Shown one piece after another: positions 1-64,000 of a DNA stretch of 64,000 bases. Source of the DNA: Parcubacteria group bacterium Gr01-1014_8. Lineage in GTDB: Bacteria; Patescibacteriota; Minisyncoccia; Phycocordibacterales; UBA2100. The stretch covers positions 64,001 to 128,000 of the forward strand of contig VMGC01000004.1 of NCBI GenBank assembly GCA_007376385.1. The letters run 5' to 3'. The translations under genes were made by a program, and so were the position numbers. Every line of letters starts with the position of its first letter. Positions within the stretch are counted from its first letter, which is position 1. The notes beneath the pieces are model-generated. The model searched no databases. It was not told the DNA's origin and was given only the letters and a program-made list of their open reading frames with translations.

Positions 1-1003
1 TGTGCCTCCGCCAAGTCGATATAGATTCTTTGTATTTTTTGGCGTCTCGCTGCGATCGATCTTCGCACCTCGTATTCGCACGTCGTAGTCCGAGCTGAGT
101 ATGAAATCCGGTGTATGAGCCGAAAACGACATGTCGAGCACCGCGATTTTGTACGGCACATCATCTCGATAGAGGACATCTAATACCGATGCTACGAGTG
201 TTCCCGCGTTCCAAACGATAGCCGCGCCAGGCTCTAACTGAACACGAACATCGTATTTCTTTTGGAACGTTTTGATAAGCGCAATGATTCCATTTACGTC
301 ATATGCATCATCGGTAATTTTCTGACCGCCGCCAAAGTTGATCCATTTCATGCCGGGGAAATACGTTGCAAATTTCTCTTCCACAAGAGTTACAGCAGTT
401 TCTAGTTCGGAGAATTCCTTTTCAAAAAAGATATGAAAATGAAGTCCGCTAATGCCTTCGAGCGCCTTAGGGTCTTTCGCGAGGGCTTCTTTGAATTCGT
501 TGATACGGATGCCAAGCCGTGAGCCTGGTGCGCAAGGGCTCCATAATCCGCCATGCTCATCGGGCCCCAGATATTCAGGATTGATACGTAACCCGCATTG
601 TATCTTCATTCCCGTATTTTTTTCGTGTGCCCACACGCGTTCACGAAATTGATACCACTGGCTGAATGAATTAAATACGATGGTATTGCAATATTTCAAC
701 ACATCCGCAAATTCCTCTTCTTTGTAGGCAGGAGCATACATGTGCACTTCCGACCCGAATTCATCGAAGCCAAGTCTAGCTTCATTCAGCGAACTCACTT
801 CAGTACCGTCTAAATATTCTTTAGTGATATGAAAGAGGGGCCAGGTTGCCCATGTCTTCAAAGCTTGCAGCATGAAGCAACCCGTCTCGTCTTTCACGTG
901 TTTCAGTATCGAGAGATTATGTCGAAGTAATTCTTCCTCGATAACAAATGCGGCGGTCTTTATTTTTGACGGATCAAGTGTGGAAGCAGGTCTTTTTTTC
1001 ATA
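1..1003 (-). CDS. nspC: Carboxy(nor)spermidine decarboxylase, partial; C-terminus lies beyond the window start
   Basis: Minus-strand ORF starts at the ATG (rc of 'cat') at 1001-1003 and runs off the window. My translation (MKKRPASTLDPSKIKTAAFVIEEELLRHNL...LQALKTWATW...VFNSFSQW...GGGQ) resembles the NspC/CANSDC family (LALKCFATW, IFNSISQL motifs). Not in the ORF track because it has no in-window stop. Confidence 0.6.
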
Positions 1004-1060
1004 TCAGCAATGTACTACGTATTCGTGAGAATGCGAGCATTTACAGTGTAGAATTTACCC

Positions 1061-1555
1061 ATGGAAGATAAAACAATTAATGCTTTGCGCTGGATTCTAG
1101 AAATTCTACATAGGAATGAAGTTGAATATCAGATCACAGGTGGTCTTGCGGCCAAAATATACGGATCTCCTAGGCCACTTAACGATATTGATATAGACCT
1201 ATCAGGAAAGTCGTTTCCAACGATAGTGCCTGAAATCTCAGAATATATAACATTTGGTCCCGCTCGTTTTAAAGATGGTAAATGGGATATGGATATGATC
1301 TCACTGAATTATCAGGGGCAGGAGATGGATTTAAGCGGTATAGACAATGATCCTCGCATCAGCAACAAGCCGAGAACAGAGTGGATCCCGTATCTCAGTG
1401 ATATTTCTAAAAAATTGAAACTTGATCATGAGGGAATGGACGTCTGGGTTATGCATCCTCGCGCATTGGCGGCATACAAGAAAGAACTCGACGGCGACCA
1501 CCAATCGATGGACATCGCAGCGGCAGAGAAATATGCCAGCGAACATGGATCGTAG
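1061..1555 (+). CDS. Minimal nucleotidyltransferase-fold protein (pol-beta-like NTase)
   Basis: 164 aa. 'GGLAAKIYGSPRPLNDIDIDL' fits the G[GS]x9-13 DxD nucleotidyltransferase signature. No HEPN partner seen. Confidence 0.45.
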   Translation: MEDKTINALRWILEILHRNEVEYQITGGLAAKIYGSPRPLNDIDIDLSGKSFPTIVPEISEYITFGPARFKDGKWDMDMISLNYQGQEMDLSGIDNDPRISNKPRTEWIPYLSDISKKLKLDHEGMDVWVMHPRALAAYKKELDGDHQSMDIAAAEKYASEHGS

Positions 1556-1560
1556 CACCT

Positions 1561-2472
1561 CTACGCTATGAGAAAAGAGCCAATGACCACAAGCAGGATC
1601 CCGGCGCTTTTTTGAATGACGGTTTCCTTCGTGAACACTTCTTCAAGATCGACTTTGAATTTCTGCTGCGCGAACATCGTGATCATAAGCAATATCAACG
1701 GATGGATGACTTTCATCGCAGCGACCTGAGTAACTGTCGCAAGAGTAAGCGCATGCAATGTGAAAAAGATATTCCCATAATCCGCCAGCTTCGCAAGGGA
1801 CGCCCCGCGTGCGTAGGAAAGAGCTCCCTGCAACTGTATACCCTTGCCGGCCCATGCAAAATGTATAGCAAGCATTACTGCGAGAAAGGCGCACATGTAC
1901 AGCATGCCACTCACCAGGAAAGACGCAGGAGAGAGCTCATACTGCTCGTAATAGCTCTTGAAAATATACCCCTCTGAACCGATGACGATCGCATCAAAAA
2001 TCAAGACACCGAGCATCATAAGTATGTATTTGGAATTTGAGAGTCTTTTTGACAGATCCTTGCGTGCAAAGAAGATCAACCCGCCGATAACCAACACTCC
2101 GACTCCGCCTATCTGCATCAACGTAAGCGACTCTTGCCGGAAAAAGATATCTATGGGCAGGAACACAAGGGGAAGAAGCGCGAACGTTACGCTGGCTGCC
2201 GTTATTTCAATGTACTTCAATATCCACGTATAGGAGATCGCTTGTATCGCATATACGAGTCCCCACCAAATTATCGGAAGAGAGAAGATTATCTCAGGCA
2301 CTGATCGGTAGATGAGAAATGCCACAACGATCGCAACACCAAGCACGATAATGTTCCGTATCAACGCGGCAACGAACGTGTCGAGCGTGCTTGAACCAAG
2401 CATCGCCGCTTTATCGATCGTTTCCTCAAGCGTGTTACAGAATATCGCGCCGAGGCTAAAGAGTTGCCACAT
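1561..2472 (-). CDS. EamA/DMT-family multi-TM transporter
   Basis: 303 aa, about 10 hydrophobic helices, with the duplicated 5-TM organisation typical of drug/metabolite transporters. Confidence 0.5.
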   Translation of the reverse strand: MWQLFSLGAIFCNTLEETIDKAAMLGSSTLDTFVAALIRNIIVLGVAIVVAFLIYRSVPEIIFSLPIIWWGLVYAIQAISYTWILKYIEITAASVTFALLPLVFLPIDIFFRQESLTLMQIGGVGVLVIGGLIFFARKDLSKRLSNSKYILMMLGVLIFDAIVIGSEGYIFKSYYEQYELSPASFLVSGMLYMCAFLAVMLAIHFAWAGKGIQLQGALSYARGASLAKLADYGNIFFTLHALTLATVTQVAAMKVIHPLILLMITMFAQQKFKVDLEEVFTKETVIQKSAGILLVVIGSFLIA

Positions 2473-2475
2473 GGG

Positions 2476-3702
2476 CTATATCTTCGCGGGAAGCGGTTTG
2501 TAGTTGATGACCTTATGTGGCAAACCATTTTTTGCAAGTGTCTTCAAGAACGGCTCCGGGTCCAATTGTTCGACGTTCCATACACCTGCCCCTGTCCAAA
2601 AACCTTTCATGACCATCATGGCTGCAATTACTGGCGGTACGCCCGCCGTATATGAGACTGCTTGAGAACCGACTTCGCGGAAGCATTTTGCGTGGTCGCA
2701 GACGTTATAAATGTATTTAGTACTTTCTTTGCCATTTTTTACGCCGGTCACGATACAACCGATGACAGCCTTGCCGCTGTACCCGGTTGCTAGCGATGCC
2801 GGGTCCGGGAGAAGTGCTTTCAAGAATTGAATTGGCACGATAGGTCTCCCTTCAAACATTACAGGGTCAATCCGACTGATGCCAATCGACTCCATGACGC
2901 GAAGATGCGTGAGGTAATTCTCGCCAAATGTCATCCAGAATCGCATTCGTTCAACAGAAGGGAAATGTTTGACAAGAGATTCCATTTCTTCGTGGTAGAG
3001 AAGATAGCTCTCCCTCTTTCCAGCAACAGGATAGTTGAAGGTGAAGTGGGTGCTTTTTGGGTCCATGATCGGGGGGCTCTTTACCCACTTTCCTTTGTTC
3101 CAATGTTTAACCTCTTGCGTAACCTCGCGAATGTTGATTTCTGGATTAAAATTCGTTGCAAATGATTTGCCGTGGCTTCCAGCATTTGCGTCGAGAATAT
3201 CAACGTACTTTATCTTGTCGAAATATTTCTTTGCGATATATGCGATGAAGGCGTTCGTAACTCCAGGGTCGAAGCCAGCGCCAAGAACCGCCATGATGCC
3301 CTTTTTCTTGTAGCGCGCCTGGTATGCCCATTGCCAGCTGTATTCAAAGTGAGCCTCATCGATAGGTTCGTAGTTCGCGGTGTCTATATAGTGGACTCCC
3401 GTTTCGAGGCATGCATCCATGATGGAAAGATCTTGGTAGGGAAGGGCGAGGTTGATGACGACCTCGGGATCTACTTTACGAATGAGCGCCGCTACATCTT
3501 TAGCTTTGTCAGCGTCTACAACATGGGTCTCAATGTCCACCCCCCAGCGTTTTTTTACATTCTTCTGGATTGCGTTCGGCTTTGCTATCGAACGGCTGGC
3601 GAGGTGTATTTTTTTGAATACGTCTTTATTTATTGCGCACTTGTGTGCGGCGACACTTCCGACCCCTCCGGCTCCAATGATGAGTACAGTTCCTTTAGCC
3701 AT
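2476..3702 (-). CDS. Carboxy(nor)spermidine dehydrogenase/synthase (saccharopine dehydrogenase family)
   Basis: N-terminal Rossmann motif 'MAKGTVLIIGAGGVGSVAAH' starts at the internal Met (rc ATG at 3700-3702). About 408 aa, saccharopine-dehydrogenase-like. It sits in the same cluster as the decarboxylase. Confidence 0.6.
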   Translation of the reverse strand: MAKGTVLIIGAGGVGSVAAHKCAINKDVFKKIHLASRSIAKPNAIQKNVKKRWGVDIETHVVDADKAKDVAALIRKVDPEVVINLALPYQDLSIMDACLETGVHYIDTANYEPIDEAHFEYSWQWAYQARYKKKGIMAVLGAGFDPGVTNAFIAYIAKKYFDKIKYVDILDANAGSHGKSFATNFNPEINIREVTQEVKHWNKGKWVKSPPIMDPKSTHFTFNYPVAGKRESYLLYHEEMESLVKHFPSVERMRFWMTFGENYLTHLRVMESIGISRIDPVMFEGRPIVPIQFLKALLPDPASLATGYSGKAVIGCIVTGVKNGKESTKYIYNVCDHAKCFREVGSQAVSYTAGVPPVIAAMMVMKGFWTGAGVWNVEQLDPEPFLKTLAKNGLPHKVINYKPLPAKI

Positions 3703-3759
3703 GGTTTCAATTTTATTGTATAGCCGGATGATAGGAGCGATAGGGGACAGCGTCAAGCA

Positions 3760-5595
3760 TCAGAAATTTCCCCACGCTGCCGGATGCCATGGTACTTTCG
3801 TAGAAATTTTTTCGGTCTTTTGCCGAAAGCCGTCATCCTTCATCAATTCTCGAATCGAAGGAAGAGTCTTGGGAGCGTTAGGCAATTTTTCTAGTACATA
3901 TACTTGCACAGGCGTACCAGAGGCAGTCATTTTTTTACGCAAAATAACATTCAGTATCTTTATGCGAGGAGCAATACCGCCTTCGTTGGGTTCTGAAAAT
4001 ATGGATTCGAGAAGCTCTAGTACGGAGGGGTAGACATAACGCGCCTCTATGAATATCTGCCCGTTTGTCGCAAGCCGTTCATAGAGTTCTCTCAAGACTC
4101 TGTCGTATAACGATTGAAATGCAGCTTTGTTTGCTATCTTCTCTTTCATTGCTCCGATCGGCCTGAAAAAAACGGTATCTAAAACAAATCCCCGAGATAT
4201 ATGGTCGTCGATTCTCGCAAGTAGGTTCTTGAGGCTTCCTCCTCTGCCCCGACGGAGAACATCCCCAGGGACAAATTCCAGTCCTGGACGGTGAGTCTGG
4301 GCGACGGCATTGGCATGAGGAGTATCACTTGGATCGATTGCTGTGGCCGCGATCATCGCGTCTTCACCTGCTTCAAATCCTAAATTTCCCTGGCCGAATA
4401 CATCTACGAAGAGGACTTTCTGTTTATTTCCATGTCGCTTTGCAATTCGTTCTTGGATACGTTGCGGAGACGAAAGCCCCCAGAAGGAGAGTTTATCAAC
4501 GCTCTCTTGCGAATTTATCTGTGTTGACCTTTTTACCTCATCTTCAATGTCGTCGGGGCTTCTCGCAAAATACGGAATATTACCCGCGTATGCATCCCAG
4601 TTTTTTTCTTTTAGCTTCTGTGCATCATGCATGTCGTATTTCAAGCTTTCTAACCCGCGGCGCATAACACCTTTTTTTAGGATTTTAAATTTGCGCACAG
4701 GTTTGGTGCGAAGTTTTGCCGTCTCTGAAATATAGTTCTCGTCCACTTGAGAATCTCCTGCTCGGTCGACATATATCTGCCGTTTGTAATAAGGTCTCAC
4801 AGTTTTTATGCTTATCAAATGACCGCCAACAATGGGCGCGTTTGACCCGAGTCTTTCGTCAAGACTAGTCTGGAGAGCGAAAATCTTTTCGGCTTGATTT
4901 TTGATGTTGCCGTTAGGTAACCGTGCGATATCGGCCGTTTTCATTCGAAGGATATAATCTTCATCTGTGAGAACCAAGCCTTCATTGCCTGATGGGAGAA
5001 GTGATTGGTCGGGAGCGAGTACATCGGTCCTACTCAAGTAATCAATGTCTAGTTTCCGAAGACGTTCAACCTCGGCAATTCCGGTGCCGGTTGTTCCATA
5101 ATACGTCGTAAAACCTTTGGTTTTTCCTACCGCGATCCGACTCATTATCGCCGCCAACGTTGTCGAAGCGCTGATTATTGAGTTAAACGAAGGCTCCGAA
5201 AATATCGTTGTATAGAGATCCTTCCCGATACCTTTCTGCTGGTGTTCTTTGCCCACGATAATGTCACGAAGAATCGCGACGGAGGCGTCGCTTGCGTCGC
5301 GCTCGATGCAACAAAATCCGAGTACGCGAGAATCGGAAGTTTTAATGAAAACCTTATCAACGCTCTCGAATGTTATCTGCAATTGTCGCTCAAATTCCGC
5401 TTCATCACGATCGTATGCCTCCTTAATGAGGGGCCAAAACAGATCCTTAAGTTGGACAATGTTCTCGTTCCACATCTCTTTGTCTTTAACGGTAAGGACG
5501 AGACTAGCACTTGAGATATCCATCGAGGCGCCTTTGAAATTCTCAAGCTTTAGTTTGAGCTCATTTGGACAATCACTCCCGATATCCCGTATCAT
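3760..5595 (-). CDS. Multidomain protein: N-terminal GNAT acetyltransferase, central unknown region, C-terminal class-I SAM methyltransferase-like domain
   Basis: 611-aa ORF. GNAT core 'VLGFCCIERDASDASVAILRDIIVGKEHQQKGIGKDLY' (Q/RxxGxG). C-terminal 'KVLFVDVFGQGNLGFEAG...IDPSD...FVPGDVL' resembles MTase motifs I, post-I and II. Start codon uncertain; an alternative Met is 24 codons downstream. Confidence 0.4.
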   Translation of the reverse strand: MIRDIGSDCPNELKLKLENFKGASMDISSASLVLTVKDKEMWNENIVQLKDLFWPLIKEAYDRDEAEFERQLQITFESVDKVFIKTSDSRVLGFCCIERDASDASVAILRDIIVGKEHQQKGIGKDLYTTIFSEPSFNSIISASTTLAAIMSRIAVGKTKGFTTYYGTTGTGIAEVERLRKLDIDYLSRTDVLAPDQSLLPSGNEGLVLTDEDYILRMKTADIARLPNGNIKNQAEKIFALQTSLDERLGSNAPIVGGHLISIKTVRPYYKRQIYVDRAGDSQVDENYISETAKLRTKPVRKFKILKKGVMRRGLESLKYDMHDAQKLKEKNWDAYAGNIPYFARSPDDIEDEVKRSTQINSQESVDKLSFWGLSSPQRIQERIAKRHGNKQKVLFVDVFGQGNLGFEAGEDAMIAATAIDPSDTPHANAVAQTHRPGLEFVPGDVLRRGRGGSLKNLLARIDDHISRGFVLDTVFFRPIGAMKEKIANKAAFQSLYDRVLRELYERLATNGQIFIEARYVYPSVLELLESIFSEPNEGGIAPRIKILNVILRKKMTASGTPVQVYVLEKLPNAPKTLPSIRELMKDDGFRQKTEKISTKVPWHPAAWGNF

Positions 5596-5607
5596 GATAG
5601 AAGTCTA

Positions 5608-6036
5608 TTAGCCTTCAAAAAGTAGAATAATTCCAATAGCGGAAAACAGAAAACCAACAGCCTTCGTGATAGACAACGGCTCTTTTAGAAAAATGATTCC
5701 AACAAACGCGACTATCGCAATTGCGACCACTTCCGTCAGAATGCCAGCGACGCTCAGTTGTGCGCCACGGCTATACATAAAGAAAATAGCGAGATCTGCA
5801 ATAGCTATAGAAGCACCTGCAAATAGGGCGGCACCGATGCCATAACGAGTGTACGTTAGATGTCCGTCGTATAAACGATAGAAAAATAAAAGGCAAAGGC
5901 TTACAGCCAGCGCCGACGACGTCATAATAATCACCGCAAGGAGAGGAGAGATTTTTTCGCCGGTCAATTTAGCACCGATGGCGTATCCAGCGGTACCCAG
6001 TGTGTAGAGCACGGCGAATATTTTCCACGACTGCAT
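5608..6036 (-). CDS. Small 4-TM membrane protein (SMR/EamA-half-like)
   Basis: I chose the start at internal Met 'MQSWKIFAVLYTLG' (rc ATG at 6034-6036), which is preceded by GGAG 5 nt upstream. The longer ORF-track form adds 43 non-hydrophobic residues. Confidence 0.45.
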   Translation of the reverse strand: MQSWKIFAVLYTLGTAGYAIGAKLTGEKISPLLAVIIMTSSALAVSLCLLFFYRLYDGHLTYTRYGIGAALFAGASIAIADLAIFFMYSRGAQLSVAGILTEVVAIAIVAFVGIIFLKEPLSITKAVGFLFSAIGIILLFEG

Positions 6037-6042
6037 CGCTCC

Positions 6043-6074
6043 AGTATATACTTCTGTAGCCTTTCGGTTGTCCA
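6043..6074 (-). promoter_or_regulatory. Putative sigma70-like promoter for the 5608-6036 operon (-35 TGGACA, -10 TATATA, 18-nt spacer)
   Basis: Minus-strand reading 'TGGACAaccgaaaggctacagaagTATATAct' lies just upstream of GGAG-ATG. Read by eye only. Confidence 0.25.
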
Positions 6075-6183
6075 CACTGTTGACAAAAAGATGCATATTT
6101 TGAAAAACGTGGTATGGTATCGGTCTATCCGAATACTGCAAGAGCGCAACCCGCGCATACGGCATCGGTAAGAAACATCAGAG

Positions 6184-7599
6184 ATGAGCACGGAATCCGC
6201 AACGCCTAAAAAGCGTGCGAAAACAAAAAAGAAAAAGAAGAAAAACGGTTTTAAAAAATTCTGGCGCCTCGGAATGGAGGAGTTTAATACGGGGGGCTTT
6301 GATATTAGTTCCGACGGCGAACTTGTCGCGCGCGAGGGCAATTATCAATACAATATTTTCGATATTGTAAAGAAATACGGCTCTCCGACGGAAATATTCT
6401 TTCCAACCGTCGTTGAGAACCGTGTGCGTGACCTTATCGAGACATTCAACGCGTACATAAAAGTCCTCGGATACAAGGGGAAATTTCACTACCATTATCC
6501 AATGAAAGTGAACCAAAACAAGGAATTTGTCTTACCTGCGGTAGCCGAGGGCTCCAACCTTGATGTTGCATCTGCAAACGAGCTGTATCTGGTAAAGCGA
6601 ATGTTGGAACAGGAAAGGTTCCACAACAAGATGCGCGTCATATGCAATGGTCCGAAAACAGCGCGGTACATGGACCTCATAGAAGAGCTGCGGGGGAAAG
6701 GACTCACGGTCATTCCGATAATCGAGGATCCGGTGGAGCTCGAGCGGATGCAAAAATTCAAAGGTCCTGTCGGCATTCGCGTCGATTTGAACGTTAAAGT
6801 GAAAAGTCATTGGGATAAGAAATTCAACCGCTTCGGCTTTACTGAAGATGAGTTGCTCGACATAGGGAAAATACGAAATCTTTCGGTATTGCACTATCAC
6901 ATTTCAAGCCAAATAGAGCAGATGAACGGATTTATTGAGCCGCTCAAAAGGGCAATTCAACTATTTGCAAAAATGAAGGAAAAGAATCCTGGATTGGACA
7001 CGCTCGATATCGGCGGGGGAGCAGGAGTTCCGTACAACAAGCAAAAGAAATTTTATTCGGGAAAAAGCCTCATTCAAAAGATCGTTAAAACAGCAAAAAC
7101 GCAAGCTGATGCGCTTGGGATAAAGCACCCGAATCTCATCGCCGAGTGGGGGCGTTACGTTGTCGCACCAGCCCAGATGACAATTTACAGGGTCATCGCC
7201 GAAAAGAGCGTGCAAAATAAAGGAGGCAATAAATGGTACGTCGTTGACGGAAGTTTTATGAACGACCTCACTGATACGTGGGCGCTCAAACAGAAGTGGC
7301 ACGTGATACCGATAAACAACTTACATCATCCGAAGTTGGAGCGGGTCTGGTTTGCCGGCAGTTCCTGCGACAGTGATGACAAGTACACTCACGGCGGCGT
7401 TCATGTTTTAGTGCCTAAGTTGTCAGATATAGACGAGCTGTTTGTCGGTATCCTCGATACCGGTGCATACCAGGACTCGCTTGCCTCGCATCATTGTCTT
7501 CTTTCATCGCCTTTGAAACTTATGGCTGCAAACGGCGAGATAAAAGTTGTGCGCAAGAGGGAGACACCAGAAGAGGTTGGGCGTCAGTTCGGGTGGTAG
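6184..7599 (+). CDS. speA: PLP-dependent arginine decarboxylase-like enzyme (fold-III Orn/DAP/Arg decarboxylase family, SpeA-like short form)
   Basis: 'YHYPMKVNQN' (PLP-lysine motif as in SpeA YPxKVNQ), 'LDIGGGAGVPY' (GGG loop) and 'SSCDSDDKY'. The N-terminal 30 aa are Lys-rich and come from an A-rich tract; the real start may be MEEFN at 6274. Confidence 0.6.
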   Translation: MSTESATPKKRAKTKKKKKKNGFKKFWRLGMEEFNTGGFDISSDGELVAREGNYQYNIFDIVKKYGSPTEIFFPTVVENRVRDLIETFNAYIKVLGYKGKFHYHYPMKVNQNKEFVLPAVAEGSNLDVASANELYLVKRMLEQERFHNKMRVICNGPKTARYMDLIEELRGKGLTVIPIIEDPVELERMQKFKGPVGIRVDLNVKVKSHWDKKFNRFGFTEDELLDIGKIRNLSVLHYHISSQIEQMNGFIEPLKRAIQLFAKMKEKNPGLDTLDIGGGAGVPYNKQKKFYSGKSLIQKIVKTAKTQADALGIKHPNLIAEWGRYVVAPAQMTIYRVIAEKSVQNKGGNKWYVVDGSFMNDLTDTWALKQKWHVIPINNLHHPKLERVWFAGSSCDSDDKYTHGGVHVLVPKLSDIDELFVGILDTGAYQDSLASHHCLLSSPLKLMAANGEIKVVRKRETPEEVGRQFGW

Positions 7600-7629
7600 G
7601 ACACAGACTAGGCATATGTTCGGTACCGT

Positions 7630-7655
7630 CGCTGTCTGTCGCTGCTGCGACAGCG
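7630..7655 (+). terminator. GC-rich hairpin downstream of the speA-like stop (7-bp stem CGCTGTC/GACAGCG), no U-tract
   Basis: Seen in sequence at about 7630-7655. Weak evidence as a terminator because no T-run follows. Confidence 0.2.
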
Positions 7656-7790
7656 CTGACTCTCGATCCGGTCGGCCTGCGAGACACGGCACCGAACACA
7701 TGCCCACGCTCGTTAAGGGGTGAATACAAAATGCAAATTCCACAGACTCGCTTATGATATACTTCTCGCATTAGACAATAATTATTGTAT

Positions 7791-8744
7791 ATGCCAAGTT
7801 CACCGAAAGTCACGCCGAAAGATTTCTTCCTCTGGGCAGGAGCGATGGTTGCCCTCTATGGGGGAGTCATTTCCTTCGTCACCCTATTATTTCAATACAT
7901 TGATTACGCGTATCCTGATCCTCTTTCCAACTATTCATACAGCGACCCGTTCTCAGGCAGCATGCGGTTTGCTATGGCGACTCTCATTGTGCTCGTGCCC
8001 GTAGCTCTCGTCATCATGCGCTTCATACGCAAAGACATCGCGCGCATTCCTGAAAAAAATGAACTGTGGGTACGACGATGGGCGCTCGTACTCACCGTCT
8101 TTATCGCTGGGGCTGCAGTAGTGGGGGACTCGATCGCGCTCATTAATTCGTTCCTGGGCGGTGATCTTACGACTCCATTTCTTCTCAAGGTTGTTGCGCT
8201 TCTTCTCGTTGCCGGTGCCGCATTCTTGCATTTTCTCGCTGACTTGCGTGGATACTGGACGGCAAATCGGGGACGGGCACAGATGGTCGGTTACGGAGCA
8301 GGAACCGTTGTACTTCTTACCGTCGTCGCAGGATTCTTCATCATGGGAACGCCGGGCGATGTGCGATTGATGCGTTATGACTCGCAAAAAGTGACTGACC
8401 TCCAGAACATACAATGGCAAGTGGTGAACTATTGGCAACAGAAACAAATGCTCCCGACAGCATTATCGCAACTTGAGGATCCTATCTCTGGTTGGAAGGC
8501 ACCGCTCGATCCAGAGGACAAGAGAGAGTATACGTATGAGAAAACAGGCGATATGTCTTTCAAACTCTGCGCGGAGTTCAACTTCGAAGTCACCGAAGAA
8601 ATGAATGGGGTGAAGGTTGCATATCCGGAATACGGCGTTAGTACGGACAATTGGCTGCATGGGCAGGGTGAGCACTGCTTTGACCGAACTATCGATCCGG
8701 ACCTGTATCCAGTCTATCCCAAAGGCGTTCCCATCCGCGAGTAA
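7791..8744 (+). CDS. Membrane protein, about 4 TM helices plus a C-terminal soluble domain; function unknown
   Basis: Track ORF 7785..8744 begins with TTG. The first ATG is at 7791 (MPSSPK...). Hydrophobic segments lie in the N-terminal 190 aa. Confidence 0.45.
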   Translation: MPSSPKVTPKDFFLWAGAMVALYGGVISFVTLLFQYIDYAYPDPLSNYSYSDPFSGSMRFAMATLIVLVPVALVIMRFIRKDIARIPEKNELWVRRWALVLTVFIAGAAVVGDSIALINSFLGGDLTTPFLLKVVALLLVAGAAFLHFLADLRGYWTANRGRAQMVGYGAGTVVLLTVVAGFFIMGTPGDVRLMRYDSQKVTDLQNIQWQVVNYWQQKQMLPTALSQLEDPISGWKAPLDPEDKREYTYEKTGDMSFKLCAEFNFEVTEEMNGVKVAYPEYGVSTDNWLHGQGEHCFDRTIDPDLYPVYPKGVPIRE

Positions 8745-8747
8745 TTT

Positions 8748-9002
8748 CTACGAGTCTGACTCGTAATGATCGAGTCGCCAGCGTTGGTAGGCGAGTAGCG
8801 CCCACTCTGAGCCTAGGATGAGCGACGAGATGGTTGCCGACCACAGATCGAGTGTCGCGTAGGTCGCAGCAAACACAAATAGTCCGCCAGCAGAAGCAAG
8901 TGAGGTGAGTAGTGCTGGCTTTTGTGCTCGATCAAATATCGTCGGTAAGATCGTCAAAATAAATCCCCACTGAATGATCGAGATAGCCCAATCTTGCCAC
9001 AT
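8748..9002 (-). CDS. Small 2-TM membrane protein
   Basis: 84 aa with two long hydrophobic stretches. It fills the gap between flanking genes. Confidence 0.35.
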   Translation of the reverse strand: MWQDWAISIIQWGFILTILPTIFDRAQKPALLTSLASAGGLFVFAATYATLDLWSATISSLILGSEWALLAYQRWRLDHYESDS

Positions 9003-9043
9003 GATTGTTAGTATATCGTATATAGTATATCGTATCTCGTATT

Positions 9044-9127
9044 ATGAAGAGATACGATCATCGCAAAATTGAGAAAAAATGGGCCTCCTTCGCTAAGGCT
9101 ACGGACGGGCAAACAGCAGAAGTATGA
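9044..9127 (+). other. 27-codon upstream ORF that mimics the LeuS N-terminus; its TGA overlaps the leuS ATG (ATGA)
   Basis: Translates as MKRYDHRKIEKKWASFAKATDGQTAEV*. Its first 13 residues parallel LeuS MKSYDHKRIERKW. The stop at 9125-9127 overlaps the leuS start at 9124-9126. Confidence 0.3.
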
Positions 9128-12081
9128 AAAGTTACGATCATAAACGTATAGAACGAAAGTGGCAGGCACGCTGGAAGAAATCGAAGCTGTACAAGACTGC
9201 CGATACGGTAAAAGGTAAGAAAAATTATTATTTGCTAACTGAATTTCCGTATCCGTCTGGCAATTTGCACGTCGGACACTGGTACGCTTTTTCTGTACCG
9301 GACATTTTAGCAAGAGCGCTCCGCATGCAAGGCAAGAATGTGATGTATCCGTTCGGCTTTGATGCATTCGGATTGCCTGCGGAAAACGCAGCCATAAAAA
9401 ATAAGTTGAATCCTCGAAAATGGACCCTCGGCAACATCAAGTACATGAAAAAACAGATAACCTCGATGGGTGCATCGTTTGATTGGTCTCGAGAACTCGC
9501 TACGTGCGATCCTGAATACTACAAGTGGACGCAGTGGCAGTTTTTGCAATTTTTTAAGGCAGGACTCGCATATCGAAAAGAGACAGCAGTCAATTGGTGC
9601 CCTTCGTGCAAGACAGTGCTTGCGAACGAGCAGGTAGTGGATGGAAAATGCGAACGATGCGGAACGGAAGTGATTCAGAAGCAAATGCTTCAATGGAACT
9701 TAAAAATCACCGACTATGCGGACCGTCTTATTGACGATTTGAGCACGCTGGATTGGCCTGAACAGATAAAGGAATCGCAGAAAAATTGGATAGGACGTTC
9801 TGAAGGCGCCGAGATAGATTTCAGGCTCACAGGAAATGTAGGCGATGACTCACGGTATCTGATCCTCCACGGCAGAGAAGGGAAGCCCACGAGCGTCTTT
9901 ATTCCATGGCTCAAAGAAGAACTGGAAAAAGCTGGACATGAAGTGGAAGTGCCACAGCTTCCCAACACGAATGAACCGAATGCATATGAACAGGCAGAAT
10001 ACATCCTCAAGAACTGCACCGTAGATGAAAAAACAGTTGTGATAGGCCACTCGATAGGAGGAGTTACAGCGCTGCGTCTCTTGGAGAAGGGCGCAAAGGT
10101 TAGGCGCGTTATATTGGTCGCGACACCGTACTCAGGAAGATTTTTGGATGGTAAGAAACGGCCGAGCGTCACAGATTCCGTGAAGAAGGGGTTCGATTTC
10201 GAGACGATACGGAACAATACAAAGAGCATCATTGTTATGCCGGATGTAAAAGATGACAGAGTTCCATTTTCCGACGCCGAGAGCTATGCGCAGAAACTGG
10301 CCGGGATGCTGGTCCATGGCAGGGGAGAGGAGAAGCATTTTATGGGTAAGATAGAGCCGGATGTATTGATGTGCCTTTGCCCCACTATCCGCGTTTTTAC
10401 GACGCGAGCCGACACGCTTTTCGGGGCGACCTACATGGTCTTGTCCCCGGAACATCCATGGGTACGGTTAGCGATAGATGATGATCACAAAGTTTTAGAA
10501 AATAAGGATGAGGTAAAGGAATACGTCACAGCGGCGAATAAAAAAACTGAGCTGGAACGCCTCACGGAACAAAAAGAAAAGACCGGGGTGAGGCTGAAAG
10601 GCGTTGAGGGAGTAAACCCCGCTACGGGCGAGAAGATACCGATATTCGTAGCAGACTACGTGCTTGCGCACTACGGGACAGGGGCCATCATGGCGGTCCC
10701 GGCGCACGATGAGCGCGACTTTGCATTTGCCAAGAAATTTGAGCTGCCGATACGAGATGTGATCTCTACTGGAAAGATGGAATCCGGCGTGTTCGCAGGA
10801 GAAGGAGTGTTGGTGAATTCCGGCGCGTTCAATGGGCTAAAAAGTATCGAGGCTAAGAGCACGCTCACCGATAAATTTGGCCGCAGTAAAATCACGTACA
10901 AACTCCGCGATTGGATAGTTTCGCGCCAGCGTTACTGGGGAGTTCCAATACCCATCGTCCACTGCGAAAGGTGTGGAGACGTCGCTATTCCTGATCCACA
11001 GCTTCCCGTTACATTGCCGGAAATCAAAGATTATTTGCCAACCGGAGACGGAAAATCGCCTCTCGCAAAAGCCAAAAAGTGGGTCAAAGTGAAATGTCCG
11101 CAGTGCAAAGGGACGGCAGAAAGAGAAACAGATACTCTCGATACGTTCGTCGATTCATCCTGGTACTTTTTGCGGTACGCGGACACAATAAACAAAAAAA
11201 AGTTTGCCGATATGAAAAAGATGGATGCATGGATGCCGGTAGATCTCTATTCCGGAGGAGCAGAACACACAACGATGCACCTCCTCTATTCTCGCTTCTG
11301 GCAGAAGGCGCTCTACGATCTAAAGCTCGTTAAGGACAGCGAGCCGTACACGCGAAGGATGAATCGTTCCATCATTCTTGGTCCAGACGGGCAAAAGATG
11401 TCGAAATCCCGAGGCAACGTGATAGACCCGGATGCTGTTGTCGCGAAACTCGGCGCAGACACCGTGCGTATGTACCTTGCCTTCATAGGTCCGTATAATG
11501 AGGTTTCGAACTATCCGTGGAATCCGGATGGTGTGGTAGGTATTCGCCGTTTTCTCGAGCGTGTTTGGCGCCTCCGCGACCGACTTACGATATCGGTCAA
11601 GAAAAGTGACGGACATACGATATCGAACATCGAACGGATGCTGCATGTAACGATTAAAAAGGTGGGGGACGATATCACTGCCCTGAAATTCAATACTGCC
11701 ATCGCGCAGATGATGTCGTTTATGAACGAAGCAGAGAGTAAAGGGATCACAAAGGCGCAATACGAGACACTGCTTCGGCTTCTTGCCCCGTTCGCTCCTC
11801 ATATTGCAGACGAACTTTGGAGCATGATGGGACACAAGAAGTCGGTTCATATTGAAAAATGGCCCGCATTCGATCCGCATAAACTCGCGTCGTCGTCGTT
11901 TACAATTGCGGTACAAGTGAATGGCAAGACACGAACTCAAATCACCATACCTGCTGCAGTGAAGGAAGACGCCGTGAAGGAACAGGCTGAAACAGCTGCA
12001 GGAAAATGGTTGGAGGGAAAGGCTATAAAAAAGATCATCTACGTGCCCGGCCGCATCGTCAACATCGTCGCGGGCGAATAG
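9124..12081 (+). CDS. leuS: Leucyl-tRNA synthetase carrying an inserted alpha/beta serine-hydrolase domain
   Basis: HIGH-type 'PYPSGNLHVGH', KMSKS 'QKMSKS', CP1 editing-domain landmarks 'VFTTRADT', 'GTGAIMAVPAHDERDFAFA' and 'RDWIVSRQRYWG'. Residues about 243-419 form an RBBP9/YdeN-like hydrolase (LILHG...VVIGHSIGG...). Total 985 aa. Confidence 0.9.
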   Translation: MKSYDHKRIERKWQARWKKSKLYKTADTVKGKKNYYLLTEFPYPSGNLHVGHWYAFSVPDILARALRMQGKNVMYPFGFDAFGLPAENAAIKNKLNPRKWTLGNIKYMKKQITSMGASFDWSRELATCDPEYYKWTQWQFLQFFKAGLAYRKETAVNWCPSCKTVLANEQVVDGKCERCGTEVIQKQMLQWNLKITDYADRLIDDLSTLDWPEQIKESQKNWIGRSEGAEIDFRLTGNVGDDSRYLILHGREGKPTSVFIPWLKEELEKAGHEVEVPQLPNTNEPNAYEQAEYILKNCTVDEKTVVIGHSIGGVTALRLLEKGAKVRRVILVATPYSGRFLDGKKRPSVTDSVKKGFDFETIRNNTKSIIVMPDVKDDRVPFSDAESYAQKLAGMLVHGRGEEKHFMGKIEPDVLMCLCPTIRVFTTRADTLFGATYMVLSPEHPWVRLAIDDDHKVLENKDEVKEYVTAANKKTELERLTEQKEKTGVRLKGVEGVNPATGEKIPIFVADYVLAHYGTGAIMAVPAHDERDFAFAKKFELPIRDVISTGKMESGVFAGEGVLVNSGAFNGLKSIEAKSTLTDKFGRSKITYKLRDWIVSRQRYWGVPIPIVHCERCGDVAIPDPQLPVTLPEIKDYLPTGDGKSPLAKAKKWVKVKCPQCKGTAERETDTLDTFVDSSWYFLRYADTINKKKFADMKKMDAWMPVDLYSGGAEHTTMHLLYSRFWQKALYDLKLVKDSEPYTRRMNRSIILGPDGQKMSKSRGNVIDPDAVVAKLGADTVRMYLAFIGPYNEVSNYPWNPDGVVGIRRFLERVWRLRDRLTISVKKSDGHTISNIERMLHVTIKKVGDDITALKFNTAIAQMMSFMNEAESKGITKAQYETLLRLLAPFAPHIADELWSMMGHKKSVHIEKWPAFDPHKLASSSFTIAVQVNGKTRTQITIPAAVKEDAVKEQAETAAGKWLEGKAIKKIIYVPGRIVNIVAGE

Positions 12082-12084
12082 TCC

Positions 12085-13509
12085 CTATTTTTGGGAGATA
12101 CGAGGACCTTTGGTCGAGTCTTCGAGGTTGAATCCATGCGCAGCGACCATGCTGCGTAATTCGTCGGCCCGTTTCCAATCTTTTGCACCTCGGGCCGTCT
12201 CGCGTTCATCGACAAGTGCGCGAACTTCCGGCGGCAGCTCATCAATAGATACGTTGTTCGCTGCGCTGCCGGATTCAAGTTTCAGTCCTAATACCGCATC
12301 AAAATCTTTGAGAGCGTTGTATTTTTTGACGGCACTGACGTTTGGGTCTTTTACAAGCTCCCACACAACTGCGAGCGCTCCAGGAGTGTCCACGTCATCA
12401 TTAATTCGCTTTCTGAACATATCTATATATGGATCAGCGTTCTTGCCAGTGTCTTTATTATCCCTGAACGAACCATACAAATTGTATAGGCGATTCAAAG
12501 ACGTCTGCGCTGCAGTCATTCCGTCCCACGAAAAACTTGCTGGCGTGCGGTAGTGAGCGCCGAGGAGAAGATATCGGAATACGAGGGGAGAGAACCCGCG
12601 TTCGACGACATTTGATACATAGATGGTATTGCCTTCCGACTTTGCAATTTTGGCGCCCTCTATCTGTACGTGGGCGCGATGAAGCCAGAAGCGTGAAAAT
12701 GGCTTTTTACCTGTCGCAGATTCAGATTGAGCTATTTCGTTATTGTGGTGAATTGGAATGTGCTCTATTCCACCAGTATGAATATCTATCTGGTCGCCTA
12801 AGAGCTCTCTACTCATCACTGAGCACTCGATATGCCAGCCGGGATAGCCCTTTCCCCATGGCGAATCCCAGCCCAACGTATCCTGACTGCTAAGTTTCCA
12901 AAGCAAAAAATCGGTGGGATTTTTTTTGTCCGAAGTCGATGAGACACGTGCGCCTTCGCGAATGCCAGATAGGTCGATGTTGCCCAATGTTCCGTACGCC
13001 GGGAATTTCGACGAATCAAAATACATGCCTTGTTTCCCGCGATACGCGAATCCTTTTTTTTCGAGGGTTTTTACCATCTCTATCTGCTGCGGAATATAGT
13101 CTGACGCGCGCGGGAATGAAGTGCTGGCAGTATTGATGTTCAGAAGTTTTAGGTCCTCCAGAAACAAGTCAGCATATTTCTTGCCAAGTGCGCGCATGTT
13201 CTCGAGCGTGAGTTCCATGCCCTCTCGTTTCAATCCTTTTGTCATGCGGTCTTCTCCCTCGTCCGCATCGCCCTGGTTATCTCCGGTCAAATGGCCGACA
13301 TCGGTAAAATTTATTGCTTGTTTGACCTTGTAGCCGTTGAATTCGAGAGTGCGCCGCAATAGATCTACGAATACGAACATAGACAAGTTTCCGATATGTT
13401 GAGGACCGTAGACGGTCGGACCGCAGTTGTACATTTTTACTTCTCCTCTCTGCAGCATCGTAAACTCTTGCTTTTTACCGGTCAGCGTGTTGTAAAAGAA
13501 AAGCGGCAT
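12085..13509 (-). CDS. cysS: Cysteinyl-tRNA synthetase
   Basis: 'MYNCGPTVYGPQHIGN' (HIGH region) and 'KIAKSEGN' (KMSKS-like). Start chosen at MPLFFYNTLTGKKQEF (rc ATG 13507-13509). The track ORF extends 34 codons further upstream. Confidence 0.85.
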   Translation of the reverse strand: MPLFFYNTLTGKKQEFTMLQRGEVKMYNCGPTVYGPQHIGNLSMFVFVDLLRRTLEFNGYKVKQAINFTDVGHLTGDNQGDADEGEDRMTKGLKREGMELTLENMRALGKKYADLFLEDLKLLNINTASTSFPRASDYIPQQIEMVKTLEKKGFAYRGKQGMYFDSSKFPAYGTLGNIDLSGIREGARVSSTSDKKNPTDFLLWKLSSQDTLGWDSPWGKGYPGWHIECSVMSRELLGDQIDIHTGGIEHIPIHHNNEIAQSESATGKKPFSRFWLHRAHVQIEGAKIAKSEGNTIYVSNVVERGFSPLVFRYLLLGAHYRTPASFSWDGMTAAQTSLNRLYNLYGSFRDNKDTGKNADPYIDMFRKRINDDVDTPGALAVVWELVKDPNVSAVKKYNALKDFDAVLGLKLESGSAANNVSIDELPPEVRALVDERETARGAKDWKRADELRSMVAAHGFNLEDSTKGPRISQK

Positions 13510-13661
13510 ATTCGCCGATGCTGAACCGCTTCTGTTCATACGAAACGGAAATGCAGACAGGATGTCTGAGATCACCTGCCCGACGACATCAGCGAGAGAC
13601 CGCATGACCAAAAGTATGCCTGCATTTGCTTCAGACTACAAGCGGAGAATGGCTCGTTGTC

Positions 13662-14573
13662 CTACAGCCATTTGCGCCGTTTGAAATACCACACCATAAG
13701 CGCGCCCGCAGTTGCGACTATGCCGACAATGATCCAGAAATCGTAGGGCAGACCTACGATCGGATTGGATCTCGCATTGATGTCGAAAATAGCAACGAAA
13801 AGCGAAAGAGGGAATGTAAGGAGTGCCATGATGGTAAGAACGCGCATTGTCTCGTTCTCTTTCGTCGAAAGAAGAGAGTTATTGGTTTCGCGCAATTCGT
13901 GGAGGACCTCTGTAAGTCTCATGACATGATTGTGTACTCGATAATATTCGTTCGACAAGGCGCGCAAATAACTGACGAATTCTTCTCCAAAGAACATCTG
14001 ACCGTCTTTATCGAGCGTGTGGAGTACGTCTCTGTGCGGTTCAATAGTTTGCCTTAAATTCAGCAGGTCTCTTGCGCTTCTTGAAAGCCGCTCGACCATG
14101 CCAACTTCGTGGCCGGAAAATATGTTCTCTTCAATATGCGAAAGGTCGCTTCGCACGAAATCAATTTCATGCTCAACGGCCTTATAGAGACGCTTGAGCA
14201 TGTAGTAAAAAAGAAAGCCGGCATGATCTCCCATGACGCTTTTATCAAGAATTGAATTCACTTCAAAAAGCTTGGAAAATGTATGCAGCGGGTCAATGGT
14301 GTCGTAGTGAGTAGTGATGATGAATGACTTGCCTATGACAAAATCTATTTCTTGCTCGATGGTTCTGTGCGTGTGTCGTAGAGCAGGGAAGTGGAGAATA
14401 GCGTAGATGTAATCGTTATAGAATTCGACTCGAGGTTTCGCAGTCGGTAGAAGAAGTTCTTCCGCGATAAGGTGGGCAAGGCCGAATTCATCCATAACAG
14501 CGCGGACCTCTTCGCGGGTAGGGGATTCGAGGTCTATCCACACGAGCGATGAATGCTCATGGCGTGACAACAT
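13662..14573 (-). CDS. CorA-family divalent cation transporter homolog with an atypical pore motif
   Basis: 303 aa. Cytoplasmic alpha/beta domain plus two C-terminal TM helices, 'LTFPLSLFVAIFDINARSNP...YFKRRKW'. The usual GMN motif is replaced by DIN. Confidence 0.65.
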   Translation of the reverse strand: MLSRHEHSSLVWIDLESPTREEVRAVMDEFGLAHLIAEELLLPTAKPRVEFYNDYIYAILHFPALRHTHRTIEQEIDFVIGKSFIITTHYDTIDPLHTFSKLFEVNSILDKSVMGDHAGFLFYYMLKRLYKAVEHEIDFVRSDLSHIEENIFSGHEVGMVERLSRSARDLLNLRQTIEPHRDVLHTLDKDGQMFFGEEFVSYLRALSNEYYRVHNHVMRLTEVLHELRETNNSLLSTKENETMRVLTIMALLTFPLSLFVAIFDINARSNPIVGLPYDFWIIVGIVATAGALMVWYFKRRKWL

Positions 14574-14636
14574 GTGCTGAATTCTAGCACAAAAGCGACG
14601 TCATTTTTTCATCGTCTATGATAGAATACTGCCACT

Positions 14637-15887
14637 ATGTTATTTCAAAGAGAGGGTCAGCCGAGTGGAACTGTACGCTTCGGAACGGCATTCGCCATCG
14701 CACTTGTGGTGGGTGCGCTCGGCTTCACCGGGGGTATTTTTGCAGGTAATCGTACCTATGCGAATGGACCCCTGCTCGGCGACTCTCCGCCAGAAGGGGT
14801 CGACATGACCCCCGTATGGAAAGCGTGGCGCATCATTGATGAAAAATTCGTTCCCGCAGCCGTTGCTACCACGAGCATAGCTGCAGCATCAACAACCGAT
14901 GCGGAGCAAAGACGAGTCTGGGGCATGATCGAAGGACTGGCCAATTCATTGGACGATCCCTACACATATTTCATGCCGCCCGCAGAGCAAAAGCAATTTT
15001 CAGAGGACATGACTGGCGCATTCGAAGGAGTAGGGATGGAAATAGCCGTTCGAGACGAAGTGCTCGTTATCGTCTCGCCCCTTAAAGGCACGCCTGCTGA
15101 ACGGGCAGGACTTCGAGCAGGAGACAAGATATTGAAAATAGACGGCGATGACACGCGTGGCGTAGATATTACGTCTGCAGTCCAGCGCATCCGCGGACCA
15201 AAGGGAAGTACCGTTACTTTCTCTATATTTAGAGATGGATGGTCCGAACCCAAGGATGTACAAGTCGTACGCGACGTCATCAACGTCCCGATCGTCACGA
15301 CGGAAATAAAAGAGGGAGTCTTCGTTATTGAGGTGGCAAGCTTTACGGCAAATTCGCCAGGACTATTTCGAAATGCTCTTCGTGAATTTGTGGATTCAGG
15401 CACGTCGAGACTCATCATTGACCTTCGTGGAAATCCGGGAGGATATCTGGATGCCGCCGTGGACATGGCAAGTTGGTTCCTTCCTTCTGGAAAAATCGTG
15501 GTTGTGGAAGATTATGCTGGGCACGAGACCAATATAACGCATCGCTCGCGCGGCTATAACGTATTCAACGATAATTTGCGCATGGTCATTCTCGTTGATA
15601 AAGGCTCTGCATCCGCCTCTGAAATTCTCGCACTCGCGCTTAATAGCCACGGCAAGGCTCGGCTCATCGGTTCTCCTACCTTCGGCAAAGGTTCAGTCCA
15701 GGAGCTGATAGACATAACGCCTGATACGGGTTTGAAGCTCACGGTCGCGAGGTGGCTCGGGCCTAACGGAGAGCATATACCGCACTCTGGCATCATTCCC
15801 GACATTCAAGTTGAAAGAACTGAAGACGATATTAAAAGCGACAAGGACCCGCAGATTGATGCGGCTATCAAGGCAGTCAATGAGTAG
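14637..15887 (+). CDS. C-terminal processing peptidase (S41, Ctp/Prc family) with PDZ domain
   Basis: N-terminal TM anchor, PDZ 'GLRAGDKILKIDGDD', and catalytic region 'LVDKGSASASEI...TFGKGSVQ'. Confidence 0.8.
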   Translation: MLFQREGQPSGTVRFGTAFAIALVVGALGFTGGIFAGNRTYANGPLLGDSPPEGVDMTPVWKAWRIIDEKFVPAAVATTSIAAASTTDAEQRRVWGMIEGLANSLDDPYTYFMPPAEQKQFSEDMTGAFEGVGMEIAVRDEVLVIVSPLKGTPAERAGLRAGDKILKIDGDDTRGVDITSAVQRIRGPKGSTVTFSIFRDGWSEPKDVQVVRDVINVPIVTTEIKEGVFVIEVASFTANSPGLFRNALREFVDSGTSRLIIDLRGNPGGYLDAAVDMASWFLPSGKIVVVEDYAGHETNITHRSRGYNVFNDNLRMVILVDKGSASASEILALALNSHGKARLIGSPTFGKGSVQELIDITPDTGLKLTVARWLGPNGEHIPHSGIIPDIQVERTEDDIKSDKDPQIDAAIKAVNE

Positions 15888-15890
15888 CGT

Positions 15891-16032
15891 ATGCCCGCAC
15901 ACCAATGGTGGCATAATGTTTTTGTTGCAAATATACTATCTGACATGTATCCAGATTCGGAAACTCGTACTGCGACTACGGATAATATTCTGAAAACACG
16001 TGGCAACCATGCCACCATTGGTGTGCGGGTAT
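15891..16032 (+). repeat. 142-bp element bounded by a 24-bp near-perfect inverted repeat (ATGCCCGCACACCAATGGTGGCAT / ATGCCACCATTGGTGTGCGGGTAT); it encodes a 46-codon ORF whose TGA overlaps the rplI ATG
   Basis: Left arm 15891-15914 and right arm 16009-16032 match 23/24 as reverse complements. The internal ORF is [47 protein letters not shown]. Confidence 0.5.
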
Positions 16033-16480
16033 GAAGGTCATCATGCTTCGTGATGTCGCAGGTGTGGGACAAAAGGGAACCATAGCGCGCGTATCGGATG
16101 GCTATGCCATGAATTTTCTTATTCCTCAAAAATTTGCAGAAATGGCTACAGAAGAGAAGGTCAATGAGACGCATAAACGAAAAGCCGAAGCTGAAGCCAT
16201 GGTGGTGAAGCAGATGGCAGAATGGAAGGAGCAAGCAACACGGCTTGCTAATGCATCAGTGACAGTTCGCATGGAGGCAAATGAAAAGGGACAGCTGTAT
16301 AGTCAGATACCTCACGCCAAAATTCTTGAACGCATATCGAAGGAGCTCGGCATCAACGTTAAGGAGGAATGCCTGGTCGATGTAAGGCCGATAAAATCAC
16401 TCGGCCGTACTGAAATAGACCTTACGCTGGGCGGGAAACGGATCCCATTCACTGTTTTTGTGGAGAGAAAAGAGGATTAA
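16031..16480 (+). CDS. rplI: 50S ribosomal protein L9
   Basis: '[32 protein letters not shown]' matches the L9 N-domain consensus. Confidence 0.85.
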
Positions 16481-16749
16481 ACAACCTCTGCCATTCGGCG
16501 GATATTTCTGCGACCGTCGAAATTTATCTTACGCACTGTGCGGAATTTTACGATCCCTTTGATGAGTGAAAAGATGGTGTGGTCTTTACCGAGTCCGACG
16601 TTCTTGCCGGCCATTATTTTTGTGCCTCTCTGGCGAACGATTATCTCGCCCGGATTTACCGAGCTTCCATCAGAACGCTTGATGCCGAGGTATTTCGGAT
16701 TCGAATCGTTCAGGTTTTTTGCTGTTCCAGCGGCTTTCGTTGTTGCCAT
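16477..16749 (-). CDS. rpmA: 50S ribosomal protein L27
   Basis: '...[36 protein letters not shown]' is the L27 signature. No rplU lies upstream. Confidence 0.8.
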
Positions 16750-16800
16750 AGTTGTATCTTTAGAGCCTTCCTACGCCCTTTTCTAGGGTATTATTGAGGC

Positions 16801-17163
16801 ATGCAGAGTATACCGGAGATGACTGGTAGTATCAAGGGCTACGTTGACAAGGGGACAGGGGAGTGGGGTATTCCAGTTATCGTCATTTTGGTAGGCATCG
16901 CCTCATTTGGATTAGGACGATTGTCGACGCTTGAAGGCTCTACATCCGCAGTATCGGTCAGTTCTATCCCTATGCAGGCAGCTTCCGCATCGCTTGCGGT
17001 AGGAGGGCTTGTGGTGGCTTCAAGAACGGGCACTGCATATCATTACCCATGGTGTGCCGGCGCGACGACAATAAAGGAGAGTAATAAAGTGTGGTTCAAA
17101 GATGAGGAGGCAGCCAGAAAAGCAGGCTATACCCCTGCTAAAAACTGTAGGGGATTGAAATAG
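16801..17163 (+). CDS. Membrane-anchored protein with a C-terminal Ada-like/'YHxPxC...AGY-P' small metal-binding-like domain
   Basis: N-terminal TM helix and Ala/Ser-rich linker. The C-terminus 'YHYPWCAGATTIKESNKVWFKDEEAARKAGYTPAKNC' resembles a small domain found on secreted proteins. Confidence 0.4.
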   Translation: MQSIPEMTGSIKGYVDKGTGEWGIPVIVILVGIASFGLGRLSTLEGSTSAVSVSSIPMQAASASLAVGGLVVASRTGTAYHYPWCAGATTIKESNKVWFKDEEAARKAGYTPAKNCRGLK

Positions 17164-17190
17164 GAAACATAACGGGGGCAACTGTGCTTC

Positions 17191-17226
17191 GTACCATAAT
17201 GGTGCCGGTCGGCACCATTATGGTAC
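17191..17226. terminator. Perfect 16-bp-stem palindrome GTACCATAATGGTGCC-ggtc-GGCACCATTATGGTAC; likely an intergenic terminator/structural hairpin
   Basis: Seen in sequence 28 nt after the 16801-17163 stop. No clear U-tract follows. Confidence 0.35.
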
Positions 17227-17303
17227 GCATATAAATCAAAAGGAGACAGAAAATCCCCGAAACAAACACGACAGCTGGTATATCATGGGATATACTTATC
17301 GTC

Positions 17304-17906
17304 ATGTTGGTCGTCGATGTTGAAGCCTCGGGGACAGAGGCGCATACACACTCCATTGTGAGTGTTGGCGCACTGGACCTTTCAAACCCGACCAATCGTT
17401 TTTATGAAGAGTGCCGCGTATGGGACGGCGCGCACATCATGGATGAGGCGCTTGTCGTTAATGGTTTTACGCGAGAACAGATAATCGACCCAAAAAAGTT
17501 ATCGGAAGCAGACCTTGTCCATAAATTTCTGCATTGGAGTGAAGATTTGACTAACCGCACTCTAGCTGGACAGAACGTGTCATTCGACAGAGATTTCTTA
17601 AAATATGCATCGCAAAGGGCGGGGCATACGGATTGGCCATTCGCATATCGCACCATAGACACTCATACGCTCTGCTGGGCTCATATGGTGAATCGGGGAT
17701 TGAAACCGCCAATAGACCCGAAGCACCGGCGCTCTGCGCTCGATTTGGACGCTGTACTGAACTATTGCGGGATTCCGAACGAGCCAGAACCGCATAATGC
17801 TCTTACGGGAGCGTTGTCGCATGGAGAAGTAATCTCAAGATTGTTGTATGGAAGGAAATTACTGCCAGAATTCACGCAGTTCGATATTCCGTGGAAAAAA
17901 GTGTAG
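17304..17906 (+). CDS. DEDD-family 3'-5' exonuclease (DnaQ/RNase T-like)
   Basis: 'LVVDVEASG' (Exo I DxE), 'ADLVHKF...GQNVSFDRDFL' (Exo II) and 'HNALTGALS' (Exo III His). Confidence 0.6.
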   Translation: MLVVDVEASGTEAHTHSIVSVGALDLSNPTNRFYEECRVWDGAHIMDEALVVNGFTREQIIDPKKLSEADLVHKFLHWSEDLTNRTLAGQNVSFDRDFLKYASQRAGHTDWPFAYRTIDTHTLCWAHMVNRGLKPPIDPKHRRSALDLDAVLNYCGIPNEPEPHNALTGALSHGEVISRLLYGRKLLPEFTQFDIPWKKV

Positions 17907-17915
17907 AGGGTTTAT

Positions 17916-18512
17916 ATGACTGATAATGGAAACTTCGGCGGTCCAGATAAAAATCATACACCAGACGATACAAAACGAATGATTGAGGAGGCAGTCCGCA
18001 GAGCTCAAGAGCGACTGCAAAAGAATTTGCAGAGAACGGTGGATCAAGCTGGCGCAGACGTACGGAAGCAAGATGCAGAAGAGAAGGCTCGTACAGAAGA
18101 AACGCTAAAAGCACCCATTGAGGAGCGCGTTGCATATGCTGCAGGTGCCGTCATGAATTATTTTTATTTTACGATGGGTTTTCAACCGGACAAAGCAAAG
18201 AGGGCGCAGGATAGCGTGAGTCTTATTTCTGCAGCGATCACGACGGCACAGCGCGCGTCTGAAGATCTCTTCAAGACAAACCCGCAAGGATACAAAACGC
18301 CAGAGGAGCAAATTCAGCGCGTAACAGAGATGGAGGAGGTTATATCAAATACAGTTCTTAAATGGTACGAACGCGAGCGCGATACTCTTGTCGCAAGCGG
18401 TCACAAGCCGAAGGGGTATGCCAGTATGGAGGGGGCGTGGGCGACATTTGTAGAAGGCTATAGAGATTCCTTTAACACCTACGCGTTCCCGAAAACGAAG
18501 CCCTCGAAGTAG
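17916..18512 (+). CDS. Hypothetical soluble protein
   Basis: 198 aa, charged and coiled-coil-like, no recognisable motif. Confidence 0.4.
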   Translation: MTDNGNFGGPDKNHTPDDTKRMIEEAVRRAQERLQKNLQRTVDQAGADVRKQDAEEKARTEETLKAPIEERVAYAAGAVMNYFYFTMGFQPDKAKRAQDSVSLISAAITTAQRASEDLFKTNPQGYKTPEEQIQRVTEMEEVISNTVLKWYERERDTLVASGHKPKGYASMEGAWATFVEGYRDSFNTYAFPKTKPSK

Positions 18513-18551
18513 CTAGACTAGCCAGAAACTTGTGGCACACTGTGCCTATAT

Positions 18552-19301
18552 ATGTTTGAACTACTCGCAGGCGTTGTTGTACTCATCGTGGTCGCGGTTC
18601 TTGTTTTGCGCCAGGTAAACCAATACGAAGGGGGAGTGATGTTCACCATGGGCAAATTTGTCGGCGTAAAAGCGCCGGGCTGGAGAATTGTCGTCCCGAT
18701 ATTTCAGCAGATGAAGAAAGTGGACATGCGCGTGAAAGCCGTGGACGTGCCAGAACAAAAGGCGATAACGAAAGACAATATCGCAGTCGGAGTAAATGCA
18801 GTCATCTATTATCGCGTGATAGACGCCGCGAAAGCAATACTCGAAGTCGAGAATTTTATTTATGCGATGAGCCAGCTAGCGCAGACAACGATGCGAAATG
18901 CGGTTGGTGAAGTCGAACTCGACGACCTGCTTTCCCAACGCGACAAAATTTCAGAACGCATAAGCAATGTCGTGGATAGCGCGAGCGAGTTATGGGGCAT
19001 CAAAGTTTCGAACGTGGAGTTGAAAGATATTGCGCTCCCGGCCGATATGGAACGAACCATCGCAAAGCAAGCAGAGGCAGAACGTGAGAAGCGCGCCGTT
19101 ATCATCAAGGCAGAAGGGGAGGTAATGGCGGCAGAGAATATGGCAAAAGCAGCCACTATGCTGGCTGCGGCCCCTGGGGCATTGCATTTGCGAACGCTCC
19201 AGTCCATTAACGATATTTCATCTGACCAATCCAACACTGTTGTATTCGCAGTGCCGCTTGAAGTTTTGCGTGCGCTTGATGTGTTGGGCAAGAAATCATA
19301 A
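18552..19301 (+). CDS. SPFH/band-7 (stomatin/HflK-like) membrane protein
   Basis: N-terminal TM helix, then 'GWRIVVPIFQQMKKVDMRVKAVDVPEQKAITKDNIAVGVNAVIYYRV', the typical SPFH core, and a C-terminal Ala/Glu-rich coiled coil. Confidence 0.75.
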   Translation: MFELLAGVVVLIVVAVLVLRQVNQYEGGVMFTMGKFVGVKAPGWRIVVPIFQQMKKVDMRVKAVDVPEQKAITKDNIAVGVNAVIYYRVIDAAKAILEVENFIYAMSQLAQTTMRNAVGEVELDDLLSQRDKISERISNVVDSASELWGIKVSNVELKDIALPADMERTIAKQAEAEREKRAVIIKAEGEVMAAENMAKAATMLAAAPGALHLRTLQSINDISSDQSNTVVFAVPLEVLRALDVLGKKS

Positions 19302-19349
19302 GGGGGATAGGATCTATCCCAATAATGGCAATGTCGCACAATATATCTT

Positions 19350-20054
19350 TTGCGACACGTAGCCTGGGCAAACGGCTGCCCTGGGGTCTCCCCCGGGTTC
19401 CGGTATAATTTCGAGGTGACGTATGCCATACGTGTCAGAGACGTTCTTTCAACATCTGAACGTCGGATATTTTCCCGCCTCTCTTCCCCGCGGAAGCTTC
19501 AGGATTTCTTAGAATCTATTCCGATCAATTTTGAGCAAAAAGGAGAAACCAACCACTCCCCCGAAAACGTCCTAAAAACCGGGGAAGCCCATTGTTTTGA
19601 AGCGGCTGTATTTGCCGCCGCGGTACTTGCCTACCATGGCCGGAAGCCTCTCCTCATGGATTTTGCGACTGCATATGACGATGAAGACCATACAGTTGCC
19701 CTTTTTCGAGAAAGCGGCCTCTGGGGCGCGATCAGTAAGACAAACCATGCAGTACTACGCTACCGAGATGCTGTTTATAGGACTCCGCGCGAACTCGCAC
19801 TGTCTTATTTCCACGAATACTATATGTGGGATGGCAGAAAGTCTTTGCGCGCTTTTTCTAAGCCGTTTGACGTATCTCGCTATGCGCCTGAAAAATGGAT
19901 AACGACGGAAACGAGCCTAGACTGGCTCATGGATAGAATTTCCAAGTCTCCCTATTATGCGATGGCGCCGGAAAAAGCTCTTAAAAAGCTTCGACCTGCC
20001 TCGCCTATCGAACTTCGTGCGCTGAAACTGACAGAATGGAAAAAGAAAGTCTAG
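19350..20054 (+). CDS. Transglutaminase-like cysteine peptidase-fold protein
   Basis: 'GEAHCFEAAVFAAAVLAYHG' fits the transglutaminase-core Cys motif GxxxCxxFAxxF. Start codon uncertain. Confidence 0.4.
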   Translation: MRHVAWANGCPGVSPGFRYNFEVTYAIRVRDVLSTSERRIFSRLSSPRKLQDFLESIPINFEQKGETNHSPENVLKTGEAHCFEAAVFAAAVLAYHGRKPLLMDFATAYDDEDHTVALFRESGLWGAISKTNHAVLRYRDAVYRTPRELALSYFHEYYMWDGRKSLRAFSKPFDVSRYAPEKWITTETSLDWLMDRISKSPYYAMAPEKALKKLRPASPIELRALKLTEWKKKV

Positions 20055-21316
20055 AGATAATCCAATGGATTCAAATACCCTCCTACAGCTGAAACCGGAA
20101 TGGTTGCCTTCCCACATGGAGTATTCGTACCAAGCTGGCGTACCTGCACCGCGTCAGAAGCATATACGGTGAAGTGCAAGTGCGGGCCGGTCGCATATCC
20201 CGTATTGCCAGAGTACCCTATCGCCTGCCCGGTAGAAACGGATTGTCCTTGACTCACATTTATTTGCGACAGGTGCGCATAGAGCGTCGTAAGTCCGTTG
20301 CCATGTTTTATCAGCACCCATTTTCCATATGAGTAACAACCTCTTACAGCGTCAGAATTGCCAGTTCCGATAACGTCTCCCGAAAGAGCGGTTTTTACAG
20401 GCGTACCGATAGATGCACGAAAATCCACACCGTTGTGGCCTTTTCCGCTGTATGCTCCGCTGCGTGCGAAATCCGTATTTCCGAAGTTTTGCGTGATTGT
20501 CACGCTATCCAGGGGCCAGCGCAGGATTCCCTTCCCGGATGGTGGCAAAAGCTTCGGGTTCAGTGTGTATTGGAGTTTTGATTCCAGTTCGTTCAGAGAT
20601 TTCTCGAACGTTGCTTTGGCTGTACGTTTTGCTTCCAGAATTGCTTGGTAGTTTGCCTCTTGTGATTTTGTTTGCGCGAGAAGCGCGTTCTGCTCGCGTC
20701 TCGTCACGTCCAAGGATTCCTGTTGCGAGGCCAACGTCTCCTTCTGACTGACAAGTTGCTGACGTTTTTTGTCAGATTCATCACGCGATACAGTCAGTTC
20801 TTCCTTGGCTGCCATCATTGAATCAATATGTTCGTTCACGGCATCCTGGAACGAACGGTTGGTCTCCAAGTCGTCCCACAGAGCGGATATAGAGTCGCTC
20901 GTAAGCACTTGTTCAATAAGCGTCACGTTTTCTTGTTGATTCATGGACTGAATGGCCTGAGTCAAACCCTCTTCATCCCGATGTATCGCGGTCTCTTTAT
21001 CAACGATAGAACCGTCGAGCCGTTTGATCTCCAACTCTGTCGTAGCAATGTTTGCCTTAGTAACGTTTATCTTTGCGTTTAATTGTTTACGCTGAAGGTC
21101 AAGGATAGAGACTGTATTTTGCAGTGTTTGTTTCTTCGCACCGACTTCCTGCAGCTGCTTTTCAAAAGCGGCAATTTCTCTGTTGAGTTGTTGAATGTGC
21201 GAATTTTGCGAATTTATCTGGTTCTGCAATTGATCGGCCGTTTGAGCAGACAACACGAAAGGCGTACTGGCAAGTACCGCCAGTGCAAGCATGAAGATAC
21301 CGCCTCGTACGTGCAT
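20051..21316 (-). CDS. M23 family peptidase with N-terminal coiled coil (EnvC-like murein hydrolase/activator)
   Basis: Signal/TM, about 230 aa of Gln/Leu-rich coiled coil, and C-terminal 'GHNGVDF...YAHLSQ...GYSGNTGYATGPHLHF', the M23 HxxxD/HxH motifs. Confidence 0.75.
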   Translation of the reverse strand: MHVRGGIFMLALAVLASTPFVLSAQTADQLQNQINSQNSHIQQLNREIAAFEKQLQEVGAKKQTLQNTVSILDLQRKQLNAKINVTKANIATTELEIKRLDGSIVDKETAIHRDEEGLTQAIQSMNQQENVTLIEQVLTSDSISALWDDLETNRSFQDAVNEHIDSMMAAKEELTVSRDESDKKRQQLVSQKETLASQQESLDVTRREQNALLAQTKSQEANYQAILEAKRTAKATFEKSLNELESKLQYTLNPKLLPPSGKGILRWPLDSVTITQNFGNTDFARSGAYSGKGHNGVDFRASIGTPVKTALSGDVIGTGNSDAVRGCYSYGKWVLIKHGNGLTTLYAHLSQINVSQGQSVSTGQAIGYSGNTGYATGPHLHFTVYASDAVQVRQLGTNTPCGKATIPVSAVGGYLNPLDYL

Positions 21317-21318
21317 AA

Positions 21319-22650
21319 TTACGAAAGAGAAGCTATGGCTTTGCTGACGCGCCGCACTGTCTCATCCTTACCGAGGATCGAAGCAACAAGAAAAGGGTCC
21401 GGTGACTGTTCTTTGCCGGTAAGAGAGTATCGAAAAGGCCAAAGAACTGCTCCCCTTCCCTCTTTAGTGGCGTAGGGCCAAAGCGCATCTTTTATCGAGG
21501 ATACGTCGAATACATTCAACGCTTCAAGCAGAGTCTTGATATCCCTAAGATGCTCGGCAGTTTTTGCGGCGCTGATCTTCTTCATTGGAATGAGATGTGC
21601 CTCTACTGAGGGCTGAACGAAGAAATAGTCGTATTCGCCGTTCATTGATTGTTCGTGAATGTCGCTCCATACAGAAATTCGCTCGCGAACAAGCGGAATG
21701 ATCTTTTTTGCAATGGATTCGTTCCAGTTCAAATGCGTAAGTGAATTTTCAAGCCACGACAGAGCCTCTGATGCGAACGCACTATCTGATAGTTTCAACA
21801 TATATTCGCGATTGAACCATCGCAATTTCTCAACATCGAAGACTGCTCCGCTTTTGTGCAGATCTGATAGTTCGAATTCCTGTACCATCTCATCGAGCGA
21901 CAATACTTCCCTTCCTGACGGCGCAGTCCACCCCAGCGTCGCTAGGTAGTTCAAGAGCGCTTGGGGCAGATATCCCTTTTCCCTGTAATTCTTTACAGCA
22001 ACGTCGCCCTTTCGCTTGGATAATTTTGCCCGGTCGAGGCTCAGGTGCAGAGGATAATGGGCGTACATGGGTCTTTTCGCGCCGAGTGCTTCTTGAATGA
22101 GAATTTGACGCGGCGTATTAGATATATGGTCCTCCCCTCTGATAACGTGCGTAATTCCCATAGCCGCATCGTCAACCACGACGGCAAGATGATACAGCGG
22201 GTCGTCCTTGGAGCGAGCGATGACAAAGTCTTTAAGCTCCGTTGTGTCAAACGATATATCGCCGCGTATGACATCAGTAAACGTGATAGTTTTGCCGGAA
22301 TTCCGCAATCGAATAACGCTCACCATTGTACCGGGGTCCTTCTTACTCTCTTCGTCCGATACGTATGCTTTATCTTCATCAATAAGTTTTTCTATTTCAG
22401 CGCGATACACGTCGATCCTCTCGGATTGTCTATGAAATTCGTCCCATGAAAGCCCAAGCCACGTGAGCGAATCTTTGATGTCATCCTCGAATTCTCGGGT
22501 ACTTCGTTCTTTGTCCGTATCCTCTGAGCGAAAAATGATGGTGCCATTGTTTTTTCGCGCAAACAAATAATTCACGATGGCCATACGCGCAGTACCTACG
22601 TGGCAGAACCCGGTCGGGCTCGGCGGAAATCTAACCCGCACGGAATTCAT
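21319..22650 (-). CDS. gltX: Glutamyl-tRNA synthetase
   Basis: 'VRVRFPPSPTGFCHVGTAR' (HIGH) and 'KLSKRKG' (KMSKS). Confidence 0.85.
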   Translation of the reverse strand: MNSVRVRFPPSPTGFCHVGTARMAIVNYLFARKNNGTIIFRSEDTDKERSTREFEDDIKDSLTWLGLSWDEFHRQSERIDVYRAEIEKLIDEDKAYVSDEESKKDPGTMVSVIRLRNSGKTITFTDVIRGDISFDTTELKDFVIARSKDDPLYHLAVVVDDAAMGITHVIRGEDHISNTPRQILIQEALGAKRPMYAHYPLHLSLDRAKLSKRKGDVAVKNYREKGYLPQALLNYLATLGWTAPSGREVLSLDEMVQEFELSDLHKSGAVFDVEKLRWFNREYMLKLSDSAFASEALSWLENSLTHLNWNESIAKKIIPLVRERISVWSDIHEQSMNGEYDYFFVQPSVEAHLIPMKKISAAKTAEHLRDIKTLLEALNVFDVSSIKDALWPYATKEGRGAVLWPFRYSLTGKEQSPDPFLVASILGKDETVRRVSKAIASLS

Positions 22651-22754
22651 ACCCCGTGAGAGAGATTACGCGAGCTTATGCAACAAACTCTCGGGATATT
22701 GAATTGAATGAATAGTATTGTCATATCTATTATTTTTTCTCTCATGGGGTCATA
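22649..22754. repeat. Intercistronic palindromic element, copy D: arms ATACCCCGTGAGAGAGA / TCTCTCATGGGGTCAT lie exactly between the murG stop and the gltX start
   Basis: Left arm 22649-22665 overlaps the gltX ATG. Right arm 22737-22754 overlaps the murG stop. Same terminal consensus as copies A, B and C. Confidence 0.55.
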
Positions 22755-23889
22755 GCGGCTCGTGGGAGAGCGCGGTCTCGAGAAGAATGGTCGCAAGCTT
22801 CCCTCCCGCATCGGGTCGTGCAAATTGTGCGGCCGCGGCGGACATCTTCGCCCGAGTCATCTCATCGTTCATTACTCTGTCTATTTCTGCAGCAAGGAGA
22901 TGCGGCGTCAAATTCTTTTGATCAACGACAACAGATGCTCCCGTTCTTGCATATGAGAACGCATTCTCCGTCTGATCATTTGAGATCTCCTTTGGGAGAG
23001 GAATAATGATGCTCGGCAATTTCCACGATGCTATTTCAAAAATGGTGCCGGACCCCGCTCGGGCAACAACGAGCGATGCAATTCCCGCTGTCATTCGCAG
23101 AGCAAGCGTGTTTAGCAGTCCGAATGTACGGTAGCGTTCTTTGTACGGCGAATCTTTGAGGATGACGTTAGCTATCCCATTCAATTCTTCAAGATTAGAT
23201 TTTCCGGTTTGGTGAACGACATTATATTTAGAGAGCAAGTCGGGGAGAGCGTTGAGTACGGCCTCATTTATTGCCTGTGCTCCCTGCGAGCCTCCCATGA
23301 TAAAGACTGTCGCTCGCGGCTGAAGTTTGAGAAATTCATATCCGCCCTCTTTCGTCGGATTCTCTATCTCTTTTCGTATCGGGTGTCCAATGAGAGCAAT
23401 GCGCGACTTCACTTTCGATGAATATTGCGCAACAGCTTCTGGATGAGCAACGGCGACCCATTTGGCGAATTTCGATGACCACAACGAGACTCGTCCGGGC
23501 TTTGCGTCTGCGTCGTATATGACAACCGGAATGTTTAAGGTGCGCGCTGCGTAGAGAGTCGGAAACGCCGCGTAACCGCCGGTAGAAAAGACGACATCAG
23601 GATAGATTGAAAATAATTGGAAAATTGATTTGATTATGCCGACGAACGTCTTGAAAACGTCAAACACGTTAAGAATGCTCGGATATGTGCGCAACTTTCC
23701 TGCAGGCGAAGGCCGATAGGAAATATCATGCTCGACAAGCGCTGCGTCATCAAACGCAGGCGGACCAATGTAGAAAAATTCAGGCGAAACAAGCCGCCGC
23801 GCATCCACGAGATCCTCAATGTGCTCCGCAACTGCAATGAGGGGATAAAAATGTCCGCCAGAGCCCCCTCCCGTGAAGACGATGCGCAT
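22750..23889 (-). CDS. murG: UDP-GlcNAc:lipid I N-acetylglucosaminyltransferase
   Basis: 'MRIVFTGGGSGGHFYPLIAVAE' and the C-terminal 'GGSQGA' glycosyltransferase-28 motifs. Confidence 0.85.
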   Translation of the reverse strand: MRIVFTGGGSGGHFYPLIAVAEHIEDLVDARRLVSPEFFYIGPPAFDDAALVEHDISYRPSPAGKLRTYPSILNVFDVFKTFVGIIKSIFQLFSIYPDVVFSTGGYAAFPTLYAARTLNIPVVIYDADAKPGRVSLWSSKFAKWVAVAHPEAVAQYSSKVKSRIALIGHPIRKEIENPTKEGGYEFLKLQPRATVFIMGGSQGAQAINEAVLNALPDLLSKYNVVHQTGKSNLEELNGIANVILKDSPYKERYRTFGLLNTLALRMTAGIASLVVARAGSGTIFEIASWKLPSIIIPLPKEISNDQTENAFSYARTGASVVVDQKNLTPHLLAAEIDRVMNDEMTRAKMSAAAAQFARPDAGGKLATILLETALSHEPL

Positions 23890-23928
23890 AGTGGCTTAAA
23901 GTTTACCACGTTCCTCTCTCCTGAGGAC

Positions 23929-25023
23929 TTATTTCTTTGGCCTATATCTGGATATACCGAGCAAAATGCCGGCACTGCCCAGAGAGACAAGCATGGCAGA
24001 ACCACCCTGACTTATAAACGTCAACGGAATCCCGGTTAACGGGGCAAGACCAAGCATTGAACCAATATTTATAAATGCCTCGCTGACGAAATATGTTGAA
24101 ATGCCGACGGCAGCAAGCGCTCCGAAATAATCAGGCGCACGAGCAGCTACCGCAAAACCGCGCAGGGCGAGTAGTAAAAATACTCCTATGATGGCGCTTC
24201 CGCCGATAAAACCGATCTCCTCGGCCGCAACAGCAAATATTGAATCCCCCATCGGTTCAGGCAGATACGTAAATTTCTGAACGCTCTGGCCAAATCCGCG
24301 TCCAAAGACGCCGCCCGAACCTATCGCAATGAGGGACTGTTTTATTTGATAGCCTTCCGCGAGAGGATTTTCAGCGGGATTAATGAATGTCGTAACCCTA
24401 TCGAGCATGTACGGTCTTAGGTATGCAAGGCCCCCGAGCATGATGACGCCGATTGCGCCGATAATCGCGATATCACGTAATCGTGCGCCTGCCGCTACAT
24501 ATACTGCAAGTGCAGCGATACAGATGACGCCGAGCGTGCCTATATCGGGCTGTATGACAAGCAATAGAGTCGGCGGCGCAAGTATCGCCGCAAACGCGGC
24601 AAGACCTCGCCATGAACCGCTCTCCCCTCTCAATGTCGAGAAGTAGGAAGCAACCATAAGAATAGTCGCAATTTTAAGCGCTTCCGAAGGTTGAAACGTG
24701 AAGCCGAGTATCTCAATCCACCGTCTCCCGCCGCCGTGCATAAAGCCGACGTGCGGCACGAAAACGAGTGCCGTCAGCAACAGCGCACATCCATACAGAT
24801 ATGGCGCCCATACCCGCCATCTGCGATATTCAATGAACGTGGTAGCCGCGAGCGCTGCGAGACCAAGACTCACCCCAAGAACTAAGTGGTTAAAAACGAC
24901 TGACGAAATGTGCGATGCTCCGCGTGCGAGAAGACCGAACGCCGCTGATATGAATACGCCAGCGCCGCCGACTACGAGTACAGCAATAATACTAGCGAGA
25001 GGTTTGTCGATATGTGCTTTCAT
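23929..25023 (-). CDS. ftsW: SEDS-family peptidoglycan glycosyltransferase (FtsW/RodA)
   Basis: Start at 'MKAHIDKPLASIIAVLVV' (rc ATG 25021-25023). About 10 TM helices and '...GSGGVFGRGFGQS...PEPMGDSIFA', conserved in FtsW/RodA. Confidence 0.8.
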   Translation of the reverse strand: MKAHIDKPLASIIAVLVVGGAGVFISAAFGLLARGASHISSVVFNHLVLGVSLGLAALAATTFIEYRRWRVWAPYLYGCALLLTALVFVPHVGFMHGGGRRWIEILGFTFQPSEALKIATILMVASYFSTLRGESGSWRGLAAFAAILAPPTLLLVIQPDIGTLGVICIAALAVYVAAGARLRDIAIIGAIGVIMLGGLAYLRPYMLDRVTTFINPAENPLAEGYQIKQSLIAIGSGGVFGRGFGQSVQKFTYLPEPMGDSIFAVAAEEIGFIGGSAIIGVFLLLALRGFAVAARAPDYFGALAAVGISTYFVSEAFINIGSMLGLAPLTGIPLTFISQGGSAMLVSLGSAGILLGISRYRPKK

Positions 25024-25024
25024 G

Positions 25025-26533
25025 TCATCCGAGTGATTTTCGATACTTTGCCGCTGCAAGAGCATCGTCAGCGAATTCACTATTACCTTTCCAGAGATGG
25101 TAGATGTTCGATGTGTGGTTTCGATGCAGGAAATGCCGCTGCTTCTCCGGGCCAAGATCTTTTTCCACATACTCTTCAATGAGGGAAATATCTTCCGCGA
25201 GTACATTAAATCGAGCATCTCCGCCCATAAGCAGTTCTAAGTTTTCCTTATTCAAAAACTTACCCGCGTGGACGAGGTCCTTTTTAAGATTTACATACAA
25301 CCGCTCTAATAAGTTCATGATGCCCATCTCACGAGCGATCTTTAGCGCTCTTCCCGTAGCTATCAGCTCTGGCGGAATACCAAGGGAATAGAATGCGCCG
25401 GTGAATTTAATGGCTCTCGGCAGTTGAATCCCGCCAACACCGCGTGAATATCCGAAGAGTCCGATGTGCTGCGCCCTCTCACGATGACTCGGCAGTGCAG
25501 ACGCTACATCGTTTATGACATCCGCAAGCGGCGTTATTGTGTCAGTAAAAAAACGAGCTGCCCGAGCATTGAACAGAGAGATTTTTTCGCTGTCCTTCTC
25601 GTTCACTTTTTCATACCTGTCGATATTCTTAGGGATTTCTTTGTTGAGTTTTCGTATGGCTTTTTTCACGTCATCCAGCGGGTAATCCGAGCGAAAGGCT
25701 GATTGGATCGTCAACGACTGGGCACCTGTATACTGCTCTATGGTTTCGTCAACATATTCCGGGTTTATCCCTCCTCTGAACGGTAAGCTGCCGCCGCCAA
25801 CCCACGGATACATGCGTATACCTCGTTTTTCTCCTAGCTCATGTGAATCTGCAATAAGTTTCTTGACTGCGAGCACGGTCGGCAAAAGCCCCGCGTTCAT
25901 TGCCGGATCGGAGCGCGCTATAAAGACGCGAAAGTACTCTGGGACAAGAGCATGAGTGTCTCGCAGATAATCGAGATAATCACTCATGATGCGGGGAGCC
26001 TCTTCCATGGTCTCAACGCTTTCAAATAGCGGTATAACGTCGAGAAATTTGAATTCGCTTGGCATATCAAAAATACTTTCTGCAGCTTCCGCTATTCTAT
26101 GGAATCGCTCCTGCATCTGTTTGAGTTGCTCTGCAGAAGTCGTCATGGGCAAGATGAGTTCAAATATCGGAGGAATATGGAAACCGTATTGCCTCGCGGC
26201 ATGTTCGGCCGCAAATACGTTGATAAGGCTCCGCGGAAGCCGGTGTGTTTTCTCGACCCAAACATTTGGAATGCGAAACGTGAGAAATATGTTCTTGCCA
26301 ATTTGATGTTTCTTGAAATAGTCAAAATAGTTTTGGTACAGCCGGTCAATAACCGCCTCATCAACCAACTTTCCTTCCCAATCCCACATGTACTCGTGCA
26401 CTCCGAGCTCGGAAAAACATCGGTAGCATTCATCAATTTCCTCACTTGACGCAACAAACCGCTTCCCCGTAAAGGGTGACGGGCATGCGTTATCAGGATG
26501 CTGGGTGGCCATCGTGACGGGGATAGTGCGCAT
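25025..26533 (-). CDS. Archaeal-type phosphoenolpyruvate carboxylase (PEPC type 2)
   Basis: 'IPVTMATQHPDN' N-terminal hallmark of the archaeal-type PEPC family, about 500 aa. It is coupled to flanking mraY and ftsW with 9-nt and 1-nt gaps. Confidence 0.65.
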   Translation of the reverse strand: MRTIPVTMATQHPDNACPSPFTGKRFVASSEEIDECYRCFSELGVHEYMWDWEGKLVDEAVIDRLYQNYFDYFKKHQIGKNIFLTFRIPNVWVEKTHRLPRSLINVFAAEHAARQYGFHIPPIFELILPMTTSAEQLKQMQERFHRIAEAAESIFDMPSEFKFLDVIPLFESVETMEEAPRIMSDYLDYLRDTHALVPEYFRVFIARSDPAMNAGLLPTVLAVKKLIADSHELGEKRGIRMYPWVGGGSLPFRGGINPEYVDETIEQYTGAQSLTIQSAFRSDYPLDDVKKAIRKLNKEIPKNIDRYEKVNEKDSEKISLFNARAARFFTDTITPLADVINDVASALPSHRERAQHIGLFGYSRGVGGIQLPRAIKFTGAFYSLGIPPELIATGRALKIAREMGIMNLLERLYVNLKKDLVHAGKFLNKENLELLMGGDARFNVLAEDISLIEEYVEKDLGPEKQRHFLHRNHTSNIYHLWKGNSEFADDALAAAKYRKSLG

Positions 26534-26542
26534 ACAGATCGT

Positions 26543-27604
26543 TTATAGTGCTGATAGCGCCAAAATGACCCCAAGGAACGCAAATACGATGGAGAGTACC
26601 CAGTAACGCATGGCAACCTTATAGCCCGGCCAACCGATGGCTTCAAAGTGATGATGGAGAGGCGCGACGCGGAATATCTTCTTTCCGAGAAAGTATTTCG
26701 AGGTAACTTGGAGCACATTTGACCCCACAGTAATAACAAGAAGCCCTCCTATAATGGGAAGAACGGCGACGCCGACTCCTTCGCCCAAGCTATCTGTCAT
26801 GAATACGACAACAGCGAGCGCGAGTGTGAGCGCCATTGTTCCCGTATCGCTCATATAAAAACGCGCAGGCGGGATGTTGAACCACAAAAATGCGAGAAGT
26901 CCCCCGACCACGGACGCCGTAAATGCTGCGAGGTCTATCTGATTTTGCGCAAAAGCGATGACCGAATACGCCGCAAACACAGACATAAAAACACCGCCCG
27001 AGAGTCCGTCAATGCCATCAATGACCCCCGAGGCAAACAGAGCGAGGGAAAGCAGAACGAAAAAAGGAATAACAAGCCAGCCGATCTCGAGTGGTGAAGA
27101 GAAAGGAATATTTATCGTGTGAACATCAAGTTTTGCAAAAAACCATACGCCTATCATGGTCGACATGATGAGTACGACAACAAGTCGCACATTGAGAGGC
27201 AGCCCATCGCCAGACGGGCGTATGACAAGCACATCGTCGATGAATCCGGCGATACCGCCTATAACGAGCGCCGCGAGAGGTATCCACGTTTGATTTCGAC
27301 TTAAGAAATTGAGACTCGTTGTCACCGAGTCTTGAAAAAGACCTGCGAGACCAGCAAGACCAAGTATGGTAATAACGACGCTCCCCCACACGACGAGCCC
27401 GCCCATGCGCGGCGCTCTCTGTTCGTGGGCTTCGTGAAGCCTATTGAACTCAGATGCGACATTGCCATCAAGACCATTTTTCCCGGGTTTTTTTTTCCAC
27501 ATCCTGTGCTTGTAGAGATAGTGTGTCAGGATAGGTGTAATTGCCATCCCAACAACGAAGGTGGCGGCAGCCGGAACAAGAATGCGTACCGTATCGGACA
27601 ACAT
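26543..27604 (-). CDS. mraY: Phospho-N-acetylmuramoyl-pentapeptide transferase
   Basis: 'RVAPLHHHFE' and a polytopic membrane topology typical of MraY. Confidence 0.85.
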   Translation of the reverse strand: MLSDTVRILVPAAATFVVGMAITPILTHYLYKHRMWKKKPGKNGLDGNVASEFNRLHEAHEQRAPRMGGLVVWGSVVITILGLAGLAGLFQDSVTTSLNFLSRNQTWIPLAALVIGGIAGFIDDVLVIRPSGDGLPLNVRLVVVLIMSTMIGVWFFAKLDVHTINIPFSSPLEIGWLVIPFFVLLSLALFASGVIDGIDGLSGGVFMSVFAAYSVIAFAQNQIDLAAFTASVVGGLLAFLWFNIPPARFYMSDTGTMALTLALAVVVFMTDSLGEGVGVAVLPIIGGLLVITVGSNVLQVTSKYFLGKKIFRVAPLHHHFEAIGWPGYKVAMRYWVLSIVFAFLGVILALSAL

Positions 27605-27624
27605 ATTTTCATTGTACCTCGCTG

Positions 27625-28599
27625 CTACAAGCTTTGCGCGATGGCTTTCGTGGCCCGGTCAACGAGACTGCGCATATCCTTAAATCGACCATCGTAGGAT
27701 GAGCCAAGCACCACAACAACAACGGGGTGACCCGGTCCCACCTCAAACACGACCACAACATTACCGCCTGCCAGATCCGTGTACCCTGTCTTGCCGAGCA
27801 CCAGCCCAGGAATATCCGGCAGAGCGTCATTCGTGTTAATAGTGGCGCTCGGACTGCCATTGAGCGGCCCAAGATCAGCATTCGGGTCGCTTGTCCCGGA
27901 AAATAGGTCCTGATCCACGGCCACAGCATGAGCAAAAAGTGTTGCGACATCTCGTGCTGAACCCATAGCGCCTGGCTGTGTCGTACCGATGTCCAGTCCG
28001 CTTGGATTAGCAAAGTATGTTTTTGCGAGGCCAAGTTCCTGAGCAAGTTTGTTCATCCTCCATACGGCGGTATTAGTATCCGGAGCGTCTGGATATTTTG
28101 CACGAAGCAGCGGCTCAGCGGCCTCCGCCAGGGCCTCTGCGCCCGCGTTCGATGAGCGTATAAGTGTAAAATCCACGAGGTCGCGAACTCTCCAGCTATC
28201 GCCCGTGCCGAGTCCGCCGCCCTCTCCTTTTTCCACTGCGTCTCGCGATATCGTAACCGTATCAAATGGCTGCAAGACTTCGGAAACTACAAGCATGAGG
28301 GGCACTTTCGTCAAAGACGCAAGCGGTAGCTGTGTCTCAGCATTTTTTTCGAAAAGCACGGCACGTTCATGCATGTCGTATACAAGAGCCGCCTTGGCCT
28401 CGAGCGAAACATCGCGAAATAGAGCGTGTGGCATCGCAACAGCTGCAGTTTGGTCAATACGAGTCTCTGAGGATCCAATTGACTGCATACCAACCAATAT
28501 CACAATGGTAGCCGTCAAAAAAAGAGATATGCTGGCAAGCCATTTCTCACGAGCTATTTCCATCGTTTTGCGAATGAGCGTTTTCATTGAAAATTTCAT
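27625..28599 (-). CDS. Serine-type D-Ala-D-Ala carboxypeptidase (PBP5/S11-like)
   Basis: N-terminal TM, 'ASLTKV' (SxxK), 'RSSNAG' (SxN) and 'GKTGYT' (KTG). Confidence 0.7.
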   Translation of the reverse strand: MKFSMKTLIRKTMEIAREKWLASISLFLTATIVILVGMQSIGSSETRIDQTAAVAMPHALFRDVSLEAKAALVYDMHERAVLFEKNAETQLPLASLTKVPLMLVVSEVLQPFDTVTISRDAVEKGEGGGLGTGDSWRVRDLVDFTLIRSSNAGAEALAEAAEPLLRAKYPDAPDTNTAVWRMNKLAQELGLAKTYFANPSGLDIGTTQPGAMGSARDVATLFAHAVAVDQDLFSGTSDPNADLGPLNGSPSATINTNDALPDIPGLVLGKTGYTDLAGGNVVVVFEVGPGHPVVVVVLGSSYDGRFKDMRSLVDRATKAIAQSL

Positions 28600-29122
28600 T
28601 CTTGCTCTTAAAAGCCTTTAGTTCGCGAGCGATTGTATCATAGTCGGGTAATTTTTCCGTGTTTGCTACACCGAGATGGGCAAGAAGCTCGACTGTCGGC
28701 CGATACAGGTATTCTCTGCCGTCCTCGGGATTTCCTGCTCGTTCGGCAAGGCCCCGCGAAAGCAGCGTTCGGAGTGTTGACGAAGAATTCACGCCTCGAA
28801 TGTAATCAATGTCGGCTCGGGTGGACGGACCGTCGTATAAAAGGATCGTCAATACTTCGAGCCCCGCATCGCCTATTTCTCGTTCCTGCTCTTTCAGCTG
28901 GGCAGCAGCTACGGTGTCACGTATGCCGGCAGAAACGGCCAGCGCGACTTCTTTGTCAGTCCTGACGACAGTGAGCGGCGTATTCTTGAGCGTCTGTTCA
29001 AGTACGTTCAATGCACCAAGAAGCTCAGCCTGATCGCAGTCTAAGAATTGTGCCAATTTCTTCAGCGTCAGGGAATCGCCTTCTGCAAACAATAGTGCGT
29101 GAATTTTAGAAGCAAGGTCCAT
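28547..29122 (-). CDS. scpB: Segregation and condensation protein B
   Basis: Winged-helix tandem 'IHALLFAEGDSLTLKKLAQ...LGALNVL'. Start chosen at MDLASK (rc ATG 29120-29122), 4 nt after the scpA stop. It lies directly downstream of scpA. Confidence 0.65.
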   Translation of the reverse strand: MDLASKIHALLFAEGDSLTLKKLAQFLDCDQAELLGALNVLEQTLKNTPLTVVRTDKEVALAVSAGIRDTVAAAQLKEQEREIGDAGLEVLTILLYDGPSTRADIDYIRGVNSSSTLRTLLSRGLAERAGNPEDGREYLYRPTVELLAHLGVANTEKLPDYDTIARELKAFKSKNEIFNENAHSQNDGNSS

Positions 29123-29126
29123 ATGT

Positions 29127-29903
29127 TCAATATTTTGGCGCGCCAAGAGCTTCGGTTTCGAGAAGAATATCACTAAAAAGCTTCTCCTGCGTTGCGCTAA
29201 TGCTGCCGCTGCGTATTAGTTCCAAGACCGCGAGAAAATGGACTATCATTTCGTGCCTTCCGGATGCCTTGGTTAATTCGCTCCACTTTGTGCGGATAGA
29301 GGATGCCAAACGGCGTCGCAGAGTCCCGATGACCTCTTCGAGTTGGAGAATGGGGACGACAGTCGCTTCTGCCAGGCGTTCGGGTTTTGGAAGAGTATTT
29401 ACCAGTCTTTTTGCGGCGCCGAGCAGCATGGCAAGCGTCGTTTCTCCAGGATTGAAGGCCACCGCACGTCCTCCCGTATGCTCCGGCGTAGGCTGTCGTT
29501 TTGCGAATTGCAGAGGCTTTTTCCTCCATATCTGCCGCAATGACTTTGACGACTTTCGTACCAACGCATACGCGGCAAGTCTCCTTTCCAATTCTCCGAT
29601 GCTTTGCGATTCCTCTTCGGACAAATCGACCGACGGAAGCAATGTTCTGGACTTGATAAGCAGCAGAGTGGATGCAATGAGTATGAACTGCGCGGTCTCC
29701 GCGAGAGGCAATTGCGGCAAACTCTCAACGTATGCGAGGTATGCGTCGGTTACTTCCGCAAGAGAAACTTCGGATATCGAAAGCTTTCTCTCTTCTATCA
29801 AGCTAAGAAGAGCATCAAGCGGTCCAGAATATGTATGTGTAGCTACGGCAAAGGCGCTCATGCCCGCCACTCGAAATGGCATCGCAAGAGAGAACATTGC
29901 CAT
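29127..29903 (-). CDS. scpA: Segregation and condensation protein A (kleisin)
   Basis: 'YSGPLDALLSLIEERKLSISEVSLAEVTDAYLAYV' is the ScpA N-terminal signature. It is paired with scpB. Confidence 0.65.
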   Translation of the reverse strand: MAMFSLAMPFRVAGMSAFAVATHTYSGPLDALLSLIEERKLSISEVSLAEVTDAYLAYVESLPQLPLAETAQFILIASTLLLIKSRTLLPSVDLSEEESQSIGELERRLAAYALVRKSSKSLRQIWRKKPLQFAKRQPTPEHTGGRAVAFNPGETTLAMLLGAAKRLVNTLPKPERLAEATVVPILQLEEVIGTLRRRLASSIRTKWSELTKASGRHEMIVHFLAVLELIRSGSISATQEKLFSDILLETEALGAPKY

Positions 29904-29992
29904 TTATTACGTCCTGCTGATAATTGCTCGATCATATATTTGTTCTGTATTTTATATCTGCTAAATTCCAAATGCCATTTCGCATGCTCGGA

Positions 29993-31387
29993 TTACACTT
30001 TCTTCTTTTTTATCTCAATGCCCAGTTCATTCAGCTGTTTGCCCTGAAGCGGCTTAGGTGCGTTCATAACTGCGGTTTGGCCGCCCCTCGTCATCGGGAA
30101 TGCCTGCACCTCGCGAAGATAGCTCTCCCCCGTCAGGTTCATCAGAACGCGTTCAATGCCGATTGCGATGCCTCCGTGCGGCGGGGCGCCATAGGTAAAG
30201 GCTTTCAACATGTGCCCGATGCTATCTTCGATGCGTTCATCGCTGTAGCCCATTGTCTTATACACAGCACGTAATATGCCTGGTCTATGGGCGCGAATAG
30301 AACCCCCAGCGGTCTCGAAGCCGTTACAAACAAGATCATATTGCGCTGTCAAAATGTGTTCGATATTGCGGCCGTGCAACAGGTCATCCGCATGCTCTGG
30401 AAGCGGCGCAGAAAATGGATTGTGAGTGAACGTCCAACCGCCCTCAGGCGTTTTCTCAAAGAACGGGAATTTGTGGACCCACGCATACGCAAGAACCCCG
30501 GTTTTCTTCTCATCGTCTGTTCGAAGGTCGAATTTATCAGCGCCGAATTTTTCCATTGCTTCAGCATAGGTAAATCGCGGAAATGGTTTTTCACGAACTT
30601 TAAACCCGAGCTTTTCCACCGTCTCAGTCATCATGTCCTCCACGATGGCCATCACATCTTCTTGTTCGACGAATGACATCTCTATATCGATCTGCGAGTG
30701 TTCAAAGCCCCGGTCAGCCCGCAGGTCTTCATCGCGGACGGCGCGCGCAATCTGAAAATATCGCTCCATGCCTGCAACCATCAGAAGCTGCTTGTACTGC
30801 TGTGGGGACTGCGGAAGAGCATAAAATGAGCCTGGATGGAGCCGCGATGGAACGACAAAATCCCTCGAACCTTCCGGTGTTGACTCTGTGAGGAGAGGTG
30901 TTTCAATTTCGGTGAATTTCTTTGCAAATAAATACTCTCTGCACGCTCTGACAAATTCGCTCCGCAATCGAATATTCTTTTGCATTCGTTCACTTCGAAG
31001 ATCTAAATAGCGGTACTGCAATCGAGTTTTCTCATCGACCATTGAGGTATCTTCAGTAATTTCAAATGGCGGCACATCGGATGCACCGAGAACATCGAGT
31101 GATCCAACTGATACTTCTATATCGCCGTTCTCTACCCCGACGGTTATATTTTTTCCAGGTCGTTTGTTAACAGTGCCCATGATGGAGATAGCCGACTCGC
31201 GTGTCGTCGTCTTAGCGACTTCAAGAGCAGGACTTTTGGTCAAGACAACGGTTTGGACCGATCCGGTCATGTCTCGCACGTCAAAAAAGACCATTTTACC
31301 TTGGTCTCTCCGTACTGATATCCAGCCGCGTATGCAAACGCTTTCCCCGACATGATCTTTAAGATCTTTAATGTAGGTACGTTCCAT
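29993..31387 (-). CDS. aspS: Aspartyl-tRNA synthetase, short archaeal/non-discriminating-like type without the GAD insertion
   Basis: Anticodon-binding OB 'VCIRGWISVRRDQGKMVFFDVRD' and class-II motifs '...FRDEDLRADR...' and 'GGSIRAHRP'. Start at MERTYIK is about 4 nt after the trpS stop; the coordinate is +/-1. The track ORF has 29 extra N-terminal codons. Confidence 0.85.
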   Translation of the reverse strand: MERTYIKDLKDHVGESVCIRGWISVRRDQGKMVFFDVRDMTGSVQTVVLTKSPALEVAKTTTRESAISIMGTVNKRPGKNITVGVENGDIEVSVGSLDVLGASDVPPFEITEDTSMVDEKTRLQYRYLDLRSERMQKNIRLRSEFVRACREYLFAKKFTEIETPLLTESTPEGSRDFVVPSRLHPGSFYALPQSPQQYKQLLMVAGMERYFQIARAVRDEDLRADRGFEHSQIDIEMSFVEQEDVMAIVEDMMTETVEKLGFKVREKPFPRFTYAEAMEKFGADKFDLRTDDEKKTGVLAYAWVHKFPFFEKTPEGGWTFTHNPFSAPLPEHADDLLHGRNIEHILTAQYDLVCNGFETAGGSIRAHRPGILRAVYKTMGYSDERIEDSIGHMLKAFTYGAPPHGGIAIGIERVLMNLTGESYLREVQAFPMTRGGQTAVMNAPKPLQGKQLNELGIEIKKKKV

Positions 31388-31391
31388 AGTG

Positions 31392-32327
31392 CTAGATCGA
31401 AACTCCAATCTTTTCACGAACGTCATACATCTTCTTGGATGCATATTCTCGCGCGTTCGCGCTCCCCTTTTCAAGTATTGTTGCTACATCTGAATCGCTG
31501 ATCGATGCATATTTCTCTCTCATCGGTTTTACAACGGCATCAATGTCCTCGATAAGCGCCTCTTTCAGGACCTTGTATTTTCCTTTATGTGCGCTATAGA
31601 GCGACTCAAGTTCTGCCTCAGCGCGAAAATGCCGGTGTACTTGGTACACATTCTCAGGTCTTTCTCCGGATGAGTCAGTGACAATGGACATCACCGCTTT
31701 TACGAGAACATCCTTTGGCTCAAAGAGAGGTATCGTATTTCCATAGCTCTTGCTCATTTTCTTGCCATCCGTGCCTGGAACGATAGCGACAGAATCCAAT
31801 ATCTTTGCTTGCGGTTCTTTAAATGTTTGGCCGAACGCAATGTTGAATTTCGACGCCGCTTCACGCGCGTACTCGAGATGCTGCCGCTGGTCAGCGCCCA
31901 CTGGTACAACATCGGTATCGTACAGCAAAATATCTGCGGCCATAAGCATCGGATAGTTAAAAAGTCCCACGTTCGCTTCGAGTCCTTTCGCAAGTTTGTC
32001 CTTGTACGCATGCGACAGTTCGAGGAAAGGAACAGTGACAAGACATTCAAATATCCACGCGAGTTCTGTGTGCTCCTGGACACGCGACTGCTGGAATATG
32101 ACCGCTTTATTGGGGTCAATACCGGCTGCAACGTAACTCTTGACGATATCGCGTATGTTGCTCCGAAGTTCATCCTTCTGGCGCAGAGTAGTAAGCGCGT
32201 GATAATCAGCAACCATCAAAAAGCTTTCGAAGCTGAAATAGAGTTCGGAAAACGGCTTTAATGCGCCCAAGTAATTCCCAATATGCAATACACCAGAAGG
32301 CTGGAGTCCCGTCAAAAGTCGCTGCAC
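31392..32327 (-). CDS. trpS: Tryptophanyl-tRNA synthetase
   Basis: 'LQPSGVLHIGNYLGA' (HIGH-like) and 'KMSKS' present, 311 aa. Confidence 0.85.
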   Translation of the reverse strand: MQRLLTGLQPSGVLHIGNYLGALKPFSELYFSFESFLMVADYHALTTLRQKDELRSNIRDIVKSYVAAGIDPNKAVIFQQSRVQEHTELAWIFECLVTVPFLELSHAYKDKLAKGLEANVGLFNYPMLMAADILLYDTDVVPVGADQRQHLEYAREAASKFNIAFGQTFKEPQAKILDSVAIVPGTDGKKMSKSYGNTIPLFEPKDVLVKAVMSIVTDSSGERPENVYQVHRHFRAEAELESLYSAHKGKYKVLKEALIEDIDAVVKPMREKYASISDSDVATILEKGSANAREYASKKMYDVREKIGVSI

Positions 32328-32370
32328 CCCGCCACTATATCAGAAAACCAAGCCCAAAACACGCACTTTT

Positions 32371-33858
32371 TTACACGCCTGTCGGCAATTCAACGATGAA
32401 CATAGATCCCTTTCCCCTTCCTTCTGATTCAGCCCATATCTTTCCCTTATGCGCGTCAGCGATCTGCTTCGCAATGTAGAGGCCATAGCCAGTGGAATCA
32501 ACATTGACCTTCAGCGAATCTTTGCCCTTCCCCCCTTCTGTGAACAGCATTTTTTTATCATCTGCTGTCAGCCCAACGCCCGTATCTTTCACCATAAATC
32601 GCGCCCAGTTGCGTTTGCGCTCGAGCGACACATGTACCGATCCTTTTGGCGAATATTTTATCGCATTATCAATAAGATTTCTTATCAAGTGTTCAGCGAC
32701 CTTCTTCTTGTCTCCAACAATGTTGCACTCATTTGCGGGAAGTGAGGCTTCTATCCTCACGCTCCTGTCTTCAGCCACTTTTGCCAGCGCCGCTAACTCT
32801 TCGCGAACGGTCGCTGCTAAGTCAAACGTGCCCATAGTGTAGTCAACAGTCCCCTTCTGCATGTCTGAGGCAGAAAGTATCTCCATCACCGTTGCGACAC
32901 CTTTGCGGGTATCTATCAGTTCCGCTCCAGCGGCGGCTCGAAGTGTATCCGTAACGTCTCCGAAATCTCCCTCCAGTATTCCAGCGAATGCCGCCTCGCT
33001 CTTCGTAAGGTATCCCTTAACTTCATGGCTGATGAAATGCAGGAGACTTTCTTGTTGCTTGTTCGCCGCTTCGAGAGCGAGTGAGAGTTTCGCAAGCATC
33101 ACTGCGCGCCGGTCCCAGATAAATATCAGGGTGATGGACAAAATTGCTATGATGAGAGTAAGTACACCGATGAAAATCAGGAACGGATAGAGTGTCTGTC
33201 TTGTGACTGTGAAAAAGTCACCAGCTTTTATGTCCGTTGCCAGGATTGCGACCACCCTCCCCTCTGAATCAGTAATAGGAGCATAGCCGGTCAGTACTTG
33301 TCCGTATGAATCTTCATATAGCTCCGCAGCTGTAAGCGGTCCGTTATACGCTTCGTATGCTTCCGGGATATCGACTGCCTCGGGATAATCCTGACCGGGC
33401 CACTGAAGTTTATCCGCGCCATCCGCTTCCACCAGACCGTCACCGTTCGCGTCAACATCGTTACGTGGATTGTCATCAGTATTCGCGTACGGATTTATGG
33501 ACTCTGCGTCGGCCACGAATTCCATCTGCAACGGGTCAGAGCTTTTCTTGCGGAAAATGTACATGAACACGATGCTCTCGTTCTGATCCTTGGCTTTTTT
33601 AAGATCCGATACCACTTCCCTCCATTCTGGCTTTACCCAATCCTCCTCGATCTGTAATTCCTGGAGCGCTTTGGCATCTATGTTGGCGGCCTGCGTGATC
33701 GAGATAGAAAGCAATCTTTCGCGTAGATTTTCCGTCAGCAAACTGATGGTTTGCGTATACAGGATCCACGCTGCTCCTACGGCGAGTCCAACAGCCACAG
33801 CTGCAACGACGCCGCCTCCTACTACAAGCGCACGCAATTTTGTAGTTCTCGATTCCAT
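32371..33858 (-). CDS. Sensor histidine kinase (two TM helices flanking a periplasmic sensor; HisKA and HATPase_c domains)
   Basis: H-box 'HFISHEVKGYLT', N-box 'LIRNLIDNAIKYS' and G-boxes 'DTGVGLTADD...GYGLYIAK'. No response regulator is adjacent. Confidence 0.7.
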   Translation of the reverse strand: MESRTTKLRALVVGGGVVAAVAVGLAVGAAWILYTQTISLLTENLRERLLSISITQAANIDAKALQELQIEEDWVKPEWREVVSDLKKAKDQNESIVFMYIFRKKSSDPLQMEFVADAESINPYANTDDNPRNDVDANGDGLVEADGADKLQWPGQDYPEAVDIPEAYEAYNGPLTAAELYEDSYGQVLTGYAPITDSEGRVVAILATDIKAGDFFTVTRQTLYPFLIFIGVLTLIIAILSITLIFIWDRRAVMLAKLSLALEAANKQQESLLHFISHEVKGYLTKSEAAFAGILEGDFGDVTDTLRAAAGAELIDTRKGVATVMEILSASDMQKGTVDYTMGTFDLAATVREELAALAKVAEDRSVRIEASLPANECNIVGDKKKVAEHLIRNLIDNAIKYSPKGSVHVSLERKRNWARFMVKDTGVGLTADDKKMLFTEGGKGKDSLKVNVDSTGYGLYIAKQIADAHKGKIWAESEGRGKGSMFIVELPTGV

Positions 33859-33866
33859 ATAGCGTC

Positions 33867-35732
33867 TTACACGTCCAATAATGGTAGCATGACTTCCGCC
33901 TCGGTTTCCCGCAGGAATTGTGCGAGTCGCGGACCATGATCTTTCGCGAACAGCAATTGGTACACGTGTTGGAAGAATCGCAATTGAGCGGCGCGGTTCC
34001 GGCGTTCGGTTTGACCACTCTTGTTGGGGAGAGCGTACAGTGCAAAGGAGAATTCCTCAAGACTTTTTGAACCCTTGCGCTTCAGGAGAGTTCGCAATTT
34101 TCTAAGCAGGATCATGTCGCGCGACTCAAGTTTGGCAGCATGCTCGACGTTCGGTTTATCCAGCAAATGGTATGTATGCTTATCATCAATTCTGATGTAT
34201 CGTCGGCCTTTTGGCCGCGCAATTGTCCGCACGTCTATATAAGAAATTTCCGCAGACGAAACGACCGATTGCCCTTGAATTTCCTGATTCATTAATCGCA
34301 AAAGCTTCGGAACATTTTTCTCCTTCACCTGCCTGAACTCATGCAATTTTGCTCTGAGCTTTTCCCCCTGCTTCTTTTCTAGAAGTGGCTTGGCAACGTG
34401 TTCATAGATATCCCGCTGGGGCAAAGTCGGTTTGCATACGATCTTGCCATGGATGGAGAGGCTTGATGCCCCGCTTCCGTAACCTCCGTAGGGCTGCGTG
34501 CCGCGTTCTATTCCGCGTGCGTGCAGATGAGTGTTGTGCAGTATCGTCCCTGCATCATGTATTTTTTTTCCGCTTATTACTTTTCCGACAAGCCCCGAAA
34601 CGTAGGCACTCGTACCATAGACGGTCACATACATGGCATTATGGGCGTAACGTGGATCCTCAAAATATAGTGCGAGTTCGCGATCACCCCGATATTTCTG
34701 CAAATAGATAATAGGTGCAAATATCTCATTGAAATTACCTCCCTCGTTTAGCGGCTTGTTGACTATGGTCGGCTGCAAGATGGCATCGCGCGTGGTTACA
34801 GTGCCCGGCGTTTGCGGATCTATCCATTTCAGATTATGCGTGAGTAGGTCTTCTATCCGGACCAGATCTCTCGGGTCGCTGATAGGTCCCACGCGATTCG
34901 TACGATCGCGGTAGTGCCCTACGTCCACCTCTCGAAGCTTCTCCCGTAACGCACCCAAAAAAACCTCAAAAATATCCTTGTGCACAAGAATAGTGTTTGG
35001 AGCTGCGCAGTCCTGTCCTTGATTGTACAGTTGCAGAGTGAGCACGGCATCGAGTGCCGCGGGAAGGTCGGCGTCCTTGCTGATGACTACCGGATTATGT
35101 CCCGCTCCGTTGGTGATGAACAGCGTACGGTTGTCGAATATGATGCGCAACTGATCAGCGTGCGCTGGCGTGCCTGTAAAAATAACGGCATCGGTTACGG
35201 GAAGACTCTCTCCGGTTGAAGGATCAACGCGGAGTGCAGAGTGCTCTGTAAGAAAATCCAAACGGCCCTGATGGGAGACAGCGATGTTGGGGAAAAGGGT
35301 CCGTATGTCGAGAAGTTCGAGGAGTTTAGGAAAGAATTGGCGCATGCTATGCGGAATACGGAAATGCACCTTATGTGCCATGAACGAAGGAATGATAACA
35401 AAGCACGTAAACGCGTACAGAGGCTGATTTCTAGGTAGAAATGACGCCACTTCATTCACGCGTAGCTGAAAGTATTTTTTGTTCTCCCGGAGATTTCGCA
35501 GAATGTCGAGCGTGCGGAACGTCTCATCCTGAACGACTTCGTAACTCTCGTACTCAAGCAATATGTTGGTCAGTTCTTCAAATTGGCCTTCTATCTTATC
35601 CGCGAGCAATTTCGCACGATGCGCTATCTCGTCAAAAGAAAGAATTGAATACGGCGCAAAGTCCGCCGCAGGAACGGCCTTCATCGGCATGGCAGGCTCT
35701 CGAACAGAGACGATCGTCGTGTCGCCTTTCAT
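33867..35732 (-). CDS. Aldehyde-dehydrogenase-superfamily (acyl-CoA reductase/LuxC-like) protein with a unique ~180-aa C-terminal extension
   Basis: 'NGAGHNPVV...LYNQGQDCAAPNTILVH' matches the ALDH catalytic-Cys motif (GQxC). The C-terminal 180 aa have no recognisable motif. Confidence 0.45.
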   Translation of the reverse strand: MKGDTTIVSVREPAMPMKAVPAADFAPYSILSFDEIAHRAKLLADKIEGQFEELTNILLEYESYEVVQDETFRTLDILRNLRENKKYFQLRVNEVASFLPRNQPLYAFTCFVIIPSFMAHKVHFRIPHSMRQFFPKLLELLDIRTLFPNIAVSHQGRLDFLTEHSALRVDPSTGESLPVTDAVIFTGTPAHADQLRIIFDNRTLFITNGAGHNPVVISKDADLPAALDAVLTLQLYNQGQDCAAPNTILVHKDIFEVFLGALREKLREVDVGHYRDRTNRVGPISDPRDLVRIEDLLTHNLKWIDPQTPGTVTTRDAILQPTIVNKPLNEGGNFNEIFAPIIYLQKYRGDRELALYFEDPRYAHNAMYVTVYGTSAYVSGLVGKVISGKKIHDAGTILHNTHLHARGIERGTQPYGGYGSGASSLSIHGKIVCKPTLPQRDIYEHVAKPLLEKKQGEKLRAKLHEFRQVKEKNVPKLLRLMNQEIQGQSVVSSAEISYIDVRTIARPKGRRYIRIDDKHTYHLLDKPNVEHAAKLESRDMILLRKLRTLLKRKGSKSLEEFSFALYALPNKSGQTERRNRAAQLRFFQHVYQLLFAKDHGPRLAQFLRETEAEVMLPLLDV

Positions 35733-35747
35733 TGTAGTGTCACGATA

Positions 35748-36083
35748 TTATGAAAATTGTAGAAAAACGATACCGGAAAGCACTAATGCCAGTCCGAAAT
35801 ATTGAAAAACGGATATCTTGCTCCATTCTTGGAATAGAAACAAACCCATAATGATAGTGCAGACGGTAAGCAAGGCATCTATCGTACCCGAGCCTATGGC
35901 GACGCCAAGTCTCGAGGTAACGAGTCCGAACGTAATAAAAACGAACGGCGAGACGGCAATGACAGCCAGCAACAGCAGGGAAAACTTATCATCTTTGCTT
36001 GCCCACGTAGCCCCCAAATAGTTCCCAAGAAGCGCAACCGCCACGGCCAATACAACAAAAAGCCATGCCCCAAGTCTTTCCAT
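35748..36083 (-). CDS. SMR-family small multidrug-resistance-type 4-TM protein
   Basis: 111 aa with four hydrophobic helices and a conserved acidic residue in TM1. Confidence 0.5.
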   Translation of the reverse strand: MERLGAWLFVVLAVAVALLGNYLGATWASKDDKFSLLLLAVIAVSPFVFITFGLVTSRLGVAIGSGTIDALLTVCTIIMGLFLFQEWSKISVFQYFGLALVLSGIVFLQFS

Positions 36084-36150
36084 ATATTGCTCATCACACT
36101 AGCACATAAACCCCTATTGGGAAGAGTTCGCTGTTTAGAAACGCAGGGTG

Positions 36151-36645
36151 CTACACGTTCCGTTCAAACGCCAAGGCTGCGAAAGAGCCGATGATCCACC
36201 AAAAGCGATATGCTTCACCGAAGATCGTTTGTATTTGTCCATTGAAGTTCCATACAGACGAAAGCGCTGGTACCTGAAGCCAAGTGACGATCAGCAAAAT
36301 AGCCACGGCCACCCCGGCAAAAATAGCCTGTATGGGCTGCCCACCCATCTCACTGTAATCAATCGTTAGACGGCGTACAAAAATGAACATCAAGACCAGA
36401 ATGAGGCCGAATTGAAGCGCCTGAAGGACAGGCGTTGAAAACGTCCTCGACAGTGAGCCGAGGAATGCAGCGTTCGTGAGCGACGTAGACGCGAGGAGCG
36501 CAAGAAGCATACCGATGCCGAGCGAGGATATACGCCCGACCCCGACGCGTATGGCGTCAATGGTGAGCAGTAGCGCAACCGCCCCTAAAATTATCCAGTC
36601 CGCCGGTACCGTTGAAACATAGCTGGTGACTGAGCCTATATCCAT
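36151..36645 (-). CDS. Hypothetical polytopic membrane protein
   Basis: 164 aa with 4-5 hydrophobic segments. It fills an otherwise empty interval. Confidence 0.35.
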   Translation of the reverse strand: MDIGSVTSYVSTVPADWIILGAVALLLTIDAIRVGVGRISSLGIGMLLALLASTSLTNAAFLGSLSRTFSTPVLQALQFGLILVLMFIFVRRLTIDYSEMGGQPIQAIFAGVAVAILLIVTWLQVPALSSVWNFNGQIQTIFGEAYRFWWIIGSFAALAFERNV

Positions 36646-36727
36646 AACTTCTTAGACGCATTCTCAGTCTACCACTGAACAACTTCCGATTTATATGCTG
36701 CTGTTGAAAAACTTGTCAACCAGTATG

Positions 36728-37813
36728 CTACAGGCCTTCAGCGCGCAAGTTCTCAATGAGAATTTTCGCGCTTTTCGAAAGTTTTTTCGGAAATTCAATA
36801 TTCACCCTAACCAATAGATCTCCTCGACTCCCTCGTCCTGATGGCACACCTTTTCCGCGTACTCGAATGAACTCTCCATGCGTAACGCCGGCAGGAACAG
36901 TGACCGTCGTCTCACCGTCCAGCGATTGTATCGTGTAGTCTCCGCCAAGCAGTGCGTCAGTAAGTTTTATCGGCAGCACCATAACGAGATTGCTCCCGTC
37001 GCGCGTAAATACTTTGTCTGCTTTTACGTGCAATTTCACATAGAGGTCTCCCGCTGATACTCCAGGAGCAGCCTCCCCCCTCCCCGGCATTCGTATCATC
37101 TCGCCATTTTCAACACCAGCAGGAACACTCACGCGGATCTCTTCCTCTCTCTTTGCTACGCCTTCGCCGTTGCATGCCGTGCATGGCTGATCCGGCACTT
37201 CCCGTCGGCCATGGCACTGCGGGCATGTCCTCACTGATGTAAACGAACCGAAAAACGAGTTGCGGCTTTCGTGTATCTGACCTTTGCCATTGCACATCGT
37301 ACACTCTGTCATCCGGGAACCCTTCTTGGCACCAGTACCAGTGCAGACGTCGCATGTTGTAACTTTTGAGATCAGAACTCGTCTCTCCGTCCCAAAGATA
37401 GCGTCTTTGAATGGTATTTCTATATCTATCGAGATGTCGCGGCCTCTTTTTTGCTTTCGGCCCGTAGCGCCGCCGAAAAATTCGCCAAAAATATCACCGA
37501 GGTCGAATTCAACTCCCTCTCCGCTGAAACCGCTTCCTCCTGCACCGGAAAATCCAGCAAATTTAGAGAAATCAAATCCGCCGAATCCTCCCGCGCCTCC
37601 GCCGCCTGAAAATGTCTTCCCGTACGCGTCATACTCTGCCCGTTTCTTCTTATCAGACAAGACGGCGTATGCCTCACTGACCTCCTTGAACTTCGCTTCG
37701 TCTCCGCCTTTTTTATCCGGATGAAATTTATGTGCAAGCGAGCGAAAGGCTTTTTTAATATCCTCCTCCGTCGCAGTTTTCTGTATACCCAATATTTGGT
37801 AGTAGTCTTTCAT
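36728..37813 (-). CDS. dnaJ: Chaperone DnaJ (type I: J domain, G/F region, four CxxCxGxG repeats)
   Basis: 'KDYYQILGI...HPDK', and 'CDVCTGTG', 'CTMCNGKG', 'CPQCHGRR', 'CTACNGEG'. The first ATG is at M4 of the track ORF, whose first codon is GTG. Confidence 0.85.
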
Positions 37814-37917
37814 ATGGATCACTTTAAGGAATATCTTTCGAAACTCCGTGCATTAGCGCTGGTAATACTTCGTTATCTCATGCGTACCTCCCGTACTCCA
37901 GAACCCTCTACATCGCA

Positions 37918-38023
37918 GTATACCCCATGAGATAATATCGCAACAAGTGCAACAATGCTGTTGATAATTTGATGCATTTCGAGTTTGATGTGTACGTGAT
38001 TCATTCTATCTCACGGGGTATAC
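37918..38023. repeat. Intercistronic palindromic element, copy A, between dnaK and dnaJ: arms GTATACCCCATGAGATA / TATCTCACGGGGTATAC with a 72-nt spacer
   Basis: Left arm 37918-37934 and right arm 38007-38023 are reverse complements apart from one A/G. Confidence 0.55.
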
Positions 38024-38108
38024 ATCCATGCTTCGTCACCCTACAAGCGATGGATACATGTGGATAGTGCGCCGCTTTGCACCTGCGCGGCACACGCTAC
38101 CGACCCGC

Positions 38109-39965
38109 TCAATCTTTTTTTGGTTCTTGGCCATCCGCAGGAGGCGTCTCGCCGCCTTGGGCGGGACCCTTCGACATGGCTTCGCCGATGGCACTCATCG
38201 CGGCAGAAAGCGCATCTACTGCATTTTTTATGGCGACCGCATCATTCCCCGCTCTGGCCGTTTTTAGCGCATCTATCTTCTCCTGAACATTTTTCTTCAC
38301 ATCAGAACCGATCTTCTCTCCATGCTCGCGCAGAGCTTTCTCCGCGGCGTACACAAGTTGGTCAGCGGCGTTCTGTGCCTCCACCAATTCCTTCTTTTTC
38401 TTGTCAGACTCGGCGTTGGCATCAGCATCCGAGCGCATTTTTTCAACGTCCGCATCAGTTAATCCGGAACGCGCCTCTATCCGTATTGATTGCTCCTTAC
38501 CAGACGTTTTTTCCTTCGCTTTGACAGAGAGAATGCCGTTTGCATCTATATCGAAACTGACCTCGATTTGCGGCATGCCTCGTGGCGACGGCGGAATACC
38601 GTCCAGGTTGAACCGTCCCAAAGACTTATTGTCTGCAGCCATCGGTCTCTCGCCTTGTACGACATGTATCTCGACGGACGGTTGGTTGTCCGCCGCCGTC
38701 GAAAACACCTGCGATTTTGAAGTAGGAATAGTCGTGTTTCTTTCAATTAATTTTGTTGCAACCCCTCCGAGTGTCTCTATGCCGAAAGAAAGAGGTATGA
38801 CATCGAGAAGAAGCACATCCTTTACGTCGCCCTGCAAAATTCCTCCCTGGATAGCCGCACCGATGGCAACGACCTCGTCCGGGTTTACTCCCATGTGCGG
38901 CTTTTTTCCGAAAAAATCCTCAACTGCCTTTTGAAGCGCCGGCATTCGTGTTTGTCCTCCCACGAGAATAACTTCATTGATATCTCCTATTTTGAACGGC
39001 GAGGCTTCCATTGCGCGTTTTGTTATAGCAATAGCTCTATCAACAAATTCGCGAGAAAGGTCCTCAAGCTTCCCGCGCGTCATCTTAATAAGGAGATGCC
39101 GGGGGCCGGACGAATCCGACGTGATGAACGGAATATTGATCTCAGTTTCTAGCGCGCTTGAGAGTTCTATTTTGGCTTTCTCTGCACCTTCATCAAGTCG
39201 TTGCCGTGCCAAGGGATCATTACGAACATCAATGCCTGACTCTTTTTTGAATTCATCAGCTATCCAATTCATGATATTCTGGTCCAGATCTTTTCCTCCA
39301 AGATGGGCATCGCCATCGGTTGAACGGACTTCTATCACGTCGTCACCCACTTCCAGAACGGAGATGTCGAACGTGCCTCCGCCAAAGTCGAACACAACGA
39401 TTTTTTCGTTCTTTTTTTTGTTAAAACCATATGCTAAGGCAGCTGCAGTCGGTTCATTGATGATGCGCTTCACATCAAGTCCCGCTATCTTGCCCGCATC
39501 ACGCGTTGCCTGACGCTGTGAATCGTTGAAATATGCGGGAACGGTAATGACCGCTTCCGTGATCGTCTCGCCCAGCTTCGCTTCAGCGTCCTGTTTTAAC
39601 TTTTGCAGGATCATGGCAGAGATCTCCTCTGGCCGGTACCACTTAGAACCCATGTGCACCTCTATGCCGCCATTCGAGCTTTTCTGCATCTCAAAAGGCA
39701 CCGCTTTCCTATCCTTTTCTACTGCAGCTTCGTCGAACGAGTGTCCGATGAAGCGCTTTATTTGATAAATTGTGTTTTTCGGATTCGTAACCGCTTGTCT
39801 TTTTGCAAGAAGTCCGACAAGCCGCTCCCCTGTCTTTGAGGTGGCGACAACGGACGGCGTCGTCCGAGCGCCCTCAGCATTTTCTATGATGTCAGGCTCG
39901 CCTCCTTTCACTATTGCAATCGCTGAATTCGTCGTTCCAAGATCTATGCCGAGTATTTTTCCCAT
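38109..39965 (-). CDS. dnaK: Chaperone DnaK (Hsp70)
   Basis: '[13 protein letters not shown]', 'DLGGGTFD' and '[11 protein letters not shown]' Hsp70 signatures, 618 aa. Confidence 0.9.
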
Positions 39966-40015
39966 ATTTTTATAATATATGTTTTAACCTGCATCATTTT
40001 ATCCCTACGCTGAGA

Positions 40016-40824
40016 TTGTGCAAGTCAGACTTGCACAAACATGACATATTTATGAGCTGTCGTCAAAATCCATTGCCAAACGGACAAATTCATTGTCAAA
40101 CGCATACACACCATTTAATACGTCCTTTGCTGAATTTAAGAATTTCCGTTCGTCGGTTTCAACGACCTCATCAAGAGCGTCGTAGTCGAGTATCTGGGAT
40201 CGCCGCGAGCCTAGAACGTCTATAAGGCTCGCGAATGGATATGCTCGTGCCTGCTGTAATGCCTCATCGTATTTCTGAAAAGCACTATCTAAGCCGCCGG
40301 GGAATCTCTCGAACGGATTTTTGACGGTAATGTATGCAAGTAAATATTGCAGATATTCATCATCATGGACGGTGCGAGCTTTGTACGAACTCTGAAACAG
40401 AGTTCCCTCTTCGCTGTACTTGGCGTTGAAATATGCTGCCATACTCGTGCATAGTCTCTGCATAAAAGCGCTGATACCATTTTCTACGTTCTCGCGTACG
40501 AGCAAATGGAAGTGATTATCCATAAGACAGAACGCTAAGATTGACACGTATGGCTTTTGCTTTCGCCAATGTTCAGGACGTGAAAATCCGGCACGAATAT
40601 TGTCTGGGCCGATATCGCGCTCCCAATTCCGCGGCGTGTTGTCGTCGTTTAGGTAACGTAGGAGTTTAAGAAATCGCCACCGGTCGTCATCGTCTCGGAT
40701 TATGCTCATGCCGCGTGTACCTCTCTTCATTACATGCACGTACGAGCCGACGGAATACGGTTCTCTTCTCATACTTGACAGATTACATTATTCTTCTGCA
40801 CTTGTGCAAGTCAGACTTGCACAA
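40016..40824 (-). mobile_element. IS200/IS605- or RAYT-like element: Y1 (HUH) transposase flanked by two direct copies of a 23-bp hairpin TTGTGCAAGTCAGACTTGCACAA
   Basis: Hairpins at 40016-40038 and 40802-40824 have 11-bp palindromic arms, and each is followed by CATGAC. The insertion splits grpE from dnaK. Confidence 0.6.
40050..40772 (-). CDS. HUH-Y1 single-strand transposase (IS200/IS605 TnpA / REP-associated tyrosine transposase-like)
   Basis: 'YVHVMKRG...RWRFLKLL' parallels the N-terminal beta-strands of TnpA. 'FCLMDNHFHLLV' is the HUH motif, and 'GTLFQSSYKART' carries the candidate catalytic Tyr. Confidence 0.55.
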   Translation of the reverse strand: MRREPYSVGSYVHVMKRGTRGMSIIRDDDDRWRFLKLLRYLNDDNTPRNWERDIGPDNIRAGFSRPEHWRKQKPYVSILAFCLMDNHFHLLVRENVENGISAFMQRLCTSMAAYFNAKYSEEGTLFQSSYKARTVHDDEYLQYLLAYITVKNPFERFPGGLDSAFQKYDEALQQARAYPFASLIDVLGSRRSQILDYDALDEVVETDERKFLNSAKDVLNGVYAFDNEFVRLAMDFDDSS

Positions 40825-40842
40825 CGCATGACTTTTCCAGTT

Positions 40843-41448
40843 TCAACCCTCTAATTTGTACATTGTGATATGCGCCGGACGAAGAATGCGACCCCCTAAC
40901 TTCCAACCTCGCCTCACGATACGAGCAACAGTACCAGGCTCGCCCTCTTCATCAACTTCTTGCACGATGTCATGCATTGTCGGATCGTATTTCTCGCCCG
41001 GCTTTCCAAAAGGCACCACACTGGCACTTTCAAGAGCACTTTCGAGCTGTGCCTTTATCCCTTCCAAGCCTGCCCTCCACGTCGCATCCACAGTCTGCCA
41101 GGATGGTGAGAGGGATGCCATGTCAAAACTATCGAGTGCTGGGATGAGAGCCTCGATAAGGCGAGCTACCCTTGCAGTACTTGCCCTTTCGACCATACTC
41201 TCGGCTTCCTTTTTTTGGTTTACCGCATCAGCTTTGCATCTTTGCCATCCATCCAAGAATTCCTGCCGTTCCTTTTTTGCCTGCGCAAGTTCATCGCGCA
41301 ACTTTTTCAACTTCGCTTTTGCGGCATCAAGATCGCTGAGCTCCGCCTCGTCGTCGACAAGTCGAGACGGATAGTCCTCGGGTTCGAAATCGATATCTTC
41401 CTTTAGGTCATCGTCATCCATCGCGCAAAGTATATCAAAATTGTGCAA
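40843..41448 (-). CDS. grpE: Nucleotide exchange factor GrpE
   Basis: Acidic N-terminus, long coiled coil 'KAKLKKLRDELAQAKKERQEFLDGWQRCKAD' and C-terminal beta-domain '...VVPFGKPGEKYDPTMHDIVQEV'. Confidence 0.8.
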   Translation of the reverse strand: MHNFDILCAMDDDDLKEDIDFEPEDYPSRLVDDEAELSDLDAAKAKLKKLRDELAQAKKERQEFLDGWQRCKADAVNQKKEAESMVERASTARVARLIEALIPALDSFDMASLSPSWQTVDATWRAGLEGIKAQLESALESASVVPFGKPGEKYDPTMHDIVQEVDEEGEPGTVARIVRRGWKLGGRILRPAHITMYKLEG

Positions 41449-41470
41449 CTTCGGAGAATGTCAGAGATAT

Positions 41471-41836
41471 TTAATGAATATAAAGAGTTGCATCGACGTA
41501 CGATTGGAAAAAGCTGTAGATGATAAAGATCACAAATACAATCAGGGGCAACGCCGTCACAAGTGTGGTCCACATGTAGTATCGACGTGATATCCCGGCT
41601 CGTTTCATCGCGAATAATATGATCACGCCGATGAGCGTCATCACGCCACTGGGAATAACAGCAAAAAAGATAAACATGACGGCAAAGACTAAAGGTATAA
41701 CCAATCCTTCTAAACCCGTGTGTATCTTCTGTGCTTCAAGAAGGCTTCTGAACGTCAAAATTGTTCCAAGTATGGGAACAGCGGCACAAAGACCAAAGAG
41801 GATTTTGTAGGAGCGCGATATAAATTTCTCGCCCAT
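41471..41836 (-). CDS. Hypothetical 4-TM membrane protein
   Basis: Start moved to the second Met (MGEKF) to avoid a 16-nt overlap with rpsI; this is uncertain. Confidence 0.35.
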   Translation of the reverse strand: MGEKFISRSYKILFGLCAAVPILGTILTFRSLLEAQKIHTGLEGLVIPLVFAVMFIFFAVIPSGVMTLIGVIILFAMKRAGISRRYYMWTTLVTALPLIVFVIFIIYSFFQSYVDATLYIH

Positions 41837-41838
41837 GC

Positions 41839-42234
41839 TTATCGCTTCGACCATTGCGGCGCACGTCGTGCAGCTTTAAGTCCGAATTTCTTTCTTTCTT
41901 TTGCTCGCGGATCGCGCTTCAGAAAGCCTCTTTGTTTTAGGTCTTTTCGGAACGATGCCTCTATATCAACCAGTGCGCGTGCAATGCCATGTCTCAGGGC
42001 ATCTGCCTGCGCCTTTTTGCCTCCGCCCTTCACTTTGGCTGTAACCGCATATGTACCGCCTACCGCTTTGAGGGGAGAAGTCACGGTATCTACCATGAGA
42101 GGGATCTGAAAGTAATCGATAGCATCCTTGTCGTTCACCTGTATCGAAATATTCTTTGCACTCACGAGCCTTACCCGCGCCGTTGCTGTTTTGCGACGTC
42201 CGACTGCCTCCGTGTACGATGTGATTTTGCTCAT
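41839..42234 (-). CDS. rpsI: 30S ribosomal protein S9
   Basis: 'GRRKTATARVRLV' and C-terminal '...RRAPQWSKR'. Confidence 0.85.
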   Translation of the reverse strand: MSKITSYTEAVGRRKTATARVRLVSAKNISIQVNDKDAIDYFQIPLMVDTVTSPLKAVGGTYAVTAKVKGGGKKAQADALRHGIARALVDIEASFRKDLKQRGFLKRDPRAKERKKFGLKAARRAPQWSKR

Positions 42235-42256
42235 GACAAGTTGGTGAGTGTAAAGA

Positions 42257-42610
42257 TTATTCCGTGATGTGCAAGCGCTTCATCCTGTTCGTTCGCGAAG
42301 CATTGCGCGGCAGCATTCTTTCTATTGCACGCTTTAATGCTTCGCCTCTGCCTTTTCGCGCAATAAGAGAACCGAGTGTTTCGCGCTTTAATCCGCCCGG
42401 ATGCCCTGAATATGTGTGATACATTTTTTTCTGTCTCTTTTTTTCAGGTAGGTACAACTTTGCCGCGTTTGTGATGGAAACTTTGACTGCCGATAAGATA
42501 TGCCTTGTATACGAAGGATCCGTCTTCCCCATAAGCGCCTTGGCGGCCTGCGATGCTACACGTCCAAGTTTTTTTCCCGCAGCATCGATGGTGTATTCAG
42601 TATGGGTCAT
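42257..42610 (-). CDS. rplM: 50S ribosomal protein L13
   Basis: '...IDAAGKKLGRVASQAAKALMGK' matches the L13 N-terminus, 117 aa. Confidence 0.8.
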   Translation of the reverse strand: MTHTEYTIDAAGKKLGRVASQAAKALMGKTDPSYTRHILSAVKVSITNAAKLYLPEKKRQKKMYHTYSGHPGGLKRETLGSLIARKGRGEALKRAIERMLPRNASRTNRMKRLHITE

Positions 42611-42612
42611 AG

Positions 42613-42969
42613 TTATTGTACGAATTCAATGCGTGCAGACTCGCTGACTCGTTTGCCAATCCTGCCTAATTTTATGACCCGTGTGTACCCCCCGGCACGG
42701 GACATGTATCGCGGCGCGATGGTATCGTGAAGTCTCTTTACAGCATCTGCCGCGTTCCCCAATCGCTCCGATATGATCCTTTTTGATTGCAATGTATTCA
42801 CCTTGCTTGCTGTGACAAGACGCTCCATGTACGGGCGAAGCTCCTTGGCTTTTGCGGCAGTTGTCGTAATACCTCCCTCAAGAACGAGCGAGCGTGCAAG
42901 GCCGCGAAGCAGCGCAACGCGCTGGCGCTTCGTGCGGCCGAGTGTTCGTGTGTTCTTGTGATGACGCAT
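42613..42969 (-). CDS. rplQ: 50S ribosomal protein L17
   Basis: 'MRHHKNTRTLGRTKRQRVALLRGLARSLV' matches the L17 N-terminus. Confidence 0.8.
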   Translation of the reverse strand: MRHHKNTRTLGRTKRQRVALLRGLARSLVLEGGITTTAAKAKELRPYMERLVTASKVNTLQSKRIISERLGNAADAVKRLHDTIAPRYMSRAGGYTRVIKLGRIGKRVSESARIEFVQ

Positions 42970-42972
42970 ATT

Positions 42973-43941
42973 TTATTGCGTGCGAAGAGTCAGTCCCAAA
43001 TTAGAGAGGGCGCGCTTTATGTCCTGCAAGCCCTTCTGACCCAGTCCTTCGATCGAAAGCAGGTCGTCTTCTCGCTTCCTGACAAGACCTCCGACTGTTC
43101 GAATGGATGCATTATCAAGCGCAGCTTCAACGCGAGGGGGAAGCTTGAGTTCAGATATTCGTGTCTTGAGCATTTCTGCGTCTGCACCCTGCAGCTTATC
43201 GTCGCGGTGCGCCGATTCATCCGCATCCTCATCCGTTGCTTCTGCTTTTTCTTCCTTGAACCCGACGATCGCACGCAGCTGATGTATCATCGTCTCCACC
43301 GAACGCTCGAGAGCCTCGTGAGGAGATATCGTACCGTCCGTTTCTATCACCATGCGAAGGCGGTTAAAATCAGTTCGGTCACCGACACGCATGTTCTCTA
43401 CTTCATAGTTGACGCGGCGGATAGGAGAAAAAATGGCGTCGAGTGCAATGGAACCGACTTCAACGCGTTCCTTTTGATGAATTTCTTTCGGTACGTATCC
43501 GAGACCCCTCTCTGCATGAACTTCCATCTCAAGCGTTGTTTTCGAAATTATTTCCGCGATATGCTGCTCTGGATTCAAGATTTCCACCTGCCCCGGCAGC
43601 TTAAAATCAGCGGCGGTAACGGTATGAGGACCTTTTACAGAGAGCGTCAGTGTTTGCGGCTCATCAGTAAGGAATTTCAACCGCACACGGCGAAGATTGA
43701 GGAGCATCGTGACCATATCTTCTCGAACTCCCTCGACCGTGGAAAACTCATGCGGTACACCGGGGATTTTTACGTGCGTTACTGCCGCCCCAGGAAGAGA
43801 GGAAAGAATGATGCGTCTGAGCGAGTTGCCGAGTGTATACCCATACCCCGGATACAGGCCATCTATTTCATAGACGCCGCTTCGCTCGTCTTCCGAGACA
43901 ATACGTGGCTTACTGGGAAGAGCTATGTGATAGTCCAACAT
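42973..43941 (-). CDS. rpoA: DNA-directed RNA polymerase subunit alpha
   Basis: 'YTLGNSLRRIILSSLPGAAVTHVKI' (N-terminal domain) and C-terminal domain 'SIRTVGGLVRKREDDLLSIEGLGQKGLQDI'. Confidence 0.85.
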   Translation of the reverse strand: MLDYHIALPSKPRIVSEDERSGVYEIDGLYPGYGYTLGNSLRRIILSSLPGAAVTHVKIPGVPHEFSTVEGVREDMVTMLLNLRRVRLKFLTDEPQTLTLSVKGPHTVTAADFKLPGQVEILNPEQHIAEIISKTTLEMEVHAERGLGYVPKEIHQKERVEVGSIALDAIFSPIRRVNYEVENMRVGDRTDFNRLRMVIETDGTISPHEALERSVETMIHQLRAIVGFKEEKAEATDEDADESAHRDDKLQGADAEMLKTRISELKLPPRVEAALDNASIRTVGGLVRKREDDLLSIEGLGQKGLQDIKRALSNLGLTLRTQ

Positions 43942-44130
43942 AAAAAAATGGCGCGTTAGGCGAAAGGAGGCTTAAAATCTGGATAAAAAAGCGATTAATA
44001 AAAGATACGAAAAACGCGAAACAGTATACCCCAACATAATGCTGTTGGCAATATTTACGTCCGTGGATAAGTTATGTTCATAAAGCTCGTTGGCATATGT
44101 AAAGGTAGGAATATATTCAAGATATACATT

Positions 44131-44736
44131 CTACCTGCTGTAAAACTCGAACACCGAAGGATAATCGAGAGCAGACTCCGTTGGTGAGTATTGTGCCTCG
44201 CCGGTAATCTCTCCTTTCATCAACGACACGTCAACAGAAAGCCATGCAGGTATAGGACGAGAAGCAGTCTCAGGGTTTCCAAGATGCGCGAAAAGTGCGC
44301 TTTTGCGCGAGCCCTCTCGAACGGCAAAAACATCGCCCTTTTTTAGTCTGTGCGATGGGACCATTGTGCGAATGCCGTTCACTGTAATGTGGCCATGAGA
44401 GACCATTTGGCGGCCTGCACGGCGTGTCAGAGCAAAGCCGGCACGATATACAACGCTATCAAGGCGCTCTTCCAGAGCGCGATGCAATGCAAGAGATGGG
44501 TTCTCGTTCTCGTATGCTTTCTTTGCATAATTTGAAAGACTCTTTTCAGTTAATCCATATGTATAGCGCACTCGCTGTTTTTCTATAAGCTGTCTTCCGT
44601 AATCGGAACCTCCGCCTCTCTTCTGTTTCTTTACCGTGCGCGCTTCCGAGAGAGCGAATTTTTGTGTTTGGCATTGTTCGAACACCGCAGGTCCAAGGCG
44701 CTTTCCGATCTTGTATTTTGATCTTACAGGCAGCAT
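44131..44736 (-). CDS. rpsD: 30S ribosomal protein S4
   Basis: Start at MLPVRSKYKIGKRLG. The C-terminal S4 domain 'LDSVVYRAGFALTRRAGRQMVSHGHITVNG' is conserved. Confidence 0.8.
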   Translation of the reverse strand: MLPVRSKYKIGKRLGPAVFEQCQTQKFALSEARTVKKQKRGGGSDYGRQLIEKQRVRYTYGLTEKSLSNYAKKAYENENPSLALHRALEERLDSVVYRAGFALTRRAGRQMVSHGHITVNGIRTMVPSHRLKKGDVFAVREGSRKSALFAHLGNPETASRPIPAWLSVDVSLMKGEITGEAQYSPTESALDYPSVFEFYSR

Positions 44737-44737
44737 A

Positions 44738-45172
44738 TTATATTCGTCTTGGTTTTGGCGCTCGCGGCCCGTTGTGAGGCACTGGTGTATCATCCGCTAT
44801 TCTCGATACTTCTATCCCCTTGCTTGCAAATGCCCGAAGGGCCGATTCCCGTCCTGCACCCACTCCGCGAATGACAACATCCACTTCTTTCACGCCTATC
44901 ATACCTGCCTTCTCGCCGACAAGTTCTCCGACCTTTGCAGCGGCAAACGGCGTTCCCTTCTTTGCTCCTGAAAAGCCAAGCGCGCCTGAAGACGACCATG
45001 CAACGGTATTCCCCTCTTTGTCGGACAGAAGTACTTTCGTATTGTTGTAGGTAGCATGAATGTGCAACGTTCCCGCTGTCATGACGCGTTTGGCTGTGCG
45101 CGAAAGCGAGCGCGATTTTAGCCCCTGATCGACAGTACCGCCTGATTTTCGAATGATGCGTTTTTTTCCCAT
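44738..45172 (-). CDS. rpsK: 30S ribosomal protein S11
   Basis: '...GTLHIHATYNNTKVLLSDKEGNTVAWSSSGALGFSGAKKGTPFAA' is the S11 core. Confidence 0.85.
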   Translation of the reverse strand: MGKKRIIRKSGGTVDQGLKSRSLSRTAKRVMTAGTLHIHATYNNTKVLLSDKEGNTVAWSSSGALGFSGAKKGTPFAAAKVGELVGEKAGMIGVKEVDVVIRGVGAGRESALRAFASKGIEVSRIADDTPVPHNGPRAPKPRRI

Positions 45173-45175
45173 ATG

Positions 45176-45556
45176 CTATGTTTTCTCCAACTTACGCCTT
45201 CCGGATGTCATCGTCTTTCGTACGTTGCCCCGGATAGTTCGAGAGTTTGTTTTTGTGCGCTGGCCTCTGACCGGCAATTTTTTCGCATGACGATTACCTC
45301 GATGCGCCTTAATGTCCTTGAGACGCCTGATATTCGAAGATATCGAGCGGCGAAGCTCACCCTCGACTTGAAATTGCTCTATTGCTTCTCGAAGCGACGA
45401 CTCCTCTGCGGCTGTCAGGTCCTTTGGGTGTTTGCCTGGATCAATGCCTAGTTTCCCCAGCGCGGCGAGAGCACGGGGCCGTCCGACGCCGTAAATAGCC
45501 GTAAGCGCTATCTCAAGGCGCTTTGTGTCTGGAATTGTTATACCTGCGATACGCAT
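45176..45556 (-). CDS. rpsM: 30S ribosomal protein S13
   Basis: 'MRIAGITIPDTKRLEIALTAIYGVG' matches the S13 N-terminus. Confidence 0.85.
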   Translation of the reverse strand: MRIAGITIPDTKRLEIALTAIYGVGRPRALAALGKLGIDPGKHPKDLTAAEESSLREAIEQFQVEGELRRSISSNIRRLKDIKAHRGNRHAKKLPVRGQRTKTNSRTIRGNVRKTMTSGRRKLEKT

Positions 45557-45572
45557 GAAATATTGGGAAAAA

Positions 45573-45686
45573 TTAACCTTGCCGTTGCTTATGCCGAGGA
45601 TTTTTACAAATGACGCACAACCTACCGCGTCTCCTGACGTGGCGACAGTGAATGCACATCTTTTTTAGAGACGATTTGACTCGCAT
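45573..45686 (-). CDS. rpmJ: 50S ribosomal protein L36, found by manual translation; not in the ORF track because it is under 60 aa
   Basis: The reverse complement translates to [37 protein letters not shown] (C-x2-C...C-x4-H zinc ribbon). It lies between infA and rpsM, as expected. Confidence 0.75.
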
Positions 45687-45696
45687 GACTCTGGGA

Positions 45697-45903
45697 CTAA
45701 CTCCTCCTTGTAATACGAGCTCGTCCGCCATAGGGGTCAAGTTGTAGTGTCACCCTATCTCCGACGAGCACTTTTATTCTGTGCAGACGCATCTTTCCGG
45801 CCAGGTACGCAAGCGTAACCTCGCCATTTTCCAGCTTCACCCGAAAGAGGGCATTTGGGAGCGCCTCATCGACAACTCCTTCAGCCATCTCTGGTTCTGC
45901 CAT
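45697..45903 (-). CDS. infA: Translation initiation factor IF-1
   Basis: '[31 protein letters not shown]...[23 protein letters not shown]' is the S1-like OB fold of IF-1. Confidence 0.8.
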
Positions 45904-45958
45904 ATGATCCTGCGCGCAAAAGAGTATCAGTGTTTTAGCCCTAAGTCAACTAGACTAC

Positions 45959-47338
45959 TTAGGGGTTAGCCGGCTCGACCACGGTTATCTTGATATTGTT
46001 GGGATCGTTCGGGAAAGAATTCTTCCAGAACGGGGCGATGCTCGCTTCTGCCTTTTCCACCGATGAGAACGAGCCTATTATCGTCTCAAAAGCGCCCTGG
46101 TCCTTGCCAGCTAATGCCTGCGCGAGGGAGGAGGCATCCACATGCCATACCAATTGTGCACTGCCATTCAGGGTGAATGTGAGCGGATCTTTCCCGAGAA
46201 CTTTCTCATCGCCCGCACGTTTCGCGCTCAAAACAATCTTGGGCTTCAGAGAAACCGCACTGTCGGACGCATCCGCACTCACGGCAGATGCTATTGAACG
46301 CGAAAAGGTTGATGCAGAAAATATTGGGATTATGACCGTCGCCCTCTCATTAACTTTCGCACTCCCCGCAGAGTCCGGCGTTGTCGGCAATGATTCAAAA
46401 CGTACGCTTTCTAGATCCGGAAATGCGAACGCGTCAGCGGTGTTTCTTTCAGCCACAGTTACTTTGACCGCTTCCTGCAGTCGCGCGCGGATCTCGAAAC
46501 GAGCCTTCTCTAAAGCCTCTTTGGAAACTGCCGGCTTTGTACCACTAAACCCTCCTTTGAAAGAATCTGTCGATCGGCCCCATACGCCTGCATACATATC
46601 AGCAGTTGACTTTAATCCCGGCAGGGTAAATTTATCCGCAGGCGCTATGTTATACGCTTCTCCCGGTTGGTCAGCGATGACCGTGATGCTGACTTGCCCC
46701 GGCGTCGAACCTTTTTTTCCAGGAATTTCGACTGACGCAGGTACGCGAAATATCATCCCTCCCGGAGATTGAAAACGCGTGTTCTTGATGAGCCGTACCG
46801 ATGCCGTCGAGTAATCATTATAGACGGTGATAGTGCCAGTCGCCTTATCCTCCGCTTTTTCGCTTCCTGTTGCAGGCACCACGGCGGAATTCTCTAGGAC
46901 TACGGTCTCAGTCTTATACGAAATAGTTCCGGTGGCGCTTGTGCCTTCTGGATACGCTGTGAATTGCGTTGAATCATCGAACGTCATCTGGTGTGTCCGT
47001 GGAGTTACAGTCACCGTCGTATTCCCGAGGAAGAAGTACACCAAAGCCCCGACAAGAACAAGAACGGCCGCGACTGCGCCTATCCAAATGTATAAGCGCG
47101 AGCGCCGGCGGGGCGACTCCGCATAGCCTCCGAGAGTTGCTTGAGGTGCTGCCTCCGGTTTGATATCGCCGGCACCGATGCGCGCTGGCGCGGCAGTTAT
47201 TGGAACCCGGCGGACGGGAACCGCAATATTCCGTATTGAACGATCTCCCGGGGGATTGCTTGGCACAGGTGCAGGCGGTGTCTGCCCAGAGGAAGGCGGT
47301 TTTGGAGGCTGAATATCTGCAAAAAAATCTTTCGCCAT
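45959..47338 (-). CDS. Hypothetical single-pass membrane protein with a Pro-rich N-terminus and a large extracytoplasmic beta-rich domain
   Basis: 459 aa, Pro-rich leader, one TM (LYIWIGAVAAVLVLVGALVYFFL). No motif recognised. Confidence 0.45.
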   Translation of the reverse strand: MAKDFFADIQPPKPPSSGQTPPAPVPSNPPGDRSIRNIAVPVRRVPITAAPARIGAGDIKPEAAPQATLGGYAESPRRRSRLYIWIGAVAAVLVLVGALVYFFLGNTTVTVTPRTHQMTFDDSTQFTAYPEGTSATGTISYKTETVVLENSAVVPATGSEKAEDKATGTITVYNDYSTASVRLIKNTRFQSPGGMIFRVPASVEIPGKKGSTPGQVSITVIADQPGEAYNIAPADKFTLPGLKSTADMYAGVWGRSTDSFKGGFSGTKPAVSKEALEKARFEIRARLQEAVKVTVAERNTADAFAFPDLESVRFESLPTTPDSAGSAKVNERATVIIPIFSASTFSRSIASAVSADASDSAVSLKPKIVLSAKRAGDEKVLGKDPLTFTLNGSAQLVWHVDASSLAQALAGKDQGAFETIIGSFSSVEKAEASIAPFWKNSFPNDPNNIKITVVEPANP

Positions 47339-47380
47339 ATGCCTGCTCAGTATATCACTTTTGACGTAGCACTCCTTGTA

Positions 47381-48568
47381 TTATGTGGATTGAGCATTCA
47401 GGTTCAGAAACGCTGATGCAATGCCGAGGCCTGTGTCCCCTTTTACTCCTGGATCCCACGTAACAGAGTTTGAAATATGTTCTGGCGTTATTGATTCAAC
47501 CTTCAAAGGCTGCGTGGTCATTGTAAACGGTGAAAAATCGAGCCGCGAAAAGAAATGCTCGTACCACGGTGCAAAATCTTGTGCAACATGCAGAATGCAC
47601 GAATTCGGCACGCGGCGAGGAGTTGCGAGCACGGAAAATGTCTCTCCAAATAGCTTAGTAAGTTCTGGTTCTGTTTTTGCAAGACCAGCTTTTAATTCGT
47701 CGCACGCCGCAGTGACACATGTATCGCTGAGGAGCATACGCATCAACGATACACTCTCTTCCGGAAGGCCCTTTTCACCAGCAACCCGGCGCGTCAACGT
47801 AGAAGTGCCTTCGGGCACACTCGCGTGTTCGGCTATCTCGTCTTTTCGAATTGCGATGCAATCAGTCGATTCACTGCCAACCGTTATCACAAAATACTGC
47901 CTCAGTGCTGAATGCTCGTGCAATACAGTTTGGAGCGCCCGCATATGGGAGCGGAAGTCTATCAACCTTCCAGGGAGATGTTTACCGAGTGCTCCTTCTA
48001 TTCCCTGCTTCATCTGCGGCTCAATGTCACTCTGAAAGGCAGTAACGCCAACGCTTTTCGCTTTTTTCCCGAGCGGTTTTGCAGTTGGATATCCGTTGAG
48101 ATATACGCGTACCACGTTCGTCTCGAATAGCGAACTCACATTCAACTCACTGGGCTGCTCCAGCGCTTGCTTTGCCAAACCTTGGATGACGTCATTATTT
48201 ATCGCTTGGACTCCTTCGAATATCTTTTCTGCATGCGCTGTGCGAGAACGAACCCATGGAGAACCGACGATGGCATGCACGGTCTTGGGGATGCCGAATG
48301 CTTTAAATGTGTCTCCCTCTGCATATTTTTTGAGAACACGCTCTGAAGCCTCACCAAGGAGCGTCGGCAATCCGGCAAGGACTTGCTCCCTCGTACGCTG
48401 TTCAAGCGGCAATGACGCGCGTTCAGCAGATAGAACGCGCGCCGCGCTAGCCGAGTGCAGCACTACAACGGCTGCGGCTACAGAACCGCTTTCCACTTCA
48501 CACACAAAGACTGGCTTCCCTTTTGATGCCCGCCCAAAGAACGACAGCATTAATGCCCAGAATAACAT
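47381..48568 (-). CDS. Hypothetical protein, possibly actin-like ATPase fold (FtsA/PilM-like); low confidence
   Basis: 'KPVFVCEVESGSVAAAVVVL' and 'YFVITVGSESTDCIAI' resemble the two phosphate loops of ASKHA-fold proteins. Otherwise unassigned. Confidence 0.35.
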   Translation of the reverse strand: MLFWALMLSFFGRASKGKPVFVCEVESGSVAAAVVVLHSASAARVLSAERASLPLEQRTREQVLAGLPTLLGEASERVLKKYAEGDTFKAFGIPKTVHAIVGSPWVRSRTAHAEKIFEGVQAINNDVIQGLAKQALEQPSELNVSSLFETNVVRVYLNGYPTAKPLGKKAKSVGVTAFQSDIEPQMKQGIEGALGKHLPGRLIDFRSHMRALQTVLHEHSALRQYFVITVGSESTDCIAIRKDEIAEHASVPEGTSTLTRRVAGEKGLPEESVSLMRMLLSDTCVTAACDELKAGLAKTEPELTKLFGETFSVLATPRRVPNSCILHVAQDFAPWYEHFFSRLDFSPFTMTTQPLKVESITPEHISNSVTWDPGVKGDTGLGIASAFLNLNAQST

Positions 48569-48608
48569 ACGTTTTTCAAGATAACTTGAAAGTTATACAA
48601 TTCACGCA

Positions 48609-48965
48609 ATGACAGATGACATTAAGAATGTGGGAAGGATAAAACCAGCTCCTCTGTTTTCACGCGCCGGATTGATATTCGACCCGACAAAGCTATCAAT
48701 CACTTCGGAGACAGAAACCGCCATACTGTCGCTGTACGAGTGGAGGCTGCTAAACGCGCTTGTAGAGCAAGAAGGAAAAGCTGTCAGCTATGACGAATTG
48801 GGAATTGCGATGAGCGAGGACAGGCGACCCAGGTCCAAAAATCAACTTGCGAACCACGTCTTTGAGCAGCGCGAAAAACTCGCTCGTCTATCGCCTTTTC
48901 TGAATATTCGAAACGTCGAAAATATTGGTTACGGTTTAAATTCCGGCTCGAATGACCGGACATGA
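48609..48965 (+). CDS. Stand-alone OmpR/PhoB-type winged-helix DNA-binding domain protein
   Basis: 'LSLYEWRLLNALVEQEGKAVSYDEL...RSKNQLANHVFEQREKL...IRNVENIGY' matches trans_reg_C. No receiver domain. Confidence 0.5.
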   Translation: MTDDIKNVGRIKPAPLFSRAGLIFDPTKLSITSETETAILSLYEWRLLNALVEQEGKAVSYDELGIAMSEDRRPRSKNQLANHVFEQREKLARLSPFLNIRNVENIGYGLNSGSNDRT

Positions 48966-48969
48966 CCCT

Positions 48970-50883
48970 TTACTGAATTGTAGCCTTTATTCTTCGAACA
49001 CCCGCTGCGACAGCTTCCTCCTTTTGGATCTTGAAACTTCCAACGATGTCGCCGGTGTTCTCGACATGGGGCCCGCCGCAGAATTCGAGTGAGAACGCCT
49101 GCTCAAACTGAGGTTTCTCAAGCGTTGCATCCTTCGGACCGACTGAATACACCGATACCATATCCGGATACTTTGCGCCAAACTCGTGCTCTGCGCCCAA
49201 CTGCTCTGCCCTATCTTTCGGGAGAATGCTTCTCGTCACTGGAAGCTGCTCACGGATTTTCTCATTCACTATGTTTTCCACTTCCGATATCTGTTCGGGA
49301 GTCATTTTCGCGGTATGCGAAAAATCGATACGAAGGCGCTCTTGCGTAATATTGCTGCCGCGTTGCTTTACGTGTCCGCCAAGAACCACCTGCAACGCCT
49401 TCAACAGCAGGTGGTGCGTCGTGTGCAGTCGCGTTGTCTTTTCCGAGTGATCGGCAAGACCACCCTTGAATTTCTGCTCGGAACTCGCTCGTGAAAGTTC
49501 CTGGTGCTTTTTCATGTACTCTCTGAAGCCCGCCTCATCTATCGCATGTCCTCTTTCTTTTGCTATCTCGAACGTCATCTCGAACGGGAAGCCGTACGAG
49601 GTGAACAATACATATGCCTGTTCTCCCGTAATGTCCCCGGACACCATTCGTTCGAATTCACGCATCCCCTGTTCGAGCGTGTGCCAGAATTGTTTTTCTT
49701 CTTTCCAGATCTCGTCTTTTATATTGCTCCATTCCCGTTCATCGTTCAGTTCAGGATACGGTTCGGAATAATTTTCCGTGAACAACGTCGCGCATTTTAC
49801 CAGCATGCTCTCGTCCGATGCGCTCTCGGCAACCCCGAGTTTGTTGGCATGCTGAACGGCGCGGCGAATGAGACGGCGCAACACATATCCTCGTTCCGTA
49901 TTTGAGGGTCTGATTCCATCGGCGAGCATGAATGTAGCCGCGCGTATATGGTCTGCGATAATGCGAAAAGAACGAATGTATCTTGCATCGGAATATGATT
50001 TCCCGGAGAAACGCTCTAAGAGCGAAATGACATTCTCAAATACATCCGTTTTAAAAACATCTGGGTCGTTATTGGATGCAGCCGCAATTCTCTCGAGCCC
50101 TCCGCCAAAATCGACATTTTGCTTCGGGAGCAGGCCGAACGTACCGTCTTTTTTCTTTATGTATTGCATAAACACCGAATTCCCTATCTCTAAAAAACGG
50201 CCGCAATCGCAATTCGGATGGCACTCGTTGCCGAATTTTGTGTCGTGAGGTAGTCCGAAATCGTAAAAAACTTCTGAGTCTGGACCGCCGGGTTCACCGA
50301 CAGGCATATTTTCCGGCACCCCGGCACGAGACCACCAGTTCTTTTTCGCATCATAGAAAAAAATTCGTCCGCCTTGCATGCCCTTCTTGTAGCCTTCTTC
50401 TTCGGAGCCAACGAGGACATCCTTTGCGTCAATACCGACGGTTGAAAATATTTCTTTCCAAATGACGGCAGATTCAGTGTCCCTCGGCACATTATTTTTT
50501 TCATCCCCGATGAACACCGTGACGTAGAGCTTCTCCGGATCAAGTCCTATTTCTTTTGTAAGGAATTCAAAGAACCACGGCAGCTGTTCTTTTTTGAAAT
50601 AGTCCCCGAGCGACCAATTGCCGAGCATCTCGAAGAACGTCGTGTGCCGGTTGTCCCCCACCTCCTCAATGTCCATGGCACGAAAACTTTTTTGAGAATT
50701 CACGAGCCGCTTCCCGGACGGATGATCTTTCCCGAGAAGATACGGAACGAGCGGCTGCATGCCGCTTCCGGTGAAAAGCGTCGTCGGATCGTTCTCCGGA
50801 ACGACAGGAGCCGAAGGAATTACTACGTGTCCTTGCGCTTTAAAAAACGCCAAGTATTTCGAACGAATATCGTTGAGAGTCAT
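48970..50883 (-). CDS. alaS: Alanyl-tRNA synthetase, short form (catalytic, tRNA-recognition and editing domains; no C-Ala domain)
   Basis: Start at MTLNDIRSKYLAFFKAQGH (rc ATG 50881-50883). 'HHLLLKALQ...GGHVKQRGS' is the editing/second-site HxxxH motif. About 637 aa. Confidence 0.85.
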   Translation of the reverse strand: MTLNDIRSKYLAFFKAQGHVVIPSAPVVPENDPTTLFTGSGMQPLVPYLLGKDHPSGKRLVNSQKSFRAMDIEEVGDNRHTTFFEMLGNWSLGDYFKKEQLPWFFEFLTKEIGLDPEKLYVTVFIGDEKNNVPRDTESAVIWKEIFSTVGIDAKDVLVGSEEEGYKKGMQGGRIFFYDAKKNWWSRAGVPENMPVGEPGGPDSEVFYDFGLPHDTKFGNECHPNCDCGRFLEIGNSVFMQYIKKKDGTFGLLPKQNVDFGGGLERIAAASNNDPDVFKTDVFENVISLLERFSGKSYSDARYIRSFRIIADHIRAATFMLADGIRPSNTERGYVLRRLIRRAVQHANKLGVAESASDESMLVKCATLFTENYSEPYPELNDEREWSNIKDEIWKEEKQFWHTLEQGMREFERMVSGDITGEQAYVLFTSYGFPFEMTFEIAKERGHAIDEAGFREYMKKHQELSRASSEQKFKGGLADHSEKTTRLHTTHHLLLKALQVVLGGHVKQRGSNITQERLRIDFSHTAKMTPEQISEVENIVNEKIREQLPVTRSILPKDRAEQLGAEHEFGAKYPDMVSVYSVGPKDATLEKPQFEQAFSLEFCGGPHVENTGDIVGSFKIQKEEAVAAGVRRIKATIQ

Positions 50884-51193
50884 AAAAAGGTGTATGGCGT
50901 ATAGGGTATAGCGTATTGCGGAAAAAACCAAATCATGCGACACGCAAAATAGCTCATCCCTCGTCCCAACAGCCAAAGCTCATTGTTTCGAGGGATGCTG
51001 GAGTGCCCGACCTTTCGGCCGTTTTTGTCTGTTCCGAAACATACCCCAGATCAGGTTCACTGCCAGAAATACTAGCAGTATCCCGAACCAGAAGTCGTAG
51101 GAACTGACCGCGCTCCATACGCTTGTCAGCGTCATGCTGCGTCCACGCTACCACCTTTTTTGACTTTGCAACACGTGAAGGTACGATGCCCTG

Positions 51194-52465
51194 ATGCAAT
51201 ACAATGTACATACCCTCAAAAACGGCCTGCGCATCGTTCTCGTTCCGATGCCGGGCACTGAGACCGCGACTGTGATCGCAATGACCGGTACCGGCTCACG
51301 TTACGAGGATACACGCGAGAACGGCCTCGCACACTTCCTCGAGCACATGTTTTTCAAAGGAACTAAGGAACGGCCGAGTGCGCGCGCTATCAGTGAAGAG
51401 CTGGATTCTGTAGGAAGCGTTTACAATGCCTTCACCTCCAAAGAACGCACTGCTTACTACGCGAAAGTCTCAAGCCGATACCTCGACACCGCGCTCGACG
51501 TCATCAGTGACATCTTTCTCAACTCAGCGCTTCCGAGCAAAGAAATAACGAAAGAGCGCGGCGCCATCATTCAGGAGATTGATATGTACGAAGACATGCC
51601 GATGCGCACGGTAGACAACGTGTTTGACGCGCTTATCTTCGGTGAAGAACACCCGCTCGGCCGCACTATTCTAGGACCGAAGGAAAATATCCGTGCTTTC
51701 ACGCGCAAAGATTTCGCTGCATACCTCAAGCGCAACTACACGCCTCTGAACACCGTCGTGTGCGTTGCAGGCGCATTTTCTGGATCAAAAGTCCTTGCAA
51801 CATTGGAAAAAGCCTTCGGTTCTCTCAAGCACGGCAATCCGCCTAATTACATTACGTTTACATCAGAGCAAAGCGCACCGCGCATTTCAATTAAGCACAA
51901 AAACACAGACCAAACGCATGTCATGCTCGGCGTACCCGCCTATCCATATCTTCACAAGGATGAATTCGCGCTCGCTGTCCTTGCGACTATTCTTGGCGGG
52001 GGTATGTCCAGCCGGCTGTTTCTTGAAGTGCGCGAGAAGCGGGGCTTGGCCTATTCAGTGCGAGCAACAGTAGAGAATTACCCGGACACCGGGTATCTTG
52101 CGGTTCAGGCGGGCGTCGAACATGGAAAATTGGAAAAGACAGTCAAAACGATTCTTGCCGAATTTAAAAAGATCAAACGAGAAAAAGTATCTTCCACCGA
52201 ACTCGACAAGGCCAAAAACTACATCAAAGGCACAATGACACTGCATCTTGAAACAAGCGATGCGGTAGCTGAGCATGCGGCTTCGACAATGATTAACATC
52301 GGCAGAGTCCGGCCCCTTGATGAAATCCTAGCTGGTATCGACACTGTGCGAATTGATGATATCCAACGCGTCGCCAGCGACCTATTGCAGACGGACAAAC
52401 TGAACCTCGCCGTCATCGGCCCACATACCAATGCAGAAGTATTGCAAACAGCGATGCGCCTTTGA
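51194..52465 (+). CDS. M16 (pitrilysin/insulinase) family zinc peptidase
   Basis: 'GLAHFLEHMFFKGT' is the inverted zincin HxxEH motif. 423 aa, a single M16 unit. Confidence 0.75.
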   Translation: MQYNVHTLKNGLRIVLVPMPGTETATVIAMTGTGSRYEDTRENGLAHFLEHMFFKGTKERPSARAISEELDSVGSVYNAFTSKERTAYYAKVSSRYLDTALDVISDIFLNSALPSKEITKERGAIIQEIDMYEDMPMRTVDNVFDALIFGEEHPLGRTILGPKENIRAFTRKDFAAYLKRNYTPLNTVVCVAGAFSGSKVLATLEKAFGSLKHGNPPNYITFTSEQSAPRISIKHKNTDQTHVMLGVPAYPYLHKDEFALAVLATILGGGMSSRLFLEVREKRGLAYSVRATVENYPDTGYLAVQAGVEHGKLEKTVKTILAEFKKIKREKVSSTELDKAKNYIKGTMTLHLETSDAVAEHAASTMINIGRVRPLDEILAGIDTVRIDDIQRVASDLLQTDKLNLAVIGPHTNAEVLQTAMRL

Positions 52466-53056
52466 TCAAGCCGTTCGCAGGATTTGAAAATCTTTCTTGA
52501 GTGTCTCTTTTAGAGACTGATTGTAAATCGCTGCCGCTGGATGATAGAGCGGCACAACTTTGACAGTTCCGTACGACGCGGTTCCATCATACGACTTGCC
52601 GTGTGCGCGACTGATAGTTTCTATTTCCAGTGAAAGTCCGAGTCTCCTCATAATGTAGTCCATTGAAAACCTACCAAGAGTAGCAATGACTTTTGGCTGA
52701 ATGACGTCTATCTGCCTGTCGAGAAACGGCGCATACAATTCAATTTCCGACGGAAGCGGGTCGCGATTTTCAGGGGGCCTGTCTTTGACAATGTTCGTGA
52801 TGTATACCTCTTTCCGAGGAACACCAATTGATTCCAAGAGAGAGTCTAGAATTTTGCCGGCAGCTCCGCAGAAAGGTCTCCCCGTCAGTGCCTCATTCTT
52901 CCCCGGCGCCTCGCCAATGAACATTATTTTCGAGTCGTGGCTGCCCTCTCCAAGAACGGCGTGGTTATTATTTTTCTTGCGATACTCAGCCAACCCGCCA
53001 TCTATTGCGATGACTTCATCCCGTATCTGCTTCATCTTTTCGAATTTATCGCTCAT
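52466..53056 (-). CDS. Uracil-DNA glycosylase, family 4
   Basis: 'FIGEAPGKNEALTGRPFCGAAGKILD' (GEAPG motif) and C-terminal 'HPAAA' region. Confidence 0.7.
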   Translation of the reverse strand: MSDKFEKMKQIRDEVIAIDGGLAEYRKKNNNHAVLGEGSHDSKIMFIGEAPGKNEALTGRPFCGAAGKILDSLLESIGVPRKEVYITNIVKDRPPENRDPLPSEIELYAPFLDRQIDVIQPKVIATLGRFSMDYIMRRLGLSLEIETISRAHGKSYDGTASYGTVKVVPLYHPAAAIYNQSLKETLKKDFQILRTA

Positions 53057-54279
53057 GGTGCGTGTTGTATCTGCTCAATGAGAATATGCAAGCCCTCATC
53101 TAACTGCTCTTCTGAGATAGTGAGCGGCGGCATGAGCTGCATATTGTCTCCGCTTCCTACAACAACGTGCAGGCCTCCCGAGAGCGCTGATCGCTGGACG
53201 CGCACGCACGTTTCTGCATCCTTGAATTGAACTCCTATTTCCATTCCTTTCCCCCGAACAGCAACGACGACACCGCCGAGATCCTTTTTGATCGTTTTCA
53301 TGATATATGCTCCTTTTTTCTCTGCCATGTCCCACGTCTTATCACGTTGATGAACCTGCAGAGTTTTTAATGCTGCCGCACACGCAAGCGGCGTCCACCC
53401 AAACGTTGAAATGAGCATCGCGTCCGGAAACGCTTTTTCAAAAATATCTCTCCTGCCCACCGATGTCCCTATAGCTACCGAGCCATTTGAGATCCCTTTT
53501 GCGAGCACTATCATATCTGGGATGACGCTTTCGTGCTCTATTGCAAACAATTTTCCCGTCCGCGAGAATCCCGTTCCCACTTCGTCGATGATGAGCAACG
53601 TGCCGTATGCAGCCGTCAGCTGTCGAACGCTTTTGAGAAAACCTGGGTACGCAATAGCGGTAGACCCCCAACCCGTAACAATTCCCGGCTCAGTTACTAT
53701 TGCAGCGATATCTTCACCAGCGAGCAATTCTTCCAAGTCTGAAAGAAATTTCTCGAAAACTTCATTCCCGAGGTTTTCTTCGGGAAATTGTATCGGCGTT
53801 ATTTCAGGCACAAGAGGTGCAAGTCTCTCTCTTGCCGCTCCAGAAGCGCCGAGCGCAAGTGAAGCGAATAGCTGTCCATGATAGTGCTCATTGAAACCGA
53901 GGATTTTCTTTCGTCCTGTGTAGGCGCGCGCCACTTTTATTGACATTTCTATCGCTTCAGTGCCGCCTGTCGCTTTCATGCATGCGTTAAGCTCTTTGGG
54001 CAGTGACGCGGTGAGCGCTTTAGCATATTCTTCCTGAATGACATCACTGCCCCACAAGAGCCCTTGCACGTTCTTTTCAACCTGCTCGATGATCGCCTCA
54101 GATATTTCTGGATGATTCCAACCAAGATTTGTAACGTTCCAGCCAGAAGTAAAATCGATGAATCGTTTTCCTTCTCGATCCCAAATCTCCCCGCCACGCG
54201 CTTTCCCGAATGAGAAAAACTTTATTGGACCGCCCGTACCGTCCTTTGAGGCGCGGTAGACGATACTATTTTCTATCAT
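53053..54279 (-). CDS. Class-III PLP-dependent aminotransferase (ArgD/GabT/putrescine aminotransferase-like)
   Basis: 'FTSGWNVTNLGWNHPEI', 'LIIDEVGTGFSRTGKLFA' (PLP-Lys region) and 'GKGMEIGVQ'. Confidence 0.7.
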   Translation of the reverse strand: MIENSIVYRASKDGTGGPIKFFSFGKARGGEIWDREGKRFIDFTSGWNVTNLGWNHPEISEAIIEQVEKNVQGLLWGSDVIQEEYAKALTASLPKELNACMKATGGTEAIEMSIKVARAYTGRKKILGFNEHYHGQLFASLALGASGAARERLAPLVPEITPIQFPEENLGNEVFEKFLSDLEELLAGEDIAAIVTEPGIVTGWGSTAIAYPGFLKSVRQLTAAYGTLLIIDEVGTGFSRTGKLFAIEHESVIPDMIVLAKGISNGSVAIGTSVGRRDIFEKAFPDAMLISTFGWTPLACAAALKTLQVHQRDKTWDMAEKKGAYIMKTIKKDLGGVVVAVRGKGMEIGVQFKDAETCVRVQRSALSGGLHVVVGSGDNMQLMPPLTISEEQLDEGLHILIEQIQHAP

Positions 54280-54285
54280 AGGTAA

Positions 54286-54540
54286 CTAGATACGGGCTCC
54301 TTCACCCCTCAATAGAGCACGCTTACGTCTCTCTCCGCCGCGGTTATAATTGCCTAAGCTACCGTCAGAACGAACTACTCTGTGACACGGAATAGTCGGG
54401 TCATAGTTCGTCCGCATAATCGCGCCGACTCCTCGCGCCGCTTTGGAATTTCCCGCCTTTGTAGCAACCTGTTTATAGGTCATAGAACCCCCCTTTGGGA
54501 TCGTGCGTACGATATCGAGGACTTTCTCACGAAACGTCAT
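54286..54540 (-). CDS. Methylated-DNA-protein-cysteine methyltransferase (Ogt/MGMT) active-site domain protein
   Basis: '...YKQVATKAGNSKAARGVGAIMRTN...IPCHRVV' with the PCHRV catalytic Cys motif. Start at MTFREK (rc ATG 54538-54540). Confidence 0.65.
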   Translation of the reverse strand: MTFREKVLDIVRTIPKGGSMTYKQVATKAGNSKAARGVGAIMRTNYDPTIPCHRVVRSDGSLGNYNRGGERRKRALLRGEGARI

Positions 54541-54548
54541 GCACGCAT

Positions 54549-54654
54549 TATACCCCATGAGATAGATCTCAAGATATGCATTCTGAATCAAATCATTCGC
54601 AGACGGATTTCTAAAACATCAAGTCAGAGAATGTATCTCACGGGGTTATATACC
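54549..54654. repeat. Intercistronic palindromic element, copy B: arms TATACCCCATGAGATA / TATCTCACGGGGTTATATACC with a 69-nt spacer
   Basis: Arms at 54549-54564 and 54634-54654. The right arm overlaps the stop of the Cas4-like gene. Confidence 0.55.
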
Positions 54655-55443
54655 CAGAGTACCCTGAACTTTCTTCGAGTTTTTGGGCGCAAATGCGAGC
54701 ATTTTTTTGCCGACTGCTTCTCGATATCGGCAATAGTCGCACTCTTCTGATGCAGATGGCAACTCATCACGTTCCAGACACAATTTTATTTCTTTGAGCG
54801 TTCCTTCGACCCACGAATCGTCACCTTTATAAGGGACGAGAGTTACCTCGAACTCCAGCAGAGCATCAAATGCCTTTTTGTCCCTATCCGCGTTCGCATA
54901 CACGAAGTACCCAGTGTCAGAGACCTTGAATCCGTTCTGCCTAAAGAGCCACTGGTATATTTCCATTTGCCGTTTGTATCCATCGTGCCACTCTTGGTCC
55001 AATTCTTTTATCGTTTCGTCTTTACTCGTCGCCTTGTAATCAACGATGATAAGTTCGCCCTTTGGATCTATCCATATGTCATCCACGCCGCCGCACACCA
55101 TGAATCCTGTGCTGTGGCGATGGCAGATACCCCGCTTCAATGAGTCACGCCATTCATCTATGCGCGAGTCATCGAACGGAACCGCATCAACACCGTATTC
55201 TTTCAAGAGCGGATGCGTTGTCTTTTCTGTCCGATGAATATCGAATTCCTTTTTTAACAGCGCATCAACTGCACTATTCAGATTGAACGGAAAGCCCGGC
55301 GGACGAGCTGTCCCAAGCTTGTTATCAATATAAAAACACCTGGGGCACTCAAGAAAAAGCCCTATTTTCGAGCGAGAAAGACGGAACCTATCTCCGCCAT
55401 AGTTCCAATTTGGATTTCTGTCTGGCTTGTAGTAGCCGCTCAT
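54646..55443 (-). CDS. PD-(D/E)xK nuclease with a four-Cys cluster (Cas4-like/RecB-family Fe-S nuclease); no CRISPR context
   Basis: N-terminal 'CPRCFY', 'GGVDDIWIDPKGELIIVDYKATS' (D...EYK/DYK motif), 'YKRQMEIYQWL' (QxxxY) and C-terminal 'CDYCRY'. Confidence 0.6.
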   Translation of the reverse strand: MSGYYKPDRNPNWNYGGDRFRLSRSKIGLFLECPRCFYIDNKLGTARPPGFPFNLNSAVDALLKKEFDIHRTEKTTHPLLKEYGVDAVPFDDSRIDEWRDSLKRGICHRHSTGFMVCGGVDDIWIDPKGELIIVDYKATSKDETIKELDQEWHDGYKRQMEIYQWLFRQNGFKVSDTGYFVYANADRDKKAFDALLEFEVTLVPYKGDDSWVEGTLKEIKLCLERDELPSASEECDYCRYREAVGKKMLAFAPKNSKKVQGTLGI

Positions 55444-55450
55444 GGGACGA

Positions 55451-55521
55451 GTATACCCCGTGAGATCAAGAAATCTAAATATTTCGAACGACGTATGGGA
55501 ACTTATCTCACGGAATATACC
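55451..55521. repeat. Intercistronic palindromic element, copy C: arms GTATACCCCGTGAGAT / TTATCTCACGGAATATACC with a 36-nt spacer
   Basis: Arms at 55451-55466 and 55503-55521, immediately upstream of the Cas4-like gene start. Confidence 0.5.
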
Positions 55522-55657
55522 ACCGCCTCTGTCTGGAACATCGCCTCTGATATTCAGGTTGGAGAATATCGGAGGCGATGCATTTTTTTGCGTCGACGGA
55601 GCCGACTAACTTCCAGCAAGCCGACCCAGGTGCCCTCGTGTTAGCGAAGGATCGGCT

Positions 55658-56140
55658 TTACAAACTTCGCGAATCGCCTCGTTCTTTAACCTCGATGAAC
55701 CAATGCTTGAATGTATTTTCCACGTACCACATGCCAAAAAAGATGGCGAGTGTCAGCAACGTCGAGAAAATAGCGATCTGATACATACCAAACGCGACTA
55801 CGGCTCCTACAGCAGCCGCAACCCACAATCCCGCGGCAGTTGTTACGCCATGTAGCGAGTCGCCTTTGAAAATAATAAGCCCTGCACCAAGAAAACCTAT
55901 GCCCTGCACCACGGAAGCTAAGACACGGGCCGGATCGAAATTAACCAATCCTATGAATTGCGAGTCAACTGACATACCAGTCAGCACGAAGAGGCACGAG
56001 CCGAGCGAGACTAATCCGAACGTGCGGCTGCCTGCCGCTTGATTTGCCATCAATGCCCGTTCAGTACCGACGATGACACCCAAGAAAGCTGCAAGCAACA
56101 ACTTGAGCATCAGCGTGCTCGTCGGATCTACGAAATCCAT
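55658..56140 (-). CDS. MgtC/SapB family membrane protein
   Basis: 'LLAAFLGVIVGTERALMANQAAGSRTFGLVSLGSC' matches the MgtC N-terminal consensus (GxERE). Four to five TM helices. Confidence 0.7.
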   Translation of the reverse strand: MDFVDPTSTLMLKLLLAAFLGVIVGTERALMANQAAGSRTFGLVSLGSCLFVLTGMSVDSQFIGLVNFDPARVLASVVQGIGFLGAGLIIFKGDSLHGVTTAAGLWVAAAVGAVVAFGMYQIAIFSTLLTLAIFFGMWYVENTFKHWFIEVKERGDSRSL

Positions 56141-56144
56141 AGGC

Positions 56145-57023
56145 TCATTTTAGAGTACTGTTACCGTGCGTCAAAACGGAAGTGGGTACATCCGACATGT
56201 CGGCCGTGCAGAGATTTCGCGCTTCATCAAGTACGGCAGGAATATGACTCGGCCTGATGCCAAATTCCTCCAATAAATGTCCGTTCTTTACGTCTTTGCA
56301 GAGCACGATCTTGTTATCCATGAGCCGGCGCTTTTCACCTTCGGATAATGTCGTAAGGCACGTAAGCGGATGAACTTTTGCTTCCTCTATCATCGAAAGA
56401 AGCCCCTTCTCGTGCGGATAGTCCCACCCGATGAGCTTCAGATCCGAACATTGGGCGTATCGAATGGCATTGCGCGTAAATCGAGTATTCGTCACCAGCC
56501 AACCTTCGTCCACGCGCGAATGCGCTTCTGGAGACTTTGCGAGGTCCTCATATCGTGCATGCACGTAGAGCGCGTCTTTGATGTCAGTTCGCCCGCCCGG
56601 ATCGTTATGGAACTTCGCCTCGACCCCTATGCGCTTCCCGTCTTTTTCAGCAAGAACGTCCACCTCGTGAGGCGCGCATCGTCCGTTCAGAGCAACTCCA
56701 GTCCACGTTCTCCAGCCATGAGCTTTCAGAACTTCCGCAAAGAATTGCTCGAAAGGAAACCCCGACGGTCCTAAAGCAAACAGTGCGCGTTTTATGGAAT
56801 ACCGTGCCGCAACAGCTGGAACATTTTGATGACGGAGCATGTCGAATGCATGCCGATATATCTCCTCTGTTGATGAACCGTCGCGTACTTCGCGAACGAC
56901 GTGCTCGATGATGCGCTCCCTCGCATCCTTAGCGGCTCCAGCTCGTTGAAGGGATGAATCCAGCTTCGAACGCTCGAACAATTCACGCTCTCCATCCGCT
57001 TTTGTAATAAATAACTTGGTCAT
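56145..57023 (-). CDS. ATP-cone domain fused to an Mrr-like PD-(D/E)xK restriction-endonuclease-fold domain
   Basis: Start at MTKLFITKADGERELFERSKLDSSLQRAG (ATP-cone). 'HEVDVLAEKDGKRIGVEAKFH' is the D...ExK nuclease core. Confidence 0.6.
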   Translation of the reverse strand: MTKLFITKADGERELFERSKLDSSLQRAGAAKDARERIIEHVVREVRDGSSTEEIYRHAFDMLRHQNVPAVAARYSIKRALFALGPSGFPFEQFFAEVLKAHGWRTWTGVALNGRCAPHEVDVLAEKDGKRIGVEAKFHNDPGGRTDIKDALYVHARYEDLAKSPEAHSRVDEGWLVTNTRFTRNAIRYAQCSDLKLIGWDYPHEKGLLSMIEEAKVHPLTCLTTLSEGEKRRLMDNKIVLCKDVKNGHLLEEFGIRPSHIPAVLDEARNLCTADMSDVPTSVLTHGNSTLK

Positions 57024-57024
57024 G

Positions 57025-57426
57025 CTATTTCGTAAATTCCTCCAAGACTTGGATGTTAAGAGGCTTCCCGTCCAAGGTTGCGATAAAAGAAACACCAACG
57101 GAAGGCGCAAATACCACGGTCTCAAATTGCCGAACTGCCGACTCTTTTGAGCAATCGCGGTTTGGTTCTACCCACGTCTTGAAATCCACGAGATAGACAA
57201 ATCTCGATGGCTCTTGGATCGTGACGTGCAGCGTATGGCACTGAGATGGAACCATAAGCGCTCCTTTCAGATGATGTTGGCCTTGGCTTACATTTGAAAA
57301 GATCATGAGCGGCTGTTCTACTTTTGTATACGTACTTAAGATGCTCCCAACGAACACAAATGTCGCGAACGCCACAAAGACGGATATTGTCGATATCCAC
57401 AGGAGGCGCCACATCACCTCTGTCAT
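57025..57426 (-). CDS. Hypothetical protein with N-terminal TM anchor
   Basis: 133 aa, one hydrophobic helix. It starts 2 nt after the preceding gene, so it looks operonic. Confidence 0.35.
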   Translation of the reverse strand: MTEVMWRLLWISTISVFVAFATFVFVGSILSTYTKVEQPLMIFSNVSQGQHHLKGALMVPSQCHTLHVTIQEPSRFVYLVDFKTWVEPNRDCSKESAVRQFETVVFAPSVGVSFIATLDGKPLNIQVLEEFTK

Positions 57427-57509
57427 GTTCTGACATTATAGCCCGCCTGAAGATCGCCAGCACTCCGCGACTGCTATACAGTGGATTGCCGAGGGGCGTA
57501 TCAGATGCG

Positions 57510-58550
57510 TTACATCGCTATCCCGCCGCCAAGAACGCAAGACGAATCATAGAAGACGACAGATTGCCCGGGAGCGATAAGCTGCGGAGTATCGAATTGA
57601 ATTGAAGTGCTGTTCGTTTTCATTACTGTCGCGCTCACAGGTTCCTCTCTATATCTGACCTGCGCCTCAACAGAAATCTCATTAGCAGGAGATGTTCGAT
57701 GCCACTGCGTATCTGACAGTTGCACCTTGGTTCGCATTGCCTTTTTCCTGTCCGACGACACAACCAGAGTATTCGAGATAACATCAACCCGAATGCAATA
57801 GTACGTCGCGCCGCCCGAACTGTGTATTGAGAACCCGTGTCTTTGACCAACAGTGTACAGTGCGGCTCCCCTATGCCTGCCAATGACCTTTTCGCTTTCA
57901 TCAAGAACGTCTCCCGGCTTCATAGGAATATAATTGCTTAAGAATTCTGGCATCGATATATCGCCCACAAAGCAAAGGCCCTGGCTATCGGGCTTTTGCG
58001 CGACAGGGAGCGAAAAACGCGCAGCGAGCGAGCGAACCTCGGATTTTAAAAGAGCACCAACGGGAAAAAAGATCTTTCCGAGATCATTGCTCGACAACTG
58101 CCATAAAAAATACGACTGGTCTTTCTCTTTGTCTCTACCGCGATGTAATTCGAACTCATGTCCTTTCTGTTTGACTTGCGCATAATGGCCAGTCGCTATC
58201 ATCTGCGCGCCCTCCTCCCAAGCCCACCCCGCAAAAGCGCCGAATTTGATCACTCTATTGCAGAGTACGTCAGGATTCGGCGTCACCCCCCGCGTGTATC
58301 CCTCTATCATGTCGCCAATTACTTCTCGCTTGTATTCATCGGAAAGGTCAACTTCTTTGAACGGAATACCGAGCGTGGCACAGATGCGCATTGCGTCGAG
58401 TCTATCTCTCGCCCACGTACATTCTGTAAATTCAGGCTGCCAAATTTTTATGAACGCGCCGACAACAGTGAAACCCTGCTCTTTGAGTAGAGCTGCCGAT
58501 ACGGCGCTATCAACGCCGCCGGAGAGACCGACAAATACTACCTTTCCCAT
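57510..58550 (-). CDS. mnmA: tRNA-specific 2-thiouridylase
   Basis: PP-loop 'VGLSGGVDSAVSA', and 'GHYA...' and 'CFVGDIS' regions as in MnmA. Confidence 0.85.
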   Translation of the reverse strand: MGKVVFVGLSGGVDSAVSAALLKEQGFTVVGAFIKIWQPEFTECTWARDRLDAMRICATLGIPFKEVDLSDEYKREVIGDMIEGYTRGVTPNPDVLCNRVIKFGAFAGWAWEEGAQMIATGHYAQVKQKGHEFELHRGRDKEKDQSYFLWQLSSNDLGKIFFPVGALLKSEVRSLAARFSLPVAQKPDSQGLCFVGDISMPEFLSNYIPMKPGDVLDESEKVIGRHRGAALYTVGQRHGFSIHSSGGATYYCIRVDVISNTLVVSSDRKKAMRTKVQLSDTQWHRTSPANEISVEAQVRYREEPVSATVMKTNSTSIQFDTPQLIAPGQSVVFYDSSCVLGGGIAM

Positions 58551-58571
58551 TTACGGCACAATATACCTATC

Positions 58572-59606
58572 TTATGTGCCAAGGTACAATGCCTTTTTTC
58601 TCAGGTGCTCTTCGTAGGTCGTGCTGTAATACGTAACGCCATTGCGATCCGCGAGGTAATAGAGATATTTATGCTGCACAGGGGTCACCGCGGCTTTCAA
58701 CGATGACAAACTAGGAGAACCAATAGCACCCGGCGGAAGTCCTTTGTTGCGATAGGTGTTATACGGCGAATCACTTTTCAGATCCTCCATGGTCAGCTGA
58801 AATGTACTTCTTCCTATCGTGTATAGAAATGCAGCGTCTACTTGAAGCAGCATGTTCTTGTGTATCCTGTTCCAGAGCACTCCCGCTATCATTTGGCGGT
58901 CGCGAAACGTGTGTGCCTCCCTCTCTAAGAGCGATGCCATGATGACAACATCCTTAAGCGGCTTTCCGAATGATGCGACTTCCCCGGCTATCTGTTCCAT
59001 GTGTTCTTCAAAGTTCTGGCCCATCGCTTGTATCACAATATCTTCGGTCGCGTTCGGCAAAAAGAAATATGTATCAGGGAACAGGAATCCTTCGATTGGC
59101 TGGGCCTTTTCGTAAAATGTCTTTTCGTTGACACGTTTTAGACGATTTGAGAATATCTTTGCCATCTCCCTCGTCGTTGCGCCCTCTGGGATGCGAACTC
59201 TTGTCGGCTCCAGTCCATATGCGCCTGTCGAGATCGCTCGCGCGACAGCAAAAAGACTTTTAGGTTCTTTGAAAAGATAGTCACCGGCTTTTACCGCCGT
59301 ATCGCGTCCAAGCATAGTCACAACGATGCGAAGCGCCGCAGAGTTCTGCACAACGTGAGCATCTTTAAGAAGCGTGGCAACTTCATCAAGGGCGGCTCCC
59401 TGCGGGACTGTGACAAGCTCATCGATAGGAAATTCTTGCGGAGGCGCGAACCACCTTGAGTATGCATACAGAACAACAAAACCGACAACGATGATGATAA
59501 GTATGGTCCTTTGATTGGCGCCCCGCCGCCACTGTTCGCTGAGCCTGGCCTGCACGACGCCAAACCGAGCATAAAATTTCTCTAAATAACGTGAGATCTG
59601 AGGCAT
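58572..59606 (-). CDS. mltG: Endolytic murein transglycosylase MltG (YceG-like)
   Basis: N-terminal TM (ILIIIVVGFVVLYAY) and YceG core '...LLEREAHTFRDRQMIAGVLWNRI...GLPPGAIGSPSLSSLKAAV'. Start at MPQISRY (rc ATG 59604-59606). Confidence 0.7.
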   Translation of the reverse strand: MPQISRYLEKFYARFGVVQARLSEQWRRGANQRTILIIIVVGFVVLYAYSRWFAPPQEFPIDELVTVPQGAALDEVATLLKDAHVVQNSAALRIVVTMLGRDTAVKAGDYLFKEPKSLFAVARAISTGAYGLEPTRVRIPEGATTREMAKIFSNRLKRVNEKTFYEKAQPIEGFLFPDTYFFLPNATEDIVIQAMGQNFEEHMEQIAGEVASFGKPLKDVVIMASLLEREAHTFRDRQMIAGVLWNRIHKNMLLQVDAAFLYTIGRSTFQLTMEDLKSDSPYNTYRNKGLPPGAIGSPSLSSLKAAVTPVQHKYLYYLADRNGVTYYSTTYEEHLRKKALYLGT

Positions 59607-59620
59607 GAAGTTGCAGAAAT

Positions 59621-61090
59621 CTATTTCGGCAGATTCGAAGGCGGAGGGGCTTTGGTGAACGGTATTCTCTGGAGCCCTGGCGATTTGATGGCAGTCGTCG
59701 GCGGGTGGAAGAGCGACGCGATGCACTCAGCGCACATGATCATGCCGGGACTTATCCATGGAGCGTGAAAATAACTGCGTCTTCGGTACGCGTCAAGAAA
59801 TCTTCTAATTGTCAGTATCCACCGAACTCCGTGAAAATCTTGCCACGGATAGTCGAAGTCTCCGTGCCATCGTTTCGGGCGCAGCCGATTCAAATACCAC
59901 GAGTTGTACCCCTGCCAGAGCCATCGCATCGAGTTACGGTTCGGCGGGCTGTAGTCTTCGTACTTCGCAATGTAGGCAATTCGTATCCCAACCTCGAATA
60001 AACGCTTGCCCGCATGGCGCTCAATAGCTTGTATCTGCTCAGTCTGCTTCCACGTTCCCCTGGCACGAGCAGTTCGCTGTTCCTCTTCAGTCAGGTGCTT
60101 TCTGAATGTTGCAGATTCGAATCGCAGTTCCTCAACAACAGCCTGCGCTGCAGCTTGAAAAGTTGTGCCGCCAATTTTGCCTATGTGTGCGCGAAATATG
60201 ATCTGCGTCCACGCCTGTTCACTTTTCTTGAGATTGCTCATTCTCTCAACTATAAGAGCCAGTGGATCTGTTTTGTATTCTTCCTTTGGGTCCCTGTCCA
60301 TTTCGAAGTCCAGGTAGGAGCGTATCGGATAAATACCCATGATGGGTGGCGCGCGGCCTGGAATATCATTGGCTACTCCCAAAGGATTGGGGTCCTTCTC
60401 TAAAAGCATTTGGTTAGCAAAGAGGTCTGTTACTTGAGGATCGAAGTGGAATTTCGTCGCATAATCCTCCACTTCTATCAACTCTATTTCCGGGTACTGC
60501 GCATATATGAATGTTTCGGTGCGGCTTCTGAATTTTTCCCAGCACCAAATGTAAAAGTGCACTTCTCCCTCGAAACCTGCTATCTCGAACGAATACCATG
60601 TTCGGATACCGCCGTCCCAATAGCGGTCAATGAACGTTGTTTCTCCGTTTATATCCCAAAATCCAGCGAGGGCCGCCTCCATGGCTCTCGGCGATTTCAC
60701 AACATTTGCCGGAAATTTCATCTCAAGCACAACAGTCTTTTGCTTACTTATGTTATATGCCCGGACATACCACACCCACGCTTTCCACATGCCGGTTATG
60801 AGCGCTGCAGGAAGCCCCAAAGGAGACAAAGCCAGCAGCCAGGAGGCGGAGATCTTTAGAAAGCTCGGCAGCATATACGAAGCAACCGAGGTGAGTATCA
60901 CCAGAAATACAAGGAGAAGACCTCCCCTTGAGACGCCAAATTCACCCATGAGATCTATGAATTCTTGAAAATATGTCGCATGGCCGCTATGGCCGCTGTG
61001 AGTGCCTCCTTTTCCTGTACTTAAGTCGGCAAGAACCTGAGCAACATCGCCGACGGGATCGAATCCGCCAGATTCTTTTTCTTCCGCCAT
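59621..61090 (-). CDS. Hypothetical polytopic membrane protein with a large Trp/Tyr-rich soluble region
   Basis: 489 aa, His/Gly-rich N-terminus, 2-3 TM helices. No motif recognised. Confidence 0.4.
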   Translation of the reverse strand: MAEEKESGGFDPVGDVAQVLADLSTGKGGTHSGHSGHATYFQEFIDLMGEFGVSRGGLLLVFLVILTSVASYMLPSFLKISASWLLALSPLGLPAALITGMWKAWVWYVRAYNISKQKTVVLEMKFPANVVKSPRAMEAALAGFWDINGETTFIDRYWDGGIRTWYSFEIAGFEGEVHFYIWCWEKFRSRTETFIYAQYPEIELIEVEDYATKFHFDPQVTDLFANQMLLEKDPNPLGVANDIPGRAPPIMGIYPIRSYLDFEMDRDPKEEYKTDPLALIVERMSNLKKSEQAWTQIIFRAHIGKIGGTTFQAAAQAVVEELRFESATFRKHLTEEEQRTARARGTWKQTEQIQAIERHAGKRLFEVGIRIAYIAKYEDYSPPNRNSMRWLWQGYNSWYLNRLRPKRWHGDFDYPWQDFHGVRWILTIRRFLDAYRRRSYFHAPWISPGMIMCAECIASLFHPPTTAIKSPGLQRIPFTKAPPPSNLPK

Positions 61091-61150
61091 GGAGGCATTC
61101 TAACAGCTCCGCTGAATCGGTCTCTTACTTACTCACAGAAACGAACAAGA

Positions 61151-62170
61151 TTAATTCAGAGCGTATTTTCCGTCCGCCATGCGCGTGAACGAACCGTTCT
61201 GGAGATTGACCATCACCGTCGCATCTTTTACATAGCGCTCGCGCTTTACGCGCTCCACTATCTCACTTCGCGTAAGCGGTCCTTCTCGTTCCAAAATATT
61301 GCGTATCACCTCTCTGACGACCCCCGGCGCATAACCCCACTCCTTCAGAGCGTACAATCCGCGACCAACCAGTACGAACCGCTGGTCTTTGATGAGCTCA
61401 TTGTGCGTAGTCGCCGGATGCGCATTGCGTCGGAACAGTTTTTCGATGCCGCTCGCTACTTCCGTAAAGTGCATCGGAGAGCCGTGGCGCTTCAGCGTCA
61501 AGTAGGCAAAGTCGCGTGTGTTTCGAATGCGGACGTGCGGCGATTCGGTGCGTCCCCATTCTCCGAGCGGATTTTTACTGATGCGCTTCGAAATCATGAG
61601 CCACCTCTCCATGTGGTCATTTGGTCTCGACTTTATGCCTTCTTCTTTTAGAAATTTCTCAAAAAGCGCCAAAAACTCATCTTGCGGGATAAGATTCTCA
61701 AGTTCGACTGCCTCGTACAGTCTGATAAGTGCTCGTTCAATGGAATCGGAGAGACTTTCGTCCACATGCCACCTGGCGTGAAAATTGTTGTTCTCTCGCT
61801 CGTAATTGAAATGATGCCCGACGGTGAGCAAAAATATGATGTGGTTCTTATCCGTCTCACTTTTTGGCACTTCCTTCAAGAGAACGTGTTCGGCAAGCAC
61901 CCCGCCAAGTTCGTGGATTGCCCGCTTAAGGTCGTCAATTGCCTTAGTATGCGACGTATACGCCTCGGATCCCCGAATGCTTCCGAGTCCATGGCTCTCT
62001 ATCTGGCGGATGCGCTCTCTGGTGATGCCGTATTCCTTGCCGATAGCATCCAACGTGCGCCTCTCTCCAGTATTCCCGAGCCCAAAACGGTGCGTCAGCA
62101 CCTTACGGGAACGGTCGGGAAGATTGGCCAAGAGATCCTTTGTTACTGCTTTTGGGGCGAAGGACAACAT
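61151..62170 (-). CDS. Sigma-70 region-4-like HTH protein with a ~270-aa C-terminal extension
   Basis: 'RSRKVLTHRFGLGNTGERRTLDAIGKEYGITRERIRQIESHGLGSIR' matches sigma-70 region 4. The remainder is unassigned. Confidence 0.5.
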   Translation of the reverse strand: MLSFAPKAVTKDLLANLPDRSRKVLTHRFGLGNTGERRTLDAIGKEYGITRERIRQIESHGLGSIRGSEAYTSHTKAIDDLKRAIHELGGVLAEHVLLKEVPKSETDKNHIIFLLTVGHHFNYERENNNFHARWHVDESLSDSIERALIRLYEAVELENLIPQDEFLALFEKFLKEEGIKSRPNDHMERWLMISKRISKNPLGEWGRTESPHVRIRNTRDFAYLTLKRHGSPMHFTEVASGIEKLFRRNAHPATTHNELIKDQRFVLVGRGLYALKEWGYAPGVVREVIRNILEREGPLTRSEIVERVKRERYVKDATVMVNLQNGSFTRMADGKYALN

Positions 62171-62264
62171 GTTTTTGGTTTTTGAACCATTTGACGGAAC
62201 AAACTGGTTATGGCGTATGTTTTATCAGAATCTGAGAGGTGTGTCAATTTATTACTTGCGCAGA

Positions 62265-62336
62265 ATACCCCGTAGCTCTGCTGCGGGGATAAATGCGCAA
62301 GAGCGGAGGGGGTCGGGGAACCGCGTTCGGTTCCCC
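62265..62336. promoter_or_regulatory. Two adjacent hairpins in the dnaB upstream (divergent) region: ATACCCCGTAGCTCTGCTGCGGGGATA and GGGGAACCGcgttCGGTTCCCC
   Basis: The first (62265-62291) looks like a spacer-less relative of the ATACCCCRTGAGA element. The second (62315-62336) is a perfect 9-bp-stem palindrome 15 nt upstream of the dnaB ATG. Confidence 0.3.
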
Positions 62337-62350
62337 GTGGAGGAGAGCAG

Positions 62351-63697
62351 ATGGAGAAGGCTCTCCTTGGAGCCTTAATGCTTAGCCAAAACTCTATCTA
62401 CGAGGTCGCAGACGTCGTCACGATCGAGTCTTTTTACGCTGGAAAACATCGCGAGATATTTGATGCAATGCTCGCCCTCCATGCAAAGGGTGAACCTATA
62501 GATCTCGTCACCGTCTCTGGCAAACTTAAGGAGCGCCAGAAGTTGCAGGACATAGGCGGAGGCTCATATCTATCTGAACTGGTTGCTTCCGCAGCCTCTC
62601 CAGGAAGCGCACGGCACTACGCTGAATCTGTTCAGACCAAATTCGTCTTGCGTACCCTCATAGACGCTGCTGCAAAAATAGGAGAATTGGGCTTTCAGGA
62701 AGACAGAGAGATAGAAGAGATACTGGACGAGGCCCAAGCAGCCGTATTTACCGTTTCGAATGCTCCCAGCCTCCGAAATTTCACGACTATCAAAGAGAGT
62801 TTGACAGAAGCGTGGGAACGACTCGAGCATTTGCAGAAACACGAATCCGCTCTTCGCGGCATCCCGACCGGTTTTCCACAACTCGACAATTTGCTGGCAG
62901 GGCTTCAGAAATCCGACCTCATAATCCTAGCCGCACGACCTTCAATGGGTAAAACCGCCCTTGCACTTGATATGGCGCGGCTGACCGCTACGAAGCATCA
63001 GACCGCTGTCGGCATCTTTTCTCTTGAAATGAGTTCGCAGCAGCTTGTGGATAGAATGCTTGCTGCTGAAGCGCGTGTTGACTCATGGCAGCTTCGAACG
63101 GGAAAGATACGAAAAGACGAAGATTTTGGCCGTTTGCAAGAAGCAATGTCGCGGCTCTCTGAGGCGCCTATCTACATAGACGACAAAGCATCAAGTACCG
63201 TACTCGGCATGCGCTCAATTGCGCGCCGTTTAAAAATGGAAAAATCCCTGGGCCTCATTATCGTTGATTATCTGCAACTCATCACACCAGGCGCATCGAG
63301 AGGCAGCGATTCATTGGTTCAACAGATAACTGAAATATCGCGTTCTCTGAAGGCCATGGCCCGCGAGTTAGACGTTCCTGTTCTGGCGCTTTCGCAGCTT
63401 TCGCGCGCTGTTGAGCAACGACGCGGTCGCCCGCGTCTCTCTGACCTTCGCGATTCCGGCTCGATCGAGCAGGATGCGGATGTCGTGATGTTTATCCACA
63501 GAGAGGACAAAATGAGCGACAACACTGATAGGCCCGGTATAGCCGAAATTCTTGTCGAGAAACATAGAAACGGTCCTGTTGGAAAAATTGAACTTCAATT
63601 CCAGGACAAAATGGCAACCTTCGACACGCTCGCAACCGCAGATTTCGGCGATTTCACCACGGAAGCGCAGGTTTCGTCAGACGAGTCGCCGTTCTAA
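62351..63697 (+). CDS. dnaB: Replicative DNA helicase DnaB
   Basis: Walker A 'ILAARPSMGKTALALD', and 'IIVDYLQLI' and 'ELDVPVLALSQLSR' RecA-fold motifs. The N-terminal domain matches DnaB. Confidence 0.85.
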   Translation: MEKALLGALMLSQNSIYEVADVVTIESFYAGKHREIFDAMLALHAKGEPIDLVTVSGKLKERQKLQDIGGGSYLSELVASAASPGSARHYAESVQTKFVLRTLIDAAAKIGELGFQEDREIEEILDEAQAAVFTVSNAPSLRNFTTIKESLTEAWERLEHLQKHESALRGIPTGFPQLDNLLAGLQKSDLIILAARPSMGKTALALDMARLTATKHQTAVGIFSLEMSSQQLVDRMLAAEARVDSWQLRTGKIRKDEDFGRLQEAMSRLSEAPIYIDDKASSTVLGMRSIARRLKMEKSLGLIIVDYLQLITPGASRGSDSLVQQITEISRSLKAMARELDVPVLALSQLSRAVEQRRGRPRLSDLRDSGSIEQDADVVMFIHREDKMSDNTDRPGIAEILVEKHRNGPVGKIELQFQDKMATFDTLATADFGDFTTEAQVSSDESPF

Positions 63698-63740
63698 AAC
63701 AGGTTAGGCGTAGAGGGTCCGATTCGTTACAATGTCACCC

Positions 63741-64000
63741 ATGCCAGGGGATCCTATCGAGAGATTAAGCGCGCTTTTTGAACGCTTCCCCGGGATCGGA
63801 CCGCGACAAGCGCAACGATTCGTGCAATTCCTTCTGAGGTCCTCCCTAGCGACAAGAAGAGAGCTGATAGATTCTGTACAAGAATTGTCAAAAAGTGTTC
63901 ACCAATGCGTCTCTTGTATGCGTTATTCTACCGGAGCAAAGGGAGAGTGCTCTATGTGCGTCAGTACTGATCGTGAAAATTCGCTTCTCGCAGTTGTCGC
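63741..64000 (+). CDS. recR: Recombination protein RecR, partial; runs off the window end
   Basis: 'IERLSALFERFPGIGPRQAQRFVQFLL' (helix-hairpin-helix) followed by 'CVSCMRY...CSMC', the C4 zinc finger. An alternative ATG lies at 63732. Confidence 0.7.
   Translation, partial: MPGDPIERLSALFERFPGIGPRQAQRFVQFLLRSSLATRRELIDSVQELSKSVHQCVSCMRYSTGAKGECSMCVSTDRENSLLAVV

What the first reader, a model, noticed from the sequence alone, without database searches (positions are those of the whole stretch)
15891..16032. 24-bp near-perfect inverted repeats frame a 142-bp element that carries the rplI start codon and a 46-codon overlapping uORF
What I see directly: ATGCCCGCACACCAATGGTGGCAT (15891-15914) and its reverse complement (16009-16032, one mismatch) lie just after the ctp stop. 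The terminal AT of the right arm plus a G form the rplI ATG. The left arm's ATG opens a 46-codon frame whose TGA again overlaps the rplI ATG as ATGA. The inner core CACCAATGGTG is itself palindromic, and a related ACCAWWATGGTG core occurs in the perfect hairpin at 17191-17226. Inference: this could be a long RNA hairpin sequestering the rplI initiation region (a leader or attenuator). It could be a second MITE-like family, or an operator for a palindrome-binding regulator.
Basis: seen in the sequence. Interest (0 to 1): 0.5.

Follow-up and report, generated by a model that had tools for sequence, protein, structure and literature searches.

The report
Palindromic mobile element at start codons
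The inverted repeat is real: it is one copy of an apparently undescribed family of ~140-bp hairpin-forming mobile elements in Kaiserbacteria (candidate phyla radiation) that insert exactly at gene start codons and seem built so that the gene is still translated.

Summary
Observation confirmed. A perfect 21-bp inverted repeat (15894-15914 / 16009-16029) is flanked by a 4-bp direct repeat TATG (15890-15893 / 16030-16033). The right ATG is the rplI start. The left ATG opens a 47-codon ORF whose TGA overlaps that start.

It is not an rplI leader or an operator. The closest relatives have ctp and rplI overlapping or abutting, with nothing between them. A search with the termini found 60 groundwater metagenome loci, all named hosts being Ca. 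Kaiserbacteria or Paceibacterota. They hold 132-150-nt elements with the same ends.

About 80% of copies sit so that their last ATG is the start codon of a long gene. These genes are diverse housekeeping genes (gyrA, glyS, atpA, atpG, murB, mraY, tkt and others). Orientation is fixed, and the elements are flanked by YATG(A) repeats.

Empty/filled site pairs, tandem copies and near-identical copies before different genes show mobility. Stem positions 14-25 covary.

Reading frames through the element that end 12 nt before or 1 nt after the gene's ATG are kept open far more often than in controls. I infer, untested, a ribosome relay by termination-reinitiation that keeps the gene expressed. The mobilising enzyme is unknown. 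No description was found in Rfam or the searchable literature.

The parts
14637..15887 (+). Upstream gene ctp (PDZ + S41 peptidase). Its stop TAG is at 15885-15887, 3 nt before the left ATG.
15890..15893 (+). Left copy of the duplicated target TATG. Its ATG (15891-15893) opens the through-ORF.
   Evidence: empty/filled pairs elsewhere show duplication of YATG or YATGA
15894..15914 (+). Left arm, 21 nt, perfectly complementary to the right arm. 15894-15902 (CCCGCACAC) is the terminus used to find the family. 15903-15914 lies in the region that covaries between copies.
15915..16008 (+). Variable interior, 94 nt, most like the 'TTTGTTGCA...AAAACA' subfamily (L035, L038, L047, L050, L060). It contains a promoter-like GTGGCA-18 nt-TATACT (ending at 15937), followed 7 nt later by an in-frame ATG at 15945.
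16009..16029 (+). Right arm, 21 nt.
16030..16033 (+). Right copy of the duplicated TATG. Its ATG (16031-16033) is the rplI start codon.
   Evidence: the empty site in L018 reads cTATGAaag
15891..16034 (+). 47-codon ORF running through the whole element. Its stop TGA (16032-16034) overlaps the rplI ATG. This is the inferred ribosome relay.
16031..16480 (+). rplI (ribosomal protein L9), the host gene whose start codon was the insertion target.

Best explanation
The 142-bp feature is one copy of a family of small, non-coding, hairpin-forming mobile elements (MITE- or REPIN-like) of Ca. Kaiserbacteria.

Shown: the elements insert precisely at start codons. They duplicate the 4-5 bp YATG(A), so one ATG ends up at each end of the element. 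In this window the element split a formerly overlapping or abutting ctp-rplI junction.

Inferred: the left ATG keeps the gene's original initiation context. That context is either the stop codon of the upstream gene or a leaderless promoter with a -10 box 6 nt upstream. Ribosomes that start at the left ATG, or at a conserved internal ATG about 32 nt in, translate through the element and so melt the 25-bp stem. They terminate either at a TAG 12 nt before the gene's ATG or at a TGA overlapping it (ATGA), and then reinitiate on the host gene.

In the window copy a T-to-C change removed the usual fifth-codon stop (TAA became CAA). A single 47-codon ORF therefore links the ctp stop (3 nt upstream) to the rplI ATG.

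The enzyme that moves the element is not identified. My best guess is a single-strand, hairpin-recognising HUH/Y1 transposase. An IS200-like Y1 gene lies at 40050-40772 in this window.
For: FAMILY AND MOBILITY (shown).
- The paired-terminus pattern gave 60 metagenome loci, 53 distinct copies of 132-150 nt.
- A covariance model found further diverged copies and a subfamily with other termini (CCCGGTAGGAC...) but the same TATG(A) flanks.
- Empty sites. L018 (L9 74% identical) has ctp and rplI overlapping as cTATGAaa, and L021 (65%) has TGAcATG.
- L063 is filled twice where L094 is empty twice. The junctions read ggggg-CATGA-[element]-CATGA-gcatg and cact-TATG-[element]-TATG.
- L030 has two copies, while loci with at least 90%-identical transketolase have none.
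- L031 has a tandem pair where L043 has one copy. L058 and L080 differ at 2 of 140 nt, yet sit before two different genes on one 5.1-kb contig.
- The flanking Y agrees left and right in 43 of 50 copies, and never as left T with right C. An extra A on the left is matched on the right in 5 of 5 cases.

START-CODON POSITION (shown).
- The terminal ATG starts an ORF of at least 100 codons, or one that runs off the contig, in about 80% of distinct copies.
- In 19 of 20 downstream proteins tested, Pfam domains begin within the first ~30 residues. The proteins are diverse: transketolase, GyrA, MurB, PurB, GlyRS, AtpG, AtpA, MraY, PilB-like, AspRS/LysRS-type, FtsW, GT2, an ABC ATPase, GreA, HisIE, AroQ, DegT, LeuA and LeuD.
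- The orientation of the interior relative to the gene is constant.

HAIRPIN (shown).
- The stem is 25 bp. 12 of its pairs show double compensatory changes, and 565 of 600 cells in positions 14-25 are Watson-Crick.

RELAY (comparative support only).
- Codon 5 after the left ATG is a stop in 34 of 47 copies. Where it is not, that frame stays open across the interior in 9 of 13 copies, against 5 of 34 (p = 6e-4).
- 26 of 53 copies have an ORF ending exactly at +1, as ATGA.
- The frame ending at +1 is open for at least 25 codons in 35 of 53 copies. This compares with 12-13 of 53 in the antisense frames and 11.9 +/- 3.1 in interior shuffles, maximum 23. The frame ending at -12 is open in 22, against 10.6 +/- 2.8. 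The frame that would run into the gene out of frame is not enriched (17 against 11.5).
- Copies at genes keep such an open frame in 39 of 46 cases, against 7 of 15 for copies not at genes.
- The upstream gene's stop lies between -4 and +9 nt of the left ATG in about 19 of 54 copies.
- These genomes use leaderless-type starts. TAnnnT peaks exactly 6 nt before the ATG in 9 of 43 window genes and 35 of 231 locus genes. Several left flanks carry this signal.
Against: - No transcript, ribosome or protein data exist. The relay is inferred from reading-frame statistics on copies that share ancestry, so the p-values overstate independence.
- About 15% of gene-associated copies lack a long open frame.
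- Only one copy is seen in the 64 kb of this genome. Repetition within this genome is therefore not shown.
- No autonomous partner with these termini was found in about 0.6 Mb of held sequence.
- The Y1 genes found are flanked by their own, unrelated 23-nt palindromes.
- Mismatches in the stem show no G.T excess over A.C (11 against 13). Pairing is therefore not demonstrably selected at the level of the sense RNA.
- Direct repeats of both 4 and 5 bp are unusual for one transposase.
- Some diverged copies have no ATG flanks and no direct repeat.
- Enrichment at start codons could owe much to purifying selection, and to the ATG required by my search pattern.
Confidence: 0.6

Rival explanations
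1. A purely selfish MITE with no translational relay. The downstream gene is expressed because the right arm supplies a -10-like box at leaderless spacing (TAGTGT or TACTAA, then 6 nt, then ATG), so a new leaderless mRNA starts at the right ATG. Alternatively RNase III cuts the long stem. On this view the open frames reflect shared ancestry.
For: - TAnnnT lies exactly 6 nt before the terminal ATG in 41 of 54 copies. This is the same geometry as native gene starts in these genomes.
- RNase III, and YchF (said to promote leaderless translation), are reported as retained in CPR (PMC12641178).
- The frame statistics are not phylogenetically independent.
Against: - Read from the subfamily-A alignment, the right arm matches the sigma-70 consensus in only 7 of 12 positions (TCGGCA-17 nt-TAGTGT).
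- The promoter scan did not call the right arm in the window copy, whose hexamer is TGGTGT and lacks the key A at -11.
- The same box on the left arm would fire outward.
- This view does not explain why the frames ending at -12 and +1 are open while the third frame and the antisense frames are not. It also does not explain why gene-less copies lose the open frame.
Confidence: 0.25
2. A REPIN- or PATE-like element moved as a single-stranded DNA hairpin by an IS200-like/RAYT-like Y1 (HUH) transposase. It inserts in one orientation immediately 3' of YATG(A) and carries its own YATG(A) at its 3' end, so the 'duplication' is not a staggered-cut target site duplication. This concerns how the element moves and is compatible with the best explanation.
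For: - Fixed orientation and an invariant short target.
- The left and right YATG(A) co-vary in sequence and length.
- Pairing is conserved through compensatory changes with no G.T bias, as expected for a DNA hairpin.
- Y1_Tnp genes occur in the window (40050-40772; Pfam 44 bits against a cutoff of 23) and in two element-bearing loci, L063 and L074.
Against: - Each Y1 gene is flanked by its own 23-nt palindromes, which are unrelated to the element arms.
- The NCBIfam RAYT model scores below its cutoff (35 against 80).
- L094 carries the same Y1 gene as L063 but no element in 10.8 kb.
- IS200/IS605 ends are separate subterminal hairpins, not one long terminal inverted repeat.
Confidence: 0.3
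3. A gene-specific rplI (L9) leader or attenuator hairpin that sequesters the initiation region for autoregulation.
For: The start codon lies at the base of a -62 kcal/mol hairpin.
Against: - It is absent from the two closest relatives at the same junction.
- The same element sits before about 40 unrelated genes.
- There is no Rfam match.
Confidence: 0.02
4. An operator pair for a regulator that binds the CACCAATGGTG-type palindrome, shared with the hairpin at 17190-17227.
For: The core is palindromic and occurs twice, against 0.1 expected.
Against: - The two occurrences are simply the two arms.
- The core lies in the copy-specific, covarying part of the arms.
- The hairpin at 17190 is not recognised by the family model and is absent in relatives.
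Confidence: 0.02

Closest known systems
Bacterial MITEs that form transcribed hairpins (Neisseria Correia elements, enterobacterial ERIC/IRU, Yersinia YPAL). Comparison from my own knowledge.
   Same: Size of 100-170 bp. Terminal inverted repeats folding into one long hairpin. Short flanking direct repeat. No transposase gene. Located in transcribed inter-gene space. Compensatory changes keep the stem.
   Different: Those elements insert at TA or at loosely defined intergenic sites, in either orientation and at variable distance from genes. This family sits exactly on the start codon, duplicates YATG(A), has one orientation relative to the gene, and keeps an internal reading frame that ends at the gene's ATG.
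REPIN/REP sequences with RAYT (Y1) transposases, and IS200/IS605-derived PATEs. Comparison from my own knowledge.
   Same: A hairpin of about 100-150 nt with conserved ends and a variable middle. Structure kept by compensatory change. Target-specific, oriented insertion would fit ssDNA HUH chemistry. Y1 genes are present in these genomes.
   Different: The arms are not themselves REP-like short palindromes. The Y1 genes are flanked by other palindromes. REPINs are extragenic without a fixed relation to start codons.
Rickettsia palindromic elements (RPE). Comparison from my own knowledge.
   Same: Palindromic mobile elements of about 100-150 bp in a reduced genome. They are tolerated in or at coding sequence because translation is preserved.
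   Different: RPEs insert in frame inside ORFs and become part of the protein. Here the element stays outside the protein: an in-frame TAG at -12 blocks N-terminal extension in most copies, and it appears to hand ribosomes on by termination-reinitiation.
Short ORFs in integron attI sites (ORF-11 and similar) that enhance translation of the downstream cassette by coupling. The review PMC8876359 was listed; the mechanism is from my own knowledge.
   Same: A mobile-element-borne mini-ORF whose translation delivers ribosomes to a downstream gene that lacks its own initiation signal. Hairpin-forming recombination sites (attC) must also be unwound by ribosomes.
   Different: Integron ORFs are part of a fixed platform, not of a dispersed 140-bp element. 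They involve no start-codon duplication.

Membership tests
MITE (miniature inverted-repeat transposable element) | Small (below about 500 bp) and without a transposase gene | tested here: met
   132-150 nt. The only ORFs are 4-48 codons and are not conserved as peptides.
MITE | Terminal inverted repeats | tested here: met
   21 bp perfect in the window. 25-bp consensus stem in 50 copies.
MITE | Target site duplication, shown by comparing empty and filled sites | tested here: met
   L094 (empty) against L063 (filled) shows CATGA and TATG present once against twice. Window against L018 and L021. The length is 4 or 5 bp. An 'insert 3' of target' mechanism without true duplication cannot be excluded.
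MITE | Multiple dispersed copies within a genome | tested here: inconclusive
   3 copies in the 6.4-kb L081. 2 near-identical copies on one 5.1-kb contig. Only 1 copy in the 64-kb window. The rest of the source genome was not available.
MITE | A related autonomous element with the same termini | tested here: not met
   No long element bounded by these termini in about 0.6 Mb of held loci. The collection scans were exhausted.
REPIN / REP-RAYT system | The RAYT (Y1) gene is flanked by the same repeat that is dispersed | tested here: not met
   The Y1 genes are flanked by unrelated 23-nt palindromes.
REPIN / REP-RAYT system | Two inverted short palindromic REPs forming a long hairpin, with the structure kept by compensation | tested here: inconclusive
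   The long hairpin and the compensation are met. The arms are not consistently self-palindromic; this is my reading.
IS200/IS605-type PATE | Oriented insertion 3' of a fixed tetra- or pentanucleotide | tested here: met
   YATG(A) is always at the left. Orientation is fixed.
IS200/IS605-type PATE | No terminal inverted repeats; separate subterminal hairpins at each end | tested here: not met
   The ends pair with each other over 25 bp.
Ribosomal-protein leader / Rfam cis-regulatory RNA | Conserved upstream of the same gene in relatives; matches a curated model | tested here: not met
   Absent in L018 and L021. No Rfam hit at E <= 10 in the window region or E <= 1 in L081.

The most novel reading that the evidence does not exclude
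This is a new class of selfish DNA that is specific for start codons and is 'translationally transparent'. It duplicates the ATG, keeps the gene's original initiation signal (leaderless 5' end or upstream stop codon) on its left copy, and carries its own relay ORF that unwinds its hairpin and re-delivers the ribosome to the right ATG. It can therefore sit on essential genes (gyrA, atpA, glyS, murB) in minimal CPR genomes. It may move as an ssDNA hairpin by HUH chemistry, with precise excision. Even more speculatively, the two ATGs juxtaposed at the base of the stem could allow direct transfer of the initiating ribosome across the hairpin.
Probability: 0.4. Interest if true: 0.85.

Novelty: new variant of a known kind. 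Interest (0 to 1): 0.72.

Why it matters
If correct, this shows that the start codon itself can be a safe harbour for mobile DNA. It would also give a natural example of a portable cassette that preserves expression of any gene it lands on by termination-reinitiation, whether that gene is leaderless or translationally coupled.

It bears on three matters.
- How translation starts in CPR bacteria. The data here show a strong -10 box at 6 nt before the ATG, which implies widespread leaderless mRNAs.
- Genome annotation of CPR metagenome-assembled genomes. Spurious small ORFs arise, such as the 33-aa gene called from the left CAT in L023, and contigs break inside the element, as in L003.
- Strain-level variation and recombination in Kaiserbacteria.

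The element could also inspire synthetic insulator or coupling cassettes.

Tried and rejected
- The exact 19-mer arm in genome contigs gave 14 single, unpaired hits inside GC-rich genomes. These are chance or coding matches, not elements.
- The exact 21-mer arm in metagenome contigs gave 0 hits. The window-specific part of the arm is too variable. Only the shared 12-nt termini found the family.
- Viral contigs gave 0 hits, and plasmids gave no match.
- Rfam gave nothing relevant.
- Literature searches for MITEs at start codons, CPR MITEs, the terminal sequence, Kaiserbacteria repeats and leaderless Patescibacteria found no description.
- I looked for a sense-strand RNA signature in the stem (G.U excess over A.C) and found none: 11 against 13.
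- I considered a conserved structured ncRNA in the interior. Within subfamily A there is no consensus structure beyond the 25+3-bp stem.
- I considered a conserved peptide. The peptides share only the arm-encoded C-terminus.
- I tested for enrichment of A after the ATG, which would favour ATGA. It was 57% against 43%, p = 0.07, not significant.
- I considered the right arm as a promoter. The match is weak, 7 of 12 by my reading, and the scan did not call it in the window copy.
- I looked for a link between the element and the hairpin at 17190-17227 and rejected it.

Full report
OBSERVATION. The arms are 15891-15914 and 16009-16032, 24 nt long, with one mismatch and 94 nt between them. Nothing comparable occurs elsewhere in the window, and chance expectation is zero. 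The ctp gene (PDZ + S41 peptidase) ends with TAG at 15885-15887, and rplI (L9) starts at 16031. The ORF from the left ATG has 47 sense codons, and its TGA overlaps the rplI ATG. Either strand folds into one long hairpin of about -62 kcal/mol, z about -6.

Reading the ends closely, the perfect inverted repeat is 21 bp (15894-15914 / 16009-16029). It is flanked on both sides by the same four bases in direct orientation: TATG at 15890-15893 and at 16030-16033. Removing the element and one TATG gives ...GAGTAGCGTATGAAGGTC..., that is ctp stop, 3 nt, rplI start.

IT IS AN INSERTION. The source is a 'Parcubacteria group bacterium Gr01-1014_8' (name attached to the identical L9). Identical copies of the locus occur in two other assemblies. 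The two closest L9 relatives keep the same gene order but have no spacer. L018 (74% identical) reads ...caacTATGAaagtc, with the ctp TGA overlapping the rplI ATG. L021 (65%) reads TGAcATG. A third relative, L023 (60%), has an unrelated 133-nt spacer there. About 1.4 kb upstream, however, directly before ctp, it carries a 142-nt element. That element has the same 12-nt termini, the same 118-nt distance between them, and its terminal AT+G again forms the start codon.

THE FAMILY. The window-specific arm found nothing meaningful in public collections. The shared termini, ATGCCCGCACAC-N(103-133)-GTGTGCGGGYAT, found 60 metagenome loci from aquifer and groundwater samples. These hold 53 distinct elements of 132-150 nt. 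Proteins encoded next to them are, where named, from Ca. Kaiserbacteria or Ca. Paceibacterota. A covariance model built on 50 copies recovered all of them. It also found diverged copies, up to three per 6.4 kb (L081), and a subfamily with different termini (TATG(A)CCCGGTAGGAC...GTACTAACCGGGTATG). The window holds only the one copy. There is no Rfam family, no plasmid or viral match, and no description in the searchable literature.

POSITION AND ORIENTATION. The search pattern did not require the base after the terminal AT. It is G in 66 of 69 matches, and in about four fifths of distinct copies that ATG opens an ORF of at least 100 codons or one that runs off the contig. Twenty such proteins were scanned and 19 have Pfam domains that begin within the first ~30 residues. 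They are unrelated housekeeping functions: transketolase N and C, GyrA, MurB, PurB, GlyRS, AtpG, AtpA, MraY, a PilB-like ATPase, a class II tRNA synthetase, FtsW, GT2, an ABC ATPase, GreA, HisIE, AroQ, DegT, LeuA and LeuD. The interior always has the same orientation relative to the gene. The base before the left ATG is a pyrimidine in 50 of 50 copies, against 74% of ordinary genes.

MOBILITY AND TARGET DUPLICATION. Four observations bear on this.
- L063 and L094 are strains whose sequence is 99% identical on one side. L063 has two elements where L094 has none. The empty sites read gggggCATGAgcatg and cactTATGAaca. The filled sites read ggggg-CATGA-[CCCGG...CCGGG]-CATGA-gcatg and cact-TATG-[CCCGCACAC...GTGTGCGGG]-TATG-agc.
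- L030 has elements at the starts of both transketolase genes. Loci encoding at least 90%-identical transketolase have the two genes overlapping and no element within about 20 kb.
- L031 has two tandem copies sharing a TATG where L043 has one copy. L058 and L080 are two copies that differ at 2 of 140 nt but precede different genes on one 5.1-kb contig.
- The left and right Y agree in 43 of 50 copies, and left T with right C never occurs. When the left flank is TATGA-CCCG, the right flank is also TATGA, in 5 of 5 cases.

The duplicated unit is thus YATG or YATGA, and it always contains the start codon. At overlapping junctions (ATGA) the 5-bp duplication preserves both the upstream stop, in the left copy, and the downstream start, in the right copy.

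THE HAIRPIN. The consensus stem is 25 bp. Positions 5-13 were fixed by the search. Positions 14-25 differ between copies but remain paired. 565 of 600 cells are Watson-Crick, and 12 pairs show double changes. G.T (11) and A.C (13) mismatches are equally frequent. Pairing is therefore selected, but not demonstrably in the sense RNA. A DNA hairpin would fit equally well or better. The 17190-17227 hairpin is unrelated.

HOW THE HOST GENE CAN STILL BE EXPRESSED (INFERENCE). These genomes have a strong signal for leaderless starts. TAnnnT peaks exactly 6 nt upstream of the ATG in 9 of 43 window genes and 35 of 231 genes in the loci, against 1-2 and about 6 at other spacings. Many other genes are tightly coupled to the upstream gene. 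Insertion at the ATG with duplication leaves the original signal attached to the left ATG. That signal is a -10 box in some copies. In about 19 of 54 copies it is an upstream stop codon lying within -4 to +9 nt.

Several regularities follow downstream of the left ATG.
- Most copies read ATG CCC GCA CAC TAA, a 4-codon mini-ORF (34 of 47 copies).
- Where codon 5 is not a stop, that frame tends to stay open through the whole interior, in 9 of 13 copies against 5 of 34.
- The largest subfamily has a conserved internal ATG (YTTATGAA, about 32 nt in). It opens a 34-36-codon ORF.
- In 26 of 53 copies an ORF ends with a TGA overlapping the gene's ATG. In many others it ends at the arm's TAG 12 nt upstream.
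- The frame ending at +1 is open for at least 25 codons in 35 of 53 copies. This compares with 12-13 of 53 in antisense frames and 11.9 +/- 3.1 in interior shuffles, maximum 23 of 53 in any of 500 shuffles.
- The frame ending at -12 is also enriched (22 against 10.6). The frame that would run out of frame into the gene is not (17 against 11.5).
- Copies that precede genes keep such a frame in 39 of 46 cases, against 7 of 15 for copies that do not.
- The peptides are not conserved apart from the arm-encoded C-terminus. The interior has no conserved RNA structure.

The simplest reading is that what matters is the act of translating through the element. Ribosomes load at the left or internal ATG, unwind the stem, terminate next to the gene's ATG and reinitiate.

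The window copy is the single-ORF variant. The usual TAA is CAA, compensated by G in the right arm. The ORF starts 3 nt after the ctp stop and ends as ATGA on rplI. The copy also contains an internal TATACT-7 nt-ATG (15932-15947) in the same frame. All of this is comparative inference. The copies are related, so the statistics are not independent, and no expression data exist.

ALTERNATIVES. The right arm carries TAGTGT (or TACTAA) exactly 6 nt before the ATG in 41 of 54 copies. It could therefore act as a leaderless promoter. However, by my reading of the alignment it matches the sigma-70 consensus in only 7 of 12 positions. The window copy has TGGTGT there, and the promoter scan did not call it. 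RNase III processing of the stem is possible, since RNase III is reported as retained in CPR (PMC12641178).

How the element moves is open. No long version with these termini was found. IS200-like/RAYT-like Y1 transposase genes occur in the window (40050-40772) and in two element-bearing loci. The fixed orientation, the fixed short target and the structure-not-sequence conservation fit ssDNA HUH chemistry. Against this, each Y1 gene is flanked by its own unrelated 23-nt palindromes.

VERDICT. The gene-specific leader and operator readings are rejected. The MITE-like reading is supported and sharpened into a start-codon-specific, hairpin-forming mobile element family of Kaiserbacteria, with a probable built-in translational relay. 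As far as I could check it is undescribed. I class it as a new variant of a known kind.

Noticed in passing
window 40016-40824: An IS200-like unit. A 240-aa Y1 (HUH) transposase gene lies at 40050-40772 on the minus strand (Pfam Y1_Tnp 44 bits; best NCBIfam model 'REP-associated tyrosine transposase', below its cutoff). It is flanked on both sides by the identical 23-nt palindrome TTGTGCAAGTCAGACTTGCACAA (40016-40038 and 40802-40824). These are the only two copies in the window. Homologues in L063/L094 and L074 are flanked by other 23-nt palindromes.
   Followed up: partly
window, gene starts throughout (e.g. 1061, 13662-14573 minus strand, 16801, 26543, 51194, 54646, 55658, 59621): Leaderless-type gene starts. 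A -10-like TAnnnT (TAGAAT, TATACT, TACAAT...) lies exactly 6 nt before the ATG in 9 of 43 genes, with 5 more at 7 nt. The same peak appears in 35 of 231 genes of the related loci.
   Followed up: partly
window 17190-17227: A perfect 18-bp hairpin with a 2-nt loop (CGTACCATAATGGTGCCG/CGGCACCATTATGGTACG) lies between the 120-aa gene and the RNase T-like gene. It has no T-run after it. It is not conserved at the same place in L018, L021 or L023 and is not related to the element family.
   Followed up: partly
L023 3877-3976 and 2410-2445: A different palindromic insert occupies the same ctp-rplI junction in a relative. It is 133 nt long, with arms built from AAGTATCAAG / CTTGATACTT repeats. Similar AAGTATCAAG repeats lie upstream of ctp. 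This may be a second small repeat family.
   Followed up: no
L063 1-5187 vs L094: Sequence identity between the two strains drops from 99% to 83-86% exactly at the two element insertion sites. This suggests a recombination boundary or an exchanged segment bounded by the elements.
   Followed up: no
L003 1-60: A 1-kb assembly contig begins inside the element, 59 nt before the rplI ATG. This fits assemblers breaking at this repeat or hairpin.
   Followed up: no
L074 8070-11729 (minus strand): The GyrA gene downstream of one element copy is 1220 aa and contains an intein splicing domain at residues 128-512.
   Followed up: no
L050 4589-4891: A roughly 300-bp element on the minus strand with family-type termini (CCCAGACAC...GTGTCTGGG) flanked by TATG/TATG. 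It is twice the usual length and may be a composite or carry an internal insertion.
   Followed up: no
window 37914-37934, 54544-54564, 55447-55467: Three copies of a 21-nt motif, CGCAGTATACCCCATGAGATA. On the other strand it reads ...CTCATGGGGTATAMTGCG, so it looks like a shared promoter or start region rather than a mobile repeat.
   Followed up: no
L023 2389-2490 (minus strand): A 33-aa gene was called starting from the CAT at the left end of the element. This is probably an annotation artefact created by the duplicated ATG palindrome CATG.
   Followed up: no

Follow-up and report, generated by a model that had tools for sequence, protein, structure and literature searches.

Archaeal-type phosphoenolpyruvate carboxylases (atPEPCs) convert phosphoenolpyruvate (PEP) and bicarbonate into oxaloacetate and phosphate, and act as homotetramers. 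Their subunit of 55–60 kDa does not contain the regulatory regions of the 90–110 kDa PEPCs of bacteria and plants, and the enzymes of Sulfolobus and Methanothermobacter are described examples (Ettema 2004, Patel 2004, via PMC8100219). Within CPR bacteria, the presence of PEPC in Peribacteria has been noted, in a study which saw "scant opportunities" for the use of oxaloacetate (PMC4736985). The other system to be compared is the dcw cluster, whose canonical order in E. coli is mraZ-rsmH-ftsL-ftsI-murE-murF-mraY-murD-ftsW-murG-murC-ddlB-ftsQ-ftsA-ftsZ. In the stretch of DNA analysed here, a window of 64,000 nt from Parcubacteria group bacterium Gr01-1014_8 (GCA_007376385.1, VMGC01000004.1:64001-128000), a PEPC gene (ppc) is located between mraY and ftsW. 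No description of a mraY-ppc-ftsW arrangement was found in the searchable literature.

The ppc ORF extends over 25025..26533 on the minus strand and encodes a product of 502 aa with the N-terminus MRTIPVTMATQHPDN. Full-length matches were obtained with PF14010 (PEPcase_2; E 9.8e-129, 430.5 bits with a cutoff of 25, profile positions 1–493 of 493) and with the equivalog model TIGR02751 (PEPCase_arch; 462 bits with a cutoff of 146, positions 1–506 of 506), confirming the archaeal-type PEPC of about 500 aa proposed in the original prediction. The bacterial PEPC model NF000584 aligned only residues 160–255 with its positions 509–606, at 21 bits for a cutoff of 815. The calculated size of ~57 kDa (502 aa) agrees with the small subunit of the family, and the only solved relative is the atPEPC from Clostridium perfringens (3ODM, E 3e-52). 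An NCBI protein of Parcubacteria group bacterium Gr01-1014_8 is 100% identical to the ppc product. The gene is already annotated as PEPC in the public record, and the enzyme family is known.

The stretches TQHPDN (N-terminal), IPLFE, ARSDPAM and GGSLPFRGG of the product align with 3ODM, where they are identical or near-identical; the C-terminal Gly falls outside the aligned stretches. In an alignment of 24 homologues, these four core motifs and the C-terminal Gly are invariant, and ppc keeps every invariant residue. We take the catalytic roles of the motifs to be those of the E. coli and maize PEPCs. Furthermore, all columns with at least 95% conservation in 77 other PEPCs are kept (99/99). 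Among the four orthologues found in a mraY-ppc-ftsW arrangement, dN of ppc is 0.11–0.20, equal to or lower than that of the flanking genes in the same genomes (0.13–0.20 for mraY and 0.15–0.28 for ftsW), the comparison being limited to dN because almost every pair has a saturated dS. Since the invariant residues are kept and dN is no faster than for the essential mraY and ftsW, it is concluded that the product would be a working PEPC, intact and under purifying selection. It resembles 3ODM and the other known atPEPCs in the full-length profile match, the size and the core motifs, but differs from them in its Kaiserbacteria-like CPR host and in a gene embedded between mraY and ftsW.

Directly upstream of ppc is mraY, for phospho-MurNAc-pentapeptide transferase (26543..27604, minus strand; PF00953, TIGR00445), and directly downstream is ftsW, for a SEDS-family peptidoglycan glycosyltransferase (23929..25023, minus strand; PF01098 with E 1.8e-84, TIGR02614). 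The mraY stop TAA at 26545..26543 is followed by a spacer of 9 nt, ACGATCTGT on the coding strand (26534..26542, minus strand), while a single nucleotide (25024..25024, minus strand) lies between the ppc stop TGA at 25027..25025 and the ftsW ATG at 25023..25021. Both gaps were read directly from the sequence and are those previously reported for a ppc between mraY and ftsW. The longest ORF for ftsW would start at 25218 and overlap ppc. The start at 25023 (MKAHIDKPLA) agrees with those of eight orthologues, M-x-x-x-(x)-I/L-D-K/R-P-L, and the Pfam FTSW match runs from residue 14 of this version; on the basis of these alignments, the true ftsW ATG is taken to be that at 25023.

Both mraY and ftsW are part of a conserved co-directional block, trpS-aspS-scpA-scpB-S11-mraY-ftsW-murG-gltX-M23. 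On the upstream side, an S11 D-Ala-D-Ala carboxypeptidase (27625..28599, minus strand; PF00768) precedes mraY in the same place in all sister genomes, and scpB, scpA, aspS and trpS (28547..32327, minus strand; PF04079, PF02616, PF00152 and PF00579) also follow the order of the sisters. On the downstream side are murG (22750..23889, minus strand; PF03033 and PF04101, TIGR01133), gltX (21319..22650, minus strand; PF00749 and PF19269) and, at the end of the block, an M23 peptidase (20051..21316, minus strand; PF01551), the last two in the same order in L081, L084 and L085. As in the canonical dcw cluster, mraY, ftsW and murG are tightly packed in the same relative order and orientation, but here the flanks are scpAB and the S11 carboxypeptidase on one side and gltX and the M23 peptidase on the other. 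A tblastn search with the E. coli dcw proteins found only mraY, ftsW and murG in the window and its ±10 kb extensions; murC, murD, murE, murF, ddl, ftsA and ftsZ were absent from the window, the ±10 kb extensions and the sister loci. The set mraY-ftsW-murG is here a three-gene remnant of the dcw cluster.

Its position relative to the canonical mraY-murD-ftsW-murG is the only feature of ppc suggesting a non-orthologous replacement of MurD, or a Mur ligase called wrongly, and the probability of such a replacement or miscall is considered negligible. With an E-value limit of 0.001 in Pfam and NCBIfam, Mur_ligase_M, Mur_ligase_C and TIGR01087 had no match in ORF 25025..26533; the profiles gave PEPC families only, with neither a Mur ligase nor another family typical of dcw, and the residues invariant in PEPC are all present. 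No Mur ligase was detected by a Pfam scan of all window ORFs of at least 380 aa, a search of 84 kb of contig (the window and 10 kb beyond each end) gave no murD, and Mur ligases were likewise missing from the 10 kb on either side of mraY in L084 and L085 and from the shorter sister contigs. Six sister genomes were compared (L084, L085, L089/L090, L091, L092 with its ENA twin, and a JGI contig), with MraY 74–79% identical. In 6/6, mraY is directly followed by ftsW in the same block, with gaps of 85, 26, 3, 1, 4 and 3 nt, so that the place held by murD in the canonical order contains ppc in the window and nothing, neither murD nor PEPC, in the sisters. The profile searches and the synteny comparison together refute a MurD replacement or a mis-called Mur ligase. 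The earlier placement of ppc in the murD slot is valid only by reference to the canonical E. coli order and fails for this lineage, in which the slot is without murD whether ppc is there or not. Since mraY and ftsW are adjacent in the sister genomes lacking ppc, with neither murD nor space for a remnant of it between them, ppc appears to have entered a junction already without murD and to have displaced nothing.

Same-strand gaps in the window have a median of 21.5 nt, and 41% of them are of 10 nt or less (gene calls by longest ORF), at a coding density of about 0.94. With such a share of short gaps, tight spacing is the norm of this genome and not evidence of a functional link, and a specific link of ppc to cell-wall synthesis is unsupported. 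Between 19.5 and 36.5 kb, 13 promoter-like sites were found compared with 18.6 expected from shuffling, and 25 terminator-like sites compared with 18.8, so that both counts are regarded as background. Since the 9-nt and 1-nt spacers are too short for a promoter or a terminator, co-transcription is likely, and ppc is likely read through with mraY and ftsW.

The mraY-ppc-ftsW arrangement was found in four genomes, those of the window, of L001 and of the metagenomic contigs L081 and L082, with PEPCs 83%, 76% and 77% identical to that of the window, respectively, and 73–83% identical among the four. In L081, the mraY TGA and the ppc ATG overlap as ATGA and the gap from ppc to ftsW is 4 nt, while the latter is 9 nt in L082. 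In L001, the junctions around ppc measure 140 and 308 nt, widened by copies of a TIR repeat element, so the genes need not touch at these junctions. The TIR elements, which flank ppc in L001, were considered as the insertion vehicle and discarded: L001 has a third copy upstream of mraY, and none is present at the junctions in the other three ppc-bearing genomes. The block takes in unrelated genes in relatives, such as a 535-aa class-I/II aminotransferase (Aminotran_1_2) inserted between ftsW and murG in the JGI sister contig and a CMAS-like methyltransferase after ftsW in L082. As a separate observation, ppc has kept its position in four diverged genomes, three of them with tight or overlapping junctions, which is compatible with some selective benefit.

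The closest homologues of MraY are from Kaiserbacteria (67–83% identity), and by this homology the host is placed among Kaiserbacteria-like Parcubacteria. Among the best 80 of at least 591 GTDB species carrying the PEPC family, L001 alone has mraY-ppc-ftsW, and L083, with the next closest PEPC (63%), is without this context. A collection of 5.8 billion proteins contained 4 clusters at least 64% identical to the PEPC versus more than 120 MraY clusters at least 67% identical, indicating that most close relatives are without ppc altogether. In neighbour-joining (NJ) trees of MraY, FtsW and the concatenated proteins, the ppc-bearing genomes formed a single group in 0/200 bootstraps. L001, with ppc, is sister to L091, without it, in 199/200, and L082, with ppc, is sister to L085, without it, in 200/200; the window and L081, both with ppc, pair in 200/200. 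Since genomes with and without ppc are interleaved in the host trees and orthologues are rare, ppc is judged to be a patchy accessory gene, carried by a few Kaiserbacteria-like Parcubacteria.

The four PEPCs are monophyletic in 500/500 bootstraps of the ingroup NJ tree. Two histories may be considered: a single ancient insertion of ppc in the ancestor of the subclade, followed by repeated clean losses, or a later spread of ppc between relatives. The former, with no later spread, is rated as somewhat less likely than not. An ancient insertion would fit three points: L082 is the earliest branch of the PEPC ingroup (383/500) as well as of the host FtsW tree; PEPC dN divided by FtsW dN varies little from pair to pair (0.67–1.08); and CPR bacteria, with their reduced genomes, often lose genes. 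However, five or six independent deletions would be required, each leaving the mraY-ftsW junction intact, and the junctions of 1–4 nt in 4/6 ppc-lacking genomes are mildly against repeated deletion. In addition, the window PEPC pairs with that of L001 (492/500), in conflict with the host genes, which join the window with L081 (200/200). An ancient insertion would bear on the history only, and the identity of the gene is unaffected by it.

The origin of ppc was studied with a tree of 81 PEPCs and 100 bootstraps, built by neighbour joining as were all trees presented here. The clade of the four insertion-bearing genomes is monophyletic (100/100) and sister to L083, L002 (Peribacteria) and L006 (Gracilibacteria) in 98/100, and it lies inside sequences labelled Peribacteria, Gracilibacteria or Peregrinibacteria in 100/100, at 54–63% identity to the window PEPC. 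The PEPCs labelled Falkowbacteria, Buchananbacteria and Jacksonbacteria and those of Nitrospirota are elsewhere in the tree. The donor assignment depends partly on depositor labels, since the taxon labels of several TPA assemblies are unreliable, as for L001, which is labelled Saccharibacteria and has Kaiserbacteria synteny. The G+C content is flat across ppc (0.485–0.504; window about 0.49), and base composition thus adds no evidence of its own for a foreign origin, as would be the case after an old transfer. The horizontal acquisition suggested in the original prediction is supported by this phylogeny, with a PEPC nested in the Peribacteria/Gracilibacteria/Peregrinibacteria clade and a flanking MraY that is Kaiserbacteria-like; the transfer likely took place within CPR, from another CPR bacterium and not from an archaeon.

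A phylogenetic affinity of the PEPC different from that of its flanking genes would also be seen if the gene of a co-occurring Gracilibacteria-type organism had been mis-joined into a Kaiserbacteria contig during assembly. Such a chimera is extremely improbable, since the same insertion at the same junction is present in four assemblies from different samples, those of L001, L081 and L082 besides the window, and the arrangement is not an assembly artefact. This genome has also been assembled a second time (ENA k139_150609); that assembly is collinear, and its length agrees with the presence of ppc. The junctions, moreover, coincide with in-frame gene boundaries, and the G+C content is uniform.

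The neighbours of PEPC were surveyed at the loci of the best 80 of at least 591 GTDB species. A class-I/II aminotransferase was located within three genes of PEPC in 36 of the 80 loci, mostly directly downstream. These aminotransferases are of three non-orthologous types: PRK06855-type, AspC/TyrB-type (PRK09257) and aspartate-aminotransferase-like, with asp_aminotase_Arch as the best match. That PEPC is paired again and again with transaminases of different kinds suggests a pathway of two steps in CPR, from PEP to oxaloacetate and then to aspartate. The window PEPC is in the same sequence clade as the PEPCs of the Peribacteria, Gracilibacteria and Peregrinibacteria pairs (98–100% bootstrap); in those loci PEPC usually adjoins a class-I/II aminotransferase, whereas in the window it lies between mraY and ftsW. 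The 64-kb window contained no class-I/II aminotransferase, so for this genome the aspartate step is one that we infer.

A functional reason for the position was also considered, namely that ppc is kept at mraY/ftsW since its co-expression with peptidoglycan genes is useful. The connection could run from oxaloacetate through aspartate and aspartate semialdehyde to the diaminopimelate or lysine used by MurE, or through a PEP pool shared with MurA. Such coupling is considered unlikely, although the conserved position in four diverged genomes, the ATGA overlap in L081 and the ppc-ftsW gaps of 1–9 nt (window, L081 and L082) speak for it, as does the sister contig with a class-I/II aminotransferase between ftsW and murG. 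Thirteen Peregrinibacteria-type loci with PEPC and an adjacent AspAT-like aminotransferase 2–4 kb from murE are in the same line. Against this, most close relatives do not have ppc at the site, and its orthologues are very rare compared with those of MraY, indicating that PEPC is dispensable for wall synthesis in this lineage. No mraY or ftsW neighbour is present at 76 of the 80 PEPC loci (the best 80 of at least 591 GTDB species), nor at that of L083. The proximity to murE comes from a single clade, with unrelated genes for a phosphatidyltransferase, a permease, riboflavin kinase and TruB in between, and by our own estimate it is about chance level in genomes of some 1,000 genes. Tight spacing, as seen above, is the genome norm, and the window showed no dap, lys or asd genes. 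The full form of the proposal is quite unlikely: that the co-expression of ppc with MraY and FtsW is deliberate and, in L081, extends to translational coupling, so that the CO2-dependent supply of oxaloacetate and aspartate, and with it DAP/lysine or the balance of the PEP pool with MurA, would be tied to wall synthesis and division. If it were true, the Peregrinibacteria PEPC-AspAT-murE neighbourhood would be a second, independent case of the same logic.

Taken as a whole, the data are probably best explained by a functional accessory atPEPC, derived from CPR and inserted at a murD-less mraY|ftsW junction, with an incidental position. The gene would have been acquired from another CPR lineage, with PEPCs resembling those of Peribacteria and Gracilibacteria, and inserted exactly at mraY|ftsW in a long, tightly packed co-directional array of housekeeping genes. 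The junction would have been without murD before the insertion, with nothing replaced. Expression would most likely occur by read-through with mraY and ftsW, as expected from the spacing, and the product would convert PEP and bicarbonate into oxaloacetate and phosphate. Its likely role would be to supply oxaloacetate, converted by an aminotransferase into aspartate, as CPR neighbours elsewhere suggest. Since any gene inserted in the array gets transcribed, the position of ppc among cell-wall genes is most probably incidental.

The unusual place of ppc is explained by the insertion of an accessory gene into a dense co-directional array, not by the replacement of murD. For synteny-based annotation, the case means that the "slot" of a canonical cluster misleads unless the ancestral order of the lineage itself is checked; in the present lineage, murD had already been lost from between mraY and ftsW. 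Were the functional coupling reading true, metabolism would have a new way of feeding into the control of wall synthesis in ultra-small bacteria. In CPR biology, the ppc locus serves as a clear and dated case of metabolic gene transfer from one CPR lineage to another, in which the gene was first acquired and later lost or exchanged, all at one operon junction. The recurrent pairing of PEPC with aminotransferases indicates what bacteria with such reduced genomes may do with oxaloacetate, namely form aspartate, a proposal to be set beside the "scant opportunities" noted before (PMC4736985).

In a contig from JGI 3300043331, a sister genome that lacks PEPC at this place, ftsW and murG are separated by a gene for a 535-aa Aminotran_1_2 protein, which runs on the opposite strand, and in L082, which shares the mraY-ppc-ftsW order, a CMAS-like methyltransferase of 432 aa follows ftsW (L082:2817-4115). 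The mraY-ftsW-murG block, though conserved, has further lineage-specific insertions besides PEPC. In L084, another PEPC-less sister genome, the 85-nt spacer between mraY and ftsW (L084:11072-11156) holds an inverted repeat of 19 bp with perfectly matching arms (CCGCAGGGTATTTTGACGG ... CCGTCAAAATACCCTGCGG). It is a strong hairpin, and the other genomes lack it.

In L001, a further genome with mraY-ppc-ftsW, three consecutive intergenic junctions are filled by one repeat element whose terminal inverted repeats read ATGCCCGCACACTAAATTT ... AAATTAGTGTACGGGT: S11|mraY (L001:1528-1664), mraY|ppc (L001:2730-2869) and ppc|ftsW (L001:4379-4686). The last copy, of 308 nt, includes an 88-aa GIY-YIG nuclease ORF (PF01541, E 1e-17). 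All copies stop precisely at the following gene's start codon, and the 5' end of the element (tgtATGCCCGCAC) is similar to gene starts of the form ATGCGC(G)CAC. The element has the look of a small mobile one aiming at gene starts. The same element is found in the window genome's own contig, about 3.4 kb past the window end (L086:15040-15180).

Within the window, the long co-directional array that includes PEPC is headed by the gene of a 621-aa protein (33867-35732, -), whose aldehyde dehydrogenase match (PF00171) is confined to the central part (residues ~180-420), with long unassigned N- and C-terminal regions outside it. The leucyl-tRNA synthetase (985 aa, 9124-12081, +) carries an alpha/beta serine-hydrolase domain (PF06821/PF12695, residues ~245-398) that follows its N-terminal catalytic part and precedes its editing domain, an insertion that is unusual for this enzyme. 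Three large ORFs gave no match in the Pfam scan: 45959-47338 (-, 459 aa), 47381-48568 (-, 395 aa) and 59621-61090 (-, 489 aa), for the last of which the precomputed L086 table gives DUF8128.

Among the best 80 PEPC loci of at least 591 GTDB species, a class-I/II aminotransferase lies beside the gene, no more than three genes away, in 36 of the 80 Patescibacteria/Nitrospirota loci (for example, L057:9518-10837, L010:6761-7888, L045:3976-5133 and L058:8238-9497). Since the aminotransferases beside PEPC in these 80 loci belong to three non-orthologous types, the pairing suggests that PEP to oxaloacetate to aspartate is a recurrent module in CPR bacteria. In one Peregrinibacteria-type clade (L035, L037, L038, L040, L041, L044, L045, L046, L049, L050, L058, L065 and L066), PEPC and its aminotransferase lie 2-4 kb from murE (in L045, at 7213-8538), with a CDP-alcohol phosphatidyltransferase-like gene, a permease, a riboflavin-kinase domain gene and truB in the interval. 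This closeness to murE is probably chance synteny within a single clade.

A polyamine gene set is located in the window (2476-3756, -; 6184-7599, +) and just before its start (L087:11471-12688 and L087:13120-14172). It comprises a carboxynorspermidine synthase (NF043000, below cutoff), an arginase-family gene, an arginine/DAP-decarboxylase-like gene and a second Orn/DAP/Arg decarboxylase-like gene. Because carboxynorspermidine synthesis uses up aspartate semialdehyde, this set might act as a sink for aspartate that derives from PEPC.

Follow-up and report, generated by a model that had tools for sequence, protein, structure and literature searches.

The window, that is, the whole 64,000-nt stretch of DNA that was analysed, carries four paired copies (A to D) of a short element with inverted ends, all of them located between minus-strand genes. 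The DNA belongs to a Kaiserbacteria-like bacterium of the candidate phyla radiation (CPR), and its DnaJ and GltX proteins are 100% identical to those of the MAG Parcubacteria group bacterium Gr01-1014_8. A preliminary description of this DNA had claimed four clear copies placed exactly at junctions of same-strand genes, and a direct reading of the window sequence found all four in place. In the refined coordinates listed here, the core is defined as the segment running from CCCC to GGGG, and the flanks are the short repeats that border it on both sides.

Copy A, 37919 to 38022: core 37923-38018, 96 nt, both arms perfect; flanks TATA at 37919-37922 and TATA at 38019-38022.
Copy B, 54548 to 54650: core 54553-54645, 93 nt; flanks TTATA at 54548-54552 and TTATA at 54646-54650 (TATAA on the coding strand).
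Copy C, 55452 to 55519: core 55456-55515, 60 nt, short size class; flanks TATA at 55452-55455 and TATA at 55516-55519.
Copy D, 22647 to 22754: core 22652-22749, 98 nt, with the arm variant CCCCRTGAGAGA (GAGAGA variant); flanks TCATA at 22647-22651 and TCATA at 22750-22754 (TATGA on the coding strand).

Copy A lies between the stop of dnaK (38109) and the start of dnaJ (37813). Copy B adjoins the stop of a PD-(D/E)XK gene and is found 11 nt before the ATG of an ogt-like gene, which corresponds to 54286-54540 on the minus strand and not to the 101-aa ORF of the mechanical ORF list. Copy C is located 11 nt before the ATG of the PD-(D/E)XK gene, and its gene-distal arm is degenerate (TATATTCCGTGAGATA, with GGAA instead of GGGG); copy D adjoins both the stop of murG and the ATG of gltX. 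The identity of the neighbours murG, gltX, dnaJ, the PD-(D/E)XK nuclease and the ogt-like DNA-binding protein is supported by Pfam. The terminal inverted repeats are 12 nt long, CCCCRTGAGATA...TATCTCAYGGGG, exact or nearly so in copies A, B and D, and the cores of the window copies, 60-98 nt, are devoid of coding capacity. The copies are real and far beyond chance. When the arm ATACCCCRTGAGA was searched in the window at up to 2 mismatches, 11 matches were obtained against 1.85 expected, a number reached in none of 100 shuffles, and 8 of these 11 are the four A to D pairs; the paired-arm pattern gave 3 exact matches in the window against 0.00 expected. Two further candidates were discarded. 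Copy E (44024-44075), which had been described as a degenerate relative, is the rpoA promoter, TTGCCA-N17-TATACT preceded by GGGG, and this promoter is kept without any arm in a related genome. The spacer-less mini copy (62255-62301) is a separate hairpin with a 22-nt stem, which has only ATACCCCG in common with the family.

To find the same arms elsewhere, species-representative genomes (one per species) were scanned with the pattern ACCCCRTGAGA-N50-80-TCTCAYGGGGT, which returned at least 111 loci from Saccharibacteria, Parcubacteria/Kaiserbacteria, Planctomycetota, Verrucomicrobiota, KSB1, Nitrospirota, Bacteroidota and others. Since this first pattern forced the flanking A and T, a second, independent scan was run on metagenomes with CCCCRTGAGATA-N50-80-TATCTCAYGGGG, leaving the flanks free. 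Overall, the arms of the window copies are present in at least 230 loci across phyla. Only 2 matches came from viral contigs, and a phage contig bearing several copies has no transposase. In one case, in Verrucomicrobiota, an RHS-repeat ORF reads straight through the copy that it contains. Over 128 copies, the conserved part consists of T-N-N-A followed by CCCCRTGAGATA at one end, and of TATCTCAYGGGG followed by T-N-N-A at the other. The interior has no conserved position and essentially zero information content, and its folding does not go beyond that of shuffled controls (median z about 0). The length of the core, by contrast with its sequence, is sharply defined, with a peak at about 95 nt and minor classes at about 30-41, 58-62, 176 and 278-298 nt; the 58-62 nt class of copy C is thus also present elsewhere. 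No 3-nt periodicity of element length, of the kind linked to in-frame insertion, was seen.

The arms vary at one central R/Y position, for which the pairs GT, AC, GC and AT were counted 46, 43, 38 and 1 times in the genome set and 38, 33, 52 and 1 times in the metagenome set, with A/A ends missing. The simplest reading is that the variants are two inherited end configurations, G/G and G/A, and not the product of recurrent mutation. CpG deamination was considered as the cause of the G/A asymmetry and rejected, as the complementary variant CCCTG never occurs. In another genome (L019), a homologue of the window PD-(D/E)XK gene is likewise preceded by a copy, 98 nt long and unrelated in its interior, at the distance seen for copy C (ATG 11 nt past GGGGT).

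The bases that flank the arms reveal how these elements came to their sites. Among the 128 species-representative copies, the two bases beside ACCCC/GGGGT form direct repeats in 31 non-palindromic cases (for example TAGA/TAGA, TACA/TACA and TGTA/TGTA), the flank AT/AT, corresponding to the tetranucleotide TATA on both sides, is found in 36, and inverted flanks in only 10. In the metagenome set, 46 of 124 copies show an exact 4-nt direct repeat, compared with 11.2 when flanks were re-paired at random, and T-N-N-A is still dominant; the duplication is sometimes 5 nt long. In the window, the duplications are TATA (A and C), TATAA (B) and TATGA (D). The idea that the flanks are covarying stem pairs, with GT/GT as wobbles, was dropped when they proved to be direct repeats.

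Sites with and without the element were also compared. In a related Kaiserbacteria genome (L120, GCA_016217965.1), the TAA of murG is separated by 17 nt from the ATG of gltX and the element is absent. Removing in silico copy D together with one TATGA gives ...CCG CTA TGA ATT CC..., in which murG and gltX overlap by ATGA. Another site is occupied in two genomes (L077 and L110) and empty in a third (L086). Moreover, copies with the same interior are found inside a single genome at different loci and in both orientations (L005/L022/L062, two in L049 and two in L111), and tandem copies are exactly one 4-mer apart, as expected if a regenerated target is hit again. The copies of the Planctomycetota/Verrucomicrobiota type have inverted flanks with transition mismatches (TTYA...TRAA) and no direct duplication; also in this type, the inserted DNA is the element plus 4 nt. 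Thus, the element is an insertion, which adds itself and 4-5 bp of duplicated target, usually T-N-N-A, and it spreads within genomes. The alternative of a MITE family, already put forward in the preliminary description, is therefore borne out by short non-coding copies, terminal inverted repeats, direct target duplications of 4-5 bp, presence and absence at orthologous sites, near-identical copies in both orientations at other loci, and tandems with one duplication in common.

The exact placement at gene junctions is explained by two factors acting together, namely that the duplication rebuilds the signal split by the insertion, and that other insertions are selected against in a genome with hardly any spacers. 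The copies surviving in such a compact genome are those whose duplication restores what was interrupted: the upstream duplicate retains the stop of the preceding gene (TGA in TATGA, TAA in TATAA), and the gene that follows recovers its start codon or its TAnnnT box from the downstream duplicate. In the window, the upstream duplicate of copy B holds the TAA stop of the PD-(D/E)XK gene (54646-54648) and the downstream one re-forms TATAAT (54552-54547), and of the two duplicates of copy D one carries the TGA stop of murG (22750-22752) and the other the ATG of gltX (22650-22648). Gene junctions are recurrent landing sites for other elements as well. At 15890-16033 of the window, the gap between an S41-peptidase gene and rplI is filled by a member of a second family, which has CCC ends and a TATG duplication of 4 bp; this gap is empty in the related Kaiserbacteria genome. 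In another genome (L121) a third, unrelated inverted-repeat element is found at both the murG/gltX and the rplI/S41 junctions.

At diverged orthologous sites the arms are perfect, in the same orientation and at nearly equal distance, and the interiors cannot be aligned. This may reflect either selection on the arms or repeated re-insertion. In the latter case, a new copy would insert beside an existing one and one member of the tandem would then be lost, leaving a new interior between untouched flanks; the tandem copies that would be the intermediates of such a replacement are indeed observed. A hypervariable interior, DGR- or CRISPR-like, was set aside because the flanking genes at the orthologous sites compared are only 65-85% identical and neutral sites are saturated.

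The insertions may also bring a promoter to the gene that follows. Three putative promoter elements were recognised at the ends of the window copies, as follows.

54538 to 54552, minus strand: TATAAT (54552-54547), six bases and the ATG of the ogt-like gene (54540-54538); putative leaderless promoter, at copy B.
55441 to 55455, minus strand: TATACT (55455-55450), six bases and the ATG of the PD-(D/E)XK gene (55443-55441); putative leaderless promoter, at copy C.
37917 to 37922, minus strand: TATACT directly after the GGGG of copy A; putative -10 box of dnaJ.

The promoter of the ogt-like gene would be made from the target duplicate of copy B, placed after the terminal GGGG of the element. At the end of copy C, a consensus scan detected TTTAGA-18-TATACT. 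The dnaJ start is about 100 nt downstream of its putative -10 box, and the dnaJ mRNA would accordingly have a leader. The sequence GGGGTATACTG at the end of copy A is kept in three relatives (L116, L117 and L113). At this site, related genomes conserve the arm next to dnaJ together with the half of the interior that adjoins it, including a -35-like TTGTTG; the distal arm is decayed in L113 and gone in L116. Keeping just one arm is what would be expected if one end had been exapted as a promoter.

This geometry is not restricted to the window. Considering the 96 arms that face an outward long ORF with a start within 60 nt, the start is 12-14 nt past GGGG in 36 and exactly 12 nt in 22, against about 1 for each of the other offsets. 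For offsets from 12 to 15, TAnnnT directly follows GGGG in 31 of 37 cases (TATACT 16, TATAGT 4, TACACT 3, TATAAT 3, and others). Read from the sequence, the arrangement GGGG-TAnnnT-ATG is probably that of a -10 box with the +1 on the A of the ATG, producing a leaderless mRNA. TAnnnT-N5-7 precedes 14 of the 59 ORF starts of the window, compared with 3% of all ATG trinucleotides, and a Shine-Dalgarno-like motif is found at only 6 of the 59. The rpoA promoter, which has no element, also shows GGGG directly before its TATACT -10 box both in the window and in L116, and this suggests that the terminal GGGG of the element imitates the native upstream context. The terminal GGGG and the duplicated TAnnnT would together form an outward promoter from which the next gene would be transcribed without a leader, the +1 falling on its ATG.

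A different explanation is that the elements act at the RNA level or for the host, with the 16-18 bp stem serving as a processing site, a stabiliser or an insulator, as for REP/BIME sequences, and the arms kept by host selection. In line with this, the terminal stem forms when the sense RNAs are folded (z from -2.7 to -4.1), placement is strictly intercistronic, and arms, orientation and length are kept at orthologous sites whose interiors are saturated with changes. Against it, no Rfam match at the gathering score was found in the window, and in five element-rich loci, at E<=1, Rfam returned only tRNA and chance-level matches. In the sense RNA, the variable arm position pairs as G.U in 28 copies, against 27 with an A.C mismatch, the G/A asymmetry of the arms is unrelated to the direction of transcription, and the interior is no more structured than expected by chance. 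A single arm is not palindromic, the arms cross phyla instead of being species-specific, and the flanks are direct repeats, not complementary sequences. Covariation between the arms, which had been suggested as a check, cannot show in arms that are invariant. Furthermore, the stem is not followed by a T-run terminator, only the promoter-proximal arm stays at the site of copy A in the relatives, and the corresponding junctions of L121 are occupied by MITEs of unrelated families. On this evidence, a role in RNA as the reason for the elements is improbable.

Even less weight can be given to the hypothesis that these are REPIN-like elements, moved by the HUH (Y1) transposase that the window encodes at 40050-40772, which we regard as extremely improbable. 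A Y1_Tnp gene is present, and the single G/A asymmetry of the arms would label one of the two strands in a DNA hairpin. This gene, however, is bounded on both sides by a hairpin of its own, GTGCAAGTC-TGA-CTTGCAC, as the preliminary description had correctly remarked of the RAYT-like gene while still likening the elements to the hairpins recognised by HUH transposases. Only one weak Y1 homologue was found among the at least 111 element-bearing loci, and a single arm, lacking self-complementarity, is not a hairpin. Finally, the window copies have target duplications, and HUH transposition is not known to make any.

A candidate for the mobilising function came from the longest members of the family. 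The 278-298 bp class comprises eight copies, in other genomes and with the same arms, seven of which align once oriented; these seven come from both CPR-type and Planctomycetota/Verrucomicrobiota-type contexts, and the eighth (L130) has an unrelated interior. Their conserved interior is a single ORF of 79-92 aa (about 87 aa; for example MAKYYYVYVLRSLGDHQFYVGLTRDIPARLQVHNEGLVASTKNRVPFELVYWEGYLNQSDAALREKYLKSAWGKRYIKTRLRRYLTG), which matches the GIY-YIG domain PF01541 with E from 3e-14 to 5e-17, above the curated cut-off. In the GIY-YIG alignment (A7), the Tyr, Tyr-x-Gly, Arg, His and Glu columns, which we take to be the catalytic residues of the domain, are invariant. Differences between ORF copies fall mainly at the third codon position (for example 13/14/47 at positions 1/2/3) and synonymous changes outnumber the non-synonymous ones, indicating that the ORF is under purifying selection. 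In many copies, the final Y-L-T-G of the ORF is encoded by the arm TATCTCACGGGG itself, and the flank supplies the TAA or TGA that comes next; this overlap explains the conserved TRAA/TTYA flanks of the non-CPR type.

The association of this gene with the arms was confirmed in loci fetched only for their short elements. In 231 of them, about 24 GIY-YIG ORFs were present, at least 10 with arms at both ends and several others 5-40 nt from a short copy. Conversely, six out of six independent places fetched by means of four of these proteins alone carry the arms. Remnants of the ORF were recognised in 3 of 245 short copies, namely the C-terminal part of about 25 codons in L126 (E 3e-10), the N-terminal part of about 20 codons in L149 (E 3e-6) and a weak one in L185, and no ORF similarity was found in the other 242 interiors; descent of short copies by internal deletion is thus demonstrated for a few copies only. 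No GIY-YIG ORF is present in the 64-kb window. No protein family was enriched near the elements among ORFs of at least 80 aa, a test that passed over the GIY-YIG genes because their length equals or barely exceeds this cut-off. Of the 8000 candidates scored in a profile search, 7978 were cluster representatives of 85-92 aa at E<=1e-10, a lower bound for the family, named in the sources only as 'GIY-YIG nuclease family protein' or 'putative endonuclease'. The closest solved structures are those of UPF0213 proteins, 1zg2 (E 3e-10) and 1ywl (E 6e-8), with SLX1 as a weaker match, and on sequence similarity the nuclease is assigned to the UPF0213/Slx1 branch of GIY-YIG proteins.

Taken together, the best explanation overall is that copies A to D are ORF-less, MITE-like members of a family of palindrome-ended GIY-YIG mini-elements, to which we assign a probability of about three in four. 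The only gene found between family arms is the conserved GIY-YIG nuclease, from which we infer that it mobilises them. Supplied in trans, the nuclease would move both its own element and the copies without ORF. It may recognise the arms, or the stem formed by them, and make a staggered cut in the target. More speculatively, the target and both ends of the element could be cut at T-N-N-A with a 4-nt stagger, and the ends could then be joined by host enzymes. Under such a scheme T-N-N-A would reappear at either end, excision could be precise, and the self-complementary TATA would be preferred. SLX1 is a structure-specific endonuclease, which cuts branched and stem-loop DNA, and its activity on stem-loops fits the recognition of a stem formed by the arms. 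On the other hand, GIY-YIG nucleases cut DNA and are not known to integrate it.

DDE transposases are classically recognised by terminal repeats with a target duplication, and the elements could be ordinary MITEs of a DDE transposon, for instance IS1380- or piggyBac-like, with the GIY-YIG ORF as a passenger or a separate parasite. The ends beginning with CCC(C) and the 4-5 bp duplication at T-N-N-A speak for this explanation, and so does the second family of the window (15890-16033), which also combines CCC ends with a 4-bp duplication. The ends of piggyBac elements read CCCTAGAAAGATA, their target is TTAA and their excision is precise; the IS1380 family has CC ends and duplications of 4-5 bp. 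In the loci covered, however, no DDE transposase has the ends described here. A survey of about 1.7 Mb surrounding more than 370 copies detected neither a transposase nor a long element with such ends, and for this reason we rank an unseen DDE transposase below the nuclease. By eye, arm pairs 1.1-3.6 kb apart contained no plausible transposase candidate, and no ORF of at least 100 aa was present between arm pairs 95-368 nt apart. A 2.1-kb 'autonomous element' in L058 was rejected as a chance match inside a VirB4-like gene. Moreover, the sole ORF between the arms is GIY-YIG, repeatedly, across phyla and under purifying selection, and in many copies the last codons of the nuclease (YLTG) are the arm itself, so that a DDE origin appears unlikely.

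A wider proposal can be advanced, which is tentative and which we consider somewhat less probable than its contrary. According to it, the members of about 280 bp would be the smallest known autonomous DNA transposons, in which a stand-alone, Slx1-like nuclease of 87 residues, enclosed by its own 12-nt inverted repeats, would suffice for excision and insertion together with host repair or ligation, using a 4-nt stagger; the copies of about 95 bp would be driven in trans across CPR, Planctomycetota, Verrucomicrobiota, Bacteroidota and their phages, and in CPR they would be a routine source of promoters for leaderless genes.

The elements share several features with known systems. Like the bacterial MITEs Correia, RUP and ERIC, they are short, non-coding, multicopy and intergenic, with inverted ends and a target duplication, and such MITEs sometimes supply promoters or RNA stems. 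Unlike them, they have arms that are nearly invariant across several phyla, interiors mostly unrelated between copies and yet falling in sharp length classes, and coding relatives that carry only a GIY-YIG nuclease and no IS-family transposase. The GIY-YIG domain and a selfish lifestyle between or inside conserved genes are in common with the Seg/Mob homing genes of phages and with I-TevI. The present protein differs from these in its size of about 87 aa, in the absence of a DNA-binding extension and in belonging to the UPF0213/Slx1 branch; its gene differs in being bounded by inverted repeats and in having ORF-less derivatives. Full-length elements are also found at fixed conserved motifs of tyrosine recombinase genes, and these fixed insertion points are suggestive of homing-like behaviour. 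Nevertheless, the copies occupy many non-homologous sites with target duplications, which is unlike homing by gene conversion and at odds with simple homing. Among relatives of known structure, those nearest in sequence, the UPF0213/YhbQ-type proteins and SLX1, gave no report of mobility or of flanking inverted repeats in the literature searched, including the 2006 survey of GIY-YIG proteins.

As for palindromic repeats, the Rickettsia palindromic elements are similarly short and palindromic, and can lie in frame inside coding genes, but their sequence is unrelated, and the present elements are intergenic in the window and in CPR generally. Integron attC sites are also different, since the R''/R' core (RYYYAAC ... 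GTTRRRY) is absent from the arms and the interior does not extend the hairpin. Our search of a mostly open-access literature found neither GIY-YIG mini-elements bounded by inverted repeats nor MITEs in CPR bacteria, and an exact-sequence search of the literature found only chance primer matches. In structure, the window elements show all the features of MITEs; what is unusual is their GIY-YIG coding partner.

Should these inferences hold, the elements would be of practical importance for the annotation of CPR genomes, as they shift the ends of ORFs and mark likely transcription starts, and their conserved arms would be a useful marker for horizontal spread between phyla. If mobilisation by the nuclease is true, a GIY-YIG nuclease of the Slx1/UPF0213 branch would be a new kind of transposition enzyme, and a role would be provided for a very large family of 'putative endonucleases' of about 87 aa, with at least 7978 representatives. 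It would also illustrate a way for mobile DNA to persist even in the most compact bacterial genomes, by inserting into stops, starts and -10 boxes, each of which would be rebuilt by the target duplication.

Copies A-D, the four short palindrome-ended elements of the window, have a full-length relative of about 280 bp, in which the same arms surround an ORF for a GIY-YIG nuclease of about 87 aa. Among the loci fetched from other genomes and metagenomes, this 280-bp element was found to split genes for tyrosine recombinases (integron-integrase-like) at fixed conserved motifs, the insertion points lying between LRLRV and KDVDF, between LLGHS and KDVSTTMIYTHV, and between RHS and FATHLL. Within the interrupted recombinase genes, the element lies at the following places:
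L244, L246 and L247, around 2982-3261: 280-bp element
L248, 853-1132: 280-bp element
L150, L224, L242 and L131: 280-bp element
When 280+4 nt were removed in silico, a single ORF of 367-448 aa was obtained in L244, L246 and L247; L248 was left out of this analysis, its contig being too short.

A sister subfamily carries other arms, CCCCGTTAGAGA / TCTCTAACGGGG, and a CGAA duplication, not of the T..A type, flanks one of its copies:
L062, 7864-7983: sister-subfamily copy
L090, 6774-7049: ORF-bearing copy, with a divergent GIY-YIG gene
L053, 6030-6088: sister-subfamily copy
L056, 5550-5643: sister-subfamily copy
L075, 4344-4422: sister-subfamily copy

Short copies were also observed in other settings. 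One of about 95 nt lies within an RHS/YD-repeat ORF of a Verrucomicrobiota MAG (L008, 822-917), with a paralogous copy in L059; the ORF continues across it without a stop, the arms being translated as HPVRY ... LSHRV, and in being translated inside an ORF this copy resembles the Rickettsia palindromic elements. A phage contig with tail genes (L118, 2210-6472) holds at least five copies within 13 kb, including minimal versions of about 40 nt, which recur at intervals of about 500 nt; neither a transposase nor a GIY-YIG ORF was found among its large ORFs.

Other inverted repeats occupy gene junctions in the window and in L121, another Kaiserbacteria-like genome, where a third, unrelated element is rich in GTATCAAGT motifs:
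Window 15890-16033: second family, arms CCCGCACACCAATGGTGGCAT with one G/T-type mismatch between them, core of 136 nt
L121, 2431-2556 and 11686-11818: third element, with the murG/gltX and rplI/S41 junctions both occupied
The second-family element fills the S41-peptidase/rplI gap, which is empty in the relative L120, and is accompanied by a TATG duplication, the downstream TATG providing the rplI ATG (16031).

The remaining features of the window were:
40050-40772: Y1 (IS200-like/RAYT-like) transposase gene, 240 aa, between grpE and dnaK
55539-55580: 17-bp stem followed by a T-run, terminator-like on the + strand, between mgtC and copy C
17190-17227: perfect 18-nt palindrome CGTACCATAATGGTGCCG
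7611-7704: inverted arms of 19 nt, spaced 56 nt
62255-62301: hairpin with a 22-nt stem, the "mini copy" of the preliminary description
The Y1 gene, flanked on each side by the same hairpin, GTGCAAGTC-TGA-CTTGCAC (near 40020-40045 and 40805-40830), is missing between grpE and dnaK in the relatives L113 and L116.

A palindrome, CAACAGCATT(A)TGTTG, occurs inside copy A upstream of the dnaJ promoter (37945-37965) and in the rpoA promoter spacer (44045-44062). It may be an operator common to both promoters; it is not conserved in L116. Over the whole window, TAnnnT-N5-7 precedes 14 of the 59 ORF starts, against 3% of all ATG trinucleotides, and a Shine-Dalgarno-like motif only 6 of the 59. These start-codon contexts suggest that initiation in the window is mostly leaderless or Shine-Dalgarno-independent.
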